Source of the DNA: Alphaproteobacteria bacterium
Lineage (GTDB): Bacteria > Pseudomonadota > Alphaproteobacteria > UBA2136 > UBA6156
Length of the DNA stretch: 55,023 bases
Assembly: GCA_049297695.1 (NCBI GenBank)
Contig: JBAQUT010000022.1
Location: 1 to 55,023 of the forward strand
Reading direction: 5' to 3'
Shown here: positions 1 through 55,023 of the stretch, piece after piece
Layout: each line of letters starts with the position of its first letter
Position numbering within the stretch: the first letter of the stretch is position 1
Notes under the pieces: model-generated
Database searches by the model: none
Told to the model about the DNA's origin: nothing
Seen by the model: the letters and a program-made list of their open reading frames with translations, nothing else
Position numbers and translations under genes: made by a program

Positions 1-22
1 GGGGGGGGGGGGGGGGGGGGGG
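1..22. other. 22-nt poly-G homopolymer at the window edge, probably a sequencing or assembly artefact
   Basis: Uninterrupted G run at 1-22 with no associated ORF or structure. Poly-G read ends are a known artefact of two-colour sequencing chemistry. Confidence 0.6.
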
Positions 23-233
23 CCGGGTGGAGTCCACTCGGTCGCATCCCGTCGTAAGGCTTGCCAGTGTTCCGCCAGCCTTGCCTAGCCTTATGAAAGG
101 TGGGGCGAAAGGGCTGACATGGCGCCCCCCAAAAAACGTAAGAATGTTGCAACGCAAAGCTAAATTCATACATAAAAACAGGATGCTGTGGTGAGTGTGG
201 TGCTGTGCGCTGCATCTGACTTCTCCCTAACAC

Positions 234-254
234 AAAGGCCCCAGAGGGGCCTTT
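234..254 (-). terminator. Stem-loop downstream of mscL
   Basis: AAAGGCCCC (234-242), AGA loop, GGGGCCTTT (246-254). It lies 20 nt past the mscL stop. The U-tract on the minus strand is weak. Confidence 0.55.
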
Positions 255-273
255 GGTAGGTTAAGAACCAAAA

Positions 274-687
274 CTACTTGGCTTTGGCTTGTTTTTTCAA
301 CAAATCGCGTATTTCAGCCAGCAGTTGGATGTCGGTGACAGCCGCCACTTCTGGCGCTTTGTCTTTTTTAGGGCTGGCTTTGTTCAGCATTTTGATCATC
401 ATGAAGATGGCAAAGGCGATGATGGTGAAATCAAAAATGCTTTGGATGAAGGCGCCGTAGCCTAAGGAGACAGCGGCTGTTCCGGCCACAGGATCGGCGG
501 CTTTGAGGATGAGGCCAAGGTCTTTGAAATCCACCCCGCTGGTGAGCACGCCGATGATGGGCATGATGATATTTTCCACAATGCTGGACACGATTTTGCC
601 GAACGCACCCCCGATAACCACACCGACGGCGAGGTCGATAACATTGCCGCGCATGGCGAACGCTTTGAATTCTTGGATAATGCTCAT
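274..687 (-). CDS. mscL: Large-conductance mechanosensitive channel MscL
   Basis: 137 aa. The N-terminus [33 protein letters not shown] is the MscL signature. Two TM helices. AAGGAG RBS upstream of the ATG at 687. Confidence 0.95.
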
Positions 688-800
688 GGGAATCTCCTTG
701 GTTTGTAGGTTAAAGTTAAGTGCATACTACCTGAAAACATAGCTTATGCAAGGGTTTGAGTAAAAAATGAACAATCTTTGAAAAAAGTTCATAATTAATG

Positions 801-829
801 TTGACAAGTTTGATAGACGTGCGATTATC
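801..829 (+). promoter_or_regulatory. Putative sigma70-like promoter for the S24 peptidase gene
   Basis: TTGACA (801-806), 17-nt spacer, ATTATC (824-829), in an AT-rich spacer 37 nt upstream of the ATG at 866. Confidence 0.3.
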
Positions 830-865
830 CCATCAGGTAAACGTAACACAAAAAGGAGAACGACC

Positions 866-1384
866 ATGACACGTGGTGGACGCAGACCCGGGGCTGGACG
901 CCCCAAAGGAACGGGTAAGTTTGGCGAGGAAACAATCCCCGTGCGCGTGCCGCGCAGCATGGCCCATAAAGTGGAAGACTGGGTGCGCAGCGCTGGTAGC
1001 AAAGTGCCCTTGTTTGGCGGCACCGTGCGGGCGGGAACGCTTACCAGCGCTGATGATTTTGTGGAAGACCGCGTGAACCTGCACGATTACGTAGTCCGCA
1101 GCCCCGATACCACCTTTTTGGTGCGCGTGGCCGGCGACAGCATGATCAATGCGGGTTTGAACGAGGGCGATCTACTGGTGGTCGACCGCAGTCTGCCCGC
1201 AACCGAAGGCAAAATGATTGTGGCCGCGGTGGATGGCGAACTGACCGTGAAAGTGTTGCGTCGGGGAAAGCAAGGGGTGGAGCTCCACCCAGCCAATCCT
1301 AACTACAAGGTTATCCACGTGGGGGCTGAACAAAGCTTCGAGATTATGGGCGTGGTAACCACCGTGGTGCACGACGTGAACTGA
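866..1384 (+). CDS. S24-family self-cleaving peptidase (UmuD/LexA-like C-terminal domain) with a basic N-terminal extension
   Basis: 172 aa. GDSM Ser nucleophile motif (VAGDSMINAGL), downstream Lys (LTVKVL), candidate Ala-Gly cleavage site (VRAGT). RBS AAGGAG. No umuC follows. Confidence 0.85.
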   Translation: MTRGGRRPGAGRPKGTGKFGEETIPVRVPRSMAHKVEDWVRSAGSKVPLFGGTVRAGTLTSADDFVEDRVNLHDYVVRSPDTTFLVRVAGDSMINAGLNEGDLLVVDRSLPATEGKMIVAAVDGELTVKVLRRGKQGVELHPANPNYKVIHVGAEQSFEIMGVVTTVVHDVN

Positions 1385-1434
1385 ACGGTTAAAGCATAGC
1401 AAAAAAACAACAGAGATATAGAAGGAGAATCCCT

Positions 1435-1617
1435 ATGGGTTGGCGTGAGCTTTCGGTAACATACGATGAGAAAACAAGCTGGATGAACCAGTTGCGGCTG
1501 TGGATGTTGGCCGTGGTGGTAAGCTGGATGGCGGGCTGGGGCTTGGCCGACATGGCGCTGAAGGCGGGGGATGTTCAGGTGGCGGCAACAGCAGGGGAGG
1601 GCGTTATTCAGGGCTGA
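1435..1617 (+). CDS. Small hypothetical membrane protein (60 aa)
   Basis: GAAGGAG RBS 7 nt upstream of the ATG. One hydrophobic helix (LWMLAVVVSWMAGWGL). The 3' end overlaps the convergent methyltransferase by 14 nt. Confidence 0.3.
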   Translation: MGWRELSVTYDEKTSWMNQLRLWMLAVVVSWMAGWGLADMALKAGDVQVAATAGEGVIQG

Positions 1618-2359
1618 GGATGCTCACAAGGCTCACTTTGCCTTCGCCTGGCTTTAGGGCTTTGGGTTGGGTTGGGTGGGGTTTCCAGCCGTGGAGGTAG
1701 ATAACCTCCAGTGTGAGGGGAAGGCGACCATCGGGGCGGGCATGAAGGTTGGCGTAGGCTTCGCACACGCTGGCCCACTGGCGGGGGGATAGGAGACCCC
1801 GCTGGCGGGCCGGGTGCCAGTTGTGGCTGGCGTGGGCGTGCAGGCTGGCAACCAAGGCTTTCATGGTGGGGAAAGTGAGGGTGATGATATCGCGGTCTAC
1901 CACGGGCATGGCCAGTTTGAGGCGCTGGAGGAGCACGCCACATTCTTGAACATCCGGCAACGGCGTGGTACGGGCGTGGGGGGGTAGCCCTGCGGCATGG
2001 AAGGCGGTGCGGAACTCGGCAAAGCTGGCGGCGCCCAACGTGCTGGCCAAAAACAAACCGTCGGGCTTCAAGTTGGCAAGGTGGGCATGAAGAGATGCCA
2101 CGGGGTCGGCAAGGGTTGCGAGGGTAAGGTTGGCGATGAGGAGGTCGCTGACTTCGCTTGGTTGCAGGTGAGCGGTGGGGAGAAGGGTTTGGGTAACTCC
2201 GTTATCCACGCTGAGGTTGGTGATGGCGGCAAACGTACGGGTGCTGTCGTTCAGGCGGTCGGCAAGGCGCTTGGCCACTTCGGCAAACACGGGCGTGGCG
2301 CCACAGGCTTTGCCCTGCACGCGGGCAAGGTGGTTGGCGGGGAAGGTAAGTTCGGTCAT
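1604..2359 (-). CDS. SAM-dependent methyltransferase-like protein (BioC/NDUFAF5-like) with a degenerate motif I
   Basis: The ORF is trimmed to the ATG at 2359 (MTELTFPANHL...). Overall layout and the C-terminal ...YLHGWKPHPTQPKALKPG tail resemble alphaproteobacterial NDUFAF5-like methyltransferases. Family assignment is from memory. Confidence 0.65.
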   Translation of the reverse strand: MTELTFPANHLARVQGKACGATPVFAEVAKRLADRLNDSTRTFAAITNLSVDNGVTQTLLPTAHLQPSEVSDLLIANLTLATLADPVASLHAHLANLKPDGLFLASTLGAASFAEFRTAFHAAGLPPHARTTPLPDVQECGVLLQRLKLAMPVVDRDIITLTFPTMKALVASLHAHASHNWHPARQRGLLSPRQWASVCEAYANLHARPDGRLPLTLEVIYLHGWKPHPTQPKALKPGEGKVSLVSILSPE

Positions 2360-2369
2360 GGTGCACACC

Positions 2370-3041
2370 ATGAGGCTAACACGGTCATTTGACAAGCTGG
2401 GGCGCACGCTGGTGGGCCTGCTGCTGCCACCGCATTGCCCCGTGTGCGAGGCGGTGTTGCCACTCTCCGAACCCATGAACCTGTGCCCCGTGTGCTATGG
2501 CAGGCTTCCGTGGTGGGATAAAACCGGCGTGCTGCCCCCCCAGCTCCCCAAAGCCATCGATACGTTTGATGCGCCTTGCGTGTACGAAGGCATGGTGCGG
2601 GATGCCATATTACGGATGAAATTTCAGGATACCCCCGCACTGGCAGGCGTGTTGGCCAAGCTCCTGCTGCCAGTTATTCCTTCTAACGCCACAGTATTGG
2701 TGCCGGTACCCATGCATGGCAGGGCGCTGCGGGGGCGGTTGTACAATCAGGCGGCGTTGTTGGCGCAGGCGGTTGGGAAGCTGAAAGGTATCCCCGCCGA
2801 TGTGACAGCCTTGGTGCGTATTAACCCCAGTGATGGCCAAGCCCGCCGCACCCGCGCCCAACGGTTGAAACTTTCCAGCACCGATTTTGTAGCCCACCCG
2901 CGTTTGGCAGACCAGCATGTGGTGTTGGTGGACGATATTTACACCACGGGGGCTACGGCCAAGGCGTGCGCGCTGGCGCTCCGTAAGGCGGGCGTGGCCA
3001 GCGTGCATGTGCGCACACTTGCCTATACATCTGAAAAGTAG
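2370..3041 (+). CDS. comF: ComF-family phosphoribosyltransferase-domain protein
   Basis: Two CPVC zinc-finger pairs near the N-terminus and the PRT motif VVLVDDIYTTGATA. The start could be the ATG at 2358 or at 2370. Confidence 0.85.
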   Translation: MRLTRSFDKLGRTLVGLLLPPHCPVCEAVLPLSEPMNLCPVCYGRLPWWDKTGVLPPQLPKAIDTFDAPCVYEGMVRDAILRMKFQDTPALAGVLAKLLLPVIPSNATVLVPVPMHGRALRGRLYNQAALLAQAVGKLKGIPADVTALVRINPSDGQARRTRAQRLKLSSTDFVAHPRLADQHVVLVDDIYTTGATAKACALALRKAGVASVHVRTLAYTSEK

Positions 3042-3128
3042 AAACAAACAGTTGCCTATACCTTAGGCGGTGTGCTGGCAGAGGTTTTATTTCGCGTGCA
3101 GCATGTATCCATAACGAAAGCAACACTC

Positions 3129-4592
3129 ATGATGATATCTCTCCATTCCCTGTTAGAAACGGTAGCTGGTTATCTGTGGGGTTGGCCGATGCTGGTGTTG
3201 CTGATGGGCACGGGGCTGATGATGAACATCGCCTTGCGCGGGTTGCCGTTGCGGCTGTTGGTGCCTTCCATGTGGGATGCCTTGGGGCCCAAAGGCAGCC
3301 GTGTGAGCGGCAGCGGGGCCATTACCAACCGTGCGGCGCTGATGACCGCGCTGGCCGCCACCGTGGGCACGGGCAACATTGCAGGCGTGGCCACGGCCAT
3401 TGCCTTGGGCGGGCCGGGGGCCGTATTTTGGATGTGGGTGAGCGGGATTATCGGCATTGCCTTGAAGTTTGCCGAAGCCCTGCTGGGCGTGCATTACCGC
3501 AGCCGTGGGGCGGATGGCCACCTGCGTGGCGGCCCCATGAGCTACTTGAGCAAAGGTGTGGGCTTACCATGGCTTGGCACGTTATACGGCGCCTTGATAG
3601 GGTTTGCGGCCTTGTGCGTGGGCGGCATGGTGCAATCTAACTCCATGGCGGATAGCTTGCTGACCACCTTTGGCTGGAGCCCTATGTGGGTAGGGTTGGT
3701 GGTGGCGGGTTCTGCCGCAGTGATTATGTTTGGGGGGTTGGGCCGCATTGCCCAAGCGGCCGACAAGCTGGTGCCCCTGATGATTGGCGTGTACGTGCTG
3801 GTGGGAACGTTGATTTTGCTGGCCAACGCGGCGTATGTGTTGCCCGCCTTGAAACTGATTGTAACCAGCGCTTTTACCGGTACAGCGGCCACAGGTGGAT
3901 TTGCCGGTGCGGCGGTGATGATGGCCATGCGGTTTGGGTTGGCGCGGGGGATATTCTCCAATGAATCCGGCCTTGGGAGCGCCGCCATTGTGGCTGCCAC
4001 GGCCCAAACTAAGCACCCTGTGGAGCAAGCTTTGGTAAGCATGACCCAAACATTCATCGATACGATTGTAGTGTGCACCTTTACGGCTTTGGTGATTGTG
4101 GTGACGGGCGTGTGGCAATCCACCGAAGTGGCCAGTGCAGGGGCTAGCTTAACGGGTTTGGCGTTTAGCACGGGCTTGGGTGGAGTAACCGTGGCGGGCA
4201 TACCGTTGGGCGCTGCCATTGTGGCGGTTTGCTTGGTTTTGTTTTCGTTCACCACCGTGTTGGGGTGGGGGTATTACGGCCAGCAGGGGGCCGTGCATGT
4301 GTGGGGGCCTAAAGTTGCCAAACCGTATTTGGTGCTGTTTCTCATCCTCACCTTTATGGGGGCCTACATGCTGCAACTGGCCGCCAGCGTGAAAGACGGT
4401 GTGCTGATGGTGTGGCTGCTGGCGGATATTGCCACGGGGCTTTTGATGATACCCAACCTGTTTGGCCTGTGGGTGTTGCGCAAGCAGGTGGTAAACCTAA
4501 CGCACGATTACCTAGCCGTGGAAAAACGTGGCGGGGCTTACAAATATAAAGCATTCCATGAAGAGATGCCGAAGGTGAAGACGCGGAAGTAG
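3129..4592 (+). CDS. Alanine/glycine:cation symporter (AGCS family)
   Basis: About 487 aa and polytopic. Motifs TVGTGNIAGVATAI and GGPGAVFWMW are typical of sodium:alanine symporters. An alternative GTG start lies at 3072. Confidence 0.9.
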   Translation: MMISLHSLLETVAGYLWGWPMLVLLMGTGLMMNIALRGLPLRLLVPSMWDALGPKGSRVSGSGAITNRAALMTALAATVGTGNIAGVATAIALGGPGAVFWMWVSGIIGIALKFAEALLGVHYRSRGADGHLRGGPMSYLSKGVGLPWLGTLYGALIGFAALCVGGMVQSNSMADSLLTTFGWSPMWVGLVVAGSAAVIMFGGLGRIAQAADKLVPLMIGVYVLVGTLILLANAAYVLPALKLIVTSAFTGTAATGGFAGAAVMMAMRFGLARGIFSNESGLGSAAIVAATAQTKHPVEQALVSMTQTFIDTIVVCTFTALVIVVTGVWQSTEVASAGASLTGLAFSTGLGGVTVAGIPLGAAIVAVCLVLFSFTTVLGWGYYGQQGAVHVWGPKVAKPYLVLFLILTFMGAYMLQLAASVKDGVLMVWLLADIATGLLMIPNLFGLWVLRKQVVNLTHDYLAVEKRGGAYKYKAFHEEMPKVKTRK

Positions 4593-4631
4593 CCTCTTGA
4601 CGCCCCCACCCGAACCCACCAAGGTGCCGGC

Positions 4632-5315
4632 ATGAGCTTTGTAACTACCTCCACCGCCGACGGGCATGTGTTGCCCCTGTTTGAAGCCAAGCCCGTGGGC
4701 GTGCCCAAGGCGGGTGTGGTGGTGTTGCACGAGGCGTTTGGGGTAACGCCGCATATTCAGCAGATGTGCGTATGGTTGGCGGGGCAGGGTTACCACGCTG
4801 TGGCGCCCGAGATGTTTGCCCGTGCCGAGCCTGTGGCCGACAAGCGGGATTTGCCGTACAACAAAGAAGGGTTTGAGCAAGGGCGGGTGTATATTCATGC
4901 CACGCCCAAAGCCCACTGGTTGGCCGATTGCAACGCGGCGGCGGCGTACCTGCAAGGTTTTGGGTTGCCCGTGGCCGCCGTGGGGTATTGTTGGGGGGGA
5001 AGCCTTGCCTACCTGATGGCCTGCCAAACGCCGGGGGTGAAGGCGGCGGATAGTTATTACGGCGGGATGATCCCCGAGTTGGTGGCCACCATGAAGCCCA
5101 ACTGCCCCGTACAGTTCCATTTGGCCACGCACGATAGGTACTTCCCGTTGGATACGGCGGTGAATGCCATCAACCACCACTTGCCTAACGCACCCGTGCA
5201 CGTGTACGTGGCCGATCATGGTTTTAACCGCAACGGCGGCATTACCTACGATGACGAGGCCGCCCAACTGGCCCGCAGCCGCACGCTGGCGTTTTTGGCG
5301 GAGTGTGTGAGGTAA
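4632..5315 (+). CDS. Dienelactone hydrolase family protein
   Basis: 227 aa. Nucleophile elbow GYCWGG and C-terminal HGF motif. Overall DLH-like alpha/beta fold pattern. Confidence 0.85.
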   Translation: MSFVTTSTADGHVLPLFEAKPVGVPKAGVVVLHEAFGVTPHIQQMCVWLAGQGYHAVAPEMFARAEPVADKRDLPYNKEGFEQGRVYIHATPKAHWLADCNAAAAYLQGFGLPVAAVGYCWGGSLAYLMACQTPGVKAADSYYGGMIPELVATMKPNCPVQFHLATHDRYFPLDTAVNAINHHLPNAPVHVYVADHGFNRNGGITYDDEAAQLARSRTLAFLAECVR

Positions 5316-5422
5316 AGTGCCTTGATGGAAGGCAAATGTTATGTTTTTGAATGTGTTAAACACCCTTGCGCAACGTGCTTCAATCGTGTAGCAATTTGCA
5401 ACCGAACCAAAGGAGCCCCGTG

Positions 5423-5662
5423 ATGACCGATGTTGCCAAACGCGTAAAAGAGATTATTGCCGAAAACCTAGGCGTGGACGCCGACAAAGTGGTGGAAGGC
5501 GCCAGCTTTGTGGATGATTTGGGGGCCGACAGCTTGGACACCGTGGAGCTGGTGATGGCGCTGGAAGAAGAGTTTAATATTGAAATCCCCGATGCGGCGG
5601 CGGAAAAAATCACCACCGTAAAAAGCGCCATTGAGTATGTGGAAGAGCATGTGGAAGAGTAA
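5423..5662 (+). CDS. acpP: Acyl carrier protein
   Basis: 79 aa. [20 protein letters not shown] phosphopantetheine site. AGGAG RBS upstream. The ORF-track N-terminal extension is rejected. Confidence 0.97.
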
Positions 5663-5678
5663 GTTTGTGTGTGTGTGG

Positions 5679-5702
5679 AAAGCCCCTGCGGGGGCTTTTT
5701 TT
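5679..5702 (+). terminator. Rho-independent terminator after acpP
   Basis: AAGCCCC (5680-5686), TGCG loop, GGGGCTT (5691-5697), followed by a T-run to 5702. Confidence 0.8.
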
Positions 5703-5757
5703 GTAGGTGAAGGGGCAGGGAAGCTGTGGTAATGTGTGGCAATATGGGAACCGAAAC

Positions 5758-6012
5758 ATGGCACTGACAAACGGACAAATGATGAAGCTGATGGGCGTAA
5801 GCGCTGCCACGGCGTTGGCAGCGCCCTTGGTGCACCATTATGTGTGTGACGATGCGGCGGTGGATTTTTTCGCGGCGATATCGGCCATGGGAACTCTCGC
5901 AACCTTAGGGTTGGCTGCAGCTTTGCCCATGCATTGGCCTAAAGAGCTGATGCAAAACCCTTCTGCTTGGTGGCACGCCACAGGCCATTTGAACACGACA
6001 TCACGGAGATAA
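5758..6012 (+). CDS. Hypothetical small protein in the acpP-fabF spacer (weak call)
   Basis: 84-aa ORF from the in-frame ATG at 5758. No convincing RBS. Ala-rich hydrophobic sequence. It fills an unusually long 355-nt spacer. Confidence 0.2.
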   Translation: MALTNGQMMKLMGVSAATALAAPLVHHYVCDDAAVDFFAAISAMGTLATLGLAAALPMHWPKELMQNPSAWWHATGHLNTTSRR

Positions 6013-6017
6013 CGAAC

Positions 6018-7259
6018 ATGCGCAAAGTTGTGGTGACTGGTATGGGCGTGATAAGCCCTTTGGGCTTGAATGTGGCCAGCACGTGGACGGCATTAACCGC
6101 TGGACAAACAGGTTTGGGGCGCATTACGCGGTTTGACCCTGCGGCGTTCCGCTGCCATGTGGCGGGCGAGGTGAAAGGGTTTGAGGCAACTCTGGAGAAT
6201 ACAGGGTTGGATGCCAAAGCCTTGAAGCGGATGGACCGGTTTAGCCACATGGGTTTGGCGGCGGCGTGGGAAGCCATGGGGCAGGCGGGCTTGCGGGGCA
6301 TGAAAGACTGGCCTGCGGAGGCGCGGGAAAAGGTGGCGGTATTTCTTTCCAGCGGGATTGGCGGGTTGGAGAGTTTGGTGGAAGCGCAGGAGGTGTTGGC
6401 CGCCAAAGGGCCACGGGCGGTGTCGCCGCGTTCCATGGGGCAGATGCTCATCAACATGCTGGCGGGGGAGGCGAGCATCCAATACGGCGCGTTGGGGGCG
6501 AATTACAGCGTTGTATCGGCCTGTGCCAGCAGCACCCACGCGTTGGGGTTGGCCAAGATGCAGATTGAAAGCGGTCGGGCCGACGTGGTGCTGGCAGGCG
6601 GGGCGGAAGCGGCCATAACTCCGCTGGGAATTGGGGCCTTTGCAGCCATGCGGGCGCTCTCTAGCAGCTACAACGACACCCCCGCTGCCGCCAGCCGCCC
6701 CTTTGATACGGCGCGGGATGGCTTTGTGATGGGCGAGGGGGCTGCCGTGCTGGTGCTGGAATCGGAAGAGCATGCCAAGGCCCGTGGCGCCACCATTTTG
6801 GCTACCTTGGCGGGGTATGGCGAAACATCGGATGCCTCCGACCCCACCAGCCCCAGCGGCGAAGGAGCCGTGCGGGCCATGAAACAGGCGTTGCGGGATG
6901 CGGGATTGCAGGCTGCGGATGTTGGGTACATCAACGCCCATGCCACCAGCACGCCGGCGGGCGATGAAGTGGAAAGCAACGGCATCAAAAGCGTGTTTGG
7001 CACCACCGTGCCCGTGAGCGGCACCAAAGGGGCCACGGGGCATTTGCTGGGGGCAGCCGGGGCATTGGAGGCCGTGTTTGCGGTGCAGGCCTTGATAACC
7101 CAAACCTTGCCACCCACGCTGAACCTTGCCACGCCGTGCGATGGGGAGATGGATTACATCCCTTTGAAGGCGCGGAAGGTGGATGGGGTGAAGGCCGTAC
7201 TCTCCAACAGTTTTGGGTTTGGGGGCACCAACGGCAGCCTGGTGGTTACGCGCGGGTAG
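6018..7259 (+). CDS. fabF: Beta-ketoacyl-ACP synthase II
   Basis: MRKVVVTGMGVISPLG start with a GGAG RBS. Active-site ACASSTHA, NAHATSTPAGD and GHLLGAAG motifs. Confidence 0.95.
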   Translation: MRKVVVTGMGVISPLGLNVASTWTALTAGQTGLGRITRFDPAAFRCHVAGEVKGFEATLENTGLDAKALKRMDRFSHMGLAAAWEAMGQAGLRGMKDWPAEAREKVAVFLSSGIGGLESLVEAQEVLAAKGPRAVSPRSMGQMLINMLAGEASIQYGALGANYSVVSACASSTHALGLAKMQIESGRADVVLAGGAEAAITPLGIGAFAAMRALSSSYNDTPAAASRPFDTARDGFVMGEGAAVLVLESEEHAKARGATILATLAGYGETSDASDPTSPSGEGAVRAMKQALRDAGLQAADVGYINAHATSTPAGDEVESNGIKSVFGTTVPVSGTKGATGHLLGAAGALEAVFAVQALITQTLPPTLNLATPCDGEMDYIPLKARKVDGVKAVLSNSFGFGGTNGSLVVTRG

Positions 7260-8016
7260 AAGGGGTTTCATTCCATTCCAGCGCCGCATAAGTTTGGTGG
7301 TGGGTGGGCACCAAGGGCACGGGGCGGGCGGTGATGTTGCTAAGGTTGCGGGGGCTGCGTTCGAACCTTGGGCGGGCGATGATAGTGCAAGACTCTAAAA
7401 AACGGAGCAATCCTGTTTGTTTTTTATAAAACGTTTCAATCGCAAACCCCCAAGCTTCCAAAGCGTGAGGCGATGTGAGAGGCGCCCCTGAAACGCCGCG
7501 TTTGGCAAGTTTTTTATCGCAGGCTAACACATCACCTTCATCGGTGCTGAGTGTGAGTTTGCCCCACCCACAACGGTACGTACCATCGGCGTATCCAATA
7601 ATGCCAGACAGTTGTTGGGCAGGTGCTGGCTTTAATTGGAAACGGTGAAGTGAAAAATCACGTTCTGCGCCCTCAATTTGGACAAAGGCAACATCCGCGG
7701 TAGGATGATAAAGTGAGCCCAAGTAAGCATGTTTGGGTTTGCGCGGGATACGAATGGATGGAGGAACATAGGCCAAACGAGCCTGTGCTTCATGGCCATT
7801 TGGATCGGCAAGGGTGATGTGGTAATCTATGGATGGATTTTTTTTGAAATCGTGCCACATCGATACATCCAACGAATGCAAAGGCATAACAACAATGTTG
7901 TGAGGCCAATTGCGGGGTGTTTTTAACAGAAATGCTGTTCCTTTGCCTTCGTCTCCCAAGGTTTGAGCGACGCGGATATGTTCCAGCTTGAGGCGACGGT
8001 GAGCATGCATGGCCAT
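7246..8016 (-). CDS. Trypsin-like (chymotrypsin-fold) serine protease-like protein in an AT-richer insertion
   Basis: Ordered His (VVMPLHS), Asp (TADVAFVQI) and Ser (KRGVSGAPL, GxSGxP-like) candidates. Start uncertain: ATG at 8016 or 8010, or TTG at 8046. The 3' end overlaps the fabF stop by 14 nt. Confidence 0.55.
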   Translation of the reverse strand: MAMHAHRRLKLEHIRVAQTLGDEGKGTAFLLKTPRNWPHNIVVMPLHSLDVSMWHDFKKNPSIDYHITLADPNGHEAQARLAYVPPSIRIPRKPKHAYLGSLYHPTADVAFVQIEGAERDFSLHRFQLKPAPAQQLSGIIGYADGTYRCGWGKLTLSTDEGDVLACDKKLAKRGVSGAPLTSPHALEAWGFAIETFYKKQTGLLRFLESCTIIARPRFERSPRNLSNITARPVPLVPTHHQTYAALEWNETPSTRA

Positions 8017-8138
8017 CAATTTAATGAATACGCTGTGTGCCCACAAGTACCATGGCTAGTGCAAGGCCGCCCACCAAACATACAAGTGCCGTGCAAAAAG
8101 GGTTTGAAAACGGGCCGCGTGGGGGTAAGCTACAGCCC

Positions 8139-9128
8139 ATGGAAAACCGCGCTACCCGCTTTTTGATTGCCGTGTTTGTGGTGTTGTTTGTGGCCGTGGC
8201 GGCGGTGGGATTGGTGGGGCGCGAGCTGGCGCGGCCCGGCCCCTTGGCGGCCGAGAGAACCGTGGTGATACCCAACGGCACCAGCACCAAAGCCATGGCG
8301 GCGTTGTTGGCGCGGGAAGGGGTGTTGCATAGCGCCCGTATGTTTGAGCTTGCGGCGCGGGTGAGCGGCTTTGCCCCCACGTTGAAGGCGGGGGAATATG
8401 TGTTTGAGGCGGGGGTTTCGCCGCGTCAGGTGTTAAGCAAACTGGCGTTTGGCCACACCGCTTCGCGGAGCATGACGCTGCCCGAAGGCCTGACCGTGAA
8501 GCAAGTGCTGGCCATGGTGGAAGGGGATAAAACCCTGAGCGGTGCGGCGCGGCCCATACCGGAGGAGGGGCGGATGTTCCCCGACACGTACACGTTTACC
8601 CATGGCACGCCCCGCGCCAAGCTGTTGGAGCAGATGACGGTGCGGATGGACCAAGAACTGGCTGATGCGTGGGCTGCGAGGGATGGAAACATCCCATTGG
8701 CCAGCGCGGAGGAACTGTTGATTTTGGCGAGCATCGTGCAAAAAGAAGCGGCCAACGATGCCGAAATGCCGTTGGTGGCGGGGGTGTTTGCCAACCGGTT
8801 GCGGAAGGGGATGTTGTTGCAATCCGACCCCACGGTGATGTACGGCGCCGACATGGTGGGGAACGACATTACGAGCAAAGAGTTGAAAGAAGCCAACCCC
8901 TTCAATACCTACCAAAACAAAGGCCTACCCCCCACGCCCATTGCCAACCCAGGCCGTGCGGCCTTGCAGGCGGCGGCCCGCCCCGCCAGCACCGAGGCGT
9001 TGTTTTTTATGGCCAAACCCGACAGGAGTGGCCATGTGTTTACCACCACCTATGCCGAACACCAAAAAGCTGTTAAGGCGTATTGGAGTGCGTATAACCA
9101 AAGGAAGCAAGAGAGTGTAAAGCCATGA
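8139..9128 (+). CDS. mltG: Endolytic murein transglycosylase MltG (YceG-like)
   Basis: N-terminal TM helix plus QSDPTVMYG and NTYQNKGLPPTPIANPG motifs. Start placed at ATG 8139 just before the TM segment. The ORF is open from 8037. Confidence 0.9.
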   Translation: MENRATRFLIAVFVVLFVAVAAVGLVGRELARPGPLAAERTVVIPNGTSTKAMAALLAREGVLHSARMFELAARVSGFAPTLKAGEYVFEAGVSPRQVLSKLAFGHTASRSMTLPEGLTVKQVLAMVEGDKTLSGAARPIPEEGRMFPDTYTFTHGTPRAKLLEQMTVRMDQELADAWAARDGNIPLASAEELLILASIVQKEAANDAEMPLVAGVFANRLRKGMLLQSDPTVMYGADMVGNDITSKELKEANPFNTYQNKGLPPTPIANPGRAALQAAARPASTEALFFMAKPDRSGHVFTTTYAEHQKAVKAYWSAYNQRKQESVKP

Positions 9129-9754
9129 CGTATAAACCGATGTTGATTACTGTGAGTGGAATGAGTGGGGTTGGAAAAGATTCTGTTGTGATGGGGCTTT
9201 GTAAACTGGATAACACGTTGCGTCGGGTTCCAAGTGCAACAACTCGTCCGCAAAGACCAGATGAAATTGAGGCTGTTGATTATTATTTTATGGGGCGAGA
9301 GAAATTTTTAAAGGCTAAAGAAAATGGTGATATACCTGAAGTGAGTGATTATCATGGGAATCTTTACGGTGCTTGGTTACCAGCTATACGGGAGCATATG
9401 AACCAAGGCTTATCTCCTATTAAGGATTGGACATGGAGCGGTGTTGAATATTTTCAACGTGATTTCCCCCAAGAAACATTCAGTGTGCTTGTTATGCCCC
9501 CATCTCGCGAACGGTTGTTCCAACGTTTAACCAAACGGAACCCGGAAAAAGCGGAAGATGGGAAGCGGCGCTTCAAGGCGGCAGAGGAAGATCTAGATCA
9601 TTTAAATGATCCGTTCCATATCTTCACCAACCCCGATATGCGGGGCAGCAAGTTGACCGATTATGATGCCGTGTTTGTGAACGACGATTTGGAAGTGACC
9701 GTGTACGCCGTGGCCAAGCGGATTGCCGAGGAACGGCAGAAGCGGGGCGGATGA
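9125..9754 (+). CDS. Divergent guanylate kinase-like nucleotide kinase
   Basis: 209 aa. P-loop VSGMSGVGKDS, SATTRPQRPDE...DYYF and HGNLYG match the Gmk layout. AT-richer: 25/60 GC in line 9241. ATGA overlap with the mltG stop. Confidence 0.7.
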   Translation: MTYKPMLITVSGMSGVGKDSVVMGLCKLDNTLRRVPSATTRPQRPDEIEAVDYYFMGREKFLKAKENGDIPEVSDYHGNLYGAWLPAIREHMNQGLSPIKDWTWSGVEYFQRDFPQETFSVLVMPPSRERLFQRLTKRNPEKAEDGKRRFKAAEEDLDHLNDPFHIFTNPDMRGSKLTDYDAVFVNDDLEVTVYAVAKRIAEERQKRGG

Positions 9755-10320
9755 GAAAATCAGTCGTCATGGCGAGCGGAACTTGTCCTACGAAGCCGCC
9801 ACTATGGGGCGTAGTAGGGGCGTGGCCATCGCGTGGTGTGGCCCTCGCCGTGGGGTTGTTGATAACAGCGTGTGGAGGCCAGTGGCAGTTGCCGAACTAC
9901 ATGGTGGCCCCCGCCAAAGGTGTGGTGGCCAGTTGCCCTCCCGAGGTGATAGGGCAGGCGCGGTGGGTGCAGGCCAATTTGCCCCGCGTGCAACTAGCCA
10001 GCCCGCGCCGCGCGGCGGTGAACGTGCTGGGCTACCCCGCCCATGTGGAAAGCTTTTTGCTGGCCGACAACAGCGCCGTGGACGTGTTGTTTTACCATAC
10101 GCCGGAAACCGCCTGCCGCCCCATGGAGCAGGGGTATGGCGGGTTGATGCCGTTGGTGTTCCAAAACGATAGTCTGTTGGGCTACGGGCAGGGGTATTAT
10201 CACACCATGGTGGTGCCCAACCTGCGGCAGCCGTTGGGCATGCCCTTGCAACGTAGTTTACCCACGGCACCGCAACCTAATGCCCAAGGCGGGGTGGGGC
10301 GGGGGGAACCGATACGGTAG
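9751..10320 (+). CDS. Putative lipoprotein
   Basis: Lipobox-like LLITAC after a hydrophobic stretch. ATGA overlap with the preceding gene. High-GC codon usage. Confidence 0.6.
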   Translation: MRKSVVMASGTCPTKPPLWGVVGAWPSRGVALAVGLLITACGGQWQLPNYMVAPAKGVVASCPPEVIGQARWVQANLPRVQLASPRRAAVNVLGYPAHVESFLLADNSAVDVLFYHTPETACRPMEQGYGGLMPLVFQNDSLLGYGQGYYHTMVVPNLRQPLGMPLQRSLPTAPQPNAQGGVGRGEPIR

Positions 10321-10322
10321 GC

Positions 10323-10351
10323 TTGACACAAAGGTTAAGAGTATCTATAAA
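10323..10351 (+). promoter_or_regulatory. Near-consensus sigma70-like promoter immediately after the lipoprotein stop codon
   Basis: TTGACA (10323-10328), exact 17-nt spacer containing AGTATC, then TATAAA (10346-10351). Confidence 0.45.
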
Positions 10352-10357
10352 AAGCAC

Positions 10358-10417
10358 ATCGCCTTTCGCGATTGGTTATCGACAATAAAGCCCCCGCTAC
10401 TACGGGGGCTTTTGTTT
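10358..10417 (+). ncRNA. Candidate small RNA (about 60 nt) bounded by a promoter and a terminator
   Basis: Predicted TSS about 7 nt after the -10 box. Internal hairpin ATCGC-CTTTC-GCGAT. Ends in the terminator at 10390-10417. No ORF. Confidence 0.35.
10390..10417 (+). terminator. Rho-independent terminator
   Basis: GCCCCCG (10390-10396), 6-nt loop, CGGGGGC (10403-10409), then TTTTGTTT. Confidence 0.75.
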
Positions 10418-10580
10418 AGCGTGTGAGGGTGACACTCAGGAAGAACCTGAGCTTGCCCCAGCACAACGCCAATTTACCGCAGAGGGTCATGGTATTCGCC
10501 TTTCGTTTGGTTTATCGACTGAGCGAACCATGCCTTGCGGCCTCTTTATATTGCACGTATTTCAAATAATGCCAAGAGAG

Positions 10581-10609
10581 TTGACGTTGCAAAAACCCTA
10601 CGCTATAAG
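10581..10609 (+). promoter_or_regulatory. Putative ndk promoter
   Basis: TTGACG (10581-10586), 17-nt spacer, TATAAG (10604-10609), 40 nt upstream of the ndk ATG. Confidence 0.45.
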
Positions 10610-10649
10610 CCCCCAACTGCATAAACATTCAGCAACGGAGGAACTCCCC

Positions 10650-11066
10650 ATGGCCATCGAACAAACCCTGAGCATTATCAAGCCCGACGCCGTCGCTAAA
10701 AACGTGGTGGGCGGCATTATTTCACGCTTTGAAGCCGCTGGCCTGAAGGTGAAAGAAGCCCGCATGATGCAGCTGACCGAAACCCAAGCTAAAATGTTTT
10801 ACGCCGAGCACGCCGCCCGCCCGTTTTACGGCGAATTGGTAGCCTTTATGACCAGCGGCCCTTGCATGCCTTTGGTGTTGGAAGGAGAAGGCGCGATTTT
10901 GAAAAACCGTGAGCTGATGGGCGCCACCAACCCCACCAAGGCCGAAGCTGGTACCATCCGCGCCGATTTTGCGATGCCTTGCACCGACCTTTCCGCCAAC
11001 GCCGTGCACGGTAGCGACAGCGCTGAAAGTGCGGTGCGTGAAATTGCCTTCTTTTTTGGGAAGTAA
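10650..11066 (+). CDS. ndk: Nucleoside diphosphate kinase
   Basis: [15 protein letters not shown] start with a [17 protein letters not shown] active-site His motif. The ORF-track N-terminal extension is rejected. Confidence 0.95.
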
Positions 11067-11078
11067 GGGGGATTCTTC

Positions 11079-11516
11079 ATGGTTGATGCATCTAAAGAGT
11101 TAGCCTATTTAGTAGAAAATGGTTTTGGAGATGCTGTGGTTGTGTCTCCTTCCAATGAGAAGATGTCTTTAAGAGATTACGTGCGTGGTACAAAATGGTC
11201 TTCAGGCCGTGAGCATAGACCTATTTTGTGTTCGGTTGAATGTGCTATTGGAACACGTCCGGTCTTGCTATGGGCTCAAGAGACGTACCAACATCTTATC
11301 TCCAACGTGAGTTTAGGTGATAAATCTGGCCAAGGTTTTGAAGGTGTGGCTATGGAAGTGTTGAATGCGTTTACAAACGCACGGCTGGCAGGAAGCGCTT
11401 TAGATGAAGTGCAAGTGAATTATAATGGTAGAAATTTATGCTTTACATCGCAAGATAGTCCTTACAAAATTTCTACCACCTTACAAAAAGTAACCACGCC
11501 CAACCACGGTCGTTGA
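11079..11516 (+). CDS. Hypothetical protein (AT-richer ORFan)
   Basis: 145-aa ORF starting 12 nt after the ndk stop, with a GGGGGA RBS-like tract. No recognisable motif. Confidence 0.5.
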   Translation: MVDASKELAYLVENGFGDAVVVSPSNEKMSLRDYVRGTKWSSGREHRPILCSVECAIGTRPVLLWAQETYQHLISNVSLGDKSGQGFEGVAMEVLNAFTNARLAGSALDEVQVNYNGRNLCFTSQDSPYKISTTLQKVTTPNHGR

Positions 11517-11539
11517 CATTGCAGCCTGAAACCCGTTGA

Positions 11540-12268
11540 ATGAACCCCATGAGATGGGGTTTTGTTTTGGCGGTGTTGGCCGTGGGGAGTGTTCAGGCGC
11601 AAAGTCTGCCCAGCGCCGTGCCGTTGCAGGCCGAGCAATTGCCTGCCGTGAGCACCACCCAGCCTGTGCCTCCTGCCAAAGCCTTCAGCGTGGAAGGTGT
11701 GGTAGTAAAGCTGGATGCCAGCGAGGGCTTTAACCGCGATATGGCCCTCACCCAAGCTGCCCGCCAAGCCTTGCCCGTGGCCTTGGGGCAGTTGGAACTC
11801 CCCGTACCCGCCAGCAAAGCGGCCGACATCGCCAAAAACGTGGGCGACCCCATGACCTTTGTGAAAAGTTACAAACTGGTGAAAGAGGTGTTGGTGCCTG
11901 CGTATCAGCTAACCGCCAACTTGCAATTTGACGGTGCCAAGCTGCAAACAAACTTTGGCAGCAAAGTGTCCGTGGTAAAAGTGGAGGTTGCGGCCGAGAT
12001 ATCGGATACCGAAACCGTAACGCCTGCTTCCGCCATCAGCGATGCCACTGTGAGTGTGGTGTTGGAGGCGGATACCGCAGGAGCGCAAGATGAGCTTTTT
12101 AGTAAACTGGAACAGGCGGGGATGAACCCCGTGTGGCAGCTGATACGTCGGGATGGTGCCACCGTAACCCTGAACACCGCGCTGGAAGGCGACGCCCTGG
12201 CGGACAAGCTTCGGAAAGCGGGCATGACAGCCGAGGCAGTTGACGGCGTGGTAACGGTACGGCCATAA
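11540..12268 (+). CDS. Secreted hypothetical protein
   Basis: Signal peptide MNPMRWGFVLAVLAVGSVQAQS. High-GC codon usage. 242 aa. Confidence 0.65.
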   Translation: MNPMRWGFVLAVLAVGSVQAQSLPSAVPLQAEQLPAVSTTQPVPPAKAFSVEGVVVKLDASEGFNRDMALTQAARQALPVALGQLELPVPASKAADIAKNVGDPMTFVKSYKLVKEVLVPAYQLTANLQFDGAKLQTNFGSKVSVVKVEVAAEISDTETVTPASAISDATVSVVLEADTAGAQDELFSKLEQAGMNPVWQLIRRDGATVTLNTALEGDALADKLRKAGMTAEAVDGVVTVRP

Positions 12269-12274
12269 AGCCTT

Positions 12275-12883
12275 GTGAAGCAGCTGATTTTCCCTCTGAA
12301 CACTGGGCCCGATTATTCGGCAGAAGCCTTTGTGCCCACCACGGGCAGTGCGGCCGTGCGGGCGGCTTTGGCGGTGTTGAAACCCAGTAGTATTCCCAAC
12401 ATCTTGAACGGGCTTGTGGTGGTAGGGGCTCCCGCCAGCGGCAAAACCCATTTGGCGGAAATGTGGCGAGCCGACCACCCCGCAGGCGGGGTGGTGGATG
12501 GGTTGGAGAGCTTGGATGCAGCGGCGCAAACCGAGGTGTTCCATACCTTCAACCGCCTGAAGGAGCAAGGCGGGGCGTTGCTGGTAACCAGCCGCGTGCC
12601 CGTGCAAGAGCTGCCGTTGTTGGCCGACCTCAAGTCCCGCCTCTTAACCCTGAACCACGTGTACCTGATGCCCCCCGATGATGCCGAGCTGGCCCAGCTG
12701 GTGGCCAAATGGGCGGCGGAGCGGCAGGTGGTGTTGCCGCCCGCTGTTACCACCTACTTGCTGACGCGGGCCGAGCGCAGCCCAGCGGCGCTGCGCACCC
12801 TTGTGGCGGCGCTGGACGAGTTGAGCTTGGAGGAGAAGCGGGGGGTGAGCGTGGGGTTGGTGAAAAAGGTGTTGGGGAGTTGA
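12275..12883 (+). CDS. hdaA: DnaA-related regulatory inactivation protein HdaA
   Basis: GTG start. QLIFPL N-terminus (clamp-binding-like). Walker A GAPASGKTHLAEMW. DnaA domain III/IV-like C-terminus. Confidence 0.85.
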   Translation: MKQLIFPLNTGPDYSAEAFVPTTGSAAVRAALAVLKPSSIPNILNGLVVVGAPASGKTHLAEMWRADHPAGGVVDGLESLDAAAQTEVFHTFNRLKEQGGALLVTSRVPVQELPLLADLKSRLLTLNHVYLMPPDDAELAQLVAKWAAERQVVLPPAVTTYLLTRAERSPAALRTLVAALDELSLEEKRGVSVGLVKKVLGS

Positions 12884-12908
12884 CAATCTTTATAAGTATA
12901 CATATATA
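12880..12908 (+). promoter_or_regulatory. Consensus sigma70-like promoter overlapping the hdaA stop codon, with a GTATAC box
   Basis: TTGACA (12880-12885) contains the hdaA TGA. 17-nt spacer with GTATAC (12896-12901). TATATA (12903-12908). Confidence 0.5.
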
Positions 12909-12934
12909 AAGGTTCAATACAAAGGAGCCTCAAC

Positions 12935-13477
12935 ATGACATCCCCCCAGATTGTAGAAGCACGTAAAAATAAAGCAAAAAAAGCCATTATGTGTGCAGTA
13001 AAGCTGGCTTCTGGAAAAATTGAATTAGATTATGATGCGGATAAAGTTTTGAGAAGCATAAACTATGCTGCAAAAGGCCTCAACTGCGATGAAGCAATGC
13101 TTGAAGAATTACTTTGTGAACTGAGAGATCATGGTGAAGTATTATATGATGAAACAACGAGAACAGCAATGTTGGAGCGTGAAGTAGAGGTAAAGCCCTT
13201 CGAGATACCTGTGCTCATAGCGGAGCCAGTACGTTCCGAAGGATTGCCTCATGAAAAATTGATTTTGGAAACCTTGGCGAAATCGGGCACGGCTATGAAC
13301 ACATTCCAGATAGGAGAAAAAGCTTTTGGGACTATTTTTGAAAGCCAGACCCCTGAATTTTTAGCAACAATTAAGGTATTGACGGAAAAAGGAGTACTTG
13401 TACGCTATGAACCCAATGGCTCGGCTAAATCCAAAAAAATCGGAAGCCAAGCGGCAACTTACGCGTTGTCGAAATAG
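12935..13477 (+). CDS. Hypothetical winged-helix-like protein (islet ORFan family member)
   Basis: 180 aa. AAAGGAG RBS. The segment PHEKLILETLAKSG...VLTEKGVLVRYEP resembles SHEQVILEALKTAC...LVRKDRVVG of the 15758 gene. AT-richer. Confidence 0.6.
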   Translation: MTSPQIVEARKNKAKKAIMCAVKLASGKIELDYDADKVLRSINYAAKGLNCDEAMLEELLCELRDHGEVLYDETTRTAMLEREVEVKPFEIPVLIAEPVRSEGLPHEKLILETLAKSGTAMNTFQIGEKAFGTIFESQTPEFLATIKVLTEKGVLVRYEPNGSAKSKKIGSQAATYALSK

Positions 13478-13545
13478 GTGCCTTCGTTCTTGCTCGTTGT
13501 AGCAAAGGGCGTTAGTTTCTCTCTGTAAAGTAGGGAGAAAATATC

Positions 13546-14934
13546 ATGCGCATGTTAGTGTTGGCTTTGTTGTTGGCTGCAAACGTGGCCTATGCCCGTG
13601 AAGATGCTGTGCAAACCCGCACCAGCTTTGCCCGCGCCGTGCGGGAAGCCGCCCCTGCGGTGGTGAACATTTATGCCGCCAAGCGCGTGTTGCAGCGGGT
13701 GGGGCCGGCGTTGAACGACCCATTGTTCAACCAACTGTTTGCAGGGCAGGGGCCGTTGCGCGCCAAAGTGGAGCGGAGCCTAGGCAGCGGCGTGATTGTG
13801 GATGCGAGCGGCGTGCTGGTAACCAACTTGCACGTGGTGGAAGGTGCCGACGCCATGAAGGTGGTGATGGCCGACGGGCGCGAGTTTGCGGCGCGGTTGA
13901 TTAACAGTGATGAAAAGCTAGACCTTGCCGTGCTGCGGATGGAGGGGAATGGCCAGCGCTTCCCCGCCGCGCGGTTTGGCGATAGCGACACCCTGCAAGT
14001 GGGCGATGTGGTGCTGGCCGTGGGTAATCCGTTTGGGATTGGCCAGAGTGTGAGCATGGGCGTGGTAAGCGCCGTGGAGCGGAGCAATGCGGCGCTTAGC
14101 CAGTACGGCCAGTTTATCCAAACCGACGTGGCCATTAACCCCGGCAACAGCGGCGGCGCGTTGATTGACAGCACGGGGGCGTTGGTGGGCATCAACAGCG
14201 CTATTTTCAGCAAAACGGGCACCAGCGTGGGCATCAGCTTTGCCATACCCGCCAGTTTGGTGCGGGCGGTGGTGAACGATATTGTGAGTACCGGCCACGT
14301 AAGCCGCCCATGGTTTGGGGCCACGGGGCAAAACATACCCCCCGCATTGGCGGAAAAACTTGGCTTGGGGCGCGGGCAAGGGCAAGGGGTTATCCTCTCC
14401 GACGTGATGCCGGGCAGCCCCGCCGCCCGCGCGGGCATTAAGGCTGGCGACGTGATTGTGGGCATGGATGGAAAATCTGTAACCGACCCCGCCGCGTTGA
14501 ACGAGCGGATTTTGGCAACCCCCAACCTGATTGGCCGCGCCGTGCCGCTCACCCTCTGGCGGGAAGGGCATACACAAACGGCCACCATCACCTTTGAAGC
14601 CTTGCCCGACCGCAACCCCGCCGATGCCGTGAAGCTGGGCGGCGTGGGGCCGTTGGCGGGGGTGGGGGTGGAAAAACTTTCCCCTTCCTTGAACGTGCTT
14701 TTAGACTTGCCTGTGGCCGCCGAAGGCGTGGCCATTACCACCCCCAGCACGCGGAGCGACCCACGTTATGCCCTGATTATCAACGGCATCAAAGCGGGGG
14801 ATGTGCTGCTGGAAGTGAATCAACGGCGCATCCGTACCGTAGCCGATGCCCAGCGGGCCGCCAGCGAGCGCGACCAAAGCTGGATTATCAAGCTCCAACG
14901 CGGGAATGCGGTGATAACGCTGGTGGCGGAGTAG
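13546..14934 (+). CDS. degP: Periplasmic serine endoprotease, DegP/DegQ (HtrA) family
   Basis: Signal peptide. Triad HVVEGAD / DLAVLRM / GNSGGALID. Two PDZ-like C-terminal regions. Confidence 0.95.
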   Translation: MRMLVLALLLAANVAYAREDAVQTRTSFARAVREAAPAVVNIYAAKRVLQRVGPALNDPLFNQLFAGQGPLRAKVERSLGSGVIVDASGVLVTNLHVVEGADAMKVVMADGREFAARLINSDEKLDLAVLRMEGNGQRFPAARFGDSDTLQVGDVVLAVGNPFGIGQSVSMGVVSAVERSNAALSQYGQFIQTDVAINPGNSGGALIDSTGALVGINSAIFSKTGTSVGISFAIPASLVRAVVNDIVSTGHVSRPWFGATGQNIPPALAEKLGLGRGQGQGVILSDVMPGSPAARAGIKAGDVIVGMDGKSVTDPAALNERILATPNLIGRAVPLTLWREGHTQTATITFEALPDRNPADAVKLGGVGPLAGVGVEKLSPSLNVLLDLPVAAEGVAITTPSTRSDPRYALIINGIKAGDVLLEVNQRRIRTVADAQRAASERDQSWIIKLQRGNAVITLVAE

Positions 14935-14936
14935 GG

Positions 14937-14964
14937 TTGACAAATCTTTCTTTAAGTATACATT
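14937..14964 (+). promoter_or_regulatory. Sigma70-like promoter with a GTATAC box directly after the degP stop
   Basis: TAG stop 14932-14934. TTGACA 14937-14942 followed by AATCTTT. GTATAC 14956-14961. TACATT as a candidate -10. Confidence 0.45.
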
Positions 14965-14988
14965 GCAGTGTATCAAAGGAGAAAACCC

Positions 14989-15687
14989 ATGAGCCATTGG
15001 ACACACATCTCGAAAGATGAAGCTTATGTAATAGATAGAATTATTTATAAACTCGGCGATATGGCCACTGCGGATGATATTGTTGACGAATTAAACAGGC
15101 AGAACGTGGCTATACGCCCAGAGTTTGTTAGATTGCATGTAGAAGATACTCATGCGATGGGAAAATTGATTCGTTTGGATGGAACCATTGCGGACGCTTA
15201 TATACGCTCTAAAAAGTTTGTAGGTCCGTACGCAGAAATAGATGAGGCACTGGCAGATAAGGTAAAAACCCTTGTTCGAGAAGCTGGAGTTGAAGCAGAT
15301 AACAAATATTTAATGCCACGACTTCTTCCAAAAACGCATTTCTATGATCGAGCGAATGATGCGCTTATGCATTATTCAATTGATGTGAGGGAAGGCTATG
15401 GTGCAACGGAAAAATATGAAAAACCAGTTCGGCAAGTAATAGATTCTCTGTTTAGAGAGGGTTCGTTACGCATTGGAGGTTGTGAAAACCCTGTTAATAA
15501 TGATAGTTTTTTTGTAAACTGGCATGGCTCTAATAAAAAACATAAAATTTTCTTTTATGTACGTGAAGATGAGCTTATTTTACCTCAGAATGTTGCCAAA
15601 TATCGGGATGCCAAAACAGCCGCTGAGATTGCCCGCAGAGATGAATTAACAAAGGGGTGGGATAAAGATATGGGCGATAGAGGTTAA
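14989..15687 (+). CDS. Hypothetical winged-helix-like protein (islet ORFan family member)
   Basis: ATG at 14989 with an AAAGGAG RBS. Shares ...TADDIVDEL...LIRLDGT... and a C-terminal ...KIFFYVREDELILPQNVAKYR block with the next gene. Confidence 0.6.
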   Translation: MSHWTHISKDEAYVIDRIIYKLGDMATADDIVDELNRQNVAIRPEFVRLHVEDTHAMGKLIRLDGTIADAYIRSKKFVGPYAEIDEALADKVKTLVREAGVEADNKYLMPRLLPKTHFYDRANDALMHYSIDVREGYGATEKYEKPVRQVIDSLFREGSLRIGGCENPVNNDSFFVNWHGSNKKHKIFFYVREDELILPQNVAKYRDAKTAAEIARRDELTKGWDKDMGDRG

Positions 15688-15757
15688 GGATTTAGAAAAA
15701 TTTAGGTTAGAGACTCTTTATTTTTATAGGAATAAATGACGTAAAAGGAGAAACAGA

Positions 15758-16645
15758 ATGATCCAAAGCCATGAACAAGTTATTTTAGAAGCTTTAAAAA
15801 CTGCCTGCGAACAAGCGGAGCGTTTTGGTGCATATCCTGATGTTGTATTAAAAAAATCGCTTTTGAATTTAAAAAACTTGGAAGGTATGACAGGCTTGCG
15901 TCTTTATGAAGTAACAACGGCTTTGGCTGGCCTTGTGAGAAAAGACCGAGTTGTAGGTACCGACCGAGGCGAATATGGCCTTGTTAAAACTTTTGAATGG
16001 GTTGCGCGTTACAACGCCCATGAAGCGATTCGGTGTGCGATTGTTGAGCGAGGATGCTGTGCGACGGTGGATGAACTTGCGGCCGATTCGAACGTTGTAA
16101 AAGCTGGTTGGAATAAACAAGAGCTGTCCAGCTACGTAACATCGCAATTCCAGCCTATGGCATTTGTGCGTTTGGATGGGAACATGGAACAAGGATTCTA
16201 CCCAGTAAATTTTGAGAATTGGGATCGTGAAGAATTAGGCCCCAACCAACCCGATGAACGCATGTTTCATGAAATTCATGCTGCCGTGCGTTTTTCAGAA
16301 TGCGATGCAGGTTTTGATGCCCTCCGACTGATTCTTTTGCGAGATAGTTACCGTACAGACGGTATAAGCTCGAGAATAGCCTACAATGTGATGCGTCCAA
16401 CAGAGCAGGCAAGAGTTCGGAAAGAAATATTTGATGAAACAATTGCGTACATGATTAATACGGGTGTTATCAAATGGGCGGCCTACGAAATTTCACCGAA
16501 TCAAGGTTTAATATTGAGAGCTTTCCTTGGTGACGATTCTCGACCCAATCATCCCGTATTTATGTACGTTGCTAAAGATGGGAAGAAGCTGCCAGATATG
16601 GTGGCAGAGCGGAGAGCCAGCGACTCCAAAGGCATGGGTCGTTAA
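15758..16645 (+). CDS. Hypothetical multi-winged-helix-like protein, tandem paralog of 14989..15687
   Basis: 295 aa. AAAGGAG RBS. ...TVDELAAD...FVRLDGN... and ...PVFMYVAKDGKKLPDMVAERR align by eye with the preceding gene. Confidence 0.6.
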   Translation: MIQSHEQVILEALKTACEQAERFGAYPDVVLKKSLLNLKNLEGMTGLRLYEVTTALAGLVRKDRVVGTDRGEYGLVKTFEWVARYNAHEAIRCAIVERGCCATVDELAADSNVVKAGWNKQELSSYVTSQFQPMAFVRLDGNMEQGFYPVNFENWDREELGPNQPDERMFHEIHAAVRFSECDAGFDALRLILLRDSYRTDGISSRIAYNVMRPTEQARVRKEIFDETIAYMINTGVIKWAAYEISPNQGLILRAFLGDDSRPNHPVFMYVAKDGKKLPDMVAERRASDSKGMGR

Positions 16646-16696
16646 GCAGCGAAGTTCTCATATTCAACGTTTTGGAACATGTGCTATAACGGTGGC

Positions 16697-17977
16697 ATGA
16701 CCCAGCCCCTTGCCGCCCGCCTACGCCCGCGTACCTTGCAGCAGGTGGTGGGGCAGGAGCATATAACGGAAAACGAAGGGTTGTTGGCGCGATTGATTGC
16801 CGCGCAAACCCCGCAAAGTTTGATTTTATGGGGCCCCCCCGGTTGCGGCAAAACCACCTTGGCCCAGCTGTATGCCACGGCGTTTGGGGCGGATTTTGTG
16901 CAACTCTCCGCCGTGTTGGCGGGCGTGGCGGATGTGCGCAAGGTGGTGGAGCAAGCTCAAACGGTGGTGGGGTTGGGGCGCAAAACCGTGCTGTTTGTGG
17001 ATGAAATCCACCGCTTCAACAAAGCCCAGCAAGACGCCTTTTTGCCCCATGTGGAAAGCGGGCTTTTAACGCTGGTAGGGGCCACCACCGAGAACCCCAG
17101 TTTTGCGTTGAACAACGCGTTGCTCTCCCGTGCGCAGGTGTTGGTGCTGAACGCGTTGGATGCGGTGGCGTTGGAGAAAGTGTTAGCCCAAGCCGAAGCC
17201 GAAGTTGGCCCCTTGCCGCTGGATGTCGACGCCCGCCAAACCCTTCTCCATATGGCCCACGGTGATGCGCGGAGCTTGCTGAATATGGTGGAGACCATCG
17301 TGTCGTCATGGCGAGGGAGCGAAGCGGACGTGGCCATCTCACGCGAGGAGCTTATCAAACGGTTACCAACCAGCATGGCCAATTACGACAAAGGGGGCGA
17401 TTGGCACTACGACGTGATTTCCGCCCTTCACAAAAGCGTGCGGGGGAGCGACCCCGACGCCGCCTTGTACTACTTGGCCCGCATGCTGGAAGGGGGCGAG
17501 GATGGGATGTATCTGGCGCGACGGTTGATCCGCATGGCGGTGGAGGATATTGGCTTGGCCGACCCCCAAGCCCTGCCGTTGGCCGTGGCGGCACAAGATG
17601 CCTACCGCACCATGGGCAGCCCGGAAGGGGATTTGGCCTTGGCCGAAGTGGCGGTGTACTTGGCGTTGGCACCTAAAAGCATTGGAGTGTACGAGGGGTG
17701 GAACGCGGCCAAGGCTTTGGCCAAGGCCACGGCAGAGTTGGTGCCGCCCAAGCATATCATCAACGCCCCCACGAACATGATGAAAGAGTTGGGGCACGGG
17801 GAAGGCTACCAGTACGACCCCCACACGGCGGATGGGTTCAGCGGACAGAATTACTTCCCCACCGCCATGGCGGAACGCCCCAGCCTGTACAAGCCCGTGG
17901 AGCGGGGGTTTGAGCGGGAGATGGTGAAGCGCATGGAGTATTTTGCCAAACTGCGGGCAAAAAAGAGTAAAGCCTAG
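16697..17977 (+). CDS. rarA: Replication-associated recombination protein A (AAA+ ATPase)
   Basis: Walker A GPPGCGKTTLA, Walker B VLFVDEIHRFNK, MgsA C-terminal region (YDKGGDWHYDVISALHKSVRGSD). Confidence 0.93.
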   Translation: MTQPLAARLRPRTLQQVVGQEHITENEGLLARLIAAQTPQSLILWGPPGCGKTTLAQLYATAFGADFVQLSAVLAGVADVRKVVEQAQTVVGLGRKTVLFVDEIHRFNKAQQDAFLPHVESGLLTLVGATTENPSFALNNALLSRAQVLVLNALDAVALEKVLAQAEAEVGPLPLDVDARQTLLHMAHGDARSLLNMVETIVSSWRGSEADVAISREELIKRLPTSMANYDKGGDWHYDVISALHKSVRGSDPDAALYYLARMLEGGEDGMYLARRLIRMAVEDIGLADPQALPLAVAAQDAYRTMGSPEGDLALAEVAVYLALAPKSIGVYEGWNAAKALAKATAELVPPKHIINAPTNMMKELGHGEGYQYDPHTADGFSGQNYFPTAMAERPSLYKPVERGFEREMVKRMEYFAKLRAKKSKA

Positions 17978-18021
17978 GCAAGGGGGTTGTAAGGCTTAGG
18001 GGGAATCCCCATGCTTTGAGG

Positions 18022-18792
18022 ATGGGAATTGTGTTGCCGTTAACACCACCGACCCCGAAACCTCTTGATGCAGGGGCGGTTGCAGCAGGTGTGGCCGAAG
18101 TTGTGAAATTCCGCCGTAAGTGTGTTGCCCCTACCTTAAAAACATTCCCCGGACTTTACCAAACGCAAGCCCATATGGATGCGTGGTTTAGCCAACTTTA
18201 TCGCCAACTTCCTGCCGACGGCCGTCGGTACGTGGTTGGGTTCTCTCACGGTACGCTGGAAGCCCGTCGTATGGCGGCCCGTGGCGAGGCGGATGTTTTG
18301 ATTTTGATTGCCCCGCCGATGGGGGGGTACGTGAGTTACTGCTCGTGGCTTGGCAATGCCATTGCTTCAACCATGTTAGACCCGTTGAGCAACATAGACC
18401 CCACCGCCCGTGTTGATGCCATGTTAAGCCGTAATCATGGTGACAAGATGAATGAGTTTGGTATGGGAATGCGCCCGCATATGATTCGGGCCTTAGGGCA
18501 CGATATGATGCGCAACTACGCCGAAGGCCGTGAAAAAGGAGTTGAATGTTTCAATTTTAAAAGTTGGGAATACCACCAAGAAATCAAAGTACCAACGCTT
18601 GTTGTGGCAAGTGTGAACGATCGGCTTGTTCCACTGGAAGAACCCATGCAAGTTATACGGCAAATATCCACAGCCGAGCCAATGCTGGTTGAAGGTAACC
18701 ATTTGGCGGTGTTTGAGGCTCCTCATCATATAGGCAAAATAGCCGACCATTTTAAAGTTATTTTTGGTGAGCACCTTATTGAGCGCCATTAA
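18022..18792 (+). CDS. Alpha/beta hydrolase fold protein
   Basis: Nucleophile elbow GFSHG, candidate Asp (SVNDRLVP) and His (EGNHLAVFE). An alternative TTG start lies at 18016. Confidence 0.65.
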   Translation: MGIVLPLTPPTPKPLDAGAVAAGVAEVVKFRRKCVAPTLKTFPGLYQTQAHMDAWFSQLYRQLPADGRRYVVGFSHGTLEARRMAARGEADVLILIAPPMGGYVSYCSWLGNAIASTMLDPLSNIDPTARVDAMLSRNHGDKMNEFGMGMRPHMIRALGHDMMRNYAEGREKGVECFNFKSWEYHQEIKVPTLVVASVNDRLVPLEEPMQVIRQISTAEPMLVEGNHLAVFEAPHHIGKIADHFKVIFGEHLIERH

Positions 18793-18838
18793 CCCGATAG
18801 GTTAGACCTTCCATTCCACCTGTGTTACCTTACCTCCC

Positions 18839-19699
18839 ATGAAACCCTACCTGCACCACGCCCCGCACCCTACGGCACCTGTGGTGGTGATATTGCCGGG
18901 GGTGAACAGCGGGCCGTATTTGTTTGAAGGCGCGGTGGCGGCGCTGGGGGATACCCACCGCTTGATTATCGCCAACCCGCCCGGCTGTGGCGGCACGCCC
19001 ATGCCCATGCCGCTGACGGCCGAAACTTACGCCCGCACGGTGCTGGCGTTGCTGGATGACATGCAGGTGGAGGGTTCCTTCAGCCTTCTCGGCCACAGTT
19101 TGGGCAGTTTTGCGGCGCAAGAGCTGGCCCGTGTGGCGCCAGAACGGGTGGAACGGTTGATACTGGCCAGCACTAGCATCGGCCAGCCCTACATGGCGCG
19201 GGATACGTTGGCCATACGCGGGGTAACGGGCATGAGTTTTTGGGATTTATCCCGCGCTATCGCCAAAGACCCTGCAACCCATATGAAGCATTTTTTCGGC
19301 CCTGCGTTCCCTGTGCAAAACGCGCAGGCGTATCTGGATTTTATCGCCAAACGCCAAGCCAACCTGGCCCCCAAGCAGGTGACTGTGGCGCAGTTTGCAG
19401 CGGGCGGGGCGTTCAGCAGTTACCGTTGGGCGCATAACCTAACGCCGCCCACGTTGGTGGTACAGGGCGGGGCGGATATCCTCACCCCTGCCTCCAGCGC
19501 CCGCAAATTGGCGCAATTTATACCCAACGCCCGTTACCTTGAGTTTTACGGGGTAGGGCACTTCCCCATGCTGGAGCACGAAGGGTTTTACCCCAGTATC
19601 AAACGCTTTTTGCTGGGCCATGCGGAAGGCGAGGTGCTGGACGACCATGTGGGTGTGTGGGAAAAACTCCAGCGCAGTTGGTTGCGGTTGCATGGATAG
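18839..19699 (+). CDS. Alpha/beta hydrolase
   Basis: GHSLGS elbow, GGADILTP and GVGHFPMLE motifs in canonical order. Confidence 0.8.
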   Translation: MKPYLHHAPHPTAPVVVILPGVNSGPYLFEGAVAALGDTHRLIIANPPGCGGTPMPMPLTAETYARTVLALLDDMQVEGSFSLLGHSLGSFAAQELARVAPERVERLILASTSIGQPYMARDTLAIRGVTGMSFWDLSRAIAKDPATHMKHFFGPAFPVQNAQAYLDFIAKRQANLAPKQVTVAQFAAGGAFSSYRWAHNLTPPTLVVQGGADILTPASSARKLAQFIPNARYLEFYGVGHFPMLEHEGFYPSIKRFLLGHAEGEVLDDHVGVWEKLQRSWLRLHG

Positions 19700-19716
19700 T
19701 GTTTTTAGTATACATA
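19688..19716 (+). promoter_or_regulatory. Putative promoter with a GTATAC box spanning the hydrolase stop codon
   Basis: TTGCAT (19688-19693), 17-nt spacer, TACATA (19711-19716). GTATAC at 19708-19713. The upstream stop TAG is at 19697-19699. Confidence 0.35.
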
Positions 19717-19739
19717 TATAGATAAGTAGGAGAATGAAG

Positions 19740-20297
19740 ATGACCCAACCTTTACCTAAACCCGAACCCAAGTTGGCCGAGATTGACCGCGAGAAGGCGG
19801 AAAACGTGTTCCGTAACATGATGCGGGAAATTCAACGGCACCCCGAATCGGCCATCCAAAAAAATATTGATTTGATGGTGATTGCAGGGATGTTGGGGTT
19901 TGGAAAAAAATTGCCAGAATTATCTGAATTTGTAGCTGGACAGTCGGGGCGAAAAAGCAAAACCTTTTATAATCAATTTACTGCTTATGCGAATGATGAG
20001 GATTATCGGCAAGCAGGTTTGAGAACTCCTACTCGGAATAATGAAATGGCAACGGTTAGCTGGGCGAGAGTGCAGGCAGCCTTGTTGGCGGGTTATCAAG
20101 ATGGAATGAAGATGGGGCAATTGTGTGAACGGGTTGCCCAACAACTTCTTTATGCAAACGGTGATTTCATACAATTTTTGTTGAGCAAGTGTGATCGTGG
20201 TGGCTTATGGCGTAAATCAGTGGGGTTGCCTTATCATGAAGGAAAGGGGATTTCTTCTATGAATCAAGCGACCGAGAATGATGTTGGGCGCGAATGA
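19740..20297 (+). CDS. Hypothetical protein (AT-richer ORFan)
   Basis: TAGGAG RBS 7 nt upstream of the ATG at 19740 (the ATG at 19734 is too close to it). The 3' end overlaps the next gene's start as ATGA. Confidence 0.55.
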   Translation: MTQPLPKPEPKLAEIDREKAENVFRNMMREIQRHPESAIQKNIDLMVIAGMLGFGKKLPELSEFVAGQSGRKSKTFYNQFTAYANDEDYRQAGLRTPTRNNEMATVSWARVQAALLAGYQDGMKMGQLCERVAQQLLYANGDFIQFLLSKCDRGGLWRKSVGLPYHEGKGISSMNQATENDVGRE

Positions 20298-21217
20298 AGT
20301 TGGTTATCCCCCCCATTGCCGATGGCCAGCGGTTGGACCGGTGGCTGAAAAAGGCGTTGCCGGAAGTGCCCTATGTGGCGGTGCAAAAGATGCTGCGCAC
20401 GGGGGATATCCGGGTGGATGGCAAACGGGCCAAGGGGGATGCGCGGTTGGTGGCGGGGCAGGTGGTAGAGGTGGGAGGTTCAAGGAACAAGGGGCAAGGG
20501 GCAAGGGAAAACGGGGCGAGCGTTTACCAGATAACCAACGCCGACAAAGCCATGTTGAACCAGGCTGTGGTGTATGAGGATGACGCGGTGTTGGTGTTGA
20601 ATAAACCTGCCGGGTTGGCTGCCCAAGCGGGGAGCGGGGTAAGCCGGAGTTTGGACAGGCTGGTGGCCGCGATGTGGCCCAAAAACCCGCCCAAGCTGAC
20701 GCACCGATTGGATAAAGACACCACGGGGTTGATTGTGTTGGCCAAAACCCGTGCCGCGGCCCAAGCCGTAACGGCCGCTTTTGCGGGGCGGGACGTGCGG
20801 AAAACGTATCGGGTGTTAGTGGTGGGGAAGGTGCCAACCCCCACGGGCGTGGTGGATGCCGCTATTGCCAAAATCGCCCACAGTTACGGCAGCCATGCCG
20901 TGGTGGATGACCTGATGGGTGATGAGGCGCGAACCGAGTGGCGCGTGATAGCCGACCGCGGCCCCTACACTTTGCTGCACGCCATGCCCTACACGGGGCG
21001 GATGAACCAGATCCGCGTGCACATGGCCCATGTGGGGTGTCCGCTGGTGGGAGACCGAAAATATGGCGGCGAGGCGGCCGAACACGCGGCGGCGGCGTTG
21101 GGCTACCCCAAAACGTTATATTTGCATGCCGAGCGGTTGGTGTTGCCTCACCCTGTTACGGGCCAAGTGTTGGAGTTATCGGCACCCTTACCACCCCACT
21201 TTGCAGCCTTGACCTAA
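20294..21217 (+). CDS. RluA-family 23S rRNA pseudouridine synthase (RluC/RluD-like) with an S4 domain
   Basis: N-terminal S4-like RLDRWLKK...GDIRVDG and catalytic HRLDKDTTGLIVLAKT motif. Confidence 0.9.
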   Translation: MKLVIPPIADGQRLDRWLKKALPEVPYVAVQKMLRTGDIRVDGKRAKGDARLVAGQVVEVGGSRNKGQGARENGASVYQITNADKAMLNQAVVYEDDAVLVLNKPAGLAAQAGSGVSRSLDRLVAAMWPKNPPKLTHRLDKDTTGLIVLAKTRAAAQAVTAAFAGRDVRKTYRVLVVGKVPTPTGVVDAAIAKIAHSYGSHAVVDDLMGDEARTEWRVIADRGPYTLLHAMPYTGRMNQIRVHMAHVGCPLVGDRKYGGEAAEHAAAALGYPKTLYLHAERLVLPHPVTGQVLELSAPLPPHFAALT

Positions 21218-21256
21218 CCCTGACAAACTGACACGTTAAGGGTAACAACAAGGAGC

Positions 21257-24079
21257 TTGGCTATGGGCATCAGGAAAATCATTGGTTACAGCGTGGTGGG
21301 TGTGGTGGGTTTAACCGCTGTGGCGGCGGGCGGGGCGTTTGTGTACCTGCAAAATGCCGATTTGGCCCCGTTTGCCGTAAGCCTGATTGAAAAACAAACG
21401 GGCTTGGCCGTCAAAGCCGAAGGGCCGCTGACGCTGAAGTTGTTGCCCCAGTTGGAGCTTCATGCCGCCAAGCTGACCGTACCCGCCTACCGTGGCGACA
21501 AACCCTTACTGACCGTGGACAACGCCGATGTGACCGTGGCGTGGGGCAGCGGCCTGACGTTTTGGAAAGGCATGACCCTGACAGCCTTAAACCTGACCAA
21601 CCCCGTGGTGGTGTTGGACAAGCCGAAAGATGGCCCCGCCAACTGGCAAAGTGCCGAAAGTTACGTGGCGCAGGTGGAAACGAAGGGGGATGAAACAGCC
21701 TCCGGTATGGACGCCGGCAAGCTCCCCTTGGCGAGCTTTGGAGTTGTGGATGTAAGCAATTTGAACCTCACTTACACGGATGCCAGCACGGGGCGGAAGG
21801 TGGTGGCGGAGGGTATCAACTTGAAAGCCGACGGCACCGACGTGGGTGATGCTAAGCTGGACATGGGCGGGCAAGTGAACGGCCAACCCGTAAGCTTGGC
21901 AGGGGCGTTTAATTTTACGGATTTGAAGCGCGTGCCCGTAACCGCCAACCTTGCCGCCGGAACCCTGAAAATGGCGGTGGATGGCGAAGTGCGCGAGCAA
22001 AGCGCCTATGCGGGGGCCGTGAACATTCAAAGCCCCAACCTGCAAGACAGTTTGGCCAAGCTGTTGGGCAAAGCGCCCGCCCAAGCACCCGCCGAAGCGT
22101 TTAGCCTTACGGGCGATGTGGACGCGGGCGGCAGCAACGTGAAGCTAAAAAACTTCAACACCAAACTGGGCAACCTGCTGCGCGCCACGGGGGATGTGGA
22201 TGTGGCCATGGGCGATACCCCCAGCGCCAACGGCAGCTTTATGGCGGAAGGGAACAACTTGCGCCAACTGGTAGCCCTTGCCACGGGCAAAACCAATACC
22301 AGTTTGCCTGCCAAACCGTTCAAGATTTCCACCAAGTTGGCGGGGCAGGAGAGCATCAAGCTTTCGGGCTTGAATGCCGAGATTCAAGGCGTGGTGGCGG
22401 TGGCGGGAGATGTAACCTTGGTACCTGCCAAAACCGCGGGAGGCTTGCCCAAGGTGGATGGCCAACTGCGCGCCCGCAGCGCTAGCCTGAAAGGTTTGGC
22501 GGAAGGATTTGGTAGCAATGCCAACCTGCCCAACCAACCTTTGGATATCAGCCTGAACATAGCGGGCCAAGGCACGTACAAATTAACGGATGTAACCGCC
22601 CAATTGGGCACGTTGGCCACGTTGACAGGGAACATGGATATCACCCCCCAACCTACCTTGAAACTAGCAGGGAGCTTTGCCGTGAAAGGGGCCAACCTTG
22701 CCGCCACGGCCAAGGCGTTTGGCAGCACGGCGGCGTTGCCCGCCAGCGCCTACACCGCCAGCATGACGCTGGGGGGCGATAAGCGGATTGAGGTGAGCGA
22801 CCTGACCATCAGCTTGCCCCAACTTCTGGAAGCCACAGGACACATGAACTTAAACCCTGCCGCGCCGTACAACGCGCAGGGGGAAATCACCTTCAACCGT
22901 TTGAACCTGAACGCGCTGGGCTATTGCCAACCTGCCAGCAGCGGTGGCACCCAAACCGTGAATGCGGATGCCAAACCCGTGGCCGCCAGCGGGGCGGCAC
23001 CGTGGAGCGACAAACCGTTGCCGTTGGACGGTTTGAACAGCGTGGCGTTAGATATGGGCATCCAGGTGAAGGCGTTGGATTGCGCGAGCTTCCCCGCCCA
23101 AAACTTGAGTGTGAACGTGGCCAACACCGCCAGCAAATTGACGGTGAGCGACTTAAACATTTCCATGGCGGATGGTGGTAGCATGGTGGGCGGCCTTACG
23201 TTGGGCCATGGTGGCAATGCCACGTTGGAGGCCAACCTGACGCTGGCCAACATTTTGTTACATAAGCTTGTGCGCACGTTGGAAGACAAAGGGGTGGAGT
23301 TACCCATCCACGGCACCGCCAAGCTAACCAGCAAAGGCAGTACCACGCGACAACTGGCCCAAAATTTGGCGGGGAAACTGGACTTTAAAGCCGATGACGG
23401 GCGCGTGCCGTATGTGAAGATGCTGGGGAATATCAGCGCCATCAGTAGCCTTCTGCAAGGCCAGATACCCACCCAAGGGAGCGACCATTTGCGCAGCATG
23501 GTGGCGCAGTATACGGTAGCTGGCGGGGTTATGAGTACGGATAAACTCAGCATGGAGACGGATGGCTTGACCTTGAACGGCACAGGCACTGTGAACCTGC
23601 CCGCGTGGACGATTGATTACACGTTAACGCCCGAGGTGAGTGTGGGCGATAAGGTGAGCATCCCCGTGCTGGTGCAAGGGAGCTTGGGCGCCCCCAGCAT
23701 TGGGCCAGATAAAAACTTTGTGAGCAAGTTGGCCGCCCGTTTGGCCACCGAAGGCCTGAAAGGTGCCTTGGGTTTGGATAAAGCCGATGCCAAAGGTTTG
23801 GGTGGTGTGGTGGGCGATGTGCTGGGTGGCAAGGGCCTGCAAGGCGAAGGGGTTCAAAACCTGTTGAACAACGTGCTGAAGCCCAAAACCCAGCAGCCTG
23901 TGCCCGTAACTCCAGCGGCGGAAACCCCTACGGTGGAAAGCCCTGCAACAGAACCTGCGGCGATTGAGCAACCAGCAGCAGCGGCTGAACCTATGCCGCA
24001 ATCTGAACCCGCAAAACCCGAAGACGTGCTGAAAGGCGCCGCTGAAGACGCCCTGAAGAACATGCTGCAAGGCTTGTAA
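21257..24079 (+). CDS. asmA: AsmA-family outer-membrane biogenesis protein
   Basis: 940 aa. Single N-terminal TM helix, long beta-rich body, AsmA-like C-terminal region, Pro/Ala/Glu-rich tail. The start may be the ATG at 21263. Confidence 0.8.
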   Translation: MAMGIRKIIGYSVVGVVGLTAVAAGGAFVYLQNADLAPFAVSLIEKQTGLAVKAEGPLTLKLLPQLELHAAKLTVPAYRGDKPLLTVDNADVTVAWGSGLTFWKGMTLTALNLTNPVVVLDKPKDGPANWQSAESYVAQVETKGDETASGMDAGKLPLASFGVVDVSNLNLTYTDASTGRKVVAEGINLKADGTDVGDAKLDMGGQVNGQPVSLAGAFNFTDLKRVPVTANLAAGTLKMAVDGEVREQSAYAGAVNIQSPNLQDSLAKLLGKAPAQAPAEAFSLTGDVDAGGSNVKLKNFNTKLGNLLRATGDVDVAMGDTPSANGSFMAEGNNLRQLVALATGKTNTSLPAKPFKISTKLAGQESIKLSGLNAEIQGVVAVAGDVTLVPAKTAGGLPKVDGQLRARSASLKGLAEGFGSNANLPNQPLDISLNIAGQGTYKLTDVTAQLGTLATLTGNMDITPQPTLKLAGSFAVKGANLAATAKAFGSTAALPASAYTASMTLGGDKRIEVSDLTISLPQLLEATGHMNLNPAAPYNAQGEITFNRLNLNALGYCQPASSGGTQTVNADAKPVAASGAAPWSDKPLPLDGLNSVALDMGIQVKALDCASFPAQNLSVNVANTASKLTVSDLNISMADGGSMVGGLTLGHGGNATLEANLTLANILLHKLVRTLEDKGVELPIHGTAKLTSKGSTTRQLAQNLAGKLDFKADDGRVPYVKMLGNISAISSLLQGQIPTQGSDHLRSMVAQYTVAGGVMSTDKLSMETDGLTLNGTGTVNLPAWTIDYTLTPEVSVGDKVSIPVLVQGSLGAPSIGPDKNFVSKLAARLATEGLKGALGLDKADAKGLGGVVGDVLGGKGLQGEGVQNLLNNVLKPKTQQPVPVTPAAETPTVESPATEPAAIEQPAAAAEPMPQSEPAKPEDVLKGAAEDALKNMLQGL

Positions 24080-24108
24080 ACAAGGTCTATTGCCGCTATA
24101 ACCACGGC

Positions 24109-25219
24109 ATGATACCCGAGCACAAAGCCAGTATTGCCCGTATTGAGGAGGCGTTAAGCCTCCTCGGGAGGTCGCTTTGACATTGATGTTTCGCGCCAGA
24201 AACTTTTGGATTTAATCCAGCAAACCGAAGACCCCGACCTTTGGAACAAGCCCGATGCGGCCAAAAAAGTGATGCAAGACAAGCGGCGTTTGGAAGTGAA
24301 TATCGGCCGTTTTGATGCCGTGAAGCGGCGGCTGGACGATGCCGTGGTGCTGATTGGCTTGGGCGATGAAATGGGGGATGCGGGAAGCATCAAAGAAGCG
24401 GAGGCCGAATTGGCAGAGCTGGTGAAGGAAGCCGACAAGCTGGAAACCCAATGTTTGCTGGGCGGCGAGATGGATGGCAGCAACGCGTATTTGGAAATCC
24501 ACGCGGGTGCGGGGGGAACCGAGAGTTGCGATTGGGCGGGTATCCTGCTCCGCATGTACACCCGCTGGGCCGAGCGGGAAGGGTTTAAGGTGGATGTGGT
24601 GGAGTATTCCGACGGGGATGCCGCAGGGATAAAAAGCGCCACACTGCACATTCAGGGCGATTTTGCCTATGGCATGGCCAAAACCGAAGGCGGCGTGCAC
24701 CGCTTGGTGCGGATAAGCCCCTTTGATAGCAACGCCCGCCGCCACACCAGCTTTAGCAGCGTGTTTGTGTACCCCGAGGTGACGGACGATATTGAAATTA
24801 CCATCAACCCCGCCGATTTGCGGGTGGATACCTACCGCGCCCAAGGGGCGGGCGGCCAGCACGTGAACAAAACGGAAAGTGCGGTGCGGATTACCCACTT
24901 GCCCACCAACACCGTGGTGGCCAGCCAGCAGGATAAAAGCCAGATACGCAACCGCGACATTTGCATGCGCATGTTGAAGGCCCGCCTGTACGAGCAGGAG
25001 GTGCAACGCCGCGAAGTCGAGGCCAACAAGTTTGCCGCCAACAAAACCGAAATCGGCTGGGGCCACCAAATACGCAGCTACGTGCTGCAACCCTACCAAA
25101 TGGTGAAAGACTTGCGGACGGACGTGGAAACCAGCAACACTACCGCCGTGCTGGATGGTGATTTGGAGGCGTTTATCAAAGCCGCGTTGGCGCAGCGGGT
25201 GGGGAATGTGCGGAGTTAA
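24109..25219 (+). CDS. prfB: Peptide chain release factor 2, translated with a programmed +1 frameshift at 24175-24181
   Basis: Frame 0 reads ATG 24109 ... CTT TGA (24175-24180). The +1 frame continues as DIDVSRQKLLDLIQQ... into the 24206..25219 ORF. SPF and GGQ (RAQGAGGQHVNKTESAVR) motifs present. Confidence 0.93.
24166..24181 (+). other. prfB recoding site: SD-like GGGAGG, 3-nt spacer, slippery CTT TGA C
   Basis: GGGAGGTCGCTTTGAC read directly. It matches the classical RF2 autoregulatory frameshift cassette. Confidence 0.9.
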
Positions 25220-25246
25220 CGGAATATCCGCCTAACCAACAGGCGG

Positions 25247-25272
25247 AACCGTGGGATAACGGCACGGTTTTT
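25247..25272 (+). terminator. Putative terminator after prfB
   Basis: AACCGTG (25247-25253), 9-nt loop, CACGGTT (25263-25269), running into TTTTT. Confidence 0.55.
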
Positions 25273-25289
25273 GCTAGAGTGTATCTTGT

Positions 25290-25814
25290 ATGATGAAATG
25301 GTATTCCTTTGTTTTGCTTTTAGTTTTTCTGCTGGTGCAGGGCGTTGTGGCGCAAACGTTGGGCCTTATTTCCAACATTCGGTTTCCTACCATAGAGTTC
25401 GCCATGAACCCGTTGGCAGGGCAAATCCGTATGGGCACCAATGGCGCCATGACATACCCCACGGGCGCCAGCGGGGCAAGTACGGGCATTCCGGGGCAGG
25501 TTCAAATTACGGGTACGGTGGGTAGCGCGGTCAGTATCCGTTGCCGCCGGAGTGCTACCTTGTTAGGGCCTTCAGGTGCTACTCTTGCTATTAACCCTGC
25601 GGCTGTCAGCATTGGTACGGGCCAAACATATTCAGCCGCGCCCAAATGCAACGGGTTAACAACCACGGTTATTACCCACACGTTAACATCCAATGCATCC
25701 CAAAATATTTTATATCTGGCAGGGCAACTTCAAAGCAACGGCGTCACCCTGGTGAATGGTTCCTATTCCATCTCCACAGGCAACAAGATAACGGTACGAG
25801 TGGTATACATTTAA
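25290..25814 (+). CDS. Secreted beta-rich putative fimbrial subunit (DUF4402-like by composition and ending)
   Basis: Signal peptide MMKWYSFVLLLVFLLVQGVVAQ. Gly/Thr/Ser/Ala-rich. Ends ...ITVRVVYI, like the pilin-like gene at 30596. Followed directly by the usher-like gene. Confidence 0.55.
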   Translation: MMKWYSFVLLLVFLLVQGVVAQTLGLISNIRFPTIEFAMNPLAGQIRMGTNGAMTYPTGASGASTGIPGQVQITGTVGSAVSIRCRRSATLLGPSGATLAINPAAVSIGTGQTYSAAPKCNGLTTTVITHTLTSNASQNILYLAGQLQSNGVTLVNGSYSISTGNKITVRVVYI

Positions 25815-25815
25815 A

Positions 25816-28800
25816 ATGGGCTTGATACTTCTGAAAGCCATGATGGCGGTAATACTAGCAGCCGCAGGCGTGGTGTATGTGGGCGATAAGCTGGATGTAA
25901 CCGAACGCCCCGCCATGAGCTATTGGCAGCATGTTAACCATATCACAGGGCAAGCATGGCACACACTTCAAATCTCGTTGGGTGTGGCGCCAGGTGGGGC
26001 TGGCGCGCAAGGACAGCCTTTTCGGCTAGAAAGTCTGTGCCCAACTACCATCCAACACATCGATATCAACGGTGTTACCCAGCTGGATGCGGGCAAACTC
26101 AGCCGCGAGGCCCCGTTGCTGGAAGGCAAACCCTACGAGATGGGGAAGGGGCTGGCGCTGTTCCGGTACATCAAAGAGGCCTACCAGCGCCAAGGTTTGC
26201 CCAACCCCGTGCTGAGTTTGCATTTGGATGCCGTGTGCCAAGGCCGTGTAGTGGTGCAGGTTACCGAAGGTTTGCTGCAACCGCCCCCCACGATGGACGA
26301 GGCTATGCACATCGCCCAGCAAGCGGTCGTGCTTCCCAAGCTGCAGGGGGGTGGTTATGGGCCGCGGGCGTTGCTTCTGCCCCCCCACCAAGGTGGCTGG
26401 ACATGGCACGATGTGCCCGACGAAGCCCTTGCTCCCCAGCAGGTTGCCCCCACTGTTCAACCTCCAGCCGAAGTGGAACTGAGTGTGAAAAGCGCAACCG
26501 GAGTATCTCCTCCCAGTGGTTGGGCCGAAGCCAGCGCCGACCAAAGCGCCCCTGTTGCTCCAGGGTGGCAGGGAGAAACCCCCAACGACGAGAATTTGTT
26601 GATTGTGGGCGTGATGGTCAACGGGCGAGTGGTCTCCCGCGGGGTGGCCACGTACATGGATGAATCGGGCGGTGAAATCTGGATTCCCTTAGGGTTTTTA
26701 GTACGGGTGATGGGCTTCCCCATGCAGGTGGATGTGGCGGCAGGCACGGTGGAAGGCTGGTTTGTGCGCGAAGAAAACCGCGTGTACCTAAACATGGCCA
26801 ACGAACGCCTGATTGCCCAAGGCCGCGAGCAACCTTACCCAAAAGGCCAAATCCAGCGCTGGGAGGATGATATGTATGTGAAAGAAAGCTTGGTGGGGAA
26901 ACTGTTCCCCTTAAAGGCCCGTTTGGATATGAATGAATTGATGTTGGTGCTGACCACCACCGAAGCTTTGCCCGAAGAAGAACGCTTGATACGGGAAGCC
27001 ACATGGGAACAGATGGAAGCCGGAAAGCGTTTGAACGCCGCCAACGATATGAAAGATGCCATAACATTGCCCTACCCCCTGATAGATAAGCCCTTGGTGC
27101 GCTTGAACGGCGGGCTGACCACCCAACGCCCCTCCCAGGGGGAATCAACCTATCAAAGCAACGTTTCGGTACAGGCCGAAGGTGCGTTGCTGTATGGAAG
27201 CGCCCAAGTTACGTTGGGGGCCGAGCGCACGGCGGACGGGCAAACAAAGCTTGTGGATGGGAACGCCCTATGGTCGAGGGATAGCCTTCAGCCCGATATG
27301 TTGGGGGTGCTGAAGGCAACGGGGGTGCAGGTGGGGGATATCCGCGCCGCCCAACCGCCGCTAGCCCGCATGGAAGCAGGTGGGGTAGGGGTGCGAGTTC
27401 ATAACCGTCCGTTCCAGCGGGTGGATAACCCCGACAGGTTGGTGATTGAAGGCTTGGCGCCGGTGGGTTGGGATGTGGAGATTTATCAAGACCAAAGTTT
27501 GCTGGCCTACCAGCGGGTGGATGGCACGGGTAAGTATGTGTTTGAGGCGTTGCCGTTGCGGGTGGGGCTGAACATGTTTCGGATTTTGGAATTTGGCCCC
27601 CAAGGCGAAAAACGGGAACGGCAAGAGCGGTACTTTTTGGGGCAGGATATGCCCTCCAAGGGTGAGGTTCAATACGACACCACCGTGTACCAACCCCGTG
27701 GAAAAGTGTTGCATCTGGCCGATACGCCGTTGGAAACCGACCCCGTGCAAATGGCCCAGCGGTTGGAATTGGGGCTTAGCAACAATGCGGCGTTGCAGGT
27801 TGGGGTGTACGGGGTTGGTGCCGGGGTATCGCAAACCCAGCAAGGGGCTACGGCTGGGCTTAGGGGCACGTGGGCGGGGGTTTATGGCACGCTGGATGCC
27901 ATGCGCACCCAGCAGGGGGGGCAAAGCTATGCGACCTCGGCCCGCAACACGGTGGCGGGAGTTGATATGCGGATTGCAGGCCTGATGAACCGTGGTTTTA
28001 CGGGTGACAGCGAGATAACCGACGCCTACGAAGCCGAAGTAAGCCGCATGGTGCGGATGGGACTTGTGGGGGTGGATGGTACTTTAAGTTACAACACCAG
28101 CCGTAACGCCAGCAACGCGTGGCAGCACACTCTGAATCAACGAACAGGCATAAGTTACAAAGGCTTCAACGTAAGCCATGTTCTGGAACACGGGTGGGGC
28201 GAAAACAGCACCCCAACATGGCAAGGCAATGCCGAATTGGCGGGGCGTTGGGATGCGTTAAGCTGGCGTAGCAGTGTGGCGTACAACCCCAATGCCCCCC
28301 GCGTGCTGACGCGCTTGGGTATCAACGGCCAAATGCCTGTGGCGGACAGGCTGAGCGTGGACGGAAGCTATACCTTTGCCAACCAAGGGGATGGGTTAAG
28401 CACGTTGCTTGGGAACGTGCGGTACGATATGGGGGCGTATGCCTTGGGCTTTCAAGGCCAAGCCGACAGCGTGGGCAACATGGGGTTGGGGCTAACCTTC
28501 AGCAGCTTGCTGGTGCCCACCGATGACGGCGGTTACCGTCAAGCGCACCCCAACTATGGCAGCGGCCTTGGCCGTGCGTTGGTGAGGGTGTTTACCGATA
28601 GCAATGAGAATGGCGCTTACGACGAGGGCGAGCCTTTGATGGAAGGCGTGGCCATACGCAACCGAACGCGCGGCACCCGCCACCTTACCAAGCATACAGG
28701 GCTGGCCTTGGTGGATAACTTGCCCGCCAACACGCCTGTGCGGTTGGAAATTGAAGATGAATCCATCAACGATATTTTCTTGAAACCTACCAAGCCATCC

Positions 28801-29229
28801 ATCGCCGTTGTGGGGAATGTTGGGGCCAAAGGAACGGTGGATATACCCTTGGTAAGGTTTGGCGAGGTGGAAGGCACGTTGTTTAGTGCCAACGCCCAAG
28901 GGGTGGTGCGCCCCGTGGCCCGCCTGATGGTGCAACTGGTGAACACGCAAGGCGATGTGGTGGATTATGCCGTGAGTGAGAATGACGGCTATTTTGCCAT
29001 GGCCCCCGTGCCGTTGGGCACCTACAGCGTGCGCTTAAAACCCGGTGAAGATACGGCCAGCGGCTACGTGTTAAGCCAGCCTGTGACCGTAGCCTTAACC
29101 CATGCCCAAAATACGTTAAGTGATGTAGGCGTGATGCTGACCGAAGTGGAGCCTGTAGATGCCACCCATGCAACGCCGGAAGGAGGCGAAACGGGCCGTG
29201 CGGCAGGCAGCGTCAACGTGATGCCGTAA
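25816..29229 (+). CDS. Giant outer-membrane usher-like protein with POTRA-like N-terminal and Ig-like C-terminal domains
   Basis: 1137 aa. POTRA-like IQHIDINGVTQLDAGKL...VVVQVTEG. Usher-N-like LLIVGVMVNGRVVSRGVATYMDESGGEIWIPLGFL. Beta-barrel-like Gly/aromatic middle. SdrD-B-like FTDSNENGAYDEGEP and CarboxypepD_reg-like ENDGYFAMAPVPLGTYSV. Confidence 0.65.
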   Translation: MGLILLKAMMAVILAAAGVVYVGDKLDVTERPAMSYWQHVNHITGQAWHTLQISLGVAPGGAGAQGQPFRLESLCPTTIQHIDINGVTQLDAGKLSREAPLLEGKPYEMGKGLALFRYIKEAYQRQGLPNPVLSLHLDAVCQGRVVVQVTEGLLQPPPTMDEAMHIAQQAVVLPKLQGGGYGPRALLLPPHQGGWTWHDVPDEALAPQQVAPTVQPPAEVELSVKSATGVSPPSGWAEASADQSAPVAPGWQGETPNDENLLIVGVMVNGRVVSRGVATYMDESGGEIWIPLGFLVRVMGFPMQVDVAAGTVEGWFVREENRVYLNMANERLIAQGREQPYPKGQIQRWEDDMYVKESLVGKLFPLKARLDMNELMLVLTTTEALPEEERLIREATWEQMEAGKRLNAANDMKDAITLPYPLIDKPLVRLNGGLTTQRPSQGESTYQSNVSVQAEGALLYGSAQVTLGAERTADGQTKLVDGNALWSRDSLQPDMLGVLKATGVQVGDIRAAQPPLARMEAGGVGVRVHNRPFQRVDNPDRLVIEGLAPVGWDVEIYQDQSLLAYQRVDGTGKYVFEALPLRVGLNMFRILEFGPQGEKRERQERYFLGQDMPSKGEVQYDTTVYQPRGKVLHLADTPLETDPVQMAQRLELGLSNNAALQVGVYGVGAGVSQTQQGATAGLRGTWAGVYGTLDAMRTQQGGQSYATSARNTVAGVDMRIAGLMNRGFTGDSEITDAYEAEVSRMVRMGLVGVDGTLSYNTSRNASNAWQHTLNQRTGISYKGFNVSHVLEHGWGENSTPTWQGNAELAGRWDALSWRSSVAYNPNAPRVLTRLGINGQMPVADRLSVDGSYTFANQGDGLSTLLGNVRYDMGAYALGFQGQADSVGNMGLGLTFSSLLVPTDDGGYRQAHPNYGSGLGRALVRVFTDSNENGAYDEGEPLMEGVAIRNRTRGTRHLTKHTGLALVDNLPANTPVRLEIEDESINDIFLKPTKPSIAVVGNVGAKGTVDIPLVRFGEVEGTLFSANAQGVVRPVARLMVQLVNTQGDVVDYAVSENDGYFAMAPVPLGTYSVRLKPGEDTASGYVLSQPVTVALTHAQNTLSDVGVMLTEVEPVDATHATPEGGETGRAAGSVNVMP

Positions 29230-29232
29230 ATT

Positions 29233-30045
29233 TTAAAAGGCCAAGGTGCCCATTTGGTAAACCGTTTCAGGTGCTTTGTCGGTGGCGGGTTCGGCCAGCT
29301 TCACGGTAGCAAGGCCTTGGTAGGCCATGCCTTCGGGGGTGAGGGGCAGGTTCAGCACCACGGCATCGGCCTCGCGGTACACGCGCACGCGGCGGGGCGA
29401 AATAAGGTTGGTGCCCTCAGGCGTGGTCACGGTTAGCATGGCGGTGGCCTCGGCATTGCCGGTGCGGGTAAACGGCACCAGCACGGCACGGGGAGACGCA
29501 TCGGTAGGGCTTGTGAAGCTGGCAATACCCATGGCAAGGCTGCTGGAAACAACCCCGTGTTGCACCACCACGGGGATGGCAACCCCAAACAACGCGCCAA
29601 TCTTAAACTCAACCCCTTTGGTGGTGGCGGATGTTTGGGTGGTGGAAACAATATTTTGGGCCAGTTGCTCTTCAAACAGCAAGTGCGTGTGGTAGTCACC
29701 CTCGGCAAGGCCGGCGGGGCGGCGGGCCATAATGCGTACGGCTTGGCGTTGGCCGGGTTCCAGTGTAATGCGGCGAGGCATAAAGCGCAGCATACGTTTG
29801 CTGGAATAGGCAAAATCTTCGGCCGTTTCCGTAACTCCTTGGCTGTTCATGGTTTGGTCGGTCAGCTGCACCACGTAGTGCTTTACCGTATCGCTTTTGT
29901 TGGTGACGGTGATGACGGAGGTATCTTGCCCGCTTGGTATCTCCACCCGCAAAGGCGATACAAACAGCAAGGCATCGACTGCGTGGGTAGGCACGCCAAG
30001 CAAGCTGGTGGCACATACAAACATGGCGGCAAGGTTGCGGAACAT
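29233..30045 (-). CDS. Periplasmic fimbrial chaperone (PapD-like)
   Basis: Signal peptide MFRNLAAMFVCATSLLGVPTHA. N-domain pattern VSPLRVEIPSGQDTSVITVTNKSD and RITLEPGQRQAVRI are typical of pilus chaperones. Confidence 0.75.
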   Translation of the reverse strand: MFRNLAAMFVCATSLLGVPTHAVDALLFVSPLRVEIPSGQDTSVITVTNKSDTVKHYVVQLTDQTMNSQGVTETAEDFAYSSKRMLRFMPRRITLEPGQRQAVRIMARRPAGLAEGDYHTHLLFEEQLAQNIVSTTQTSATTKGVEFKIGALFGVAIPVVVQHGVVSSSLAMGIASFTSPTDASPRAVLVPFTRTGNAEATAMLTVTTPEGTNLISPRRVRVYREADAVVLNLPLTPEGMAYQGLATVKLAEPATDKAPETVYQMGTLAF

Positions 30046-30102
30046 GGTAAAAATCCCCCTTAGGTTATGTTTGGGTGTTACCCTAACACATAACCTCAAA
30101 GG

Positions 30103-30501
30103 TTAGAAGTACAGGATATCCGTCCACGTGCGTTCCAACGCGGCAGGGGTTCCCACAGGGCTTGGTGGAAATACGACGGAAAGAGGGGTGTTGCCTATAG
30201 CCCTGTAAGTAACACAACGGCGGTTATGCACATGGCTCCCTCGGCAGGTGGTGATGCTGGGGGGAGTGATACCCGTAGGAATATGGAAAGCGATGGTTTT
30301 ACGGTCGGCGGAGGAGGCGTCATCGTACTGCGCCGTAAGGCTGGCTTGCTGAAACTGTGCCCGAACGTTAATTTTAGTTTGAAGTGGGCCGGCGGCGGGC
30401 TCAATGTCGGTTGTAATTGGATGCTTCCACACCATTGCGCATACCCCAAAAAACACCACAAGGGCAACAACACACAAGGTTTTCAATATGTCGTGGTACA
30501 T
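30103..30501 (-). CDS. Hypothetical membrane-anchored or secreted protein in the fimbrial locus
   Basis: 132 aa. N-terminal hydrophobic helix. Lies between the pilin terminator and the chaperone. Weak RBS. Confidence 0.4.
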   Translation of the reverse strand: MYHDILKTLCVVALVVFFGVCAMVWKHPITTDIEPAAGPLQTKINVRAQFQQASLTAQYDDASSADRKTIAFHIPTGITPPSITTCRGSHVHNRRCVTYRAIGNTPLSVVFPPSPVGTPAALERTWTDILYF

Positions 30502-30548
30502 GGTGCCTACGTATAAAATGTTTGCAAGCCATCATTCACGATATTCCC

Positions 30549-30578
30549 AAAAAACCAAACCCCCATGCGGGGGTTTGG
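30549..30578 (-). terminator. Rho-independent terminator after the major pilin-like gene
   Basis: 10-bp stem CCAAACCCCC (30555-30564) / GGGGGTTTGG (30569-30578), ATGC loop, and a TTTTTT run on the minus strand (30549-30554). Confidence 0.75.
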
Positions 30579-30595
30579 CAGGGTGGAGTGGTACC

Positions 30596-31177
30596 TTATT
30601 GGTACACGGCACGCACAGTAACGGGAGTACCACCAGCCAAGGCGCTGCTGTAATCGCCGCTGGCAATGGTTGCGTTACCCACAATGCGGGCTCCCAACAG
30701 GATTTTGTCGGTACCATCCAGCGTGTGGCTGTGGGGAGTAGTGCCCACGCCGGCGCAGGTGTAGGCGGCCGAGCCGTAAGCGGCACCGGTGTTCATGTCC
30801 AGTTTCACTTCGTTCACAGCTACGGTTGCAGCACTGGCGTTGGCCAAGGTGGCACCGGTGGAGCATGAAATGTTCACGGCGCTGGTAGCTGCACCGCCAA
30901 TATCTACATCACCGGCCGTACCCGTGGTAGGGCCCGAGAAGGCAACGCCTGCGTAAGCAATAGCGCCGCTGCTGCCCATGCTGATGGTATCTGTACCGGC
31001 AGGAGTACCCGCAAATTCAATGGGAGTTGCGCCGTTGGTAAAATCGATGTCTTGGTTTTTGGTCAGCGTCAAAGCTTGACGGAAGGTAGCCAAAACGTCC
31101 ACGTTTTGGTCTACGGCAACGGCCGTACCGGCAACAATGGCGGTGGCGGCGGTTAACATGGTCAATTTTTTCAACAT
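30596..31177 (-). CDS. Secreted major fimbrial subunit-like protein (DUF4402-like)
   Basis: ATG at 31177 with an AAAGGA RBS. Signal peptide MLKKLTMLTAATAIVAGTAVA. Gly/Ala/Thr-rich. C-terminus GDYSSALAGGTPVTVRAVYQ. Strong terminator follows, as is typical of a major pilin. Confidence 0.65.
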   Translation of the reverse strand: MLKKLTMLTAATAIVAGTAVAVDQNVDVLATFRQALTLTKNQDIDFTNGATPIEFAGTPAGTDTISMGSSGAIAYAGVAFSGPTTGTAGDVDIGGAATSAVNISCSTGATLANASAATVAVNEVKLDMNTGAAYGSAAYTCAGVGTTPHSHTLDGTDKILLGARIVGNATIASGDYSSALAGGTPVTVRAVYQ

Positions 31178-31236
31178 GGTATAATCCTTTGTGTTGTTGT
31201 GTCTTTTTATCGCCCAAGGAAGAAGGGATGATAATT

Positions 31237-31248
31237 TGACATATGTCA
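31237..31248. promoter_or_regulatory. Perfect 12-bp palindrome upstream of the pilin-like gene (candidate operator)
   Basis: TGACATATGTCA at 31237-31248, followed by a further ATGACAT half-site (31254-31260), 60 nt upstream of the ATG at 31177. Confidence 0.3.
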
Positions 31249-31450
31249 TATCTATGACATGGAGTTAGATTAGCTGTATGTCGGACAAAGTTGCTAGACA
31301 TGCCTATTTTTTGACCAGATGGGGGTGTGGTAAATATCAGACAAATGATGTAATATGATCAAATATGCAATAAGATAGCCATGTTTTCTAATATGTCGTG
31401 CCGTGTCGTTTCCCCTGTATTCTCCAACAAGCATCGTATATCCTCACACA

Positions 31451-32041
31451 ATGTCGCTAATCCGTATCGCCACCTTGGAGCATCTATATACCGCCATCCG
31501 AGCCTTTGAAGGCTGCCCGCTGAAGCACGGCGCCACCCAAGCCGTGCTGGGCGATGGCAACCCTGCCAGCGGCATTGTGGTGGTGGGTGAGGCTCCGGGC
31601 TCTGAGGAAGACGCCAGTGGTAAACCCTTTGTGGGCCGTAGCGGCAAGCTGCTCGATAAGCTGATGGGCGAGGTGGGGTTGAACCGCGGGAATGTTTACA
31701 TTACCAACACCGTGTTCTGGCGGCCCCCTAACAACCGCCCGCCCACACCTGCCGAGGTGGAGGCTTGCCGCCCGTTTGTGGAGAAACACTTGGCCTTGCT
31801 AAACCCCCGCTTGCTGATTCTGGTAGGCGCCACCGCCGCCAAAACCGTGTTGCGCACCAAGGCCCCGTTAGGAGAGTTGCGCAACGTGCTTCACCGTGTG
31901 GGCAACCCGTATTTGGCAGAGCCTATACCTGCTATAGTCACGTTTCACCCCGCCTATCTGCTCCGTAATCCGCCGGCTACGCCAACGGCCCAGGGGGATT
32001 GGTTGCGTATATCTCAACACATCAAAGGAATATCATCATGA
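31451..32041 (+). CDS. Uracil-DNA glycosylase, family 4
   Basis: GEAPGSEEDASGKPFVGRSGKLL and HPAYLLRNP motifs. The ORF is open from GTG 31403. Confidence 0.9.
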   Translation: MSLIRIATLEHLYTAIRAFEGCPLKHGATQAVLGDGNPASGIVVVGEAPGSEEDASGKPFVGRSGKLLDKLMGEVGLNRGNVYITNTVFWRPPNNRPPTPAEVEACRPFVEKHLALLNPRLLILVGATAAKTVLRTKAPLGELRNVLHRVGNPYLAEPIPAIVTFHPAYLLRNPPATPTAQGDWLRISQHIKGISS

Positions 32042-32373
32042 ACATTCAAACCTACCAAACCACCGTTGATGCTTGGATCAAAACCATGGGCGGGTATTTC
32101 AGCCCGCTTTCGCAATTGGCCCAACTGACCGAGGAAGTGGGCGAGCTGGCCCGCCTCATCAACCGCGTGCATGGCGACCAAAGCTTTAAAAAGGGCGAGA
32201 AAGATGAGGCGAGTATTCCCGATGAGATGGCGGATATCCTGTTCACGCTTACCTGCATGGCCAACACGCTGAAGATAGACCTGACCAACGCCGTGGCCCG
32301 TAACATGGAGAAAAAGACAGCGCGGGATGCTACGCGCCATACAAAAAATGGTAAATTGCCTCTGAACATATAA
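32038..32373 (+). CDS. mazG: MazG-like nucleotide pyrophosphohydrolase
   Basis: EEVGELA and EMADILF metal-binding motifs. ATGA overlap with the UDG stop. AAAGGAA RBS. Confidence 0.85.
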   Translation: MNIQTYQTTVDAWIKTMGGYFSPLSQLAQLTEEVGELARLINRVHGDQSFKKGEKDEASIPDEMADILFTLTCMANTLKIDLTNAVARNMEKKTARDATRHTKNGKLPLNI

Positions 32374-32418
32374 TCCTCGTTCCCTTTTCATGCCCCGCCA
32401 AACCTGTTACACAACGGT

Positions 32419-33246
32419 ATGAGCATTACCCAAATCCCCCATGTGAAGCATGTTATTGCTGTGGCCAGCGGCAAAGGTGGCGTGGGCAAAAGCACCACGG
32501 CGGTAAACCTTGCAGTGGCGTTGGCAGCCAGCGGCAAGCGCGTAGGGCTGTTGGATGCCGACGTGTACGGCCCCAGCCAGCCCCGTATGTTGGGCGTGGC
32601 GGATAAAGAACCCATGAGCGATGGCAAAGAAATTGAGCCCGTGATTGGCCATGGCGTGCGGATGATGAGCATGGGCTTTATGGTGGACGAACACACCCCC
32701 ATGGTATGGCGCGGCCCCATGGTGCAAAGCGCCCTGATGCAAATGTTGCGGCAAGTACGTTGGGGCACGGCCAAGGCACCATTGGATGTGCTGGTGGTAG
32801 ACATGCCCCCCGGCACAGGCGATACCCAGCTGACCATGGTGCAGCAAGTGGCCCTCAGCGGCGCCGTGATTGTGAGCACTCCGCAAGATATTGCCCTGAT
32901 TGACGCCCGCAAGGGGTTAGAGATGTTCAAAAAAACCAACGTACCCATTTTGGGCATTGTGGAGAACATGAGCATGTTTTGTTGCCCCCATTGCGGGAAG
33001 GATACGCCCATTTTCAGCGAAGGCGGCGCCCGCGCTATGGCGAAGGAACTGGGGTACGAACTGTTGGCCGAAGTACCGTTGGATGTGCAAATCCGTACCA
33101 ATACCGACGAGGGGAAACCCTTGGTGCTCAGCGCGCCTGATAGCAAGGCTGCGGCTATTTACCGTGATTTGGCAACGAACGTATGGGAAGCCCTGAAAGT
33201 TGCCGAAGCCCGCAAGCCTGGGCCGGTGAAGATTGTGATTGAGTAA
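32419..33246 (+). CDS. apbC: Fe-S cluster carrier ATPase, Mrp/ApbC/NBP35 family
   Basis: Deviant Walker A ASGKGGVGKSTT and the CPHCG cluster-binding motif. Confidence 0.93.
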   Translation: MSITQIPHVKHVIAVASGKGGVGKSTTAVNLAVALAASGKRVGLLDADVYGPSQPRMLGVADKEPMSDGKEIEPVIGHGVRMMSMGFMVDEHTPMVWRGPMVQSALMQMLRQVRWGTAKAPLDVLVVDMPPGTGDTQLTMVQQVALSGAVIVSTPQDIALIDARKGLEMFKKTNVPILGIVENMSMFCCPHCGKDTPIFSEGGARAMAKELGYELLAEVPLDVQIRTNTDEGKPLVLSAPDSKAAAIYRDLATNVWEALKVAEARKPGPVKIVIE

Positions 33247-33247
33247 G

Positions 33248-33276
33248 TTGACAGTATACGTTGTGTGTGGTTGAAT
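33248..33276 (+). promoter_or_regulatory. Putative promoter with TTGACA abutting GTATAC, 1 nt after the apbC stop
   Basis: TAA 33244-33246. TTGACA 33248-33253. GTATAC 33254-33259. TTGAAT 33271-33276 after a 17-nt spacer. Confidence 0.4.
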
Positions 33277-33309
33277 GAGGAAGATTATTCAATTTTACGG
33301 AGGATTTTC

Positions 33310-33750
33310 ATGAGCGTTTGGGCAAATGATAAAGGTATTGTTGATGTGGATGATATGAGAGAGAGGTCATTAGAGTACTCTCATCAACAAGGGTTTTGGG
33401 ATTATGCTGGTAGCAATGATTTATCGCAACAACGTTTTAATCAGATTGTTGATATGATTAGAGTGCATATGCATGCTCAGGATCAAACTTGTAATCCTTT
33501 GATTGTGAGAGATGTAACACATTGGTCCAGAAGTAAAAATCAAAGAGATAAAGCTTACTTATCAGGGATGATAGATGGCCTACAAAGTAAGCTCAAAGGA
33601 GTAACGGTTTCTGTTGTTAAACAGCAGAAAAAAACAACATTTCTCCGCCGTCCTTACACGAAAGACTTTATGGTCTTAACTCCTGATCAAAAACAAATTG
33701 AAGAACGTCCCAGTGTCAAATACGAAGTTGAGGGGCATATTTTAGGTTAA
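33310..33750 (+). CDS. Hypothetical protein (AT-richer ORFan)
   Basis: ATG at 33310 with a GGAGGA RBS. 146 aa. No recognisable motif. Confidence 0.55.
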   Translation: MSVWANDKGIVDVDDMRERSLEYSHQQGFWDYAGSNDLSQQRFNQIVDMIRVHMHAQDQTCNPLIVRDVTHWSRSKNQRDKAYLSGMIDGLQSKLKGVTVSVVKQQKKTTFLRRPYTKDFMVLTPDQKQIEERPSVKYEVEGHILG

Positions 33751-34043
33751 TCGTTTAACCCAAATTCACCGTTATGCTTATCAACACGGGCGCTAGCATT
33801 AAGGCCGATTATATGTCCGGGGGTTGTTTGAAAATACATTGCCAACTGCTCATCTGATACGCTCATCAATGGGCGTAGGTGACGCATAAGTGTGGCTGGA
33901 ATGGTGGATGGAGTTTCAAGAAATGCTTTGATGTCATCCAGTGTTACAGGTTTTAAAAGTTCGGGTGTGCAACGGCAAATAGCTTGAAAGCGGGGGCTTT
34001 GTACAAGGTCGTTCATCATGGAGAGTTGAACTTCGGGTGTCAT
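33747..34043 (-). CDS. Hypothetical small protein (AT-richer), last gene of the ppiD transcription unit
   Basis: 98 aa from the ATG at 34043, which overlaps the upstream stop as ATGA. Its stop overlaps the convergent gene's stop (TTAA at 33747-33750). Confidence 0.5.
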   Translation of the reverse strand: MTPEVQLSMMNDLVQSPRFQAICRCTPELLKPVTLDDIKAFLETPSTIPATLMRHLRPLMSVSDEQLAMYFQTTPGHIIGLNASARVDKHNGEFGLND

Positions 34044-34366
34044 TCCGCCACCACCTCCACCGTGTTGCCAGCCGCGTTGCCTGTGGCAGCCTCTTGCAAA
34101 ATCACACCTTGTTTGGCTTCGCGTTCCAACAAATCGCGGATTATTTCCAAACGGGCCGTAGCCAGCTTGCGGCCTTGTTCGGGCAGCATCACGGTAAAGC
34201 GGGTTTGGCCGGCACGGGCTTTGGCCAGCAAGGCGCGCAGCGGTTTGGCATCGTCTTGCGCCACCCAATGGTTGTTCGCCTTGTAAACCAGCGTTTCGGC
34301 AAGGGCAGGGGAGGTAATTCCCCCCAAGCCAAGCAGCATCACAAAGGTAAAAGCAAAGGGCTTCAT
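34040..34366 (-). CDS. Secreted hypothetical protein
   Basis: Signal peptide MKPFAFTFVMLLGLGGITSPALA. The ATG at 34366 overlaps the ppiD stop as ATGA. Confidence 0.55.
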   Translation of the reverse strand: MKPFAFTFVMLLGLGGITSPALAETLVYKANNHWVAQDDAKPLRALLAKARAGQTRFTVMLPEQGRKLATARLEIIRDLLEREAKQGVILQEAATGNAAGNTVEVVAE

Positions 34367-36246
34367 TGCGGCGGGCTCCAAGTAGCACCAAATATCTGGC
34401 GCAGTTGCAGCACATTGTAATTTATGTTGGCCTCTTTCACCAATCCCGCCAGCAGCAAGGCTTCGGCATTTTGTTGCCATTGTTGCTTCAAGGTGGCGGT
34501 GGCAGCCTGTTGGGCTGTGGCGGTTAGGAGTTGGCTATCCCGCTTCAGCATCCGCAGCACCACGCGGGCGTCACCCTGCGGTATTCCCGTAGCCAACACG
34601 CCGTTCACGGGCAGTTTGTACAACTCTATCAGTTGGCTGTGCAGCCATGGGGGGGCATCGCCAGGGCCGGTGAAGGTAAGGCTGCCTGCCGTGCCGCCCG
34701 CAAGGTTCATGCCCTGTGCCACGGTTGCCAAAGGTTGCTTCAGGCTTTTCTGGGCTTGAGCGGCAACAGAGGTTGCCATTTCAGCCAGCACGCTTTGGGT
34801 TTTGGCCTGCATAAAATCGGCCAGCACACGGGGTTGGATTTCGGCCAAAGGCGGCACTTTGGCAGCTACCACGGCAGTGAGTTCTAGGTACGCCATGGTG
34901 CCGTCGGCCAGCGTAAAGGGACCCTCCACGCGGCCTTGCTCGGCCTCAAACGCGGCTTTCACCAGCGTGGTATCCGCCGCGTTGCTTTGGGCTGTTAACA
35001 AGCTTTCTTGGCTTGTTTTCAGACCTGTGGCGGTAGCAATTTCGGCAAGAGTATTCCCCGCAGCGGCGCGGTCATCCACGGTGCGGAGCAGGCTTTGCAA
35101 GGCATCAGTAGTTTGTTCGGCAAGCACGTCGGTGCGCACTTTGTCTTTCACATCCACCAAAGCGGGGGCTGCGGCAGGGGTAATGCTGTCCACCCAAATT
35201 AGGTGCCAGCCAAAGGGCGTTTGCACGGGGCCGCCCACGGTGCCAACGGGTAACTCAAAGGCCACTTTGGCAAAGGGGGCCACCACATCGGTGGCCGCAA
35301 TTTCTCCTAAATCGCCACCTTTACCTTTGCCCGAGGGGTCGGTGGTGTGCTCATCCGCCAGTTTGATGAAATCCGCCTGGGTTTGAATTTGCGTGTGCAA
35401 CGCTACGGCTTCGGCACTTTCGGCCATCAAAATATGGCGCACGCTGCGGCGTTCGGGTTTTTGGTAGGCTGCAAGGTTCTCGTTAAAATACGTTTCCATC
35501 TGCGCATCGGTAACGGCAATGGTGGATGCCAAGGTTGCGGGGTTCAGGGCCAACATCTTAAAGCTGCGTTTTTCAGGCACTGCATAAGCTTGCTGGTTGG
35601 TGGCATAAAAGCCTTGCAACACCTCGGGCGTAGGTTGGGCCACACCGCGCACCATGGCGGGGGTTAGGGTTAGCGTTTCCAACGTGTAGGTGGTGGCGGC
35701 ATCGGCCAGCAAGGGGGCCACAGCCTCCGGCTTGGGCGAGGGGAGTGCAATCACATCCGCCAGCATGGCCAACCCCAGTTGTTCGCCCAGCATGGTCTCG
35801 TAGGCACGGGGGGTAAGGCCTTGGTTGGCCAAAATCTGTTTGTAGCGTTCCAGGTTAAACGCACCGTTCACCTGAAACGCCTGCGTGTTGGCAATTTCGC
35901 TGCGCAGCACGCTGGCGGCGGGGGCAAGGCCCAGATCGGCCGTGGCGGCGTTCAGCACGTGGCGGTGCACCAGCTCGGTCAGCACCATCTGGGGCACGTT
36001 CAGTTCGTCCAGTTGGGCGGGGGTAGGGGCGGCGCCCAGCATTTGGCCAATCACCTTCACGCGGTTGCGGTAGGTGGCATCTACTTCGCTTAGGGGCACA
36101 GGGCGGCCGTTCACTGTTAAGGCGGCGCCTCCGCTGTTGCCTTGCAGATAATCCTGAACTCCCCACATAGCAAAGCTTGCCACCAGCAAACCCAGCAAAA
36201 TCTTGGTGGCGCGGGTCTCGGCCATGGCGCGGAACATGTTCAACAT
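34363..36246 (-). CDS. ppiD: Periplasmic chaperone / peptidyl-prolyl isomerase PpiD-like
   Basis: ATG at 36246 with an AAGGAG RBS. N-terminal TM anchor. SurA-N-like region. Parvulin domain (VRHIL...GGDLGEI...FGWHLIWV). Confidence 0.88.
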   Translation of the reverse strand: MLNMFRAMAETRATKILLGLLVASFAMWGVQDYLQGNSGGAALTVNGRPVPLSEVDATYRNRVKVIGQMLGAAPTPAQLDELNVPQMVLTELVHRHVLNAATADLGLAPAASVLRSEIANTQAFQVNGAFNLERYKQILANQGLTPRAYETMLGEQLGLAMLADVIALPSPKPEAVAPLLADAATTYTLETLTLTPAMVRGVAQPTPEVLQGFYATNQQAYAVPEKRSFKMLALNPATLASTIAVTDAQMETYFNENLAAYQKPERRSVRHILMAESAEAVALHTQIQTQADFIKLADEHTTDPSGKGKGGDLGEIAATDVVAPFAKVAFELPVGTVGGPVQTPFGWHLIWVDSITPAAAPALVDVKDKVRTDVLAEQTTDALQSLLRTVDDRAAAGNTLAEIATATGLKTSQESLLTAQSNAADTTLVKAAFEAEQGRVEGPFTLADGTMAYLELTAVVAAKVPPLAEIQPRVLADFMQAKTQSVLAEMATSVAAQAQKSLKQPLATVAQGMNLAGGTAGSLTFTGPGDAPPWLHSQLIELYKLPVNGVLATGIPQGDARVVLRMLKRDSQLLTATAQQAATATLKQQWQQNAEALLLAGLVKEANINYNVLQLRQIFGATWSPPQ

Positions 36247-36378
36247 GTAAAGTCTCCTTATATATAGCCGCAATCTGCCACCGCGCAGGCCGTGGGGCAA
36301 GGGCTTGCATACGCACAGGCGCCTAAGCAACGGGCAGGGGCGCTTGACGCCCCCTTACAACCCTCTTACAACAACAGG

Positions 36379-36792
36379 ATGACAGCGATGCTTTTCCTTG
36401 TAAATGCTTTGGTGGCCGTAGGCCTTATCATCCTCATTCTGCTCCAACGGGCGGATACTGGCGCAGGCGCAGCCTTTGGCGGCGGCAGCGGCGGGGCGCA
36501 ACCCGTTATCCGTAACCCTTTGGCCAAACCTACGGCGTTGCTGGCAGGGGTGTTTTTGTTTACCAGTCTGCTGATTGCCTACACCCAGCAAGGCGCCACC
36601 AGCCACGCCAGCGTGGTGGAAGATACCGCCCACACCGCCCCCACAACCCCCGCCTTGCCTGCGGCCGAGCTGCCAATCACCATGGATGGCGCCAACGGCT
36701 CCAGCCTGCCAAGCCCAGCCATGCCTGCGGCACCTGCCGAACAACCTGCGGTTCAACCCACCCTTGCACCGGAAGCCCCTGTAACGCCATGA
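36379..36792 (+). CDS. secG: Preprotein translocase subunit SecG with a Pro/Ala-rich tail
   Basis: MTAMLFLVNALVAVGLIILILLQR... Two TM helices and a Gly-rich loop. The conserved secG-pyrG order supports the call. Confidence 0.85.
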   Translation: MTAMLFLVNALVAVGLIILILLQRADTGAGAAFGGGSGGAQPVIRNPLAKPTALLAGVFLFTSLLIAYTQQGATSHASVVEDTAHTAPTTPALPAAELPITMDGANGSSLPSPAMPAAPAEQPAVQPTLAPEAPVTP

Positions 36793-36860
36793 CGTGCCAC
36801 AACGGAACCACCCAAGCCGCTTACGGGCCAACCCGGAGCGGCTTTTCCTCTGCTGGATTT

Positions 36861-36963
36861 CAGGATGACAGGGTAACTGGTAACAGGATTGTGTTCCTAT
36901 ATGATTCATTGTGTTGTCCTATAACCCGTAACCCAGTAACCAGTTATCCTGTAACCAGTAACC
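36861..36963 (+). repeat. GTAAC-containing octamer-like repeat array in the secG-pyrG spacer
   Basis: GTAAC at 36873, 36880, 36928, 36936, 36951 and 36958. CAGGATGACAGGGTAAC at 36861-36877. ATTGTGTT..CCTATA duplicated at 36888-36924. Confidence 0.75.
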
Positions 36964-36973
36964 GGAGCCACTC

Positions 36974-38662
36974 ATGACCCCCACCATCCCCGCCCCTCCC
37001 GGCTTGGCCAAACTTGGCAAAACCCACTATATTTTTGTCACCGGCGGGGTGATGAGCAGCTTGGGCAAAGGCCTTACCGCCAGCGCCTTGGGGGCCATGT
37101 TGCAGGCGCGGGGCTTCACCGTGGTGCAACAAAAGCTAGACCCCTATTTGAACATCGACCCCGGCACCATGAGCCCCTTTCAACACGGCGAAGTGTACGT
37201 GACAGACGACGGCTGTGAAACGGATTTGGATTTGGGCCACTACGAGCGATTTACGGGCGTTGCCACCAGCCGCAGCAGCAACATTACGGCGGGGCAAATT
37301 TACTGGGATATTTTGCACAAAGAACGCAAAGGCGATTATTTGGGCAAAACCGTGCAAGTGGTGCCTCATGTGACTAATGAGATTAAAGCCTTCATTAGCC
37401 GCATGGACGGGCAGGCCGACTTTAGCATCGTGGAGATTGGCGGCACGGTGGGTGATTTGGAAAGCGGAGCGTTTTTTGAGGCTATCCGCCAGTTTGGCCG
37501 CGAAGTGGGCTGGCGCCGCAGCTGCTACATGCATTTGGCCTTTGCCCCGTACCTTGCGGCGGTGGGCGAATTGAAAACCAAACCTGTGCAAAACGCGGTG
37601 CGGGATTTACGCCAAATCGGCATCCAAGCCGACATTGTGGTGGTGCGGAGCGAGGTGGAGCTGGGGCGGGGTGAGCTGGAAAAAGTGGCCATGTTTGCCA
37701 ACCTGCCCGTATCCCATGTGGTGGGCTGCCCAGATAGCGATACGCTGTACCGCGTGCCCGTAACCCTGCACGCCCACGGGCTGGATGACGCCGTGTTGAG
37801 CCATTTTGAAATAAAAGCCAAAGAAGGCGATTTAAGCCGCTGGGAGCATATTTCCAGCATTATGGCCAACCCGCCCCGCACGGTGACCATTGCCGTGGTT
37901 GGCAAATATGTGCAGCTGGGGGATAGTTACATCAGTTTGAACGAAGCCCTGTTGCACGGGGGCTTTGCCCACGATGCCAAGGTGGAGATTGACTTTGTGG
38001 ACAGCGAAACGCTAGAACCCATGACCGACGCCTCCGTGGCGGAACGTTTGGCCAAAGCCGATGGTATTTTAGTGCCCGGCGGGTTTGGGGCGCGGGGAAC
38101 AGAGGGGAAAATGCGGGCCATCCGCTACGCGCGTGAAAACAAGGTGCCGTATTTTGGCATTTGCTTGGGTATGCAGCTGGCAGCCATTGAGTTTGCCCGC
38201 CACGTGGCCAACTTGGCGGGCGCGGGCAGCACCGAATTCACCCCCGAGCGCGGCGCCCCCGAGCACCCCCTGATTTGCATGATGACCGAATGGCACGCGG
38301 GCGACCAAAAGCGCCAAGGCAGCGCCACCGATTTGGGCGGAACCATGCGGTTGGGCGCCTACCCGTGCAGCATCGGCAAGGGCACGCTGGCGGAAAAAGC
38401 CTACGGCGCCACCACCATTTCGGAACGTCACCGCCACCGCTACGAGTTTAACCCCCACTACAAAAAGATTTTGGAAAACGCAGGTCTGGTGTTCAGCGGT
38501 ACAAGCCCGACTGACCCCGACTTGGTAGAAATTGTCGAACTGCCCAAAGCCACCCACCCCAGCTTTTTCGCCTGCCAATACCACCCGGAGTTTAAAAGCC
38601 AGCCGTTAAAGCCCCACCCGTTGTTTGCGGCATTTGTGGGGGCGGCAGTGAAGGGGAAATAG
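36974..38662 (+). CDS. pyrG: CTP synthase
   Basis: YIFVTGGVMSSLGKG, GATase Cys GICLGMQ, HRHRYE motif. GGAG RBS before the ATG at 36974. Confidence 0.97.
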   Translation: MTPTIPAPPGLAKLGKTHYIFVTGGVMSSLGKGLTASALGAMLQARGFTVVQQKLDPYLNIDPGTMSPFQHGEVYVTDDGCETDLDLGHYERFTGVATSRSSNITAGQIYWDILHKERKGDYLGKTVQVVPHVTNEIKAFISRMDGQADFSIVEIGGTVGDLESGAFFEAIRQFGREVGWRRSCYMHLAFAPYLAAVGELKTKPVQNAVRDLRQIGIQADIVVVRSEVELGRGELEKVAMFANLPVSHVVGCPDSDTLYRVPVTLHAHGLDDAVLSHFEIKAKEGDLSRWEHISSIMANPPRTVTIAVVGKYVQLGDSYISLNEALLHGGFAHDAKVEIDFVDSETLEPMTDASVAERLAKADGILVPGGFGARGTEGKMRAIRYARENKVPYFGICLGMQLAAIEFARHVANLAGAGSTEFTPERGAPEHPLICMMTEWHAGDQKRQGSATDLGGTMRLGAYPCSIGKGTLAEKAYGATTISERHRHRYEFNPHYKKILENAGLVFSGTSPTDPDLVEIVELPKATHPSFFACQYHPEFKSQPLKPHPLFAAFVGAAVKGK

Positions 38663-38712
38663 GTATTACAAATCGCCCAAAGGCTTCATACCCGCGCAAG
38701 TAGGGATTCAGC

Positions 38713-39150
38713 TTATAAAGACTTTGAAATATCGCCCGTGCAAAGGTCGTTTCGGGCATCTTCTTCACGTGCACGCAACACGCGGCCACAGTACAAGGCG
38801 CGGTTAATCCATGCCTTACGTTCATCAGGAGTCTTGCTAGAAATAATACCCTCAACGGTCTCTTTCATGATTTCTGCATCAAGTGGAGTTAAAGGTTTGA
38901 ATTTGTCAGGTGGCATAACTTCGCAGCGATTTATGCTAGAAAGGGCTGTAGCCAATCTCATTTCAACAACAGGTTTCATCTTTTTGCTTGTAATAGGGCC
39001 TGTTTTTTTGGAAAGTCCAACGTCATCCAACACACCTGAAGTCGTGTCGCGAATGGAATGGTAATGAGTGATGTTGTTGACAAGGCCCATAAGGTCGCCA
39101 ACGGCAAGAGGGGGGATTTGCAACCCAGCTTGTTGAAGCAGTTGTCCCAT
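38713..39150 (-). CDS. Hypothetical protein (AT-richer ORFan)
   Basis: ATG at 39150 preceded by an AAGGAG RBS. 145 aa. The longer ORF-track N-terminus (to 39330) lacks an RBS and is rejected. Confidence 0.5.
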   Translation of the reverse strand: MGQLLQQAGLQIPPLAVGDLMGLVNNITHYHSIRDTTSGVLDDVGLSKKTGPITSKKMKPVVEMRLATALSSINRCEVMPPDKFKPLTPLDAEIMKETVEGIISSKTPDERKAWINRALYCGRVLRAREEDARNDLCTGDISKSL

Positions 39151-39245
39151 CACACATCTCCTTATCTGCCCGTTGTTTACACCCAAAATGTGCATACCGC
39201 AAGAGGGTGTTGTGTACAGTAAAACAAAGGGGTAGACTGCAAGGC

Positions 39246-39683
39246 ATGAAAGTACCCCGCACCCTCCGTGCTGCTGCCGCCGCCACATGGCTGGCGGGGG
39301 CGGGGGGTATGGCCAAAGCCGCCCAATCAACGACTGTTTTGAACCCGTACGATTATTTTACCTGCCACGCAACATCGGGCGAGCTTTTAGCCCGTTGGGC
39401 GGGCGACGCCACGCTGATGATTGAAATACCCAGTTATAAAATTGTGTGGTCATGCGGAACCGCCACCCACAGCGCCGATGACGTTCAGCAAGTGGCCGTT
39501 GGCTGGGTGGATGATCGTAACGTGTATTGGTGCATCAGCGCAGGGCCGGATTTCAAGCCCAAACTGTTCGTATCCCCGCGTAACCCGCATGCACGGGAAC
39601 AAGCTGACGATATATTGTGGGATAACGAGCCCGTTGTGTTCTCAGTCCCCGATAATGAGAATATATGCACTCCAATAGGTTAG
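39246..39683 (+). CDS. Secreted hypothetical protein
   Basis: Signal-peptide-like MKVPRTLRAAAAATWLAGAGGMAKAAQ. Four Cys. Its stop overlaps the convergent hepT stop. Confidence 0.5.
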   Translation: MKVPRTLRAAAAATWLAGAGGMAKAAQSTTVLNPYDYFTCHATSGELLARWAGDATLMIEIPSYKIVWSCGTATHSADDVQQVAVGWVDDRNVYWCISAGPDFKPKLFVSPRNPHAREQADDILWDNEPVVFSVPDNENICTPIG

Positions 39684-40021
39684 AGATTCACTGATTGCAT
39701 CTCTTGTGTGGCTTTTTCCAGAGATTTAAGGTGGTGTTGAATAACATCCCACACGACCGAAGGAGCAATTTTATGGTACTCGTGCCGCAGCATGTTCCCC
39801 ATACCTCGGATGGATTTCCAAGGAATGTGGGGTTGAGATGCTAAAACGTTGTCGGGTATATGTTTAACGGCTTCGGATATGGTCAGCAAAGCCCGTTCGA
39901 CCGCACGCCGCACCAAGCCATCAGACGTAAATGTTTGTAGGGTATGTGCATGGGTGGATATACGGATAAACTCAATCTCGGTTAGAATCTCGGAGAACAA
40001 AGGGGCAAGCATACGGGGCAT
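39680..40021 (-). CDS. hepT: HEPN-domain (DUF86) toxin HepT
   Basis: 113 aa. R-x4-H motif in MLRHEYHKI. TAATG 1-nt overlap with the upstream mntA gene. Confidence 0.85.
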   Translation of the reverse strand: MPRMLAPLFSEILTEIEFIRISTHAHTLQTFTSDGLVRRAVERALLTISEAVKHIPDNVLASQPHIPWKSIRGMGNMLRHEYHKIAPSVVWDVIQHHLKSLEKATQEMQSVNL

Positions 40022-40317
40022 TACAGCACGTGGATGGCCGAAGCCTCAATGTCGTGTTTCAGCAAGGGGTGTAGGCTTTCCCGGGTTGTAATATCTATGG
40101 GAACATGAAGTTCGTCTTCCAAAAGGTCTTTCAATCCTGCAAGTTCAATCAGAGAGAAAGGGGTGTTGGGGGTGGTGTCGATGAAGATATCCACATCGCT
40201 CCCAGCATGGGCTTCGTTACGGGCGGTAGAACCGAAAAGGTACAAACCCGCAACCCCCATAGCCCGCAAACGGGAAGCGAGGGCATTGAGTTGGAGGATA
40301 AGGGGCTCACGTTGCAT
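40021..40317 (-). CDS. mntA: Minimal nucleotidyltransferase antitoxin MntA
   Basis: 98 aa. GSTARNEAHAGSDVDIF (GSxxR...DxD) nucleotidyltransferase motif. Confidence 0.88.
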   Translation of the reverse strand: MQREPLILQLNALASRLRAMGVAGLYLFGSTARNEAHAGSDVDIFIDTTPNTPFSLIELAGLKDLLEDELHVPIDITTRESLHPLLKHDIEASAIHVL

Positions 40318-40341
40318 AGCTTATCTTATCACAGTTTTCTG

Positions 40342-41307
40342 TTACTTCAACACCTTCAAATACGCCTTCACCACTGGCCCGGCGCGGGTAAGTTGCACAA
40401 TGCCATGAATATCGGATTCCAGCTGGCGGCGCAGCACGGTGAGGGCGCTTTCGGCGATATCGCCGTTCAGCATCACGCGGTTGATCACGGCGTCCAGCGC
40501 GGTATCCGGGCTGTTGGCGTGGATGGTGGCCATGCTGCCTTCGTGCCCCGTGTTAATGGCGGAACAAAAGGCGAAGGCGTTTTCTTTCCGGATTTCGCCC
40601 AGCAAAATGCGGTCGGGGCGCATCCGAAGGCAGGCGTTGAGAATCTCGCGGATTTCTTTCCCGCTGGGGTCGCGGTTGGCACCACCGAAAATCAGCGGGG
40701 CGCAGTTGCGGTGGGGAACATCCAGCTCCGGCACGTCTTCCATGGTAATCAGGCGTTCGTGCAGCGGGATGTGCTTAAGCGCCGCATTCATGAAGCTGGT
40801 TTTCCCAGTGCTGGTACCGCCGGAAATAAGCAACGTGTGCTTGGTTTGGATAAGGTCGATAATCGCCCGCCGCGTTTCATCCGGCATCTCAAAGCTATCC
40901 AGCGTATAATCTTTTCGGTGGGCAATCCGCACCGTCATGGTGAAGTGCCGCGTGGTGTGGTGGCCCGCCACAATTTGTACGCGGTGGCCGCCGGGCATTT
41001 TGCAGGCCAAAATGGGGTGCTGGGGGGTGAATATCTCGCCGCTCATGTTGGCCAGCATGCGGGCGCCGTCTTCCAGTTGCTCGGTGGTCAGGTCGGGGGC
41101 GGGCACCCATTTCCAGCTACCATCGGCAAACTCGTAGCCCACTTCGCCGGGGCGGTTGATGACCAGTTCACGGATGCCCGGCTCTTCAAAATACTTAAGG
41201 AGCGGCCCCAAAAACCGTGTTTCCACCTTGTTCAGGCCGTATTTTTCTCCCAAGGCCTCCAGTTCGGGCGTCAGGCTTTTTCCAGATTGTTGGATGAGGT
41301 TGGACAT
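40342..41307 (-). CDS. VirB11/TrbB-family type IV secretion-type ATPase (orphan)
   Basis: 321 aa from the ATG at 41307. Walker A SGGTSTGKTS, Asp box ITMEDVPEL, Walker B DRILLGEIR, His box TGHEGSMATIHAN. No other T4SS genes in the window. Confidence 0.85.
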   Translation of the reverse strand: MSNLIQQSGKSLTPELEALGEKYGLNKVETRFLGPLLKYFEEPGIRELVINRPGEVGYEFADGSWKWVPAPDLTTEQLEDGARMLANMSGEIFTPQHPILACKMPGGHRVQIVAGHHTTRHFTMTVRIAHRKDYTLDSFEMPDETRRAIIDLIQTKHTLLISGGTSTGKTSFMNAALKHIPLHERLITMEDVPELDVPHRNCAPLIFGGANRDPSGKEIREILNACLRMRPDRILLGEIRKENAFAFCSAINTGHEGSMATIHANSPDTALDAVINRVMLNGDIAESALTVLRRQLESDIHGIVQLTRAGPVVKAYLKVLK

Positions 41308-41359
41308 GGTAGAAAGAGTAGTAAGTTTAACCGTTAAAACAAGCCGAGGAGCTTTCATC

Positions 41360-41563
41360 ATGCCCGACACCGCTGCAAATCCACAACAACCTTCCGCCGA
41401 ACTTCGTGAAATAATGCAAAACGAAACCCACCGCGCCCGTGCCTTACGAGCCAAACAAGCCGAAGGTGTTGCGCTGACACCTGCCGAAATTGCCGAATTA
41501 GATGAGCTGAATGAAGCTGGAATTTCATTCACTGTGAAATACGGAAACAATGCCCGTGCTTAG
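41360..41563 (+). CDS. Small hypothetical protein divergent from the ATPase gene (weak call)
   Basis: 67-aa ORF. AGGAG lies 9 nt upstream of the ATG at 41360. No motif. Confidence 0.3.
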   Translation: MPDTAANPQQPSAELREIMQNETHRARALRAKQAEGVALTPAEIAELDELNEAGISFTVKYGNNARA

Positions 41564-41786
41564 CTACAACCCCCACAAACCTTGTCCGTTATCCGATGAA
41601 ACCCAGCGGATGCAAGCCCTGAACTCCTTGGCCGCCCGCCGCGATACCCTGCTTCGCAATCCAAACCCCACCGCCCGCCAGCGCGCAACCCTTGCCGAGC
41701 TTACCCACGACATCGCAACCCTTTCTCGCTGCGGTCCCGATGCCCCCGAACCTATTGAGGGCCTTGAAGACGACCTAGGTTATTGA
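41550..41786 (+). CDS. Small hypothetical protein (weak call)
   Basis: 78-aa ORF. Overlaps the previous ORF by 14 nt and the lipB 3' end by 35 nt. Confidence 0.2.
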   Translation: MPVLSYNPHKPCPLSDETQRMQALNSLAARRDTLLRNPNPTARQRATLAELTHDIATLSRCGPDAPEPIEGLEDDLGY

Positions 41787-42420
41787 ACAACGCCTTGTCC
41801 ACATCCGCCATGCTGGCTGTACACCCCAATACCGCAAGGCTGGTCACAGGCTTGGCCAACCCGCAGGGCACAATGCGGTTGTAAGCCGTCAGGTCGGGGT
41901 TCACGTTCAGCGCAATGCCATGGTACGCAACCCATTTCCGCACTCGCACGCCGATGGCCGCAATCTTGGCGAAATCACGTTCCTGTAACCCTGTAACCCT
42001 GTCATCCTGTAACCCTGTAACCCTGTCATCCTGTAACCCTGCCTTCACCCACACCCCCACATCATCTGTCGCAAACCCTTCCACCCCCAGCTCCCTCAAA
42101 CTGGCAATCAACCACTGCTGAAGATTGGCAATGTGCTCCCTCAAATCCCGTGTTTCCCGTAAATCTTTAATAACATACACCACCCGCTGCCCCGGCCCAT
42201 GGTAGGTGGTTTTGCCGCCGCGCCCGGTGGGGATGACGGGGATACCCCCCACATCCAGCAACTCGGAGGGCATCGCCCCCGTGCCCGTGGTAAAACAAGG
42301 CGGGTGCTCCACAAAATACGCGCGTTCCCGCCCGCCCGCTAACACCTCGGCTACCGCCGCCTCCTGCAAGGCTAAAGCTTCTGCGTAGGGGGTCAAGGAG
42401 GGGAGGGGCTTGATGTCCAT
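41752..42420 (-). CDS. lipB: Octanoyltransferase LipB carrying an in-frame repeat insertion
   Basis: RGGKTTYHGPGQ and KIAAIGVRVRKWVAYHG motifs. The segment GLQDDRVTGLQDDRVTGLQ is encoded by the tandem repeat at 41982-42045. Confidence 0.92.
   Translation of the reverse strand: MDIKPLPSLTPYAEALALQEAAVAEVLAGGRERAYFVEHPPCFTTGTGAMPSELLDVGGIPVIPTGRGGKTTYHGPGQRVVYVIKDLRETRDLREHIANLQQWLIASLRELGVEGFATDDVGVWVKAGLQDDRVTGLQDDRVTGLQERDFAKIAAIGVRVRKWVAYHGIALNVNPDLTAYNRIVPCGLAKPVTSLAVLGCTASMADVDKALFNNLGRLQGPQ
41982..42045. repeat. Tandem repeat inside lipB: eight 8-nt units forming a 24-nt period x about 2.7
   Basis: Units CCTGTAAC, CCTGTAAC, CCTGTCAT, CCTGTAAC, CCTGTAAC, CCTGTCAT, CCTGTAAC, CCTGCCTT, read directly from 41982. 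Confidence 0.9.
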
Positions 42421-42444
42421 ACGGCAACACCCTACACTAAAAGC

Positions 42445-42729
42445 ATGAAATACGCACCCCGCCGCACCACAGCCTTAACAACCGCAGCTGTTATGCTTGT
42501 AGGCCTTACGACAAACGTTATGGCAAGGCCAACGCAACCTCCTAACAAACTCAAAGTACCAGTAACTATCTCAACAAACGCCTTTAAATTACCAATTGGC
42601 GCTAACGAACCTCGTAACCCCGATTTAGCCCCAGATGAGAAAGCAGATGGTATCACACTAGATGATGGTACTGTTTTTGCACCATCTTCAGTGTTGGAAA
42701 AGCTCCAGAAAGGGCAGGAGGGTCGTTAA
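42445..42729 (+). CDS. Small secreted hypothetical protein
   Basis: Signal-peptide-like MKYAPRRTTALTTAAVMLVGLTTNVMA. 94 aa. No clear RBS. Confidence 0.4.
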   Translation: MKYAPRRTTALTTAAVMLVGLTTNVMARPTQPPNKLKVPVTISTNAFKLPIGANEPRNPDLAPDEKADGITLDDGTVFAPSSVLEKLQKGQEGR

Positions 42730-42772
42730 CCCTCTTTACCCGCCCGACAAACCACGCTATACAACCCCCCGT

Positions 42773-42857
42773 GCGGTCATGGCGAAATTGGTAGACGCAT
42801 CAGCTTGAGGGGCTGACGGGTAAAACCATGGAAGTTCGAGTCTTCTTGACCGCACCA
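42773..42857 (+). tRNA. tRNA-Leu (anticodon GAG), CCA encoded
   Basis: Acceptor GCGGTCA/TGACCGC. Anticodon arm TCAGC-TTGAGGG-GCTGA. Long variable arm. T-arm GGAAG-TTCGAGT-CTTCT. Folded by hand. Confidence 0.92.
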
Positions 42858-42972
42858 ATCTTTTGAAATCACACCCGTATTTGCATTTCCGCCACAGGCT
42901 GGTGGCTTATATGTCAGTTCGGTTGTTGCACCCCTCGGGCGGGTCTCCATAATACATGAAAGGAGAATCGTC

Positions 42973-43809
42973 ATGCGTATGTTGAAAGTATCTCTGTTAG
43001 GTGCCACCTGCTTGATGAGCGGAATGGCAGCAGTTCATGCATTGGAAACAAGCGCCGTGAACAACAACATGGCCGAGGCGATGATCTCCGAGCAGCGCAC
43101 CAGCACCCTGTTTACCATTTTGCAAACCGCCTTTAACGCCTTAACGGCCCGTGTTGGGGCGGTAGAAACCCACGTTGGCCTGTTGCAAGTAACGGTGGAT
43201 AACCTGAGCACCCGCCTGACCACGGCCGAAACCGATATTGCCACCTTGAAAACTGATGTGAACAGCCTAAAAGCTACCGATCAATATTTGTTGGCCGAAG
43301 TAGGGGCTTTAAAAACCCGAATGGATTCTGCCGAAGGTCAAATCGCTTCATTATGGACGTACATTCAATACCTGATAGATCGTGACAATGCCCAACAAGC
43401 CCAGATCAACGATTTGTATGCGCGTGTGAGTGATTTGCAAAATCAAATCAACGCTTTACGTGCCCGTATTGAAGCTTTGGAAGCTCGGACAAATGGATTG
43501 CCAACGGATTGCAATGCGGGTGGAGTCTTGATTTTTAACGGTTCAATATGGACATGTACAAAAACTTATGCGGTCGCGAGCAATCTGTGTAATGGCTTAC
43601 GGTGCGAATCAGGTGCTCAATCAGGTGTAGCTACGTTAAATAAAATATGTACGATATTAGGCAAAACAACGTATCACTCTACGCCGGCAGGTGGTACGGG
43701 TGGTGCTGGTTGTAATGGTTGCAGTTGGGGTGCTTGGACAGGAAGTTCATGGTCATCTTTTTCTAGTTGTAATGGTTGTGTGCCATTACTTCGAGTTACA
43801 TGTTATTAA
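42973..43809 (+). CDS. Secreted coiled-coil protein with a 10-Cys C-terminal domain
   Basis: AAAGGAG RBS. Signal peptide. Heptad-like Leu/Ala/Gln region about 130 aa long. C-terminal about 100 aa shared with the next gene, ending LLRVTCY. Confidence 0.65.
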   Translation: MRMLKVSLLGATCLMSGMAAVHALETSAVNNNMAEAMISEQRTSTLFTILQTAFNALTARVGAVETHVGLLQVTVDNLSTRLTTAETDIATLKTDVNSLKATDQYLLAEVGALKTRMDSAEGQIASLWTYIQYLIDRDNAQQAQINDLYARVSDLQNQINALRARIEALEARTNGLPTDCNAGGVLIFNGSIWTCTKTYAVASNLCNGLRCESGAQSGVATLNKICTILGKTTYHSTPAGGTGGAGCNGCSWGAWTGSSWSSFSSCNGCVPLLRVTCY

Positions 43810-43833
43810 TTTAAGAAATAAAGGGTAGGGGTT

Positions 43834-44409
43834 ATGTACTATAAATTTTTACTATGCCTCCTGTGGTTGTACCCACTAAGCTTGGCTCATTCGCTTGAAG
43901 CTACAGCCCATGTTAATCCATCTCAAGCTGTGAACGAAGGCCTTTCTATGAAAGTAGATGCCTTGCACACAGCTACTATGGCGGTGGTGAACAGCATTCT
44001 GCATTGTAATAACATTGGGAAAATGTATGTCTCCGATCCTTCGGTTCCAGGGAAAGATGTGAATGGGTGTGTCGATATAGATGGAGGGTTGCCGAATCCA
44101 GCCACGGAATGCGATATCGGTTCTGTCGCTATTGCCGATGGTACGGATTGGACATGCACACAAACACTTGCTGTTCCCAATACGTTGTGTGGTGGTTTGC
44201 GGTGCGAATCTGGCGCCCAATCAGGTGTAGGTACGTTAAATAAAGTCTGTCAATCGCTTGGTAAAAACAAATATTATTCAACTCCAGCTGGTGGTACAGG
44301 GAGTTCGGGTTGTGATGGATGCTCGTGGGGTACTTGGACGGGAAGCGCATGGACATCGTTCAACCATTGTAACGGCTGCAAGCCGTTGCTTCAGGTAACA
44401 TGTTATTAA
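43834..44409 (+). CDS. Secreted protein with the same 10-Cys C-terminal domain (paralog)
   Basis: Signal peptide MYYKFLLCLLWLYPLSLA. The C-terminal block ...WTCTQTLAVPNTLCGGLRCESGAQSGVGTLNKVC...CDGCSWGTWTGS...CNGCKPLLQVTCY aligns with 42973..43809. Confidence 0.65.
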   Translation: MYYKFLLCLLWLYPLSLAHSLEATAHVNPSQAVNEGLSMKVDALHTATMAVVNSILHCNNIGKMYVSDPSVPGKDVNGCVDIDGGLPNPATECDIGSVAIADGTDWTCTQTLAVPNTLCGGLRCESGAQSGVGTLNKVCQSLGKNKYYSTPAGGTGSSGCDGCSWGTWTGSAWTSFNHCNGCKPLLQVTCY

Positions 44410-44439
44410 TTTAACATAATATTCATTATGCGAACTTAT

Positions 44440-44460
44440 GAGCCGAAAGGCTCTGTTTCG
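44440..44460 (+). terminator. Short stem-loop between convergent genes
   Basis: GAGCC-GAAA-GGCTC followed by TGTTTCG. Only a 5-bp stem. Confidence 0.35.
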
Positions 44461-44462
44461 TT

Positions 44463-46418
44463 TTACCCCTCCAGATTTCCCATCCCCTCCCACCACCACA
44501 CCATGTTGGCGGCGGCCAGGGCGGTGTAGGTGCCGTCTATGTGGCCGTCGCAGGTGGCTTTCCAAAAAGCTTGCAGGGCGGGTTGATGAAAATGCTCCTT
44601 CGCAAACGCGCTGCCAAACAGCGCATCCTCCATCATCGCACTGCCCTTGCCCGTGGTAAGCCACTGGCGGATGGGTGCCCCAAAGCCCGCCTTACTGCGT
44701 GAGAGAACTTCGTGGGGCAGTCGAGTACTCACGGCACTCTTGAAAAACGCTTTAGGCGCCGTTTGGTGAAGGCTCGTCCAGCCACCGCCCGTCAGCTTGG
44801 CCGTAGGCGGTACATCGGCCATGAAATCTAGCAATCGGCGGTCGGTTAAGGGCACGCGACCTTCCACACCGGCCAGCATGGCGGCTTTGTCGTTGTAGTT
44901 CAGGTTGTGGTCGGGCAAAAAGCCAAACAGCTCAATGTACAGCAGGCGGTTTAACAAACTTTGGCCGTGGGATTCGTCTCGGGCGCTGGTTAAGGCATTA
45001 TTCCACGAGATGGCCACGCTGCGCTCGCCATGACGAAGGAGGCGCGCCGCATCTGGCTGGCTGTTGGTCGTAAACGCATGCAGCAAAAAGCGCTCGTCGT
45101 CGCCGCGCAACAGGTCGGCCAAGCGGGTGAGGCGGCGCGAGGTGGCCGCTCCACTCACCCGAGCGACCATTTTACATAATACAGAAATACCTTGGGAGAT
45201 TGCCGCGCTGCGCTCGCAATGACGATTGAGGGTTTCCCGCAACCGTGCCGTTTGGTGGCGCCGATACCCGCTGAATACGTCATCCCCCCCCGCACCGCCC
45301 AACAACACCTTGATACCATCCGCCTTGGCCCGTGCCGCAATATCCGGCACAACCAACGGTGCAGGGTCAGCGGTGGGCTCGTCCAGCATGAAGGGCAAGC
45401 TGGGCAACCGTTCCAGCAACGGCTCCATCTCCACCACCAAAGGTGTGAACGGCACCTTCAAATGCGTCGCCACGCTGGTGGCAAACGCCATATCGTCCTC
45501 AAAGCCTTCCGCGGCCATCCCCGCACCCTCAAAGCCGATGCAATACGTGTTGGAAGGCCTATTCCCCGTGGCCACCATGCTGGCCACAATGGCGCTGCTA
45601 TCCACACCTCCACTCAAAAACGCTCCCACGGGCACATCGCTGGTGCACTGCTCGGCCACCACGGCGTCCAGCAGTTTCAACAGGTGGGCGGGGGTTTTGG
45701 TGGTATCGTACTGGGGTTTTCCCTCCACCAACGGGGCTTGCGGCGGCATGTACCAGCGGTGGGTTTCGGTAGTCAGCACACCATCGTCAAACGCGGCCAG
45801 CATAAAGTGTCCGGGGCGGAGCTTTTTCACCCCGCTCAACATGGTGCGCTCGCCAGGCGTCCATAAAAAGGTGAGGTATTCGGCCATGGCGTGGGTGTCC
45901 AAACTCCAATCGGCCAACACGGGGCGCAAGGCTTTCAACTCGCTGGCAAAGGCCAAACCTTGGGGTGTTTCGGCGTAGTACAACGGTTTAATGCCTGCAT
46001 GGTCGCGCGCCACAAACAGCTGGCGCTCGTGCTTATCCCAAATGGCCAAGGCAAACATGCCTTCCAACCTCTCCAGCATGGCGGGGCCTTCCAAATCGAA
46101 CAACGGGGCCAGCACGGCGGTGTCCGAGTTTGGGTTAAACTTATATTTCGTATTCTTTTGAAGATATTCCACAATCTTCTTAAAGTTGTAAATCTCGCCA
46201 TTGAACACCACCACATACCGCCCGTCGGCACTTTCCATGGGCTGGCTGGCGGCGGTGGAGGTATCGATAATGCTCAACCGCCGGTGCACCAGCTGCATGC
46301 CAGCCGCCGCATCGCGCCACACGCCCGCTCCATCCGGCCCCCGGTGCGCCAACGCCGCCCCCAACGCCGTGGCGTGGGGTTTGGTGAAGGTTCCGAGTAA
46401 GCCTGCTATGCCGCACAT
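44463..46418 (-). CDS. asnB: Asparagine synthase (glutamine-hydrolysing) family amidotransferase
   Basis: MCGIAG Ntn-Cys start at 46418. PP-loop FLSGGVDSS. 651 aa. Confidence 0.9.
   Translation of the reverse strand: MCGIAGLLGTFTKPHATALGAALAHRGPDGAGVWRDAAAGMQLVHRRLSIIDTSTAASQPMESADGRYVVVFNGEIYNFKKIVEYLQKNTKYKFNPNSDTAVLAPLFDLEGPAMLERLEGMFALAIWDKHERQLFVARDHAGIKPLYYAETPQGLAFASELKALRPVLADWSLDTHAMAEYLTFLWTPGERTMLSGVKKLRPGHFMLAAFDDGVLTTETHRWYMPPQAPLVEGKPQYDTTKTPAHLLKLLDAVVAEQCTSDVPVGAFLSGGVDSSAIVASMVATGNRPSNTYCIGFEGAGMAAEGFEDDMAFATSVATHLKVPFTPLVVEMEPLLERLPSLPFMLDEPTADPAPLVVPDIAARAKADGIKVLLGGAGGDDVFSGYRRHQTARLRETLNRHCERSAAISQGISVLCKMVARVSGAATSRRLTRLADLLRGDDERFLLHAFTTNSQPDAARLLRHGERSVAISWNNALTSARDESHGQSLLNRLLYIELFGFLPDHNLNYNDKAAMLAGVEGRVPLTDRRLLDFMADVPPTAKLTGGGWTSLHQTAPKAFFKSAVSTRLPHEVLSRSKAGFGAPIRQWLTTGKGSAMMEDALFGSAFAKEHFHQPALQAFWKATCDGHIDGTYTALAAANMVWWWEGMGNLEG
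45004..45038. repeat. Copy 1 of an approximately 32-nt direct repeat inside asnB
   Basis: GAGATGGCCACGCTGCGCTCGCCATGACGA. Encodes RHGERSVAIS on the minus strand. Confidence 0.8.
45193..45228. repeat. Copy 2 of the approximately 32-nt direct repeat inside asnB
   Basis: GAGATTGCCGCGCTGCGCTCGCAATGACGA, exactly 189 nt (63 codons) from copy 1. Encodes RHCERSAAIS. Confidence 0.8.
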
Positions 46419-46444
46419 GTTCGGCACGATATCACATCTTGAGT

Positions 46445-47113
46445 TTATTCCGCAGCAAGAGATGAGGATTGATGATACAAATCTTTGGCATTCTCAAATT
46501 CACGAGGCTCCCTGTTGGTAGCTGCCACAAGAATTTGTTGTACTTGATGTAATTCTTCTGGGTACAAACGATCCACCACCGCCCCTGTCAGAGATGAGGC
46601 TGAAGATGCCGCCAACAAGGCCTCTTCCGAATACGAATCAATGCGCCACAAACGAACACGCCCTACCGAGGTATCCACCGAAGAAATATGTTGAACGGGT
46701 GAGCTAATCGGGTCTTGCTTCAAAGGTGATTGTAAATACGATATCCTGTTTGTAGCAGGGTCGTAATAACCCGCCGCCAAAATAACCCGAAGTTGAGAGC
46801 CCTTATCAACGCATGTTTTCACCACGTCTCCGGGTTGGAATGCTGCCTGCGGGTTCTGGTATCTAAAAAGTGCTTGGAAATCACGGGCGATATCTTCGGA
46901 TTTCGGGTAAAATGCCGTCTGGTCATGGGGTCTGAAATCAGCCACGAAACCATGCTCAAGGGTTGCCAGCGATACATAAGGGTCTACGGGAACCGATAAA
47001 ACGCACCCATGCGTCATACGTTGGAAAAAACTGTTGCTGATAATGCAATGTGGCCGTGATGTTTCGTAGTTAACAACAAACATACCGCGTGGATAAGTAA
47101 TCATGTTGAGCAT
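46445..47113 (-). CDS. Hypothetical protein (AT-richer ORFan)
   Basis: 222-aa ORF. Upstream AT-rich spacer holds TATAAT and GTATAC (47131-47136). No recognisable motif. Confidence 0.55.
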   Translation of the reverse strand: MLNMITYPRGMFVVNYETSRPHCIISNSFFQRMTHGCVLSVPVDPYVSLATLEHGFVADFRPHDQTAFYPKSEDIARDFQALFRYQNPQAAFQPGDVVKTCVDKGSQLRVILAAGYYDPATNRISYLQSPLKQDPISSPVQHISSVDTSVGRVRLWRIDSYSEEALLAASSASSLTGAVVDRLYPEELHQVQQILVAATNREPREFENAKDLYHQSSSLAAE

Positions 47114-47187
47114 CCTATTATAATATTTTAGTATACTCTAAATATTCTAAATGTAAATGCTTCATACTTTAAATTTTCAACCAGTTG

Positions 47188-47496
47188 TTATTTTTCAAAA
47201 TCAGGTGGATGAGAAGGAAAGAGATGGGTAACATTTGTCCCCGTAGGTCGCATAACTACCTCAGGAAGATTCTCGGTTGAGAGGTTGGCTTTTTGCAAGG
47301 CTCCTTTTAAACATTTTAGGTAAGCATACGCAGTAACGAGAGAGACACCTTCATCACGCTCAATACGCATAAGAGATCCGCGAGACAAATATATACCGTC
47401 ATATACGTCTCTTTCCCGTAAACCTGAACAAACTCTCAAATCCCTAACCCCCGGGATAAAAGCCTTTGTTGGAGATGAAAGGTTGGTTCCGTTCAT
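47188..47496 (-). CDS. Xre-like helix-turn-helix protein (AT-richer)
   Basis: LRERDVYDGIYLSRGSLMRIERDEGVSLVTAYAYLKCL fits the Xre/Cro HTH pattern. The ATG overlaps the upstream oxidoreductase stop as ATGA. Confidence 0.55.
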   Translation of the reverse strand: MNGTNLSSPTKAFIPGVRDLRVCSGLRERDVYDGIYLSRGSLMRIERDEGVSLVTAYAYLKCLKGALQKANLSTENLPEVVMRPTGTNVTHLFPSHPPDFEK

Positions 47497-49685
47497 GCCA
47501 CCAACACCCTACTGCTCGCAAACACCTCCACCGCAGGTATGGGCGCCTCCCCTTCCCCCCGCACGGCGGCCACAAATGCTGCAAGGGCTTGGGCGTGGCC
47601 TTTTTGCTGGCCCATATACCACGGCTTTTTGTACAGGGTGCGCACTTTGCCGTTCTCGCTCCAGGTGGTGCGCTGGTAGTTGTCCATGGTGCCCACGGCA
47701 CCGCCTGCCAGCACGCTCACGTGCTCCTTCGCGGCAGCAGGGTCGCCTTCACTGGAGTACACCACGGTGGCCAAACTGCCGTCGGCAAAGCTCATGCTGA
47801 TGCTGTAGTTATCTTGCCCCGCCCCGCGCACGATGTCACATCCTACTACGCCTGAAGAGGCTTCGTAGGAAATGCCATCTTTCGCTCCGCGCCCTTCGCT
47901 CCGCGAAAGACCACCAGCCATAGGCTGGCCCTGCGAAGCCCCTTTGGGCGCAGCAGGGGATAAAAGCCAATACGCCATATCCGTAAAGTGGCACACCTCG
48001 CCCAACAACCGCCCACCGCCTTCCGCGCCACTTTGCCAGTTGGGGCCTTCCAGCTTGCCGGCGTTTACGCGGATGATAACTTGCTTGGGCGTGGCAATCC
48101 CATCCAGCTTGGCCTTCAACGGCAGCAACGCAGGGCTGAAGCGGCGGTTGAAGCCCACCATCAACACCCGCCCACTTTTGGCATGGGCCTTTTCCACCGC
48201 ATCCACGTCTTTAGAGGTGAGTGCCAAGGGCTTTTCCACCCATACGTGCTTGCCGTGTTTGAGGGCCTCAATCACCAGCTTGGCATGGGTGTTGTGGCGG
48301 GTGCCGATGAACACCGCATGGGTGCTTTTATCATCCCACACGGCCTGCATATCCGTGCCTGCAAAGGCAGCCTTGTAACGCTCGGCCACGTGGGCGGCAC
48401 TCAGGCCCCCTTTGCTGACAACCCCGCGCAAGCTCCACCCCTTCATGCCCTTCAACGCGGGCAACACCACGCTGCGCACAAAGCCGCCGGTGCCGATGAA
48501 CGACAAGCCCACATCGCCCTTTACCCGTACGGTTGGTGTTGCGCGCAAAAGTGTGTGTTCAGGTTTGGCCTCTGGGTACGCCAGCACCACGCCCAACCCT
48601 TGGCCTTTCTTCACCAAGGAATAGCCTTTCAAGGCATCCTCCAGCTCAAAGGTGTGGGTGGTTAACAGGTCGGGGCGTAGTTGGCCCGTGCCCATCAGGC
48701 GCACCACTTCGGCCAGGTTATCCCGCTCGGTGTGGGGCACAAAGCCTACGGGGTAACTTAAGCCCTGCTGCTCGTAGGCAGGGTCGTACCGGCCCGGGCC
48801 GTAACTGCGAGAAACCCGAATGTTCAGCTCTTTCTTCATATACTGCGCATAATCAAACCGCGTGCCCACCTTGCCCACCAGCACCACGTTGGCCCTGTCC
48901 CGGGCCCAATCCGCCGCCGTGGCCAAGGGGCCGTCGCTCTCGGTAGCGGCACAGAGAATGATGCTGTCAAACCCGCGCCCGTCGGTAAAACCTTCCCATG
49001 CTTTGCCCAACATGTCGGGCGTGCCTGCCAGCGTGGCCCCGCCTTCCACCGCCAACGCACAGCGTTGGGTGTTGAAATCCATGGCCGCCACCCGCGCCCC
49101 CGCTGCCGCGCACAGCTGCACCACCAATTGACCCACCAAACCCAAGCCAACCACCAGCACGCGCTCGCCAAGCTTCACATCCGCGTTGCGCACGCCGTGC
49201 AGGGCAATGGCTCCCAAGGTGGCGTAACAGGCGTGTTCAAAGGGCACATTGGCAGGTATCTTCACCGCCAAATTGCGGGGTATGGCATTAAACTCCGCAT
49301 GGTTGGCCAACCCCGCCCCTGCCATGGCCACCCTATCGCCCACCTTAAACTCATGTTGAAGGTTTGCCCCCACGGCCACCACCTCGCCCGCCGCGCTGTA
49401 GCCCAAAGGCAAGGGCTCATCCAGCCGCAAAAACACGCTTTTCAGGGTGTCCACCACGCCGTCGCGGTTCATTTTGGCCAGCACTTTTTTAGCCAAATCG
49501 GGGCGTTCCTTCGCTTTGCCCAGCATGCTTTTGCCCGCAAATTCCATCACCATGCGCTCGGTACCTGCACTTATCAGGCTGGCCCGCGTGGCCACCACAA
49601 TCTCGCCGCTCCCGCAGGCGGGGGTTGGTACGGTGGCAAATTCAACCTTGCCGCTTTTCAGGTTTTGGATGAGTTGTTTGGGCAT
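47493..49685 (-). CDS. Bi-domain oxidoreductase: zinc-type alcohol dehydrogenase (MDR) fused to Gfo/Idh/MocA
   Basis: The N-terminal half has the MDR Rossmann motif VVGLGLVGQLV. The C-terminal half starts FIGTGGFVRSVVLPAL with EKPL typical of Gfo/Idh/MocA. Start taken at ATG 49685. Confidence 0.85.
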   Translation of the reverse strand: MPKQLIQNLKSGKVEFATVPTPACGSGEIVVATRASLISAGTERMVMEFAGKSMLGKAKERPDLAKKVLAKMNRDGVVDTLKSVFLRLDEPLPLGYSAAGEVVAVGANLQHEFKVGDRVAMAGAGLANHAEFNAIPRNLAVKIPANVPFEHACYATLGAIALHGVRNADVKLGERVLVVGLGLVGQLVVQLCAAAGARVAAMDFNTQRCALAVEGGATLAGTPDMLGKAWEGFTDGRGFDSIILCAATESDGPLATAADWARDRANVVLVGKVGTRFDYAQYMKKELNIRVSRSYGPGRYDPAYEQQGLSYPVGFVPHTERDNLAEVVRLMGTGQLRPDLLTTHTFELEDALKGYSLVKKGQGLGVVLAYPEAKPEHTLLRATPTVRVKGDVGLSFIGTGGFVRSVVLPALKGMKGWSLRGVVSKGGLSAAHVAERYKAAFAGTDMQAVWDDKSTHAVFIGTRHNTHAKLVIEALKHGKHVWVEKPLALTSKDVDAVEKAHAKSGRVLMVGFNRRFSPALLPLKAKLDGIATPKQVIIRVNAGKLEGPNWQSGAEGGGRLLGEVCHFTDMAYWLLSPAAPKGASQGQPMAGGLSRSEGRGAKDGISYEASSGVVGCDIVRGAGQDNYSISMSFADGSLATVVYSSEGDPAAAKEHVSVLAGGAVGTMDNYQRTTWSENGKVRTLYKKPWYMGQQKGHAQALAAFVAAVRGEGEAPIPAVEVFASSRVLVA

Positions 49686-49817
49686 GGCCAAACCATAGTA
49701 GCCCGCAAGGTTTTCGTAAAGGGTAACTTGCGTTACATAAATCATTTATGGTATGAAGATAGCGCCGTGAGGCAAATGGCTACCTTCAATCAACGAAACG
49801 TAAAAAAGGAGTACGCC

Positions 49818-49892
49818 ATGAAACTGAACGGCAGAATAGCTGTTTGGCTCGGGCGGTGGAGAATCACATTCTCTATCCGTTACCTGCCTTAA
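49818..49892 (+). CDS. 24-codon mini-ORF (MKLNGRIAVWLGRWRITFSIRYLP) with RBS and terminator (speculative)
   Basis: AAGGAG lies 6 nt upstream of the ATG at 49818. The stop is 5 nt before a strong stem-loop. It is on the strand opposite to both neighbours. Confidence 0.3.
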   Translation: MKLNGRIAVWLGRWRITFSIRYLP

Positions 49893-49897
49893 AGCAA

Positions 49898-49928
49898 CAA
49901 ACCCCCGTTAGCGCGGGGGTTTGCTTTT
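49898..49928 (+). terminator. Strong stem-loop with a T-tract
   Basis: CAAACCCCCG (49898-49907), 6-nt loop, CGGGGGTTTG (49914-49923), then CTTTT. It could also act for the minus-strand dehydrogenase gene. Confidence 0.55.
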
Positions 49929-49985
49929 ACCTCCAATCAACGAAAAGGAGTAACGCATTCTTTATAAGCAGAATATTCCCCGTTG

Positions 49986-51191
49986 TCAAGCCCGCCACAC
50001 CCCGCACGGGTCCACAACCGCTTTCCCCGCAAGGTCGGCTTTACTCAGCTTTTTGAACACGCTGTGGGCGGTGAGACTCACCACCACATCAGCGTCAGCC
50101 AGGGCTTGTTCAAAACCCACCAATGGACGTTCCCATACCTTCAAAAACGGCTCCACAATACGCAGTTCCAGACCGTTATCCTTGGCCAGTTCGTTCACCA
50201 CCACAACGCTGGGGCTTTCGCGCAAGTCGTCCACATCGGGCTTGTAGGCCAGGCCCAAACAGGCAATCACGGGCTTGGCTTTTCCGGTCGCTTTGGCGGC
50301 TTTCCGCACCTGCTCGGCCACCCACAACGGCTTGCCATCGTTCACCGCCCGCGTGGCCTGCATTTGGGGGGTAAGTTCCGGGGCTTCGGCAATGATAAAC
50401 CATGGGTCTACCGCAATGCAGTGCCCGCCCACCCCCGCTCCGGGGGTTAAAATGTTCACACGGGGGTGGTGGTTGGCCAACTTGATGACGTTGAACACAT
50501 CCAGCCCCATCTTGTGGCAAACAAGAGAAAGCTCGTTTGCAAAGGCAATCTGGGCGTCGCGGCTGGCGTTTTCCACCAGCTTCACCATCTCGGCCTCGCG
50601 GGCGGTGCAGGGCAACAGGGCGCCCGTGCAAAAGCTTTTGTACAGCTCCATGCCCCGCTGGGTGGCACGGTCGGTGAGGCCCCCCACCAAACGGTCATTG
50701 GCCACCATCTCGCGCAGCGTGGCGCCGGGAATCGCCCGTTCCGGGCAAAACACATAATCCACCTTATCCACCAAGTCGGGGCGGGCGGCTTCCATCAAGG
50801 CTTTCACATTGCGTTCGGTGGCGCCCACGGGGCTGGTGGATTCCAGCACCACCAAATCCCCCGCCTTCAGCACGGGCACAAGGCTGCGGGCGCCGGCTTC
50901 CACAAAGGTCATGTCGGGCGCGTGGGTGGCGTGGTCGGTGGGGGTGGGTAAACTTAAAATAAACATATCCGCCGCACTAGGCGTCAACGCCGCGCTCAAC
51001 CGCCCGCTGGCATGGGCTTCCGCCACCAGTTCCGGCATGCCCGTTTCATGGAAGGGGCATTGCCCCGCATTCACGGCCTCCACCACGCGGGGGGATATAT
51101 CCACCCCCCGTACCGTGTGCCCCGCCTTGGCCAAAATAGCCGCCATGGGCAAGCCCATGTAACCTAGGCCGATGACGGAAATGGTGCTCAT
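49986..51191 (-). CDS. Nucleotide-sugar 6-dehydrogenase (UDP-ManNAc/UDP-GlcNAc dehydrogenase-like; WecC/WbpA family)
   Basis: MSTISVIGLGYMGLPMA Rossmann start at 51191. Catalytic GGHCIAVDPWF. Confidence 0.9.
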   Translation of the reverse strand: MSTISVIGLGYMGLPMAAILAKAGHTVRGVDISPRVVEAVNAGQCPFHETGMPELVAEAHASGRLSAALTPSAADMFILSLPTPTDHATHAPDMTFVEAGARSLVPVLKAGDLVVLESTSPVGATERNVKALMEAARPDLVDKVDYVFCPERAIPGATLREMVANDRLVGGLTDRATQRGMELYKSFCTGALLPCTAREAEMVKLVENASRDAQIAFANELSLVCHKMGLDVFNVIKLANHHPRVNILTPGAGVGGHCIAVDPWFIIAEAPELTPQMQATRAVNDGKPLWVAEQVRKAAKATGKAKPVIACLGLAYKPDVDDLRESPSVVVVNELAKDNGLELRIVEPFLKVWERPLVGFEQALADADVVVSLTAHSVFKKLSKADLAGKAVVDPCGVWRA

Positions 51192-51193
51192 AT

Positions 51194-51628
51194 TTAACGT
51201 CCTTCCAAAACAGGTTTCTCTGTCACAATACTTTTGAGTTGGCTCCACGTTCCGGTACGTTCTTCAAACGGTTTAGTCTGTTCCACAATCACAGCACGTA
51301 ACTCATCAGGAGTAAGCCTTCCTTCACGATACCTAACATAAGCCTGTTGTCGGAGGCCAAGATTTTGAAGGTTTCTTACTTCAATCATAAAGTCTTTGTC
51401 ATCAACATCACTTTGAACTACAAGCAAATCATCCTTAGCAACACGAGCCAACTCACGAGTATCAGGGTGCTCAGCCTTATTGTCCTTTCTGAACTCAACA
51501 GAAACCAAGCTGGTACATCGCGCCGCTTTTACGTTATTCTTATCCACAAATAACACCAAATCTTCCAAACCAACCAAATCAAAAGATTGTTGGGAATATA
51601 AAAGCCAGTACGTGTCTTTACGATTCAT
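51194..51628 (-). CDS. Hypothetical protein (AT-richer ORFan)
   Basis: 144 aa. GGGAGG RBS. Its stop is 2 nt from the dehydrogenase ATG and its 3' end carries that gene's RBS. Confidence 0.55.
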   Translation of the reverse strand: MNRKDTYWLLYSQQSFDLVGLEDLVLFVDKNNVKAARCTSLVSVEFRKDNKAEHPDTRELARVAKDDLLVVQSDVDDKDFMIEVRNLQNLGLRQQAYVRYREGRLTPDELRAVIVEQTKPFEERTGTWSQLKSIVTEKPVLEGR

Positions 51629-51672
51629 AAAATGCCTCCCTTTATGGTGTAACGCTTATCTCACACCCCCCT

Positions 51673-52572
51673 TTACTTGCCAACCCCCTGCCCCAGCACC
51701 GTATGAAGCTCTACCTCCCCCATCGGCAAGGTAATCCCCACCGTGCGGGTGGCCAAAGGTACGTTATGAAAAGCCAGCTTGGAGTGCTTGGCCACCACGG
51801 CACGGGCCTCACTCTCCGCCATGGGGATGGCATCCAGTTTCCCCGCCTCCAGCAACGCTACGGTTTCGCTCACCTCCAATGGCAATCCCACAGCCGTGGC
51901 ACGGGGCAACGTATTGGCCAAACCCTCAGCCAGCCAGCCACCATCGTTCACCAACGGCACCACATGCAGGGGCGTGTTCATGGCCTCCACGGGTTTGGCG
52001 GCATCGGCCTTGCGCACCAGCAAACGGGCGGTTTCGGTGCGCACGGGCACCACGCGGTGGGTTAGGTTATCGCCCGCGTGCAAAGGCACGGGCTGGCAGG
52101 GCATATCCGCCACCGCGCTTTGGGCTTGGGCCACCACATTCCCCACCAAGGGCAGGCTGGCCAACACCCCCAACCCGGGGATGGGGCTTTCCGGCGCGTC
52201 CATCTTCACCCACACCACGGGCAAGTTCAGACGGGTGCTTACCGCACTCCACCACGCCCGGTCGGCGTCACTTAAAACACCTTCAAACCCACAGGCCAGC
52301 TCGCCCTTGGTCACAACCTTGCTGTACAGGGTTTGGCTGTTGCGGGCTTTTAACATATTCTGCACTTCCACCGTGCCGTAACTGGTCAGCGCGCTGGTCA
52401 GCAAGGCTGTCAACGTGGCCACCAAGCCTACCTGTTTGAAGTTGTCCCACTTGCCCTGCAGCCCCGCAAGGTGAGGCTCCACCTGCCTCCACAGCAGGTC
52501 TGCTTTGTCCATCACGGCTTGGGGGATAAGCCCCTTCAGCATCTCCAGCAGCGGCATAAATCGTTCGATCAT
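51673..52572 (-). CDS. Hypothetical membrane-anchored protein
   Basis: 299 aa. One internal hydrophobic helix (VGLVATLTALLTSALTSY). ATGA overlap with the comEC stop. Confidence 0.5.
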   Translation of the reverse strand: MIERFMPLLEMLKGLIPQAVMDKADLLWRQVEPHLAGLQGKWDNFKQVGLVATLTALLTSALTSYGTVEVQNMLKARNSQTLYSKVVTKGELACGFEGVLSDADRAWWSAVSTRLNLPVVWVKMDAPESPIPGLGVLASLPLVGNVVAQAQSAVADMPCQPVPLHAGDNLTHRVVPVRTETARLLVRKADAAKPVEAMNTPLHVVPLVNDGGWLAEGLANTLPRATAVGLPLEVSETVALLEAGKLDAIPMAESEARAVVAKHSKLAFHNVPLATRTVGITLPMGEVELHTVLGQGVGK

Positions 52573-54629
52573 TCTCCCGATGTAGGTCGGGTTTCAGGGT
52601 TTGGCAAGGGCGGTTCCCCCCAACACGCCTCCACCACCCTATGCCACGGCCGCGTGCAGATAAGGTGATGTATGGTAAGGCCTTGAGAGTTCAGGCTGGC
52701 AAAGGCAAAACCTCCCTCCTCCACCGTGCGGGCGGGGCAGGCGGTGGGTGGGGTGCGTTCGGGCACTACCAGCACCGTGTTCAAGGCGCAATCTTCAGGG
52801 GTAGGTACGGATGTTCGCATCACGGCACCCACAGGGGTTTCCAAACGGCAGGGCAACGTGTCGCACAGAGTGGTTATTACGGTGGGGGAAGCATACCCGT
52901 ACCGTACCAACGTGCCCATCAGGCGGGGGTTTTCGCCCCACAGAATGGTGGTGGTAGCGGGGGTTAGCAGCGTCGCCGTGCGGCCGCCGTCCATCAGCCT
53001 TACTTCAACACCCTGCCGCTGCCCAACGGCCCACACACCAACCCCCAAAACTGCAAACAATACCAGCGACATCACACTGCCCCACGCCCGCCGCCCCAGT
53101 ACCAACGCCAACCCTATGGCCGATGCCATCAGTACCCACGGCCACATCGCCACTGGCACCTGCACCGTGGCCAACGGCAAGGTGGAGACCCACCCCGCCC
53201 ACGCATTCACCCACGCCACCCCGTACCCCGCCGCCGCAAACACGGGGCCATGCAAGCCCACAGGCACCAACGCCATGCCCGCAAAGGCCAGCAAGGTAAG
53301 CGGCCCCATGGCGGGGATAGCCACCATGTTGGCCACCACCCCCAACAGGTTGAATTGCCCAAAGTTAAGAATCAACAACGGCGCCGTGGCCCATGCCGCC
53401 ACAAGGCTGCTGCGGGCCAGCCAGCGGGCACGTTCTACCCAACCTTCGGGGTGGCCTACGGCAAGGCCCAGCAGTATCAACCCTCCCACCGCCGCAAAAC
53501 TCAGCTGAAACCCCGCCCCCATCACCGCCGCCGGGTTGGCCACCAACACGGCCACCATGGCCACCGCCCACGCCCGTGGCAGGCTGCGCAACCGCCCCAA
53601 AACAGCGGCCAGCAACAGCAGGGCCACCATCAGCAAGGCCCGCTGCACGCTGACGGGCGCCCCCGCCACCACGGCATAAAGGGTGGCTGCCACCAACCCC
53701 ACCACGGCACCGATAGCCCGCCCGTTCACTTGCAAGGCGAGGGCAGGCCACAGGGCAACCAGCCACCGCACCAACCAAAACACCCCACCGCCCACCAAGG
53801 TTAGCTGCAACCCGCTGACTGCCAACAAATGGCTTAACCCCGCGGCACGGTAGGCATTTTGGACACTCTGCGGTATCTGCCGCTGCTCGGCCACCAACAA
53901 ACTGGTCAGCACGCCATTGGCATAGGGTAACGTGGCCTCGCGCACCTTGGCCCGCCAACCGTCCAACACCGTGTTCAACCTCACGCGCCAGCCTGTGGGT
54001 ATGGGCGGCGGAACCGTGGCTTCGGGCTTGCCCATGGCAAAGCCTTGTACGGTGGAATGGTTCAAAAAGCGGTTCAGGCGGTAATCGTGTTCGCCGTCAA
54101 AACGGGGGCCTTCGGGGGGGTACACCTTCAGCGGCAGCGCCACCCCCTGCCCCAGCATCATGCCCGCCGTTTGGGTGGCGTATAAGCCAACCCGCACACG
54201 GGGCAAGGCCAGCGTGGCTCCATGAGGCAACCCCACCATGACGGCATCGGCAATCTCCACCATGCGGCGGCTGGGGCTGGCCCCTTCCTCCACCGCCGCC
54301 ACACGGCCCGTTACCCAATGGGATTTGCTGGCCAGCTGCTCCCAGTTCAACCCTTCCCCCGCCCGCATCACCTGAAACTGCGCCAACGCCACCAACACCC
54401 CGCACGCCCACACCCCATAGCCCACGGGCTTGTGCCATGCCACGGCCAGCAACCACCCCAAAGCCATCATACCAACCCCAGCATAGGCCCACGGCTCATA
54501 CGGCCAACCCAAATACCCCGCTGCCCCCGCAGCCGCGCCCAAGGCCAACGCCAGCGGGGTTGCATGGGGGGCAAGGGCGCGGTGCAAGGTCATAAGTGCC
54601 AATCTGCCCACAACCCCCGTTGACATCAA
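52569..54629 (-). CDS. comEC: ComEC/Rec2-family DNA internalisation channel protein
   Basis: Polytopic 686-aa protein. DUF4131-like N-terminus. Competence-domain region with LLAVSGLQLTLVGG. Confidence 0.82.
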   Translation of the reverse strand: MMSTGVVGRLALMTLHRALAPHATPLALALGAAAGAAGYLGWPYEPWAYAGVGMMALGWLLAVAWHKPVGYGVWACGVLVALAQFQVMRAGEGLNWEQLASKSHWVTGRVAAVEEGASPSRRMVEIADAVMVGLPHGATLALPRVRVGLYATQTAGMMLGQGVALPLKVYPPEGPRFDGEHDYRLNRFLNHSTVQGFAMGKPEATVPPPIPTGWRVRLNTVLDGWRAKVREATLPYANGVLTSLLVAEQRQIPQSVQNAYRAAGLSHLLAVSGLQLTLVGGGVFWLVRWLVALWPALALQVNGRAIGAVVGLVAATLYAVVAGAPVSVQRALLMVALLLLAAVLGRLRSLPRAWAVAMVAVLVANPAAVMGAGFQLSFAAVGGLILLGLAVGHPEGWVERARWLARSSLVAAWATAPLLILNFGQFNLLGVVANMVAIPAMGPLTLLAFAGMALVPVGLHGPVFAAAGYGVAWVNAWAGWVSTLPLATVQVPVAMWPWVLMASAIGLALVLGRRAWGSVMSLVLFAVLGVGVWAVGQRQGVEVRLMDGGRTATLLTPATTTILWGENPRLMGTLVRYGYASPTVITTLCDTLPCRLETPVGAVMRTSVPTPEDCALNTVLVVPERTPPTACPARTVEEGGFAFASLNSQGLTIHHLICTRPWHRVVEACWGEPPLPNPETRPTSGE

Positions 54630-54659
54630 CGCCCAAGCCCGCTATCAGGGCACTTGCGT

Positions 54660-54736
54660 GGCGCCTTAGCTCAGTTGGTTAGAGCAGAGGAATCATAATC
54701 CTAAGGTCCCCTGTTCGAGTCAGGGAGGCGCCACCA
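54660..54736 (+). tRNA. tRNA with CAU anticodon (elongator Met or Ile2/lysidine type), CCA encoded
   Basis: Acceptor GGCGCCT/AGGCGCC. D-arm GCTC-AGTTGGTTA-GAGC. Anticodon loop ATCATAA. T-arm CCCTG-TTCGAGT-CAGGG. Folded by hand. One G-A mismatch at 27:43. Confidence 0.85.
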
Positions 54737-54756
54737 TTTGTTTATCCACCACATTT

Positions 54757-54854
54757 CCTTAGCTCAGTTGGAGTTTTATGTAAGCGCACCTCTGGTGCGA
54801 CGCCGAGGAATCATAATCCTAAGGTCCCCTGTTCGAGTTAGTGGGACGCCACCA
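54757..54854 (+). pseudogene. Chimeric, degenerate copy of the adjacent tRNA-CAU
   Basis: It shares a 15-nt block (54757-54771), a 34-nt block (54805-54838) and the CGCCACCA end with the intact gene. A 33-nt segment replaces TTAGAGCA, and neither the acceptor stem nor the D stem can form. Confidence 0.5.
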
Positions 54855-55023
54855 TTTTTCGCAAAGCGAAAAATGCCCTACGTAGCCTTGGCGAAGAAGG
54901 GCTGTTAAAATAATCCCCATCTATCCCTTCCACACTTGCAACCCCCCTTCCACCTATGCAACAGTGCGGTATGGAAACCCCCAACACCCCCACCCCCGCC
55001 CTTGTTCTCAAAGCCCTGATGGC

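Follow-up and report, generated by a model that had tools for sequence, protein, structure and literature searches.

Predicted promoters sharing a GTATAC box ahead of AT-rich orphan genes at junctions between conserved genes

The interval 12880-12934 of the window (the whole 55,023-nt stretch of DNA that was analysed) is a predicted sigma-70-type promoter followed by the 5'UTR of an AT-rich, lineage-specific gene, orphan 1, and a 28-nt module of this promoter is nearly copied at the islet of orphan genes past degP; either the promoter was reused or the two islets have an operator in common, and both may apply. The reading we prefer, with a probability of about one half, is that the promoters of these islets were partly copied from one another and that the GTATAC palindrome they carry is a probable repressor operator. 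Feature coordinates are collected in Table 1.

Table 1. Promoter elements, GTATAC boxes and orphan genes discussed in the text, by position in the window
Feature	Positions	Strand	Remarks
Lipoprotein site, TTGACA-17-TATAAA	10323-10420	+	TTGACA at 10323; TATAAA 10346-10351; AGTATC, not GTATAC
-35 hexamer TTGACA, hda site	12880-12885	+	contains hda stop TGA (12881-12883); also present in L004
AGTATACAT box, hda site	12895-12903	+	palindromic core GTATAC 12896-12901; lies within the -35/-10 spacer
Candidate -10 TATATA, hda site	12903-12908	+	spacer 17; no T at -7
Shine-Dalgarno AAAGGAG	12922-12928	+	ATG at 12935 starts 6 nt on
Orphan 1, 180 aa, 41% GC	12935-13477	+	single homologue; two winged-helix-like domains predicted
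Second promoter, TTGACA-16-TACATT	14937-14964	+	AGTATACAT at 14955-14963; starts 2 nt past degP stop
Two-orphan islet degP/rarA, 40-45% GC	14989-16645	+	232 aa, 14989-15687; 295 aa, 15758-16645
Third AGTATACAT	19707-19715	+	GTATAC 19708-19713; 8 nt past hydrolase stop; 18 nt ahead of ATG 19734
Orphan 3, 187 aa	19734-20297	+	inserted where hydrolase and rluC of relatives overlap
apbC site, 17-nt spacer, TTGAAT	33248-33276	+	TTGACA 33248-33253 fused to GTATAC 33254-33259
Fifth site, TTTACA-16-TATACT	47130-47157	-	-10 inside AGTATACT; GTATAC 47131-47136

A predicted promoter and an orphan gene at the end of hda

Promoters were sought with a sigma-70 criterion of a TTGACA-like -35 and a TATAAT-like -10 element separated by 16-18 nt, the latter having A at -11 and T at -7, and for counting across the window we required at least 10 of 12 consensus matches plus A at -11. 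By this count the window holds 9 sites against 4.35 +/- 1.7 in shuffles, including those at 12880, 14937, 10323 and 47157 (minus strand). The -35 hexamer is a perfect TTGACA at 12880, 14937 and 33248, and the sites at 12880 and 14937 match the consensus at 10 of 12 positions each. An earlier note on this DNA, whose hexamer coordinates all proved correct when checked against the sequence, had described the promoters as near-consensus; this is true of the -35 boxes only and not of the -10 elements (TATATA, TACATT and TACATA, two of them without T at -7). We nonetheless consider the predicted promoters at the hda and degP sites probably functional. At the hda site, RNA polymerase carrying the housekeeping sigma factor would use TTGACA, the 17-nt spacer and TATATA, giving a transcript with AAAGGAG and the ATG at 12935; the ribosome-binding motif AAGGAG is itself common in short spacers of the window (7 copies versus 1.0 expected).

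A search of 5.8 billion proteins gave orphan 1 one homologue, at 61% identity; among 1.84 billion cluster representatives there was none. The homologue keeps its position, lying on contigs L004 and L005 in the order ndk-small ORF-241 aa-hda-orphan-degP. The codon comparison of the two sequences shows orphan 1 to be a genuine gene maintained by purifying selection, as pN is 0.23 against a pS of 0.70, at which synonymous sites are saturated (dN/dS ~0.14). In its AlphaFold model (pLDDT 64.6) two helix-helix-helix-strand-strand units are predicted, and Foldseek places proteins with a single or tandem winged helix at the top of its matches, all with E of 0.006 or more.

The spacer between hda and the orphan is identical to that of L004 at 26 of 51 positions. 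TTGACA, with the TGA stop, and GTATAC are both retained, again 10 nt apart, with GTATAC forming the longest stretch of conserved bases; with the hexamer specified in advance, we estimate the probability of its retention by chance at ~0.001-0.02. The -10 element of L004 is poorer than that of the window. This comparison, one orthologous spacer in extent, is the best evidence that GTATAC may be under constraint.

Orphan genes inserted into a compact ancestral block

Relatives of graded distance were found through DegP and then read in their genomic context; a GTDB scan with DegP returned two distant relatives only. L007, with a DegP 62% identical, is syntenic from fabD to asmA and has degP abutting rarA, and hda adjoins degP in L011 and L002. 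Gene order in these relatives indicates that the ancestral block hda-degP-rarA-hydrolase-rluC was contiguous and compact. The islets are thus very probably insertions, and on this point the earlier proposal of orphans placed between conserved genes was borne out, with the hda/degP, degP/rarA and hydrolase/rluC junctions all found empty in relatives. The ORF at 11079-11516, also listed as an islet, is no recent insertion: small ORFs homologous to its C-terminal part occupy this position in L007 (41%, E 7e-11) and in L004. The window version of that ORF is N-terminally extended and AT-richer than its L007 and L004 counterparts.

The orphans at 14989, 15758 and 19734 occur at none of the relatives' loci, and the orphans match no Pfam, NCBIfam, PHROG or PADLOC family. 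Searches of viral contigs found no relatives for the two orphans tested, and phage records none for one. The orphans also show no similarity among themselves, and the idea that orphans 1, 2 and 15758 are paralogues was rejected for lack of significant sequence similarity; the model of orphan 2 (pLDDT 44) was too low in confidence for comparison. Neither cassette ends, right-hand repeats nor a flanking repeat family were found at the islets, and no recombinase or transposase domain in or near them.

No terminator-like site was detected on the plus strand past the orphans, and translation of orphan 3 is coupled to that of rluC, the new ATG of which overlaps the orphan's TGA; from this we infer that the islet promoters would also read into the downstream housekeeping genes. 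Such read-through would allow promoter-bearing insertions to be tolerated in an operon, with spacers perhaps trimmed until the -35 box touches the stop codon.

A near-copy of the module at a turnover hotspot past degP

At the degP site the stop codon TAG (14932-14934), GG, TTGACA (14937-14942) and GTATAC (14956-14961) follow one another, and TACATT satisfies the -10 rule of the promoter tool. An unbiased all-versus-all local alignment of spacers returned the hda and degP promoters as the best-matching pair, identical at 25 of 28 positions in the 28-nt alignment GTTGAC-AATCTT--TATAAGTATACAT, which includes two indels; the score was equalled in 1 of 500 shuffled spacer sets (p ~0.002). The hda module is further from its orthologue than from the degP module, which points to either a recent local copy or co-evolution with a binding protein specific to the window.

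The two-orphan islet behind this promoter is absent in every relative examined and is younger than orphan 1, because it is missing from the L004/L006 lineage. In L006, the closest relative (DegP 78% identical), homology breaks off right after GCGGAGTAGGG, that is after TAGGG, 2 nt past the degP stop and at the last base before TTGACA; beyond this break L006 has its own TTGTAT-16-TATAAT promoter and no GTATAC. The degP/rarA junction is empty in L007 and L003. L011 has 79 aa there, L009 has 206 aa and L010 has 228 aa, while L006 has 88 aa plus >106 aa, the P0006 contig 92+59 aa and the window 232+295 aa. The ORFs of the relatives are mostly AT-richer than their own genomes and unrelated to the window pair, and among them only those of L006 and L009 are related to each other. 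Read across lineages, the junction is a turnover hotspot filled with different, unrelated ORFs. The L006/L009 pair (L006 2087-2404, L009 7012-7632) constitutes an orphan family of its own, 51% identical and with the N-terminus ...SLEYFHYDGSQ..., that is absent from the window.

Other sites with the box or a related promoter

The third box lies between the hydrolase gene and rluC, where the hydrolase TAG occupies 19697-19699 and a TTGCAT (19688-19693) is separated by 17 nt from TACATA (19711-19716, without T at -7); as a promoter this arrangement matches the consensus at only 6 of 12 positions. TTGCAT had been taken for the -35 of an arriving promoter, a view we had to give up. It is part of TTGCATGG, which encodes a conserved Leu-His-Gly, included the start codon of the ancestral rluC and reads TTGCATGGTTGA in L007, where the hydrolase and rluC overlap by 8 nt; being ancestral coding DNA, it did not arrive with the islet.

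Past the apbC stop (TAA, 33244-33246), the box is followed by an orphan of ~146 aa whose ATG is at 33310. This site too had been presented as a near-consensus promoter, which fails at the -10: the sole candidate, TTGAAT, has no A at -11 (position 2). A metagenome scan with ApbC found 0 of 36 loci syntenic at the apbC/ppiD junction. The fifth site, on the minus strand, precedes an orphan at 46445-47113.

At the lipoprotein site the promoter is followed by a hairpin and an intrinsic terminator of ~60 nt, and the unit is a candidate sRNA by its layout; Rfam returned no family for it. A second copy was seen at 49885-49995 on the minus strand, aligning without gaps across the promoter with 10315-10430 on the plus strand. 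Both copies consist of GGCTTGACA-17-TATAAA, ~33 nt with a small hairpin and a G+C-rich terminator, both fold well (z -3.9 and -3.5), and the stop codon upstream of each copy adjoins TTGACA or lies inside it. They may form a two-member sRNA family, and the unit is missing from the corresponding spacers in L004 and L007.

How unusual the GTATAC box is

Over the whole window GTATAC is not enriched (7 copies versus 5.07 expected). Five of the seven lie in short intergenic spacers, in or beside promoter-like elements, where 0.44 would be expected and 0 of 2000 shuffles reached five; the short-spacer set comprises 31 spacers and 2166 nt, with dinucleotide-preserving shuffles as the null. GTATAC is among the top three enriched words in these spacers, together with a Shine-Dalgarno hexamer. 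A k-mer correction was applied because the motif had been picked after inspection, and allowing for ~2000 hexamers the excess has p ~0.2; over all k-mers p is ~0.1-0.2, and the box does not reach significance from the window by itself. Low-GC orphans follow all five intergenic copies, and AGTATACAT is present three times, each time in the orientation of its downstream gene. The two intragenic copies are explained by coding, that at 25803 encoding a Val-Tyr kept in a paralogue. No excess over shuffles was found for the extended palindrome TANGTATACNTA, and the 14-mer common to the hda and hydrolase sites is not significant alone (58 of 500 shuffled sets as good).

Use of the box as a -10 element (TATACN) was considered and rejected for the plus-strand sites, where its spacing from TTGACA is 11-15 nt and no alternative -35 is present; at 47131 it is possible. 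An operator, bound by a repressor occupying the core promoter, is the likeliest role for a palindrome placed between or over the core elements. A LexA-like regulator encoded at 866-1384 was tried as the binder and dropped, being UmuD-like. The winged-helix-like orphan 1 would be one candidate, speculatively.

TTGACA next to stop codons

Of the 18 TTGACA copies in the window, six have a same-strand stop codon no more than 3 nt away, where 0.1 would be expected, and the abutment pointed out earlier is to that extent real. It is not specific to cassettes: two of the six have no orphan downstream, the copy at 11513 leading to a conserved 242-aa gene and that at 49989 (minus) heading the second copy of the 10323 sRNA-like unit, ahead of an oxidoreductase. 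By these positions, -35 boxes abutting stop codons appear as a general habit of this genome and no mark of a cassette.

The promoter at 11513 is conserved in three lineages (window 11513-11551, L004 1493-1540, L007 8133-8165) as TTGACA-17-TTGAAT (TCCAAT in L007), 6-7 nt and an ATG, ahead of a 241-244-aa gene; in L004 the upstream ORF ends in another frame and the promoter is kept regardless. Its geometry suggests a leaderless mRNA. The sequence TTGACA-17-TTGAATGA is common to this site and the apbC site (33248-33278). The TTGACA at 24177 belongs to the prfB programmed +1 frameshift site (GGGAGG TCG CTT TGA C, 24110-24185), which also explains why the RF2 ORF seems to begin with a TTG at 24206.

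Further repeats and paralogues in the window

At the contig end, the 3' part of a tRNA-Met with a few downstream bases (54684-54739) is repeated 118 nt on (54802-54857, 91% identity), which looks like the attachment-site scar of an integrated element. Adjacent AT-richer paralogues beside tRNA-Leu (42973-43809 and 43834-44409) have a common Cys-rich C-terminal domain, 67% identical over 107 aa, and the former has a coiled-coil N-terminal part. Tandem 8-nt CCTGTAAC repeats at 41981-42044, within the ORF 41752-42420, encode repeated GLQDDRVT; GTAACC-rich repeats (36910-36973) lie immediately upstream of the ORF 36974-38662; and CTTGACGCCCCC is found in two G+C-rich spacers (4593-4631 and 36331-36354).

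Weighing the explanations

Whether GTATAC is a constrained cis-element is, in our judgement, an even call, and its identification as a repressor operator, which we make by analogy, is offered more tentatively still. Compositional coincidence, in which AT-rich DNA full of TA steps yields GTATAC and only the -35, -10 and Shine-Dalgarno elements are functional, we hold to be unlikely. It would account for the unremarkable count in the window as a whole, for the variable distance from the -35 to AGTATAC (9, 12, 13 and 0 nt), for the coding origin of both intragenic copies and for the ease with which the hda/hydrolase 14-mer is matched, and some 10-14% of shuffled sets contain a 7-mer in at least five spacers or a 9-mer in at least three. 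It sits poorly with the concentration of the box in short spacers ahead of low-GC orphans in all five cases, with the rarity of the hda/degP match in shuffles and with an offset kept in L004 despite saturated synonymous sites. A decidedly less probable account is descent alone, the degP promoter being a recent copy of the hda promoter 2 kb away and the box a passive passenger that binds nothing. The greater likeness of the two window modules than of the hda module and its L004 orthologue (25/28 versus 17/24) and the younger age of the degP islet are what it predicts, and reuse of promoters upstream of unrelated genes is documented (PMC3575422), but it leaves unexplained both why GTATAC is kept in L004 and why there are further boxes, with otherwise dissimilar flanks, at 19708, 33254 and 47131; a module of 28 nt is moreover too short to exclude convergence on functional elements. 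The earlier suggestion of a shared operator or shared origin stands as far as the 25/28 module and the L004 retention carry it, and is weakened by the variable spacing of box and -35.

We see very little prospect for the stronger suggestion of mobile promoter-plus-gene cassettes, in which a dedicated mechanism would target stop codons and the box would serve as an end or core site. TTGACA does coincide with the left edges of the islets, as at the L006 homology break; the Hda proteins of the more distant relatives L007 and L002 are ~5 residues longer than that of the window, whose stop is supplied by TTGACA; and the box lies ~5-18 nt inside every left edge. That distance is variable, however, no right-end repeat matches, none of the seven GTATAC copies in the window is at a right edge, and the orphans are mutually unrelated, with no recombinase or transposase and no relatives in the viral contigs (two orphans) or phage records (one) searched. 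Stop-abutting TTGACA also heads conserved genes, kept at 11513 in L007 and L004, and the islets of relatives use other promoters, without the box; the cassette reading is largely disfavoured. Type II systems recognise six-base palindromes of the GTATAC type, and a target of a methyltransferase or restriction-modification system acting as an epigenetic promoter switch would overlap the core promoter elements as the box does. We rate this lowest of all: GTATAC is neither avoided nor in excess in the window, no methyltransferase gene was seen there, and the flanking A...AT also common to the sites would not be needed by an enzyme with a 6-bp site. The preferred reading of partly copied promoters with a probable operator could be extended to a lineage-specific regulon for new genes, in which one repressor, possibly orphan 1, would recognise AGTATACAT in the islet core promoters and the module would be copied onto arrivals at hotspots, placing foreign genes under common control from entry while re-supplying transcription to the interrupted housekeeping genes; this extension is a long shot.

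Comparison with known systems

Two described operators use the same palindrome. The repressor DipR of Alcaligenes faecalis, of the GntR/FadR family, has the footprint TTGAAGATAGTATACCGTTTCAGG with a GTATAC core, covering -12 to -35 (PMC11472048), and CcdA, the RHH antitoxin of the F plasmid, nucleates on GTATAC palindromes (PMC5389731). As in those operators, the 6-bp palindrome here lies over or between the sigma-70 -35 and -10 elements and recurs at several promoters of one genome; unlike in them, the downstream genes are unrelated orphans rather than a catabolic cluster or a toxin-antitoxin pair, and binding is only predicted. The locus is not assignable to either system, because no GntR (PF00392), FadR or RHH protein was found with Pfam and NCBIfam among the window proteins scanned, orphans included.

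The statement in the earlier note that no described mechanism is known was too strong, since promoter reuse, hotspots of horizontal gene transfer and phage morons are all analogues. The morons of Hendrix and colleagues are reportedly inserted units with their own promoter, defined in phage genomes; the islets likewise bring a predicted promoter, but they have no terminators and lie within a housekeeping block. Putative mobile promoters (Matus-Garcia, Nijveen and van Passel 2012, PMC3575422) were described as highly similar sequences upstream of non-homologous genes in one genome, without a recognisable mobile element; to qualify, the identity has to be 80% or more across 50 nt or more. The near-identical module ahead of unrelated proteins resembles these, whereas 25/28 over 28 nt with two indels falls short of the formal 50-nt length. 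Hotspots of horizontal transfer between core genes were described by Oliveira, Touchon and Rocha (2017, PMC5635113), and their parallel here is the degP/rarA junction, where the same core flanks enclose AT-richer content that varies by lineage and is in places empty; the difference is that the islets are of one or two genes without terminators and are found not at tRNA or prophage sites but within an operon-like block of housekeeping genes.

Current views are thus not overturned, as transfer hotspots, promoter reuse and GTATAC operators have all been described, and the locus is a further example of known genome plasticity with a shared motif that is modest and partly validated. Its interest lies in AT-rich islets of one or two genes at exact gene boundaries, with their own predicted promoter and no terminator, which show how insertions within operons can be tolerated. 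Should the box prove to be a true operator, unrelated orphans of an uncultured proteobacterial lineage would be linked in a small regulon, and the box would provide a handle on what these orphans respond to.

Follow-up and report, generated by a model that had tools for sequence, protein, structure and literature searches.

Three AT-rich genes (A, B and C) placed around degP, between hdaA and rarA, are real, lineage-restricted protein genes. They lie in the window analysed here, a 55,023-nucleotide stretch of DNA from an alphaproteobacterial assembly. Our preferred interpretation, which we hold at slightly less than even confidence, is that they encode lineage-specific, co-regulated small binding proteins of the winged-helix type, with a function that we infer. 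If this is true, small proteins of the winged-helix type gain two new sequence families, both restricted to a bacterial lineage that has hardly been sampled. Orphan winged-helix-type proteins alone are common and of modest interest. What is less ordinary is their context: an AT-rich class of genes has stayed at orthologous positions while synonymous divergence reached saturation, and several of its members have a promoter box that is conserved between loci and between species. The class and the box together offer a testable handle on how lineage-specific genes are retained and how they are regulated.

The three open reading frames were verified on the forward strand (Table 1). As originally predicted, they are richer in AT than the backbone, with GC contents of 0.40-0.45 and GC3 values of 0.30-0.39, compared with approximately 0.60 and 0.72-0.80 for hdaA, degP and rarA. 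This second, AT-rich compositional class takes in about one third of the window's genes. In A, B and C, GC varies by codon position in the pattern of coding sequence, and the predicted proteins are mildly acidic (pI 5.3-6.1). An AAAGGAG ribosome-binding site stands 7-8 nt ahead of the ATG in every case. The genes are best explained as probably expressed accessory genes of an uncultured proteobacterium, most likely an alphaproteobacterium, encoding small, probably cytoplasmic proteins that appear to lack a catalytic domain.

Table 1 Features of the A, B and C loci.
Feature	Position	Strand	Description
A promoter	12880..12908	+	TTGACA 12880..12885, GTATAC 12896..12901, TATATA 17 nt after the -35
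A ribosome-binding site	12921..12927	+	AAAGGAG
Gene A	12935..13477	+	180 aa
A protein domains	residues 1-82, 83-101, 105-180		AlphaFold: predicted winged helix; disordered linker; weaker winged-helix-like second domain
B promoter	14937..14964	+	TTGACA, 16-nt spacer, TACATT; GTATAC 14956..14961
B ribosome-binding site	14975..14981	+	AAAGGAG
Gene B	14989..15687	+	232 aa; B/C/P0005 family; N-terminal module absent, C-terminal tail as in P0005
C ribosome-binding site	15744..15750	+	AAAGGAG
Gene C	15758..16645	+	295 aa; tandem paralog of B; extra N-terminal module of ~80 aa, also in P0005

The three proteins are orphans without a catalytic motif, in agreement with the original prediction. Scans of whole proteins and sub-domains against Pfam, NCBIfam, PHROGs and PADLOC returned nothing at threshold, and profile searches of PDB sequences (one with a B/C/P0005 profile, the other with an A/P0004 profile) gave chance-level matches only. 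No PADLOC model of a known anti-phage defence system matched; the sole PADLOC signal was a weak one to PbeA for A (13.4 bits).

Among 5.8 billion proteins, A had one match, P0004. This protein is 61% identical to A, intact and of equal length, and its gene also sits between hda and degP (locus L083), making it the positional orthologue. The dN/dS of A is approximately 0.14 (pN 0.23, pS 0.70), comparable to that of the neighbours HdaA (0.12) and p242 (0.15). Purifying selection thus acts on A. GC3 is 0.34-0.36 in both A and its orthologue despite the saturation of synonymous sites. Because A was inherited vertically at one site through this saturation with GC3 still low, its AT-richness has been maintained and is not the signature of a fresh import.

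These data bear on the possibility that some or all of the reading frames are non-functional, either chance open reading frames or decaying pseudogenes in AT-rich spacers. Such a reading would fit the orphan status of the proteins among billions of database entries and the low confidence of the structure models for A and C. However, it conflicts with the dN/dS of A and its intact orthologue, with the preservation of B, C and P0005 as full-length open reading frames down to 22-28% identity, with the consensus ribosome-binding sites and promoters, and with the codon-position GC typical of coding sequence. We consider it very improbable overall, and for A it is largely refuted.

The AlphaFold model of A has an overall pLDDT of 64.6, with values of 72-85 in the N-terminal domain and 36-72 in residues 105-180. 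Residues 1-82 were modelled with the topology H-b-H-H-b-b, which agrees with the H1-S1-H2-H3-S2-S3 order of a winged helix, and they superpose on known members of the fold. In Foldseek, this domain matched the cullin WHB, Rpa2-WH and MCM-WH domains with an rmsd of 2.6-2.9 Å over approximately 75 residues, probabilities of 0.99-1.0 and target-normalised TM scores of 0.66-0.76, at weak E-values of 6e-3 to 0.1. All Foldseek E-values were weak, 6e-3 being the best, and the models of A and C were each built on alignments of two sequences. A winged-helix fold for the N-terminal domain of A is moderately supported by this modelling.

Full-length A recovered tandem winged-helix proteins in Foldseek, including Vps25, Nse3, JetB and YceH. 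Like Vps25 of ESCRT-II, the KITE proteins (ScpB, MukE, JetB and Nse1-3) and YceH (DUF480), A is predicted to consist of two winged-helix-type domains joined by a linker, and it resembles them in its length of ~180 aa and in having no catalytic domain. The full-length superpositions were poor (rmsd 12-16 Å), which leaves the matches of single domains as the only informative ones. A also differs from these proteins in that its sequence is dissimilar to KITE, Vps25 and YceH, and it does not match the Pfam models SMC_ScpB, MukE or DUF480. The neighbours of A, B and C are hdaA, degP and rarA, and neither a kleisin nor an SMC gene adjoins them.

This likeness raises the alternative that A, B and C act as adaptors that bind other proteins, or as effectors aimed at a host. 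Their winged helices would be scaffolds for contacts between proteins, a use known from cullin WHB, ESCRT-II and KITE proteins. The shared promoter box described below would then mark a condition-specific regulon, comparable to the effector sets of intracellular bacteria. The best structural matches of A do bind proteins (cullin WHB, Rpa2-WH, Vps25, Nse3 and JetB), the three genes are fast-evolving orphans, and several unrelated AT-rich orphan genes have the one regulatory box. The proteins are acidic overall, as is the winged-helix-like unit common to B and C (pI 4.9-5.7), which suits protein binding no less than DNA binding. However, Foldseek matches to isolated winged-helix domains cannot separate DNA-binding from protein-binding types. 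No SMC, kleisin or secretion-system genes were found among the window proteins scanned, and inspection of the N-termini of A, B and C by eye revealed neither a signal peptide nor a known secretion motif. We regard an adaptor or effector role as unlikely.

B and C are true tandem paralogs. Their homology extends over ~200 aa and includes both sequence blocks on which the pairing had originally been proposed (IRLDGT/VRLDGN and the C-terminal H..F.YV..D..LP..VA..R). The direct match is weak: in BLASTP, the two proteins aligned over 202 aa with 22% identity (E=0.001), and the similarity was reached in 0/1000 shuffles (Gumbel p=2.6e-4). Their relationship is settled by P0005, a distant homologue encoded in a related organism, which matches both B (E=2e-11) and C (E=7e-17). 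Queries with B and C among the 5.8 billion proteins returned only themselves, and a HMMER search of 1.84 billion cluster representatives with a B+C profile added P0005 alone. The B/C/P0005 profile found no further members in JGI metagenome contigs or in the viral contig collection. We also considered the N-terminal module of C as an internal repeat of the rest of C or of B, and rejected both (shuffle p=0.8 and p=0.44, respectively).

The AlphaFold model of C has a pLDDT of 47, and its C-terminal 145 residues were not modelled. In this low-confidence model, residues 1-150 form two H-H-H-hairpin units (pLDDT 50-75). Foldseek returned no match below E=0.09 for C, and the non-significant list consisted mostly of DtxR, IclR and SelB winged-helix proteins. 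Sub-threshold HTH_9 and MarR_2 signals from Pfam were detected in the N-terminal module of P0005. The helix-helix-helix-hairpin pattern of the low-confidence C model likewise occurs in the N-terminal domains of MarR, IclR and DtxR/MntR. However, the best score to these families was 12.3 bits (MarR_2), against a cut-off of 27. Unlike these factors, the proteins have no recognisable dimerisation or ligand-binding domain, and the putative DNA-reading unit of B and C is acidic. Given the poor model of C, built on two sequences, a winged-helix fold is no more than hinted at for B and C. The winged-helix fold originally proposed for all three proteins therefore stands at moderate strength for A and is weakly hinted at in C; for B and C together we infer it.

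The original prediction also placed A in the same family, on the basis of a resemblance to the N-terminal module of C, and this did not hold. BLASTP aligned nine residues at E=0.19, and hhalign gave a probability of 0.09% (E=0.6). Hand-picked segments of A and C reached p=0.03 in a shuffle test. When each profile was searched with hmmsearch against all open reading frames of the window, no cross-match between A and B/C appeared. Membership of A in the B/C family is not supported by these comparisons, and we rejected it. Nor did the all-window search reveal any other member of the dispersed, multi-copy family that had been proposed. By sequence comparison, the proteins fall into two unrelated families, one of A and its positional orthologue and the other of B, C and P0005.

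B and C interrupt a junction that is closed elsewhere, as the original prediction had it. In two proteobacterial loci from metagenome-assembled genomes (L002 and L004), degP ends approximately 60-90 bp before rarA. B-C is thus inserted relative to the degP-rarA junction of other genomes. An undescribed insertion process had been suggested, but there was nothing at the A or B-C sites to bear it out. Neither site has flanking direct or inverted repeats, an integrase, a transposase or a tRNA, the only tRNAs of the window being at 42773 and 54660. No recombinase families were detected among the scanned window proteins, which included A, B, C, HdaA, DegP and RarA. No terminator-like structures follow A, B or C, the B-C gap included. 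A mechanism of insertion is therefore not apparent.

Horizontal acquisition of the genes as AT-rich cargo of a mobile element such as a phage or plasmid, through such an undescribed insertion, is nevertheless worth weighing. The proteins could then be what is left of functions of the element, such as replication initiators or repressors with tandem winged helices. The GC content of ~0.40 within a 0.60 backbone is in line with this, as is the start of the AT-rich DNA exactly at the stop codon of the upstream gene. Other genomes have a degP-rarA junction without B and C, and in the relative the P0005 gene lies at a different locus (L085), beside rnhA and ftsJ. Rep-type initiators include the tandem winged-helix architecture, and a viral fold search returned replication-initiator entries, at non-significant scores. 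B and C are similar in size (230-300 aa) to the iteron-binding Rep_3/RepA (WH1-WH2) initiators of plasmids and phages, share their AT-rich DNA and may, like them, be built of tandem winged helices. However, PHROG, Pfam Rep and PADLOC gave no match, and the surroundings are neither plasmid nor phage. There are also no iterons; the tandem repeats are trivial and at most 21 nt long. Together with the bare flanks, the lack of a relative in the viral contig collection and the vertical inheritance of A at one site past synonymous saturation, these results make imported cargo doubtful.

AT-rich accessory genes of alphaproteobacteria have been described as targets of the xenogeneic silencer MucR (PMC9410896, PMC8857273). 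A, B and C are similar to such targets in being AT-rich and lineage-specific within a GC-rich, alphaproteobacterial-looking genome. They differ from them in having promoters and ribosome-binding sites of consensus strength, and in an AT-richness that persists through vertical descent.

The promoter box is shared across loci and species. Near-identical boxes precede A (TTGACAATCTTTATAAGTATACAT) and B (TTGACAAATCTTTCTTTAAGTATACAT), and a TTGAC..GTATACAT promoter box is common to A, its orthologue, B and P0005. The TTGACA-N10-GTATAC arrangement is kept ahead of the P0004 gene in L083, and the GTATACATTGC of the B promoter occurs identically upstream of P0005 in L085. A GTATAC promoter had been predicted before all three genes; A and B have one, while C has no box of its own and lies 70 nt downstream of B. 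In the 70 nt upstream of each of 18 low-GC genes, GTATAC occurred five times in all against 0.26 expected, a count that none of 20,000 shuffles reached. We rejected GTATAC as part of a longer palindromic operator because its flanks are asymmetric, and as a -10 element set at a constant distance because its spacing from the TTGAC-type hexamer ranges from 0 to 16 nt. The stop codon of hdaA (TGA) falls within the TTGACA of the A promoter, and the B promoter starts 2 nt past the stop codon of degP.

In the absence of terminators after A and B-C, transcripts probably continue from A into degP and from B-C into rarA. The B promoter would thus probably also drive C and rarA. Co-transcription of A with degP and of B-C with rarA is suggested on these grounds.

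We propose, with the reserve stated at the outset, that A is built of winged-helix-type modules and that B and C probably combine such modules with a C-terminal domain of unknown type. The B/C pair would have arisen by local tandem duplication in this genome, followed by loss of the N-terminal module from B and of the C-terminal tail from C. A and B-C are seated exactly in gaps between conserved housekeeping genes, each driven by its own putative sigma-70-type promoter with the common GTATAC(AT) box. The winged-helix modules would most likely bind either nucleic acid, in a sequence- or structure-specific manner, or a partner protein. The proteins could act as small regulators or nucleoid-associated adaptors within a co-regulated AT-rich gene set, any DNA-binding or regulatory role being putative.

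A more far-reaching version, which we consider quite unlikely, is that the AT-rich orphans, including A and B/C, form a dedicated regulon of promoter-carrying cassettes. These would be placed exactly at core-gene stop codons and share the TTGAC..GTATACAT promoter, with transcription running on into the core gene that follows. Either selection or a mutational process specific to these genes would actively keep them AT-rich through vertical descent, and the winged-helix proteins would serve the lineage as silencers, anti-silencers or readers of GTATAC. Searches with the adjoining RarA found nearest relatives of at most 56-57% identity.

The coordinates, AT-rich composition and AAAGGAG ribosome-binding sites originally assigned to the orphan genes A, B and C were correct. 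Their GC content is 0.40–0.45 and their GC3 0.30–0.39, against ~0.60 and 0.72–0.80 in neighbouring core genes, and AAAGGAG precedes the ATG by 7–8 nt in each. Among 5.8 billion proteins, B and C had no relatives other than each other, and A had one, P0004 (61% identity). P0004 is encoded on a short contig (L083) of a related organism, in the order ndk, small ORF, 241-aa gene, hda, A orthologue and degP, which is the same position. Core proteins of this contig and the window are 75–91% identical. Comparison of A with its orthologue gave a pN of 0.23, a pS of 0.70 and a dN/dS of ~0.14, within the range of its neighbours (HdaA, 0.12; 242-aa gene, 0.15). A is therefore coding, under purifying selection and vertically inherited at this site. 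That the three are not genes at all is largely refuted, and we consider it highly improbable. The orthologue has a GC3 of 0.34, versus 0.62–0.70 for its own neighbours. Because synonymous sites of this pair, the one orthologous pair compared, are saturated and low GC3 nevertheless persists, the AT bias of A is maintained and is not a residue of recent import.

Features of the window and of related loci
Feature	Position	Strand	Remark
Low-GC3 ORF	7246..8046	-	
Guanylate kinase gene	9125..9754		low GC3
ndk		+	first of listed region
Low-GC ORF	11079..11516	+	between ndk and 242-aa gene
242-aa gene		+	between ORF 11079 and hdaA
hdaA	12275..12883	+	
Gene A	12935..13477	+	180 aa
degP leader hairpin	13516..13540; L083 3506..3534		
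degP	13546..14934	+	
Gene B	14989..15687	+	232 aa
Gene C	15758..16645	+	295 aa
rarA	16679..17977	+	
Weak alpha/beta-hydrolase-like gene	18016..18792		rarA–p307 interval
286-aa gene	18839..19699		rarA–p307 interval
Low-GC orphan	19734..20297		rarA–p307 interval
Paralog	25290..25814		second pair
1137-aa gene	25816..29229		between the paralogs
Paralog	30596..31249	-	second pair
Low-GC3 ORF	33265..33750		
Gene	36355..36909	-	
Repeat run	36915..36965		
CTP synthase gene	36974..38662		
Low-GC3 ORF	38713..39330	-	
tRNA-Leu(GAG)	42773..42857		
Cysteine-rich low-GC gene	42973..43809		N-terminal part coiled-coil
Cysteine-rich low-GC gene	43834..44409		
Low-GC3 ORF	46445..47113	-	
Low-GC3 ORF	47188..47496	-	
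Low-GC3 ORF	51194..51628	-	
GTATAC boxes	12896, 14956, 19708, 33254, 47131; L083 2883; L085 727		

B and C are collinear over ~200 residues at 22% identity (BLASTP E=0.001). In a Smith-Waterman shuffle test the observed score was reached in 0 of 1000 shuffles (Gumbel p 2.6e-4). Judged from these alignments, their direct similarity is significant, yet weak. Among 1.84 billion cluster representatives, a profile of B and C matched just these two proteins and a third, P0005 (E=9e-19). This protein matches both B (E=2e-11) and C (E=7e-17), which removes the doubt over their kinship and bears out the proposal that they are tandem paralogs. P0005 shares an N-terminal module of ~80 aa with C and a C-terminal tail with B, so the ancestor had both and each tandem copy lost one. 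Upstream sequence places the true start of P0005 at its Met33, giving 296 aa, like C. Its gene is also AT-rich (GC 0.41) with GC-rich flanks, and lies at another locus of the related organism (L085), adjoining rnhA and ftsJ.

The suggested resemblance between A and the N-terminal module of C did not hold. BLASTP aligned 9 residues at E=0.19, and hand-picked segments gave a shuffle p of 0.03. With hhalign, the set of C, P0005 and B matched A and P0004 at a probability of 0.09%, and no other ORF in the window matched either profile. Membership of A in the B/C family was rejected on the BLASTP and hhalign results and the lack of profile cross-matches in the window. By sequence comparison, the three genes are thus one tandem pair and an unrelated gene. 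Of the dispersed and tandem family first described, the pair stands and the dispersed member falls away.

As had been proposed, the pair interrupts a commonly adjacent degP–rarA arrangement. In two proteobacterial MAG loci (L002 and L004), rarA starts ~60–90 bp after the end of degP, so B and C have been inserted between two genes that remain neighbours in other genomes. In both loci p307, a 307-aa gene, lies downstream of rarA at some distance (~430 bp in L002); in the window this interval (18016..20297) is also enlarged, by three extra genes. The nearest RarA among GTDB species representatives and JGI metagenomes is only 56–57% identical, and the source organism therefore belongs to a barely sampled lineage. 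Its HdaA match and the MAGs that matched best, L002 and L004 among them, suggest Alphaproteobacteria. We considered that A, B and C might be mobile-element cargo. However, the surroundings of A and of B–C bear no element signature, with flanking repeats, recombinase genes, tRNAs and iterons all absent, and A descended vertically with its AT-richness preserved. We regard this origin as unlikely.

GC3 in the window is bimodal: about 18 of ~59 called ORFs fall at 0.30–0.50 and the rest at 0.55–0.80. Almost all members of the low-GC group in the window lack Pfam matches; the guanylate kinase gene is an odd core gene within this class. The A promoter box is TTGACAATCTTTATAAGTATACAT, whose TTGACA contains the hdaA stop codon. 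The B box, TTGACAAATCTTTCTTTAAGTATACAT, is near-identical and begins 2 nt past the degP stop. The A orthologue retains TTGACA-N10-GTATAC. Upstream of P0005 is GTTGAC-N17-GTATACATTGC, the last 11 nt of which are identical to sequence upstream of B; the related organism thus keeps GTATAC before both genes. GTATAC occurs seven times in the window, and the 70-nt stretches preceding low-GC genes contain five of these sites (before A, B, 19734, 33310 and 46445(-)), versus 0.26 expected; a count of five was reached in 0 of 20000 shuffles. These five boxes sit 20–55 nt 5' of the start codons of unrelated low-GC orphans. Spacing to the -35-like hexamer is not constant, ranging between 0 and 16 nt, and the flanks of the box show no palindromic symmetry. 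The box may be a promoter element or an operator. GTATAC promoters had been predicted for all three genes; A and B have them, and C, lacking such a box, is probably transcribed together with B. Terminator-like structures are absent after each of the three genes, and transcription of A and of B–C would continue into the downstream core genes.

The AlphaFold model of A, with the orthologue in the alignment, has a mean pLDDT of 64.6. Residues 1–82 (pLDDT 72–85) have the topology H-b-H-H-b-b, residues 83–101 are disordered, and residues 105–180 show a similar helix and hairpin pattern at lower confidence. Nearly all Foldseek matches in the PDB are winged-helix domains. A superposes on cullin WHB, Rpa2-WH and MCM-WH with an rmsd of 2.6–2.9 Å over ~75 residues (probability 0.99–1.0, target-normalised TM 0.66–0.76), with E-values of only 6e-3 to 0.1. 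Full-length matches include the tandem winged-helix proteins Vps25, Nse3, JetB and YceH, and a viral library gave the same generic picture. We accept the first domain as a predicted winged helix, and the second is probably another. The model of C is poor (pLDDT 47), and its last 145 residues have no model. Its first 150 residues (pLDDT 50–75) form two H-H-H-hairpin units, and the conserved VRLDG motif occupies the second hairpin turn. Foldseek gave no significant match for C, in a list headed by the winged-helix proteins DtxR, IclR and SelB, and the P0005 N-terminal module had sub-threshold HTH_9 and MarR_2 matches. For C, these results only hint at the predicted winged-helix fold.

All three proteins are mildly acidic (pI 5.3–6.1). 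The second domain of A is basic (pI 9.0) and the winged-helix-like unit common to B and C is acidic, so DNA binding is neither supported nor excluded. The structural matches and acidic pI are compatible with protein-binding adaptors or effectors, a role we think unlikely. Our tentative interpretation, held at a little under even confidence, is that A, B and C are lineage-specific small winged-helix-type binding proteins of two unrelated families, in an AT-rich class sharing a promoter box and co-read with downstream core genes. The original prediction is thus confirmed in part as an observation and supported in part as an interpretation. A and B/C/P0005 are new sequence families, probably inside a common fold class; what stands out more than the fold is an AT-rich gene class that persists and shares a GTATAC promoter box. 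In alphaproteobacteria, targets of the MucR silencer include known AT-rich accessory genes (PMC9410896, PMC8857273), and by analogy MucR silencing is a plausible regulatory context.

Several other features were observed. The positional counterpart of ORF 11079..11516 in the related organism is only 75 aa long (L083 1272..1499), with similarity limited to 29 residues (E=2e-5); this orphan gene is very fast-evolving or partly degraded. The degP leader contains a 10-bp hairpin, UUUCUCUCUG-UAAAG-UAGGGAGAAA, in which the Shine-Dalgarno sequence of degP is paired. The related organism has an equally shaped hairpin made up of other bases (z-scores -3.35 in the window and -3.59 in L083). The hairpin may act on degP translation much as an RNA thermometer does. 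Two tandem cysteine-rich genes, whose C-terminal 107 residues are 67% identical, come after the tRNA-Leu(GAG) gene, and this stretch (42773..44409) may represent a small tRNA-associated island. The second paralog pair shares 42% identity over 144 aa (E=1e-19). The spacer between the divergent genes 36355..36909(-) and CTP synthase contains a series of short GTAACC / CAGTAACC-like repeats.

Follow-up and report, generated by a model that had tools for sequence, protein, structure and literature searches.

Class A scavenger receptors, whose head is an SRCR domain, and collectins and tetranectin, whose head is of the C-type lectin kind, are built on one plan: an N-terminal end, an alpha-helical coiled-coil stalk and a disulfide-stabilized C-terminal head of about 100 aa with one helix that bears a conserved Cys. 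The protein family described here follows the same plan. Those receptors are eukaryotic, whereas this family is bacterial, Sec-exported and different in its Cys spacing, and homology between the two is not detectable. Among phage proteins, the P22 tail needle gp26 and T4 fibritin have long heptad shafts like that of the longer protein of our locus (ORF1), whose stalk gives weak PHROG matches to phrog_1219 (tail needle, E 3e-7) and phrog_1056 (fibritin). This likeness is confined to the coiled coil: in contrast to phage fibers, the family has signal peptides and implied disulfides, and no member occurs in the phage genomes and viral contigs searched.

Within the Gram-negative envelope, Lpp is likewise a small exported coiled coil, and the stalk matches it weakly in NCBIfam (NF011925, major outer membrane lipoprotein, E 0.0014). 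Licanantase is described as a secreted Lpp-like coiled coil (PMC4137666). Unlike Lpp, the family lacks a lipobox and the C-terminal Lys through which peptidoglycan is attached, its stalk is 2–3 times longer, and it carries a Cys-rich head. The YadA-type trimeric autotransporter adhesins, which are also Gram-negative, have the stalk-and-head concept in common with the family. However, the family lacks the C-terminal beta-barrel anchor, the YadA head and stalk motifs and any Pfam match to them, and its head is C-terminal, which is the opposite orientation. Only papers on trimeric autotransporters and Lpp-type proteins turned up in a literature search.

Locus organization

The window, i.e. the whole stretch of DNA analyzed, comprises 55,023 nt of an alphaproteobacterial contig (JBAQUT010000022.1). 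The two genes were found at the coordinates originally predicted, as was the tRNA-Leu gene directly 5' of them; ORF1 starts 115 nt past this tRNA. The features of the locus are as follows:

42702..42706, no strand: left breakpoint of the block common to the window and the L049 lineage (identity <=85% leftward, 99.7% rightward)
42773..42857, + strand: tRNA-Leu (anticodon GAG), within the near-identical block common to L049 and at the synteny break in relatives
42889..42905, + strand: terminator-like hairpin 3' of the tRNA (consensus match only)
42973..43809, + strand: ORF1, long form, 278 aa, with AAGGAG 7 nt 5' of the ATG
42973..43041, + strand: ORF1 signal peptide, residues 1-23 (...AVHA), predicted cut before L24-E25 by the -3/-1 rule
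43042..43104, + strand: ORF1 conserved mature N-terminus (LETSA...) and onset of the family-wide helix, from the family alignment
43105..43491, + strand: ORF1 coiled coil, ~128 residues in a single unbroken heptad register, I/V at a and L at d
43495..43806, + strand: ORF1 head domain, 104 aa, with Cys 180, 195, 206, 211, 226, 247, 250, 266, 269 and 277
43834..44409, + strand: ORF2, short form, 191 aa, ATG 43834 being the start that retains the signal peptide
43834..43893, + strand: ORF2 signal peptide, residues 1-20 (...LAHS), predicted cut before L21-E22
43894..44070, + strand: ORF2 N-module, i.e. LEATA, a ~30-residue helix and a Cys-closed hairpin (C58...GKMY..P...NGC79)
44086..44406, + strand: ORF2 head domain, 107 aa, ten Cys
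44440..44463, + strand: terminator-like hairpin GAGCCGAAAGGCTC with a T-rich tail, 31 nt past the ORF2 stop

In the database, the gene call for ORF2 begins 16 codons further in and consequently misses the signal peptide. The downstream hairpin is positioned between ORF2 and a convergent asnB-like gene. A sigma-70-like promoter was looked for and none was found.

Protein architecture

Both proteins carry predicted signal peptides, as do the full-length homologues (8/8), and the -3/-1 residues consistently put the cut before an invariant Leu-Glu. In ORF1, ORF2 and all homologues this dipeptide is followed by [ATVR][ST]A and an amphipathic helix. The original prediction was thus right about the signal peptides and wrong in regarding the two N-terminal parts as unrelated. 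Neither a lipobox ([LVI][ASTVI][GAS]C) nor a conserved Cys at the cut site is present among the ten aligned N-termini, and no membrane anchor or peptidoglycan-binding domain was found with Pfam, NCBIfam and the N-terminal alignment.

The stalk of ORF1 contains ~18 unbroken heptads that keep one phase across mature residues ~22-150. Its combination of I/V at a with L at d is compatible with a dimer or a trimer alike. All matches of ORF1 in Pfam, NCBIfam and PHROGs are confined to this coiled coil. The N-module of ORF2 also occurs in four short homologues (P0002, P0003, P0005, P0010).

The C-terminal modules of ORF1 and ORF2 are identical at 72 of 107 positions (67%, E 1e-51) with ten Cys aligned, which bears out the predicted common module of about 100 aa. 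Gly, Ser, Thr, Asn and Trp abound in this head, which includes one helix bearing a conserved Cys (A..xC...G) and a conserved aromatic stretch, in which GCxxC is followed by ~4 residues, commonly aromatic, and then by W-x-G-x-x-W. Sequence and profile searches of Pfam, NCBIfam, PHROGs, PADLOC and the PDB yielded no match for the head, in line with the initial impression that it lies outside any known family. AlphaFold2 modeling, which had been suggested as a check, gave models with a pLDDT of 38 from a 2-sequence alignment and 52 from a 10-sequence alignment; the head stayed below 50, too low to place its fold.

A Foldseek search of the PDB with the second AlphaFold2 model (head pLDDT <50) returned no significant match. 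Matches to SRCR domains from a head model with pLDDT <50 had E-values of 6-9 and probabilities of <=0.03. On account of these weak matches and a resemblance in motifs, SRCR and C-type lectin domains were tested as leads by profile-profile comparison with PDB sequences, and both were rejected on sequence grounds. Alignment of the A3 family profile with seven CD163 SRCR domains by hhalign gave a probability of 0.8% over only 22 columns around the helix, and none of the 10 members has a Pfam SRCR match. Likewise, hhalign of this profile against seven C-type lectin domains gave a probability of 0.1%, and there was no Pfam Lectin_C match.

Variation among homologues provides information on the pairing of cysteines. 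Cys 206 and 211 are jointly absent in P0004, P0005 and P0009, and Cys 266 and 269 are jointly absent in P0006, P0008 and P0010. Cys counts are even in all family members. Since Cys are lost only in pairs and the counts are even, disulfides are implied; as the family has only ~ten members, no more than two or three independent events underlie this covariation. A zinc ribbon formed by the two CxxC motifs was also considered and was rejected, as the second CxxC is lost pairwise in three members while the first is kept, and all members are exported.

Family distribution and age

Family membership was determined by exhaustively scanning 1.84 billion representative proteins with HMMER. This survey of where the domain occurs and what it is fused to, proposed at the outset, recovered eight credible relatives; ~ten clusters carry the family, with homologues in eight contig sets other than that of the window, and both the long and the short architecture recur. 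When ORF2 or a 10-sequence head profile was used in word-index searches of proteins, nothing beyond the protein of the window itself and one fragment was retrieved, and the HMMER scan was required to recover the family. Metagenome and viral contigs, scanned with back-translated A1 and A4 peptides, yielded no relatives. In addition to the short homologues named above, there are three long forms (P0004, P0006, P0008). A second adjacent pair is present at L041, where a short form is directly followed by a long form. In the tree of heads, ORF1 and ORF2 group together with 100% bootstrap, and two long forms (P0006, P0008) group with a short one (P0010) at 96%. Head type tracks lineage, not stalk type. 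On the basis of these sequence comparisons, we assign ORF1 and ORF2 to one very rare, hitherto unclassified family, as its long and its short form, respectively.

The duplication that gave rise to ORF1 and ORF2 is old. A near-identical DNA core in the two heads had originally been read as a sign of recent duplication or gene conversion. There is indeed a short similar patch, with two exact 13-nt runs at 44218-44244 and 41/45 matches around them, but across their full length the heads are only 68.6% identical in DNA and differ synonymously at 32/72 conserved codons. A recent event was rejected given a dS of ~1.45 (dN/dS 0.17) between the heads and the recurrence of both architectures in other genomes. 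Synonymous divergence dips locally at head codons 36-50 (pS 0.26), which may reflect either an old conversion tract of short length or chance.

ORF1 and ORF2 are real genes under selection, as judged from the dN/dS of 0.17 between their heads, the homologues in other contig sets and the lack of coding changes. Between the window and L049 there are 0 substitutions in 1413 coding nt. All of the differences right of the breakpoint (4/4) fall in spacers, for which the chance is ~7e-4 if differences were uniformly distributed.

Origin of the cassette

The cassette is a foreign two-gene segment beside tRNA-Leu and has been horizontally exchanged. Its GC content is 47% and its GC3 41-44%, compared to a GC3 of 69-73% in lipB, asnB, pyrG, the ATPase gene and others. 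The predicted AT-richer segment is therefore present, but it does not start about 100 nt after the tRNA: the low-GC stretch begins at ~42430, in a small ORF (42445..42729) 5' of the tRNA. Homologues elsewhere are host-like in GC.

Comparison with relatives bears out the suspicion of foreign DNA by the tRNA. At L054, the secG-pyrG-ATPase-lipB-tRNA-Leu synteny is kept, the cassette is absent and other genes lie past tRNA-Leu. In the L049 lineage, lipB is 85% identical to that of the window, whereas the cassette block is 99.7% identical and its coding sequence identical; the contig of L049 was assembled from a metagenome and may be a chimera, although its cassette bears SNPs of its own. A LipB scan of the genome collection retrieved only relatives that are <=50% identical, so the species of the window is not represented in this collection.

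As predicted, there is no integrase among the long ORFs scanned (~21 to 51 kb of the window). The suggested search for an att site gave a negative outcome: the 28-nt 3' end of the tRNA is single-copy in the window with <=3 mismatches allowed, only 10.6 kb of the window lying downstream. No flanking repeats were found around the cassette in the window. With respect to the hallmarks of tRNA-targeted islands, the locus thus shows distinct composition and presence/absence polymorphism, and lacks an integrase and a repeat of the tRNA 3' end.

Proposed function and alternatives

We tentatively interpret the locus as a mobile cassette for Sec-exported, disulfide-locked binding heads, carried on stalks of ~19 nm and ~5 nm, whose two genes would have arrived jointly. 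Sec would export both proteins and signal peptidase would cut ahead of the invariant Leu-Glu, as their sequences and conservation across homologues suggest. In the periplasm, the head of ~100 residues would be locked by five disulfides, two of them local (C206-C211, C266-C269), and the short form would form a sixth in its N-terminal hairpin; we infer these bonds from the pairwise loss of Cys and the even counts. The ~18 heptads of the long form would assemble into a parallel coiled-coil rod of ~19 nm, presumably as an oligomer. The short form would offer only its ~30-residue helix, i.e. ~5 nm, with an N-terminal end and a closely matched head as in the long form. The head would be the business end, most likely ligand-binding and perhaps for a glycan, acting in the envelope or extracellularly. 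The two forms may thereby show one binding specificity at two distances. With no evident means of crossing the outer membrane, both proteins may never leave the periplasm. The adhesin or receptor-binding function originally envisaged would fit the predicted anatomy, namely an unbroken 18-heptad coiled coil and a disulfide-rich head.

A bolder version of this proposal is unlikely. It holds that the head is a new disulfide-knotted fold and that the proteins form an exported 'reach-and-bind' class, whose Leu-Glu end would dock to an envelope partner and present matched heads at ~5 and ~19 nm. Long and short genes would swap heads within a lineage, and the recognition traded horizontally might serve in masking receptors against phages or in attachment to other cells or a host, for example.

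The surroundings of the homologues bear on whether these are envelope protection genes on mobile elements (moron-type or surface exclusion), which, from the periplasm or the cell surface, would bind an incoming component or mask a receptor and so block phage adsorption, DNA entry or conjugation. Several of these surroundings are of a variable or defense type. One homologue directly adjoins a type I-C CRISPR-Cas locus, another lies among genes for a caspase-like protease, a DUF4011 helicase, a transposase and H-NS, and a third adjoins a tyrosine integrase with transposase fragments nearby. The foreign composition and lateral exchange of the window's cassette, together with the surface-polysaccharide gene cluster adjoining it, are in keeping with such a role. 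However, one homologue is in a core context between ftsZ and rpsF, the family is missing from the phage and plasmid records searched, and an all-against-all comparison of ORFs <=3 kb from every family member revealed no conserved partner gene. Similarly, the PADLOC matches amount to SMC-like coiled-coil noise in long forms only (LmuB, JetC, DruC), with none for short forms or the head. Overall, we regard a protective role as unlikely. The sole cross-locus match among neighbors was a HepT-like toxin gene, which is incidental.

It is quite improbable that the proteins are secreted antagonists resembling bacteriocins or toxins, in which the head would be a released receptor-binding or killing module and the two forms variants of one weapon. 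They are small, exported, putatively disulfide-stabilized, rare, patchy in distribution, horizontally exchanged and under strong purifying selection, and by analogy with lectin-like bacteriocins they may function as solitary genes without fixed partners. Lectin-like bacteriocins do not need an immunity gene. Nevertheless, the neighborhood lacks genes for immunity, lysis or an export ABC transporter, Pfam and NCBIfam reveal no similarity to toxin or bacteriocin families, and a coiled-coil stalk of 19 nm is atypical for small bacteriocins.

A native part of the envelope, such as periplasmic spacers or tethers of two lengths whose unusual composition arose by chance, is very improbable. Rise-per-residue arithmetic does put both rods on the scale of the periplasm, and the homologue at ftsZ/rpsF and the host-like GC of homologues elsewhere suit a resident gene. 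Such a role is difficult to reconcile with the extreme rarity of the family, the syntenic relative that lacks the cassette (L054), the missing lipobox, peptidoglycan-binding domain and membrane anchor, and the composition and lateral exchange of the window's cassette, which point to accessory status.

Least of all do we credit a phage or tailocin fiber, i.e. a trimeric coiled-coil shaft topped by a receptor-binding knob and left over from a prophage degraded at the tRNA, an already disfavored reading that is extremely improbable: tRNA genes are common integration sites, the coiled coil weakly matches tail needle and fibritin PHROGs, and P0004 lies 5 kb from a tail-fiber-like protein with a Peptidase_S74 domain, but those matches are limited to the coiled coil and missing in short forms, Sec signal peptides in every member and implied disulfides are ill-suited to cytoplasmic virion assembly, no relative was found by tblastn against 50,697 phage genomes or by scans of IMG/VR, and the surroundings of the cassette in the window contain neither a further phage gene nor an integrase or att repeat.

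Significance

Should a known fold, that of a lectin or a toxin, be recognized in the head in diverged form, the locus would be an ordinary accessory gene pair. If our interpretation as a mobile cassette of exported binding heads is true, it represents a new disulfide-rich domain family that is absent from databases and confined to ~ten clusters in 1.84 billion. The way it is assembled from modules is clear and unusual, with one N-terminal end, two stalk lengths and heads matched within a lineage. It would also be a case of lateral exchange caught between lineages that are 15% apart in a flanking core gene. The structure of the head and its ligand would add a new binding module to the repertoire of the bacterial envelope, and would reveal the selective force that keeps this rare cassette free of coding changes.

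Two neighbouring genes with a shared C-terminal head

Both genes described in the original prediction exist, as does the ten-cysteine C-terminal module common to them (here the head), which spans 104 and 107 residues and is 67% identical between the two proteins (E 1e-51). The arrangement is as follows.

42773..42857, tRNA-Leu(gag)
42889-42905, terminator-like hairpin 3' of the tRNA
42973..43809, ORF1, the long form (278 aa)
43834..44409, ORF2, the short form (191 aa)
44440-44453, terminator-like hairpin 3' of ORF2

ORF1 begins 115 nt after the tRNA, is preceded by AAGGAG, and is spaced 24 nt from ORF2. On the basis of the two terminator-like hairpins, ORF1 and ORF2 look like a two-gene unit (the cassette). 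A scan for sigma-70-type promoters found none. Both genes are closed by the same 17 nt, ACATGTTATTAATTTAA (window 43798-43814 and 44398-44414); as this identity extends 5 nt beyond the stop codons, the ancestral duplicated unit went past the coding end. The public entry for ORF2 (P0001, 175 aa) begins at an internal TTG, 16 codons late, and has lost the signal peptide (window 43834-43881). Alignment with homologues favours the ATG at 43834 as the start.

In the databases searched, the head domain has no precedent. Matches in Pfam, NCBIfam, PHROGs, and PADLOC were confined to the ORF1 coiled coil (families such as SMC, tail needle, fibritin, and Lpp), with none for ORF2 or the head. Sequence searches of the PDB with two- and ten-sequence profiles gave nothing meaningful, tblastn against plasmid and phage collections retrieved no family match, and the family was present in none of the viral contigs scanned. 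A word-index protein search returned P0001 as its sole match. Scanning 1.84 billion cluster representatives exhaustively with HMMER detected nine other proteins at E <=1e-3, from which P0007 was excluded as a repetitive artefact. The head family is real yet extremely rare.

Domain architecture and age of the duplication

The family comprises two length classes with both ends in common. Short forms (P0002, P0003, P0005, P0010; 191-210 aa) begin with a signal peptide and LE[AT][ST]A, continue with a helix and a Cys-closed hairpin (C-x3-GKLY-x-P-x2-P-x2-DANGC), and finish in the head; the hairpin is present in two copies in P0005. Long forms (P0004, P0006, P0008; 281-292 aa) run from signal peptide through LE.TA, a helix, and a long coiled coil to the head, with P0004 combining hairpin and coiled coil. 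ORF1 and ORF2 are in fact related in their N-terminal parts, first thought unrelated, since both architectures recur among relatives with common N-terminal elements: a signal peptide and, after its hydrophobic core, a Leu-Glu that is invariant in 10/10 aligned N-termini. A second neighbouring pair occurs on contig L041, where a short form is directly followed by a long form, the order opposite to the window's. In its N-terminal part this long form matches P0004 at 65-75% identity, and it is then truncated by the contig end.

The duplication is not recent, as had been proposed: the heads of ORF1 and ORF2 share the amino acid at 72 codons, of which 32 differ synonymously, with dS 1.45, dN 0.25, and dN/dS 0.17 (Nei-Gojobori). 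The low dN/dS shows the head to be a protein domain under selection. The near-identical core reported earlier does include two exact 13-nt runs (44218-44244), but these are merely a patch within head-coding DNA that is 68.6% identical. Synonymous divergence is lower at head codons 36-50 (pS 0.26), which could reflect a short old conversion tract or chance.

In a neighbour-joining tree of the heads, ORF1 and ORF2 grouped together (100% bootstrap), as did the long P0006 and P0008 with the short P0010 (96%). Given that these groupings mix long and short forms, head type tracks lineage and not stalk type, the stalk being the N-terminal helix or coiled-coil part. Either long and short genes may have traded or homogenised their heads, or else stalks may have been swapped; the dS value makes any such event old in the window lineage.

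Export and structure

Among relatives, cysteine loss is always paired: C206 and C211 (ORF1 numbering) are jointly absent from P0004, P0005, and P0009, and C266 and C269 from P0006, P0008, and P0010. The mature cysteine count is even in every protein (10 in ORF1, 12 in ORF2). Pairwise loss and even counts point to disulfides, hence to an oxidising compartment, and oppose reading the two CxxC motifs as a zinc ribbon. Residues at -3/-1 fit signal peptidase I cleavage directly before Leu-Glu (for example VHA/LE, AHS/LE, APA/LE, VGA/LE). We strongly infer Sec export, cleavage at this position, and a disulfide-bonded head.

The stalk of ORF1 holds a single unbroken heptad phase from mature residues ~22 to ~150, with I/V at a and L at d in 14 clean heptads (VDNLSTR to IEALEAR). 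At 0.148 nm per residue, these ~128 residues compute to a rod of ~19 nm, and the short-form helix (~30 residues) to ~5 nm. Gly, Ser, Thr, Asn, and Trp are abundant in the head, which carries few charges and has a conserved aromatic stretch in which GCxxC is followed by ~4 residues (commonly aromatic) and W-x-G-x-x-W. AlphaFold2 gave a mean pLDDT of 38 for the head alone (two-sequence alignment) and 52 for mature ORF2 (ten sequences), in which helix and hairpin reached 70-77 and the head stayed below 50. A Foldseek search of the PDB with a model of this head confidence (pLDDT <50) returned nothing with E <0.7; EGF and SRCR domains, whose probabilities were <=0.04, headed the list.

An A..xC...G motif in the helix of the head resembles the SRCR helix, and the stalk-plus-head plan recalls scavenger receptors and collectins. 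Because of these likenesses, SRCR and C-type lectin comparisons were run. At the sequence level, membership was unsupported in both cases, with hhalign probabilities of 0.8% against seven PDB SRCR domains and 0.1% against seven PDB domains for C-type lectins. The head fold remains unplaced. The coiled coils probably form oligomers that display heads at their C-terminal end, the head presumably having a binding function, with the N-terminal LE end as a putative docking point.

Lateral exchange at tRNA-Leu

The cassette has a foreign composition and is polymorphic for presence and absence at the tRNA-Leu site. As originally noted, it is AT-richer than its surroundings (GC 47%; GC3 0.41-0.44 vs 0.69-0.73 in neighbours); unlike it, homologues in other genomes match their hosts in GC. 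Sampling around the source organism is sparse: among 185,579 species genomes, the best match to LipB is 50% identical (uncultured Alphaproteobacteria); a larger protein collection contains closer relatives. One of these contigs (L054; LipB 59% identical) keeps the order secG-pyrG-ATPase-lipB-small ORF-tRNA-Leu(gag), continues with HD_3, DUF5076, CvpA, and Mla genes, and has no family member within 9 kb after the tRNA. Another (L052; LipB 71%) shows the same synteny and stops 130 nt past the tRNA.

The exact ORF1 protein is found in three other samples, on two contigs identical to the window and on a third, L049. The latter is 99.67% identical to the window over positions 42700-44497, where the contig and with it the visible shared block end, and just 85% identical in lipB. 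The switch is sharp, at 42702-42706, 67 nt upstream of the tRNA. To its right, the four differences (42877, 42900, 42958, 43826) all fall in spacers and none in 1413 coding nt; under a uniform distribution, the chance of all four lying in spacers is (293/1791)^4 = ~7e-4. The simplest reading of these alignments is that the tRNA-Leu-ORF1-ORF2 block was recently exchanged laterally between diverged lineages and is under purifying selection. As a metagenome contig, L049 could be chimeric, yet its cassette allele differs from the window's. As predicted, no integrase was found around the cassette; the window likewise has no att repeat of the tRNA 3' end. Since both are absent, the exchange looks like homologous replacement, not a classical integrative island.

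Genomic surroundings of the family

Loci of relatives are varied.

Loci of relatives in other genomes
Adjoining a tyrosine integrase and transposase fragments
Among transposase, H-NS, caspase-like protease, and helicase genes
Adjoining type I-C CRISPR-Cas
With a tail-fibre-like gene 5 kb away
Between ftsZ and rpsF (once)

No conserved neighbour was found across these loci, and no tRNA near any of them. At L045, the gene for a 139-aa predicted lipoprotein (10627-11046, minus strand), whose signal peptide ends in LALANC, is convergent with that for P0005, and the two overlap by 7 nt at the end of P0005. A second contig shows this arrangement too; the other family loci have no counterpart.

The window is chromosomal. 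Left of the cassette lie ppiD, pyrG, a toxin-antitoxin pair, an orphan ATPase gene, and lipB. On its right, the opposite strand carries an asparagine-synthase-like gene together with sugar-nucleotide genes that belong to a surface-polysaccharide cluster. Several features were recorded.

39680-40317, minus strand, HepT/MNT toxin-antitoxin pair, located between pyrG and the gene for the ATPase; its members are a HepT-like RNase toxin (PF01934, E 4e-24) and an MNT-type nucleotidyltransferase (PF01909, E 2e-15)
40342-41334, minus strand, VirB11/T2SSE-family ATPase (PF00437, E 1e-27) with backbone GC
41981-42041, minus strand, perfect 24-nt tandem repeat in lipB (2.5 copies, 100% matches) encoding GLQDDRVT GLQDDRVT GLQ
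42445-42729, plus strand, small ORF (94 aa) between lipB and tRNA-Leu, with a signal-peptide-like N-terminus and GC3 0.37
46445..47113, minus strand, ORF (222 aa) with GC3 0.44 and no Pfam, PADLOC, or other match
15001-16000 and 33001-34000, low-GC patches (0.39 and 0.44 vs 0.56 for the window)

L052 and L054 carry other small genes at the toxin-antitoxin position. No further secretion-system genes were seen near the ATPase in the window; because its position (pyrG...ATPase-lipB) is kept in L052 and L054, it is a clade core gene and not a mobile type IV part. The L049 allele is different and shorter at the LipB repeat, so this enzyme loop is length-variable between lineages. The small ORF is a fast-evolving, predicted exported peptide: its positional counterpart in L049 has ~40% protein identity between flanks of 85-100% and keeps the final residues KGQEGR. 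After ORF 46445..47113 come 300 nt of GC 0.33-0.35 within the otherwise GC-rich polysaccharide cluster, and 46445-47300 looks like another foreign patch. ORFs 14968..15687, 15758..16645, and 33265..33750 in the low-GC patches had no Pfam match.

Possible roles and significance

Among the possible roles, adhesin or lectin-like binding ranks first. Envelope protection carried by mobile DNA ranks second, ahead of an antagonistic protein and then an envelope spacer. A phage fibre comes last, since signal peptides and disulfides oppose virion assembly. The proteins constitute a clean, testable new family in which the modular pattern is unusual and lateral exchange is clearly signalled.
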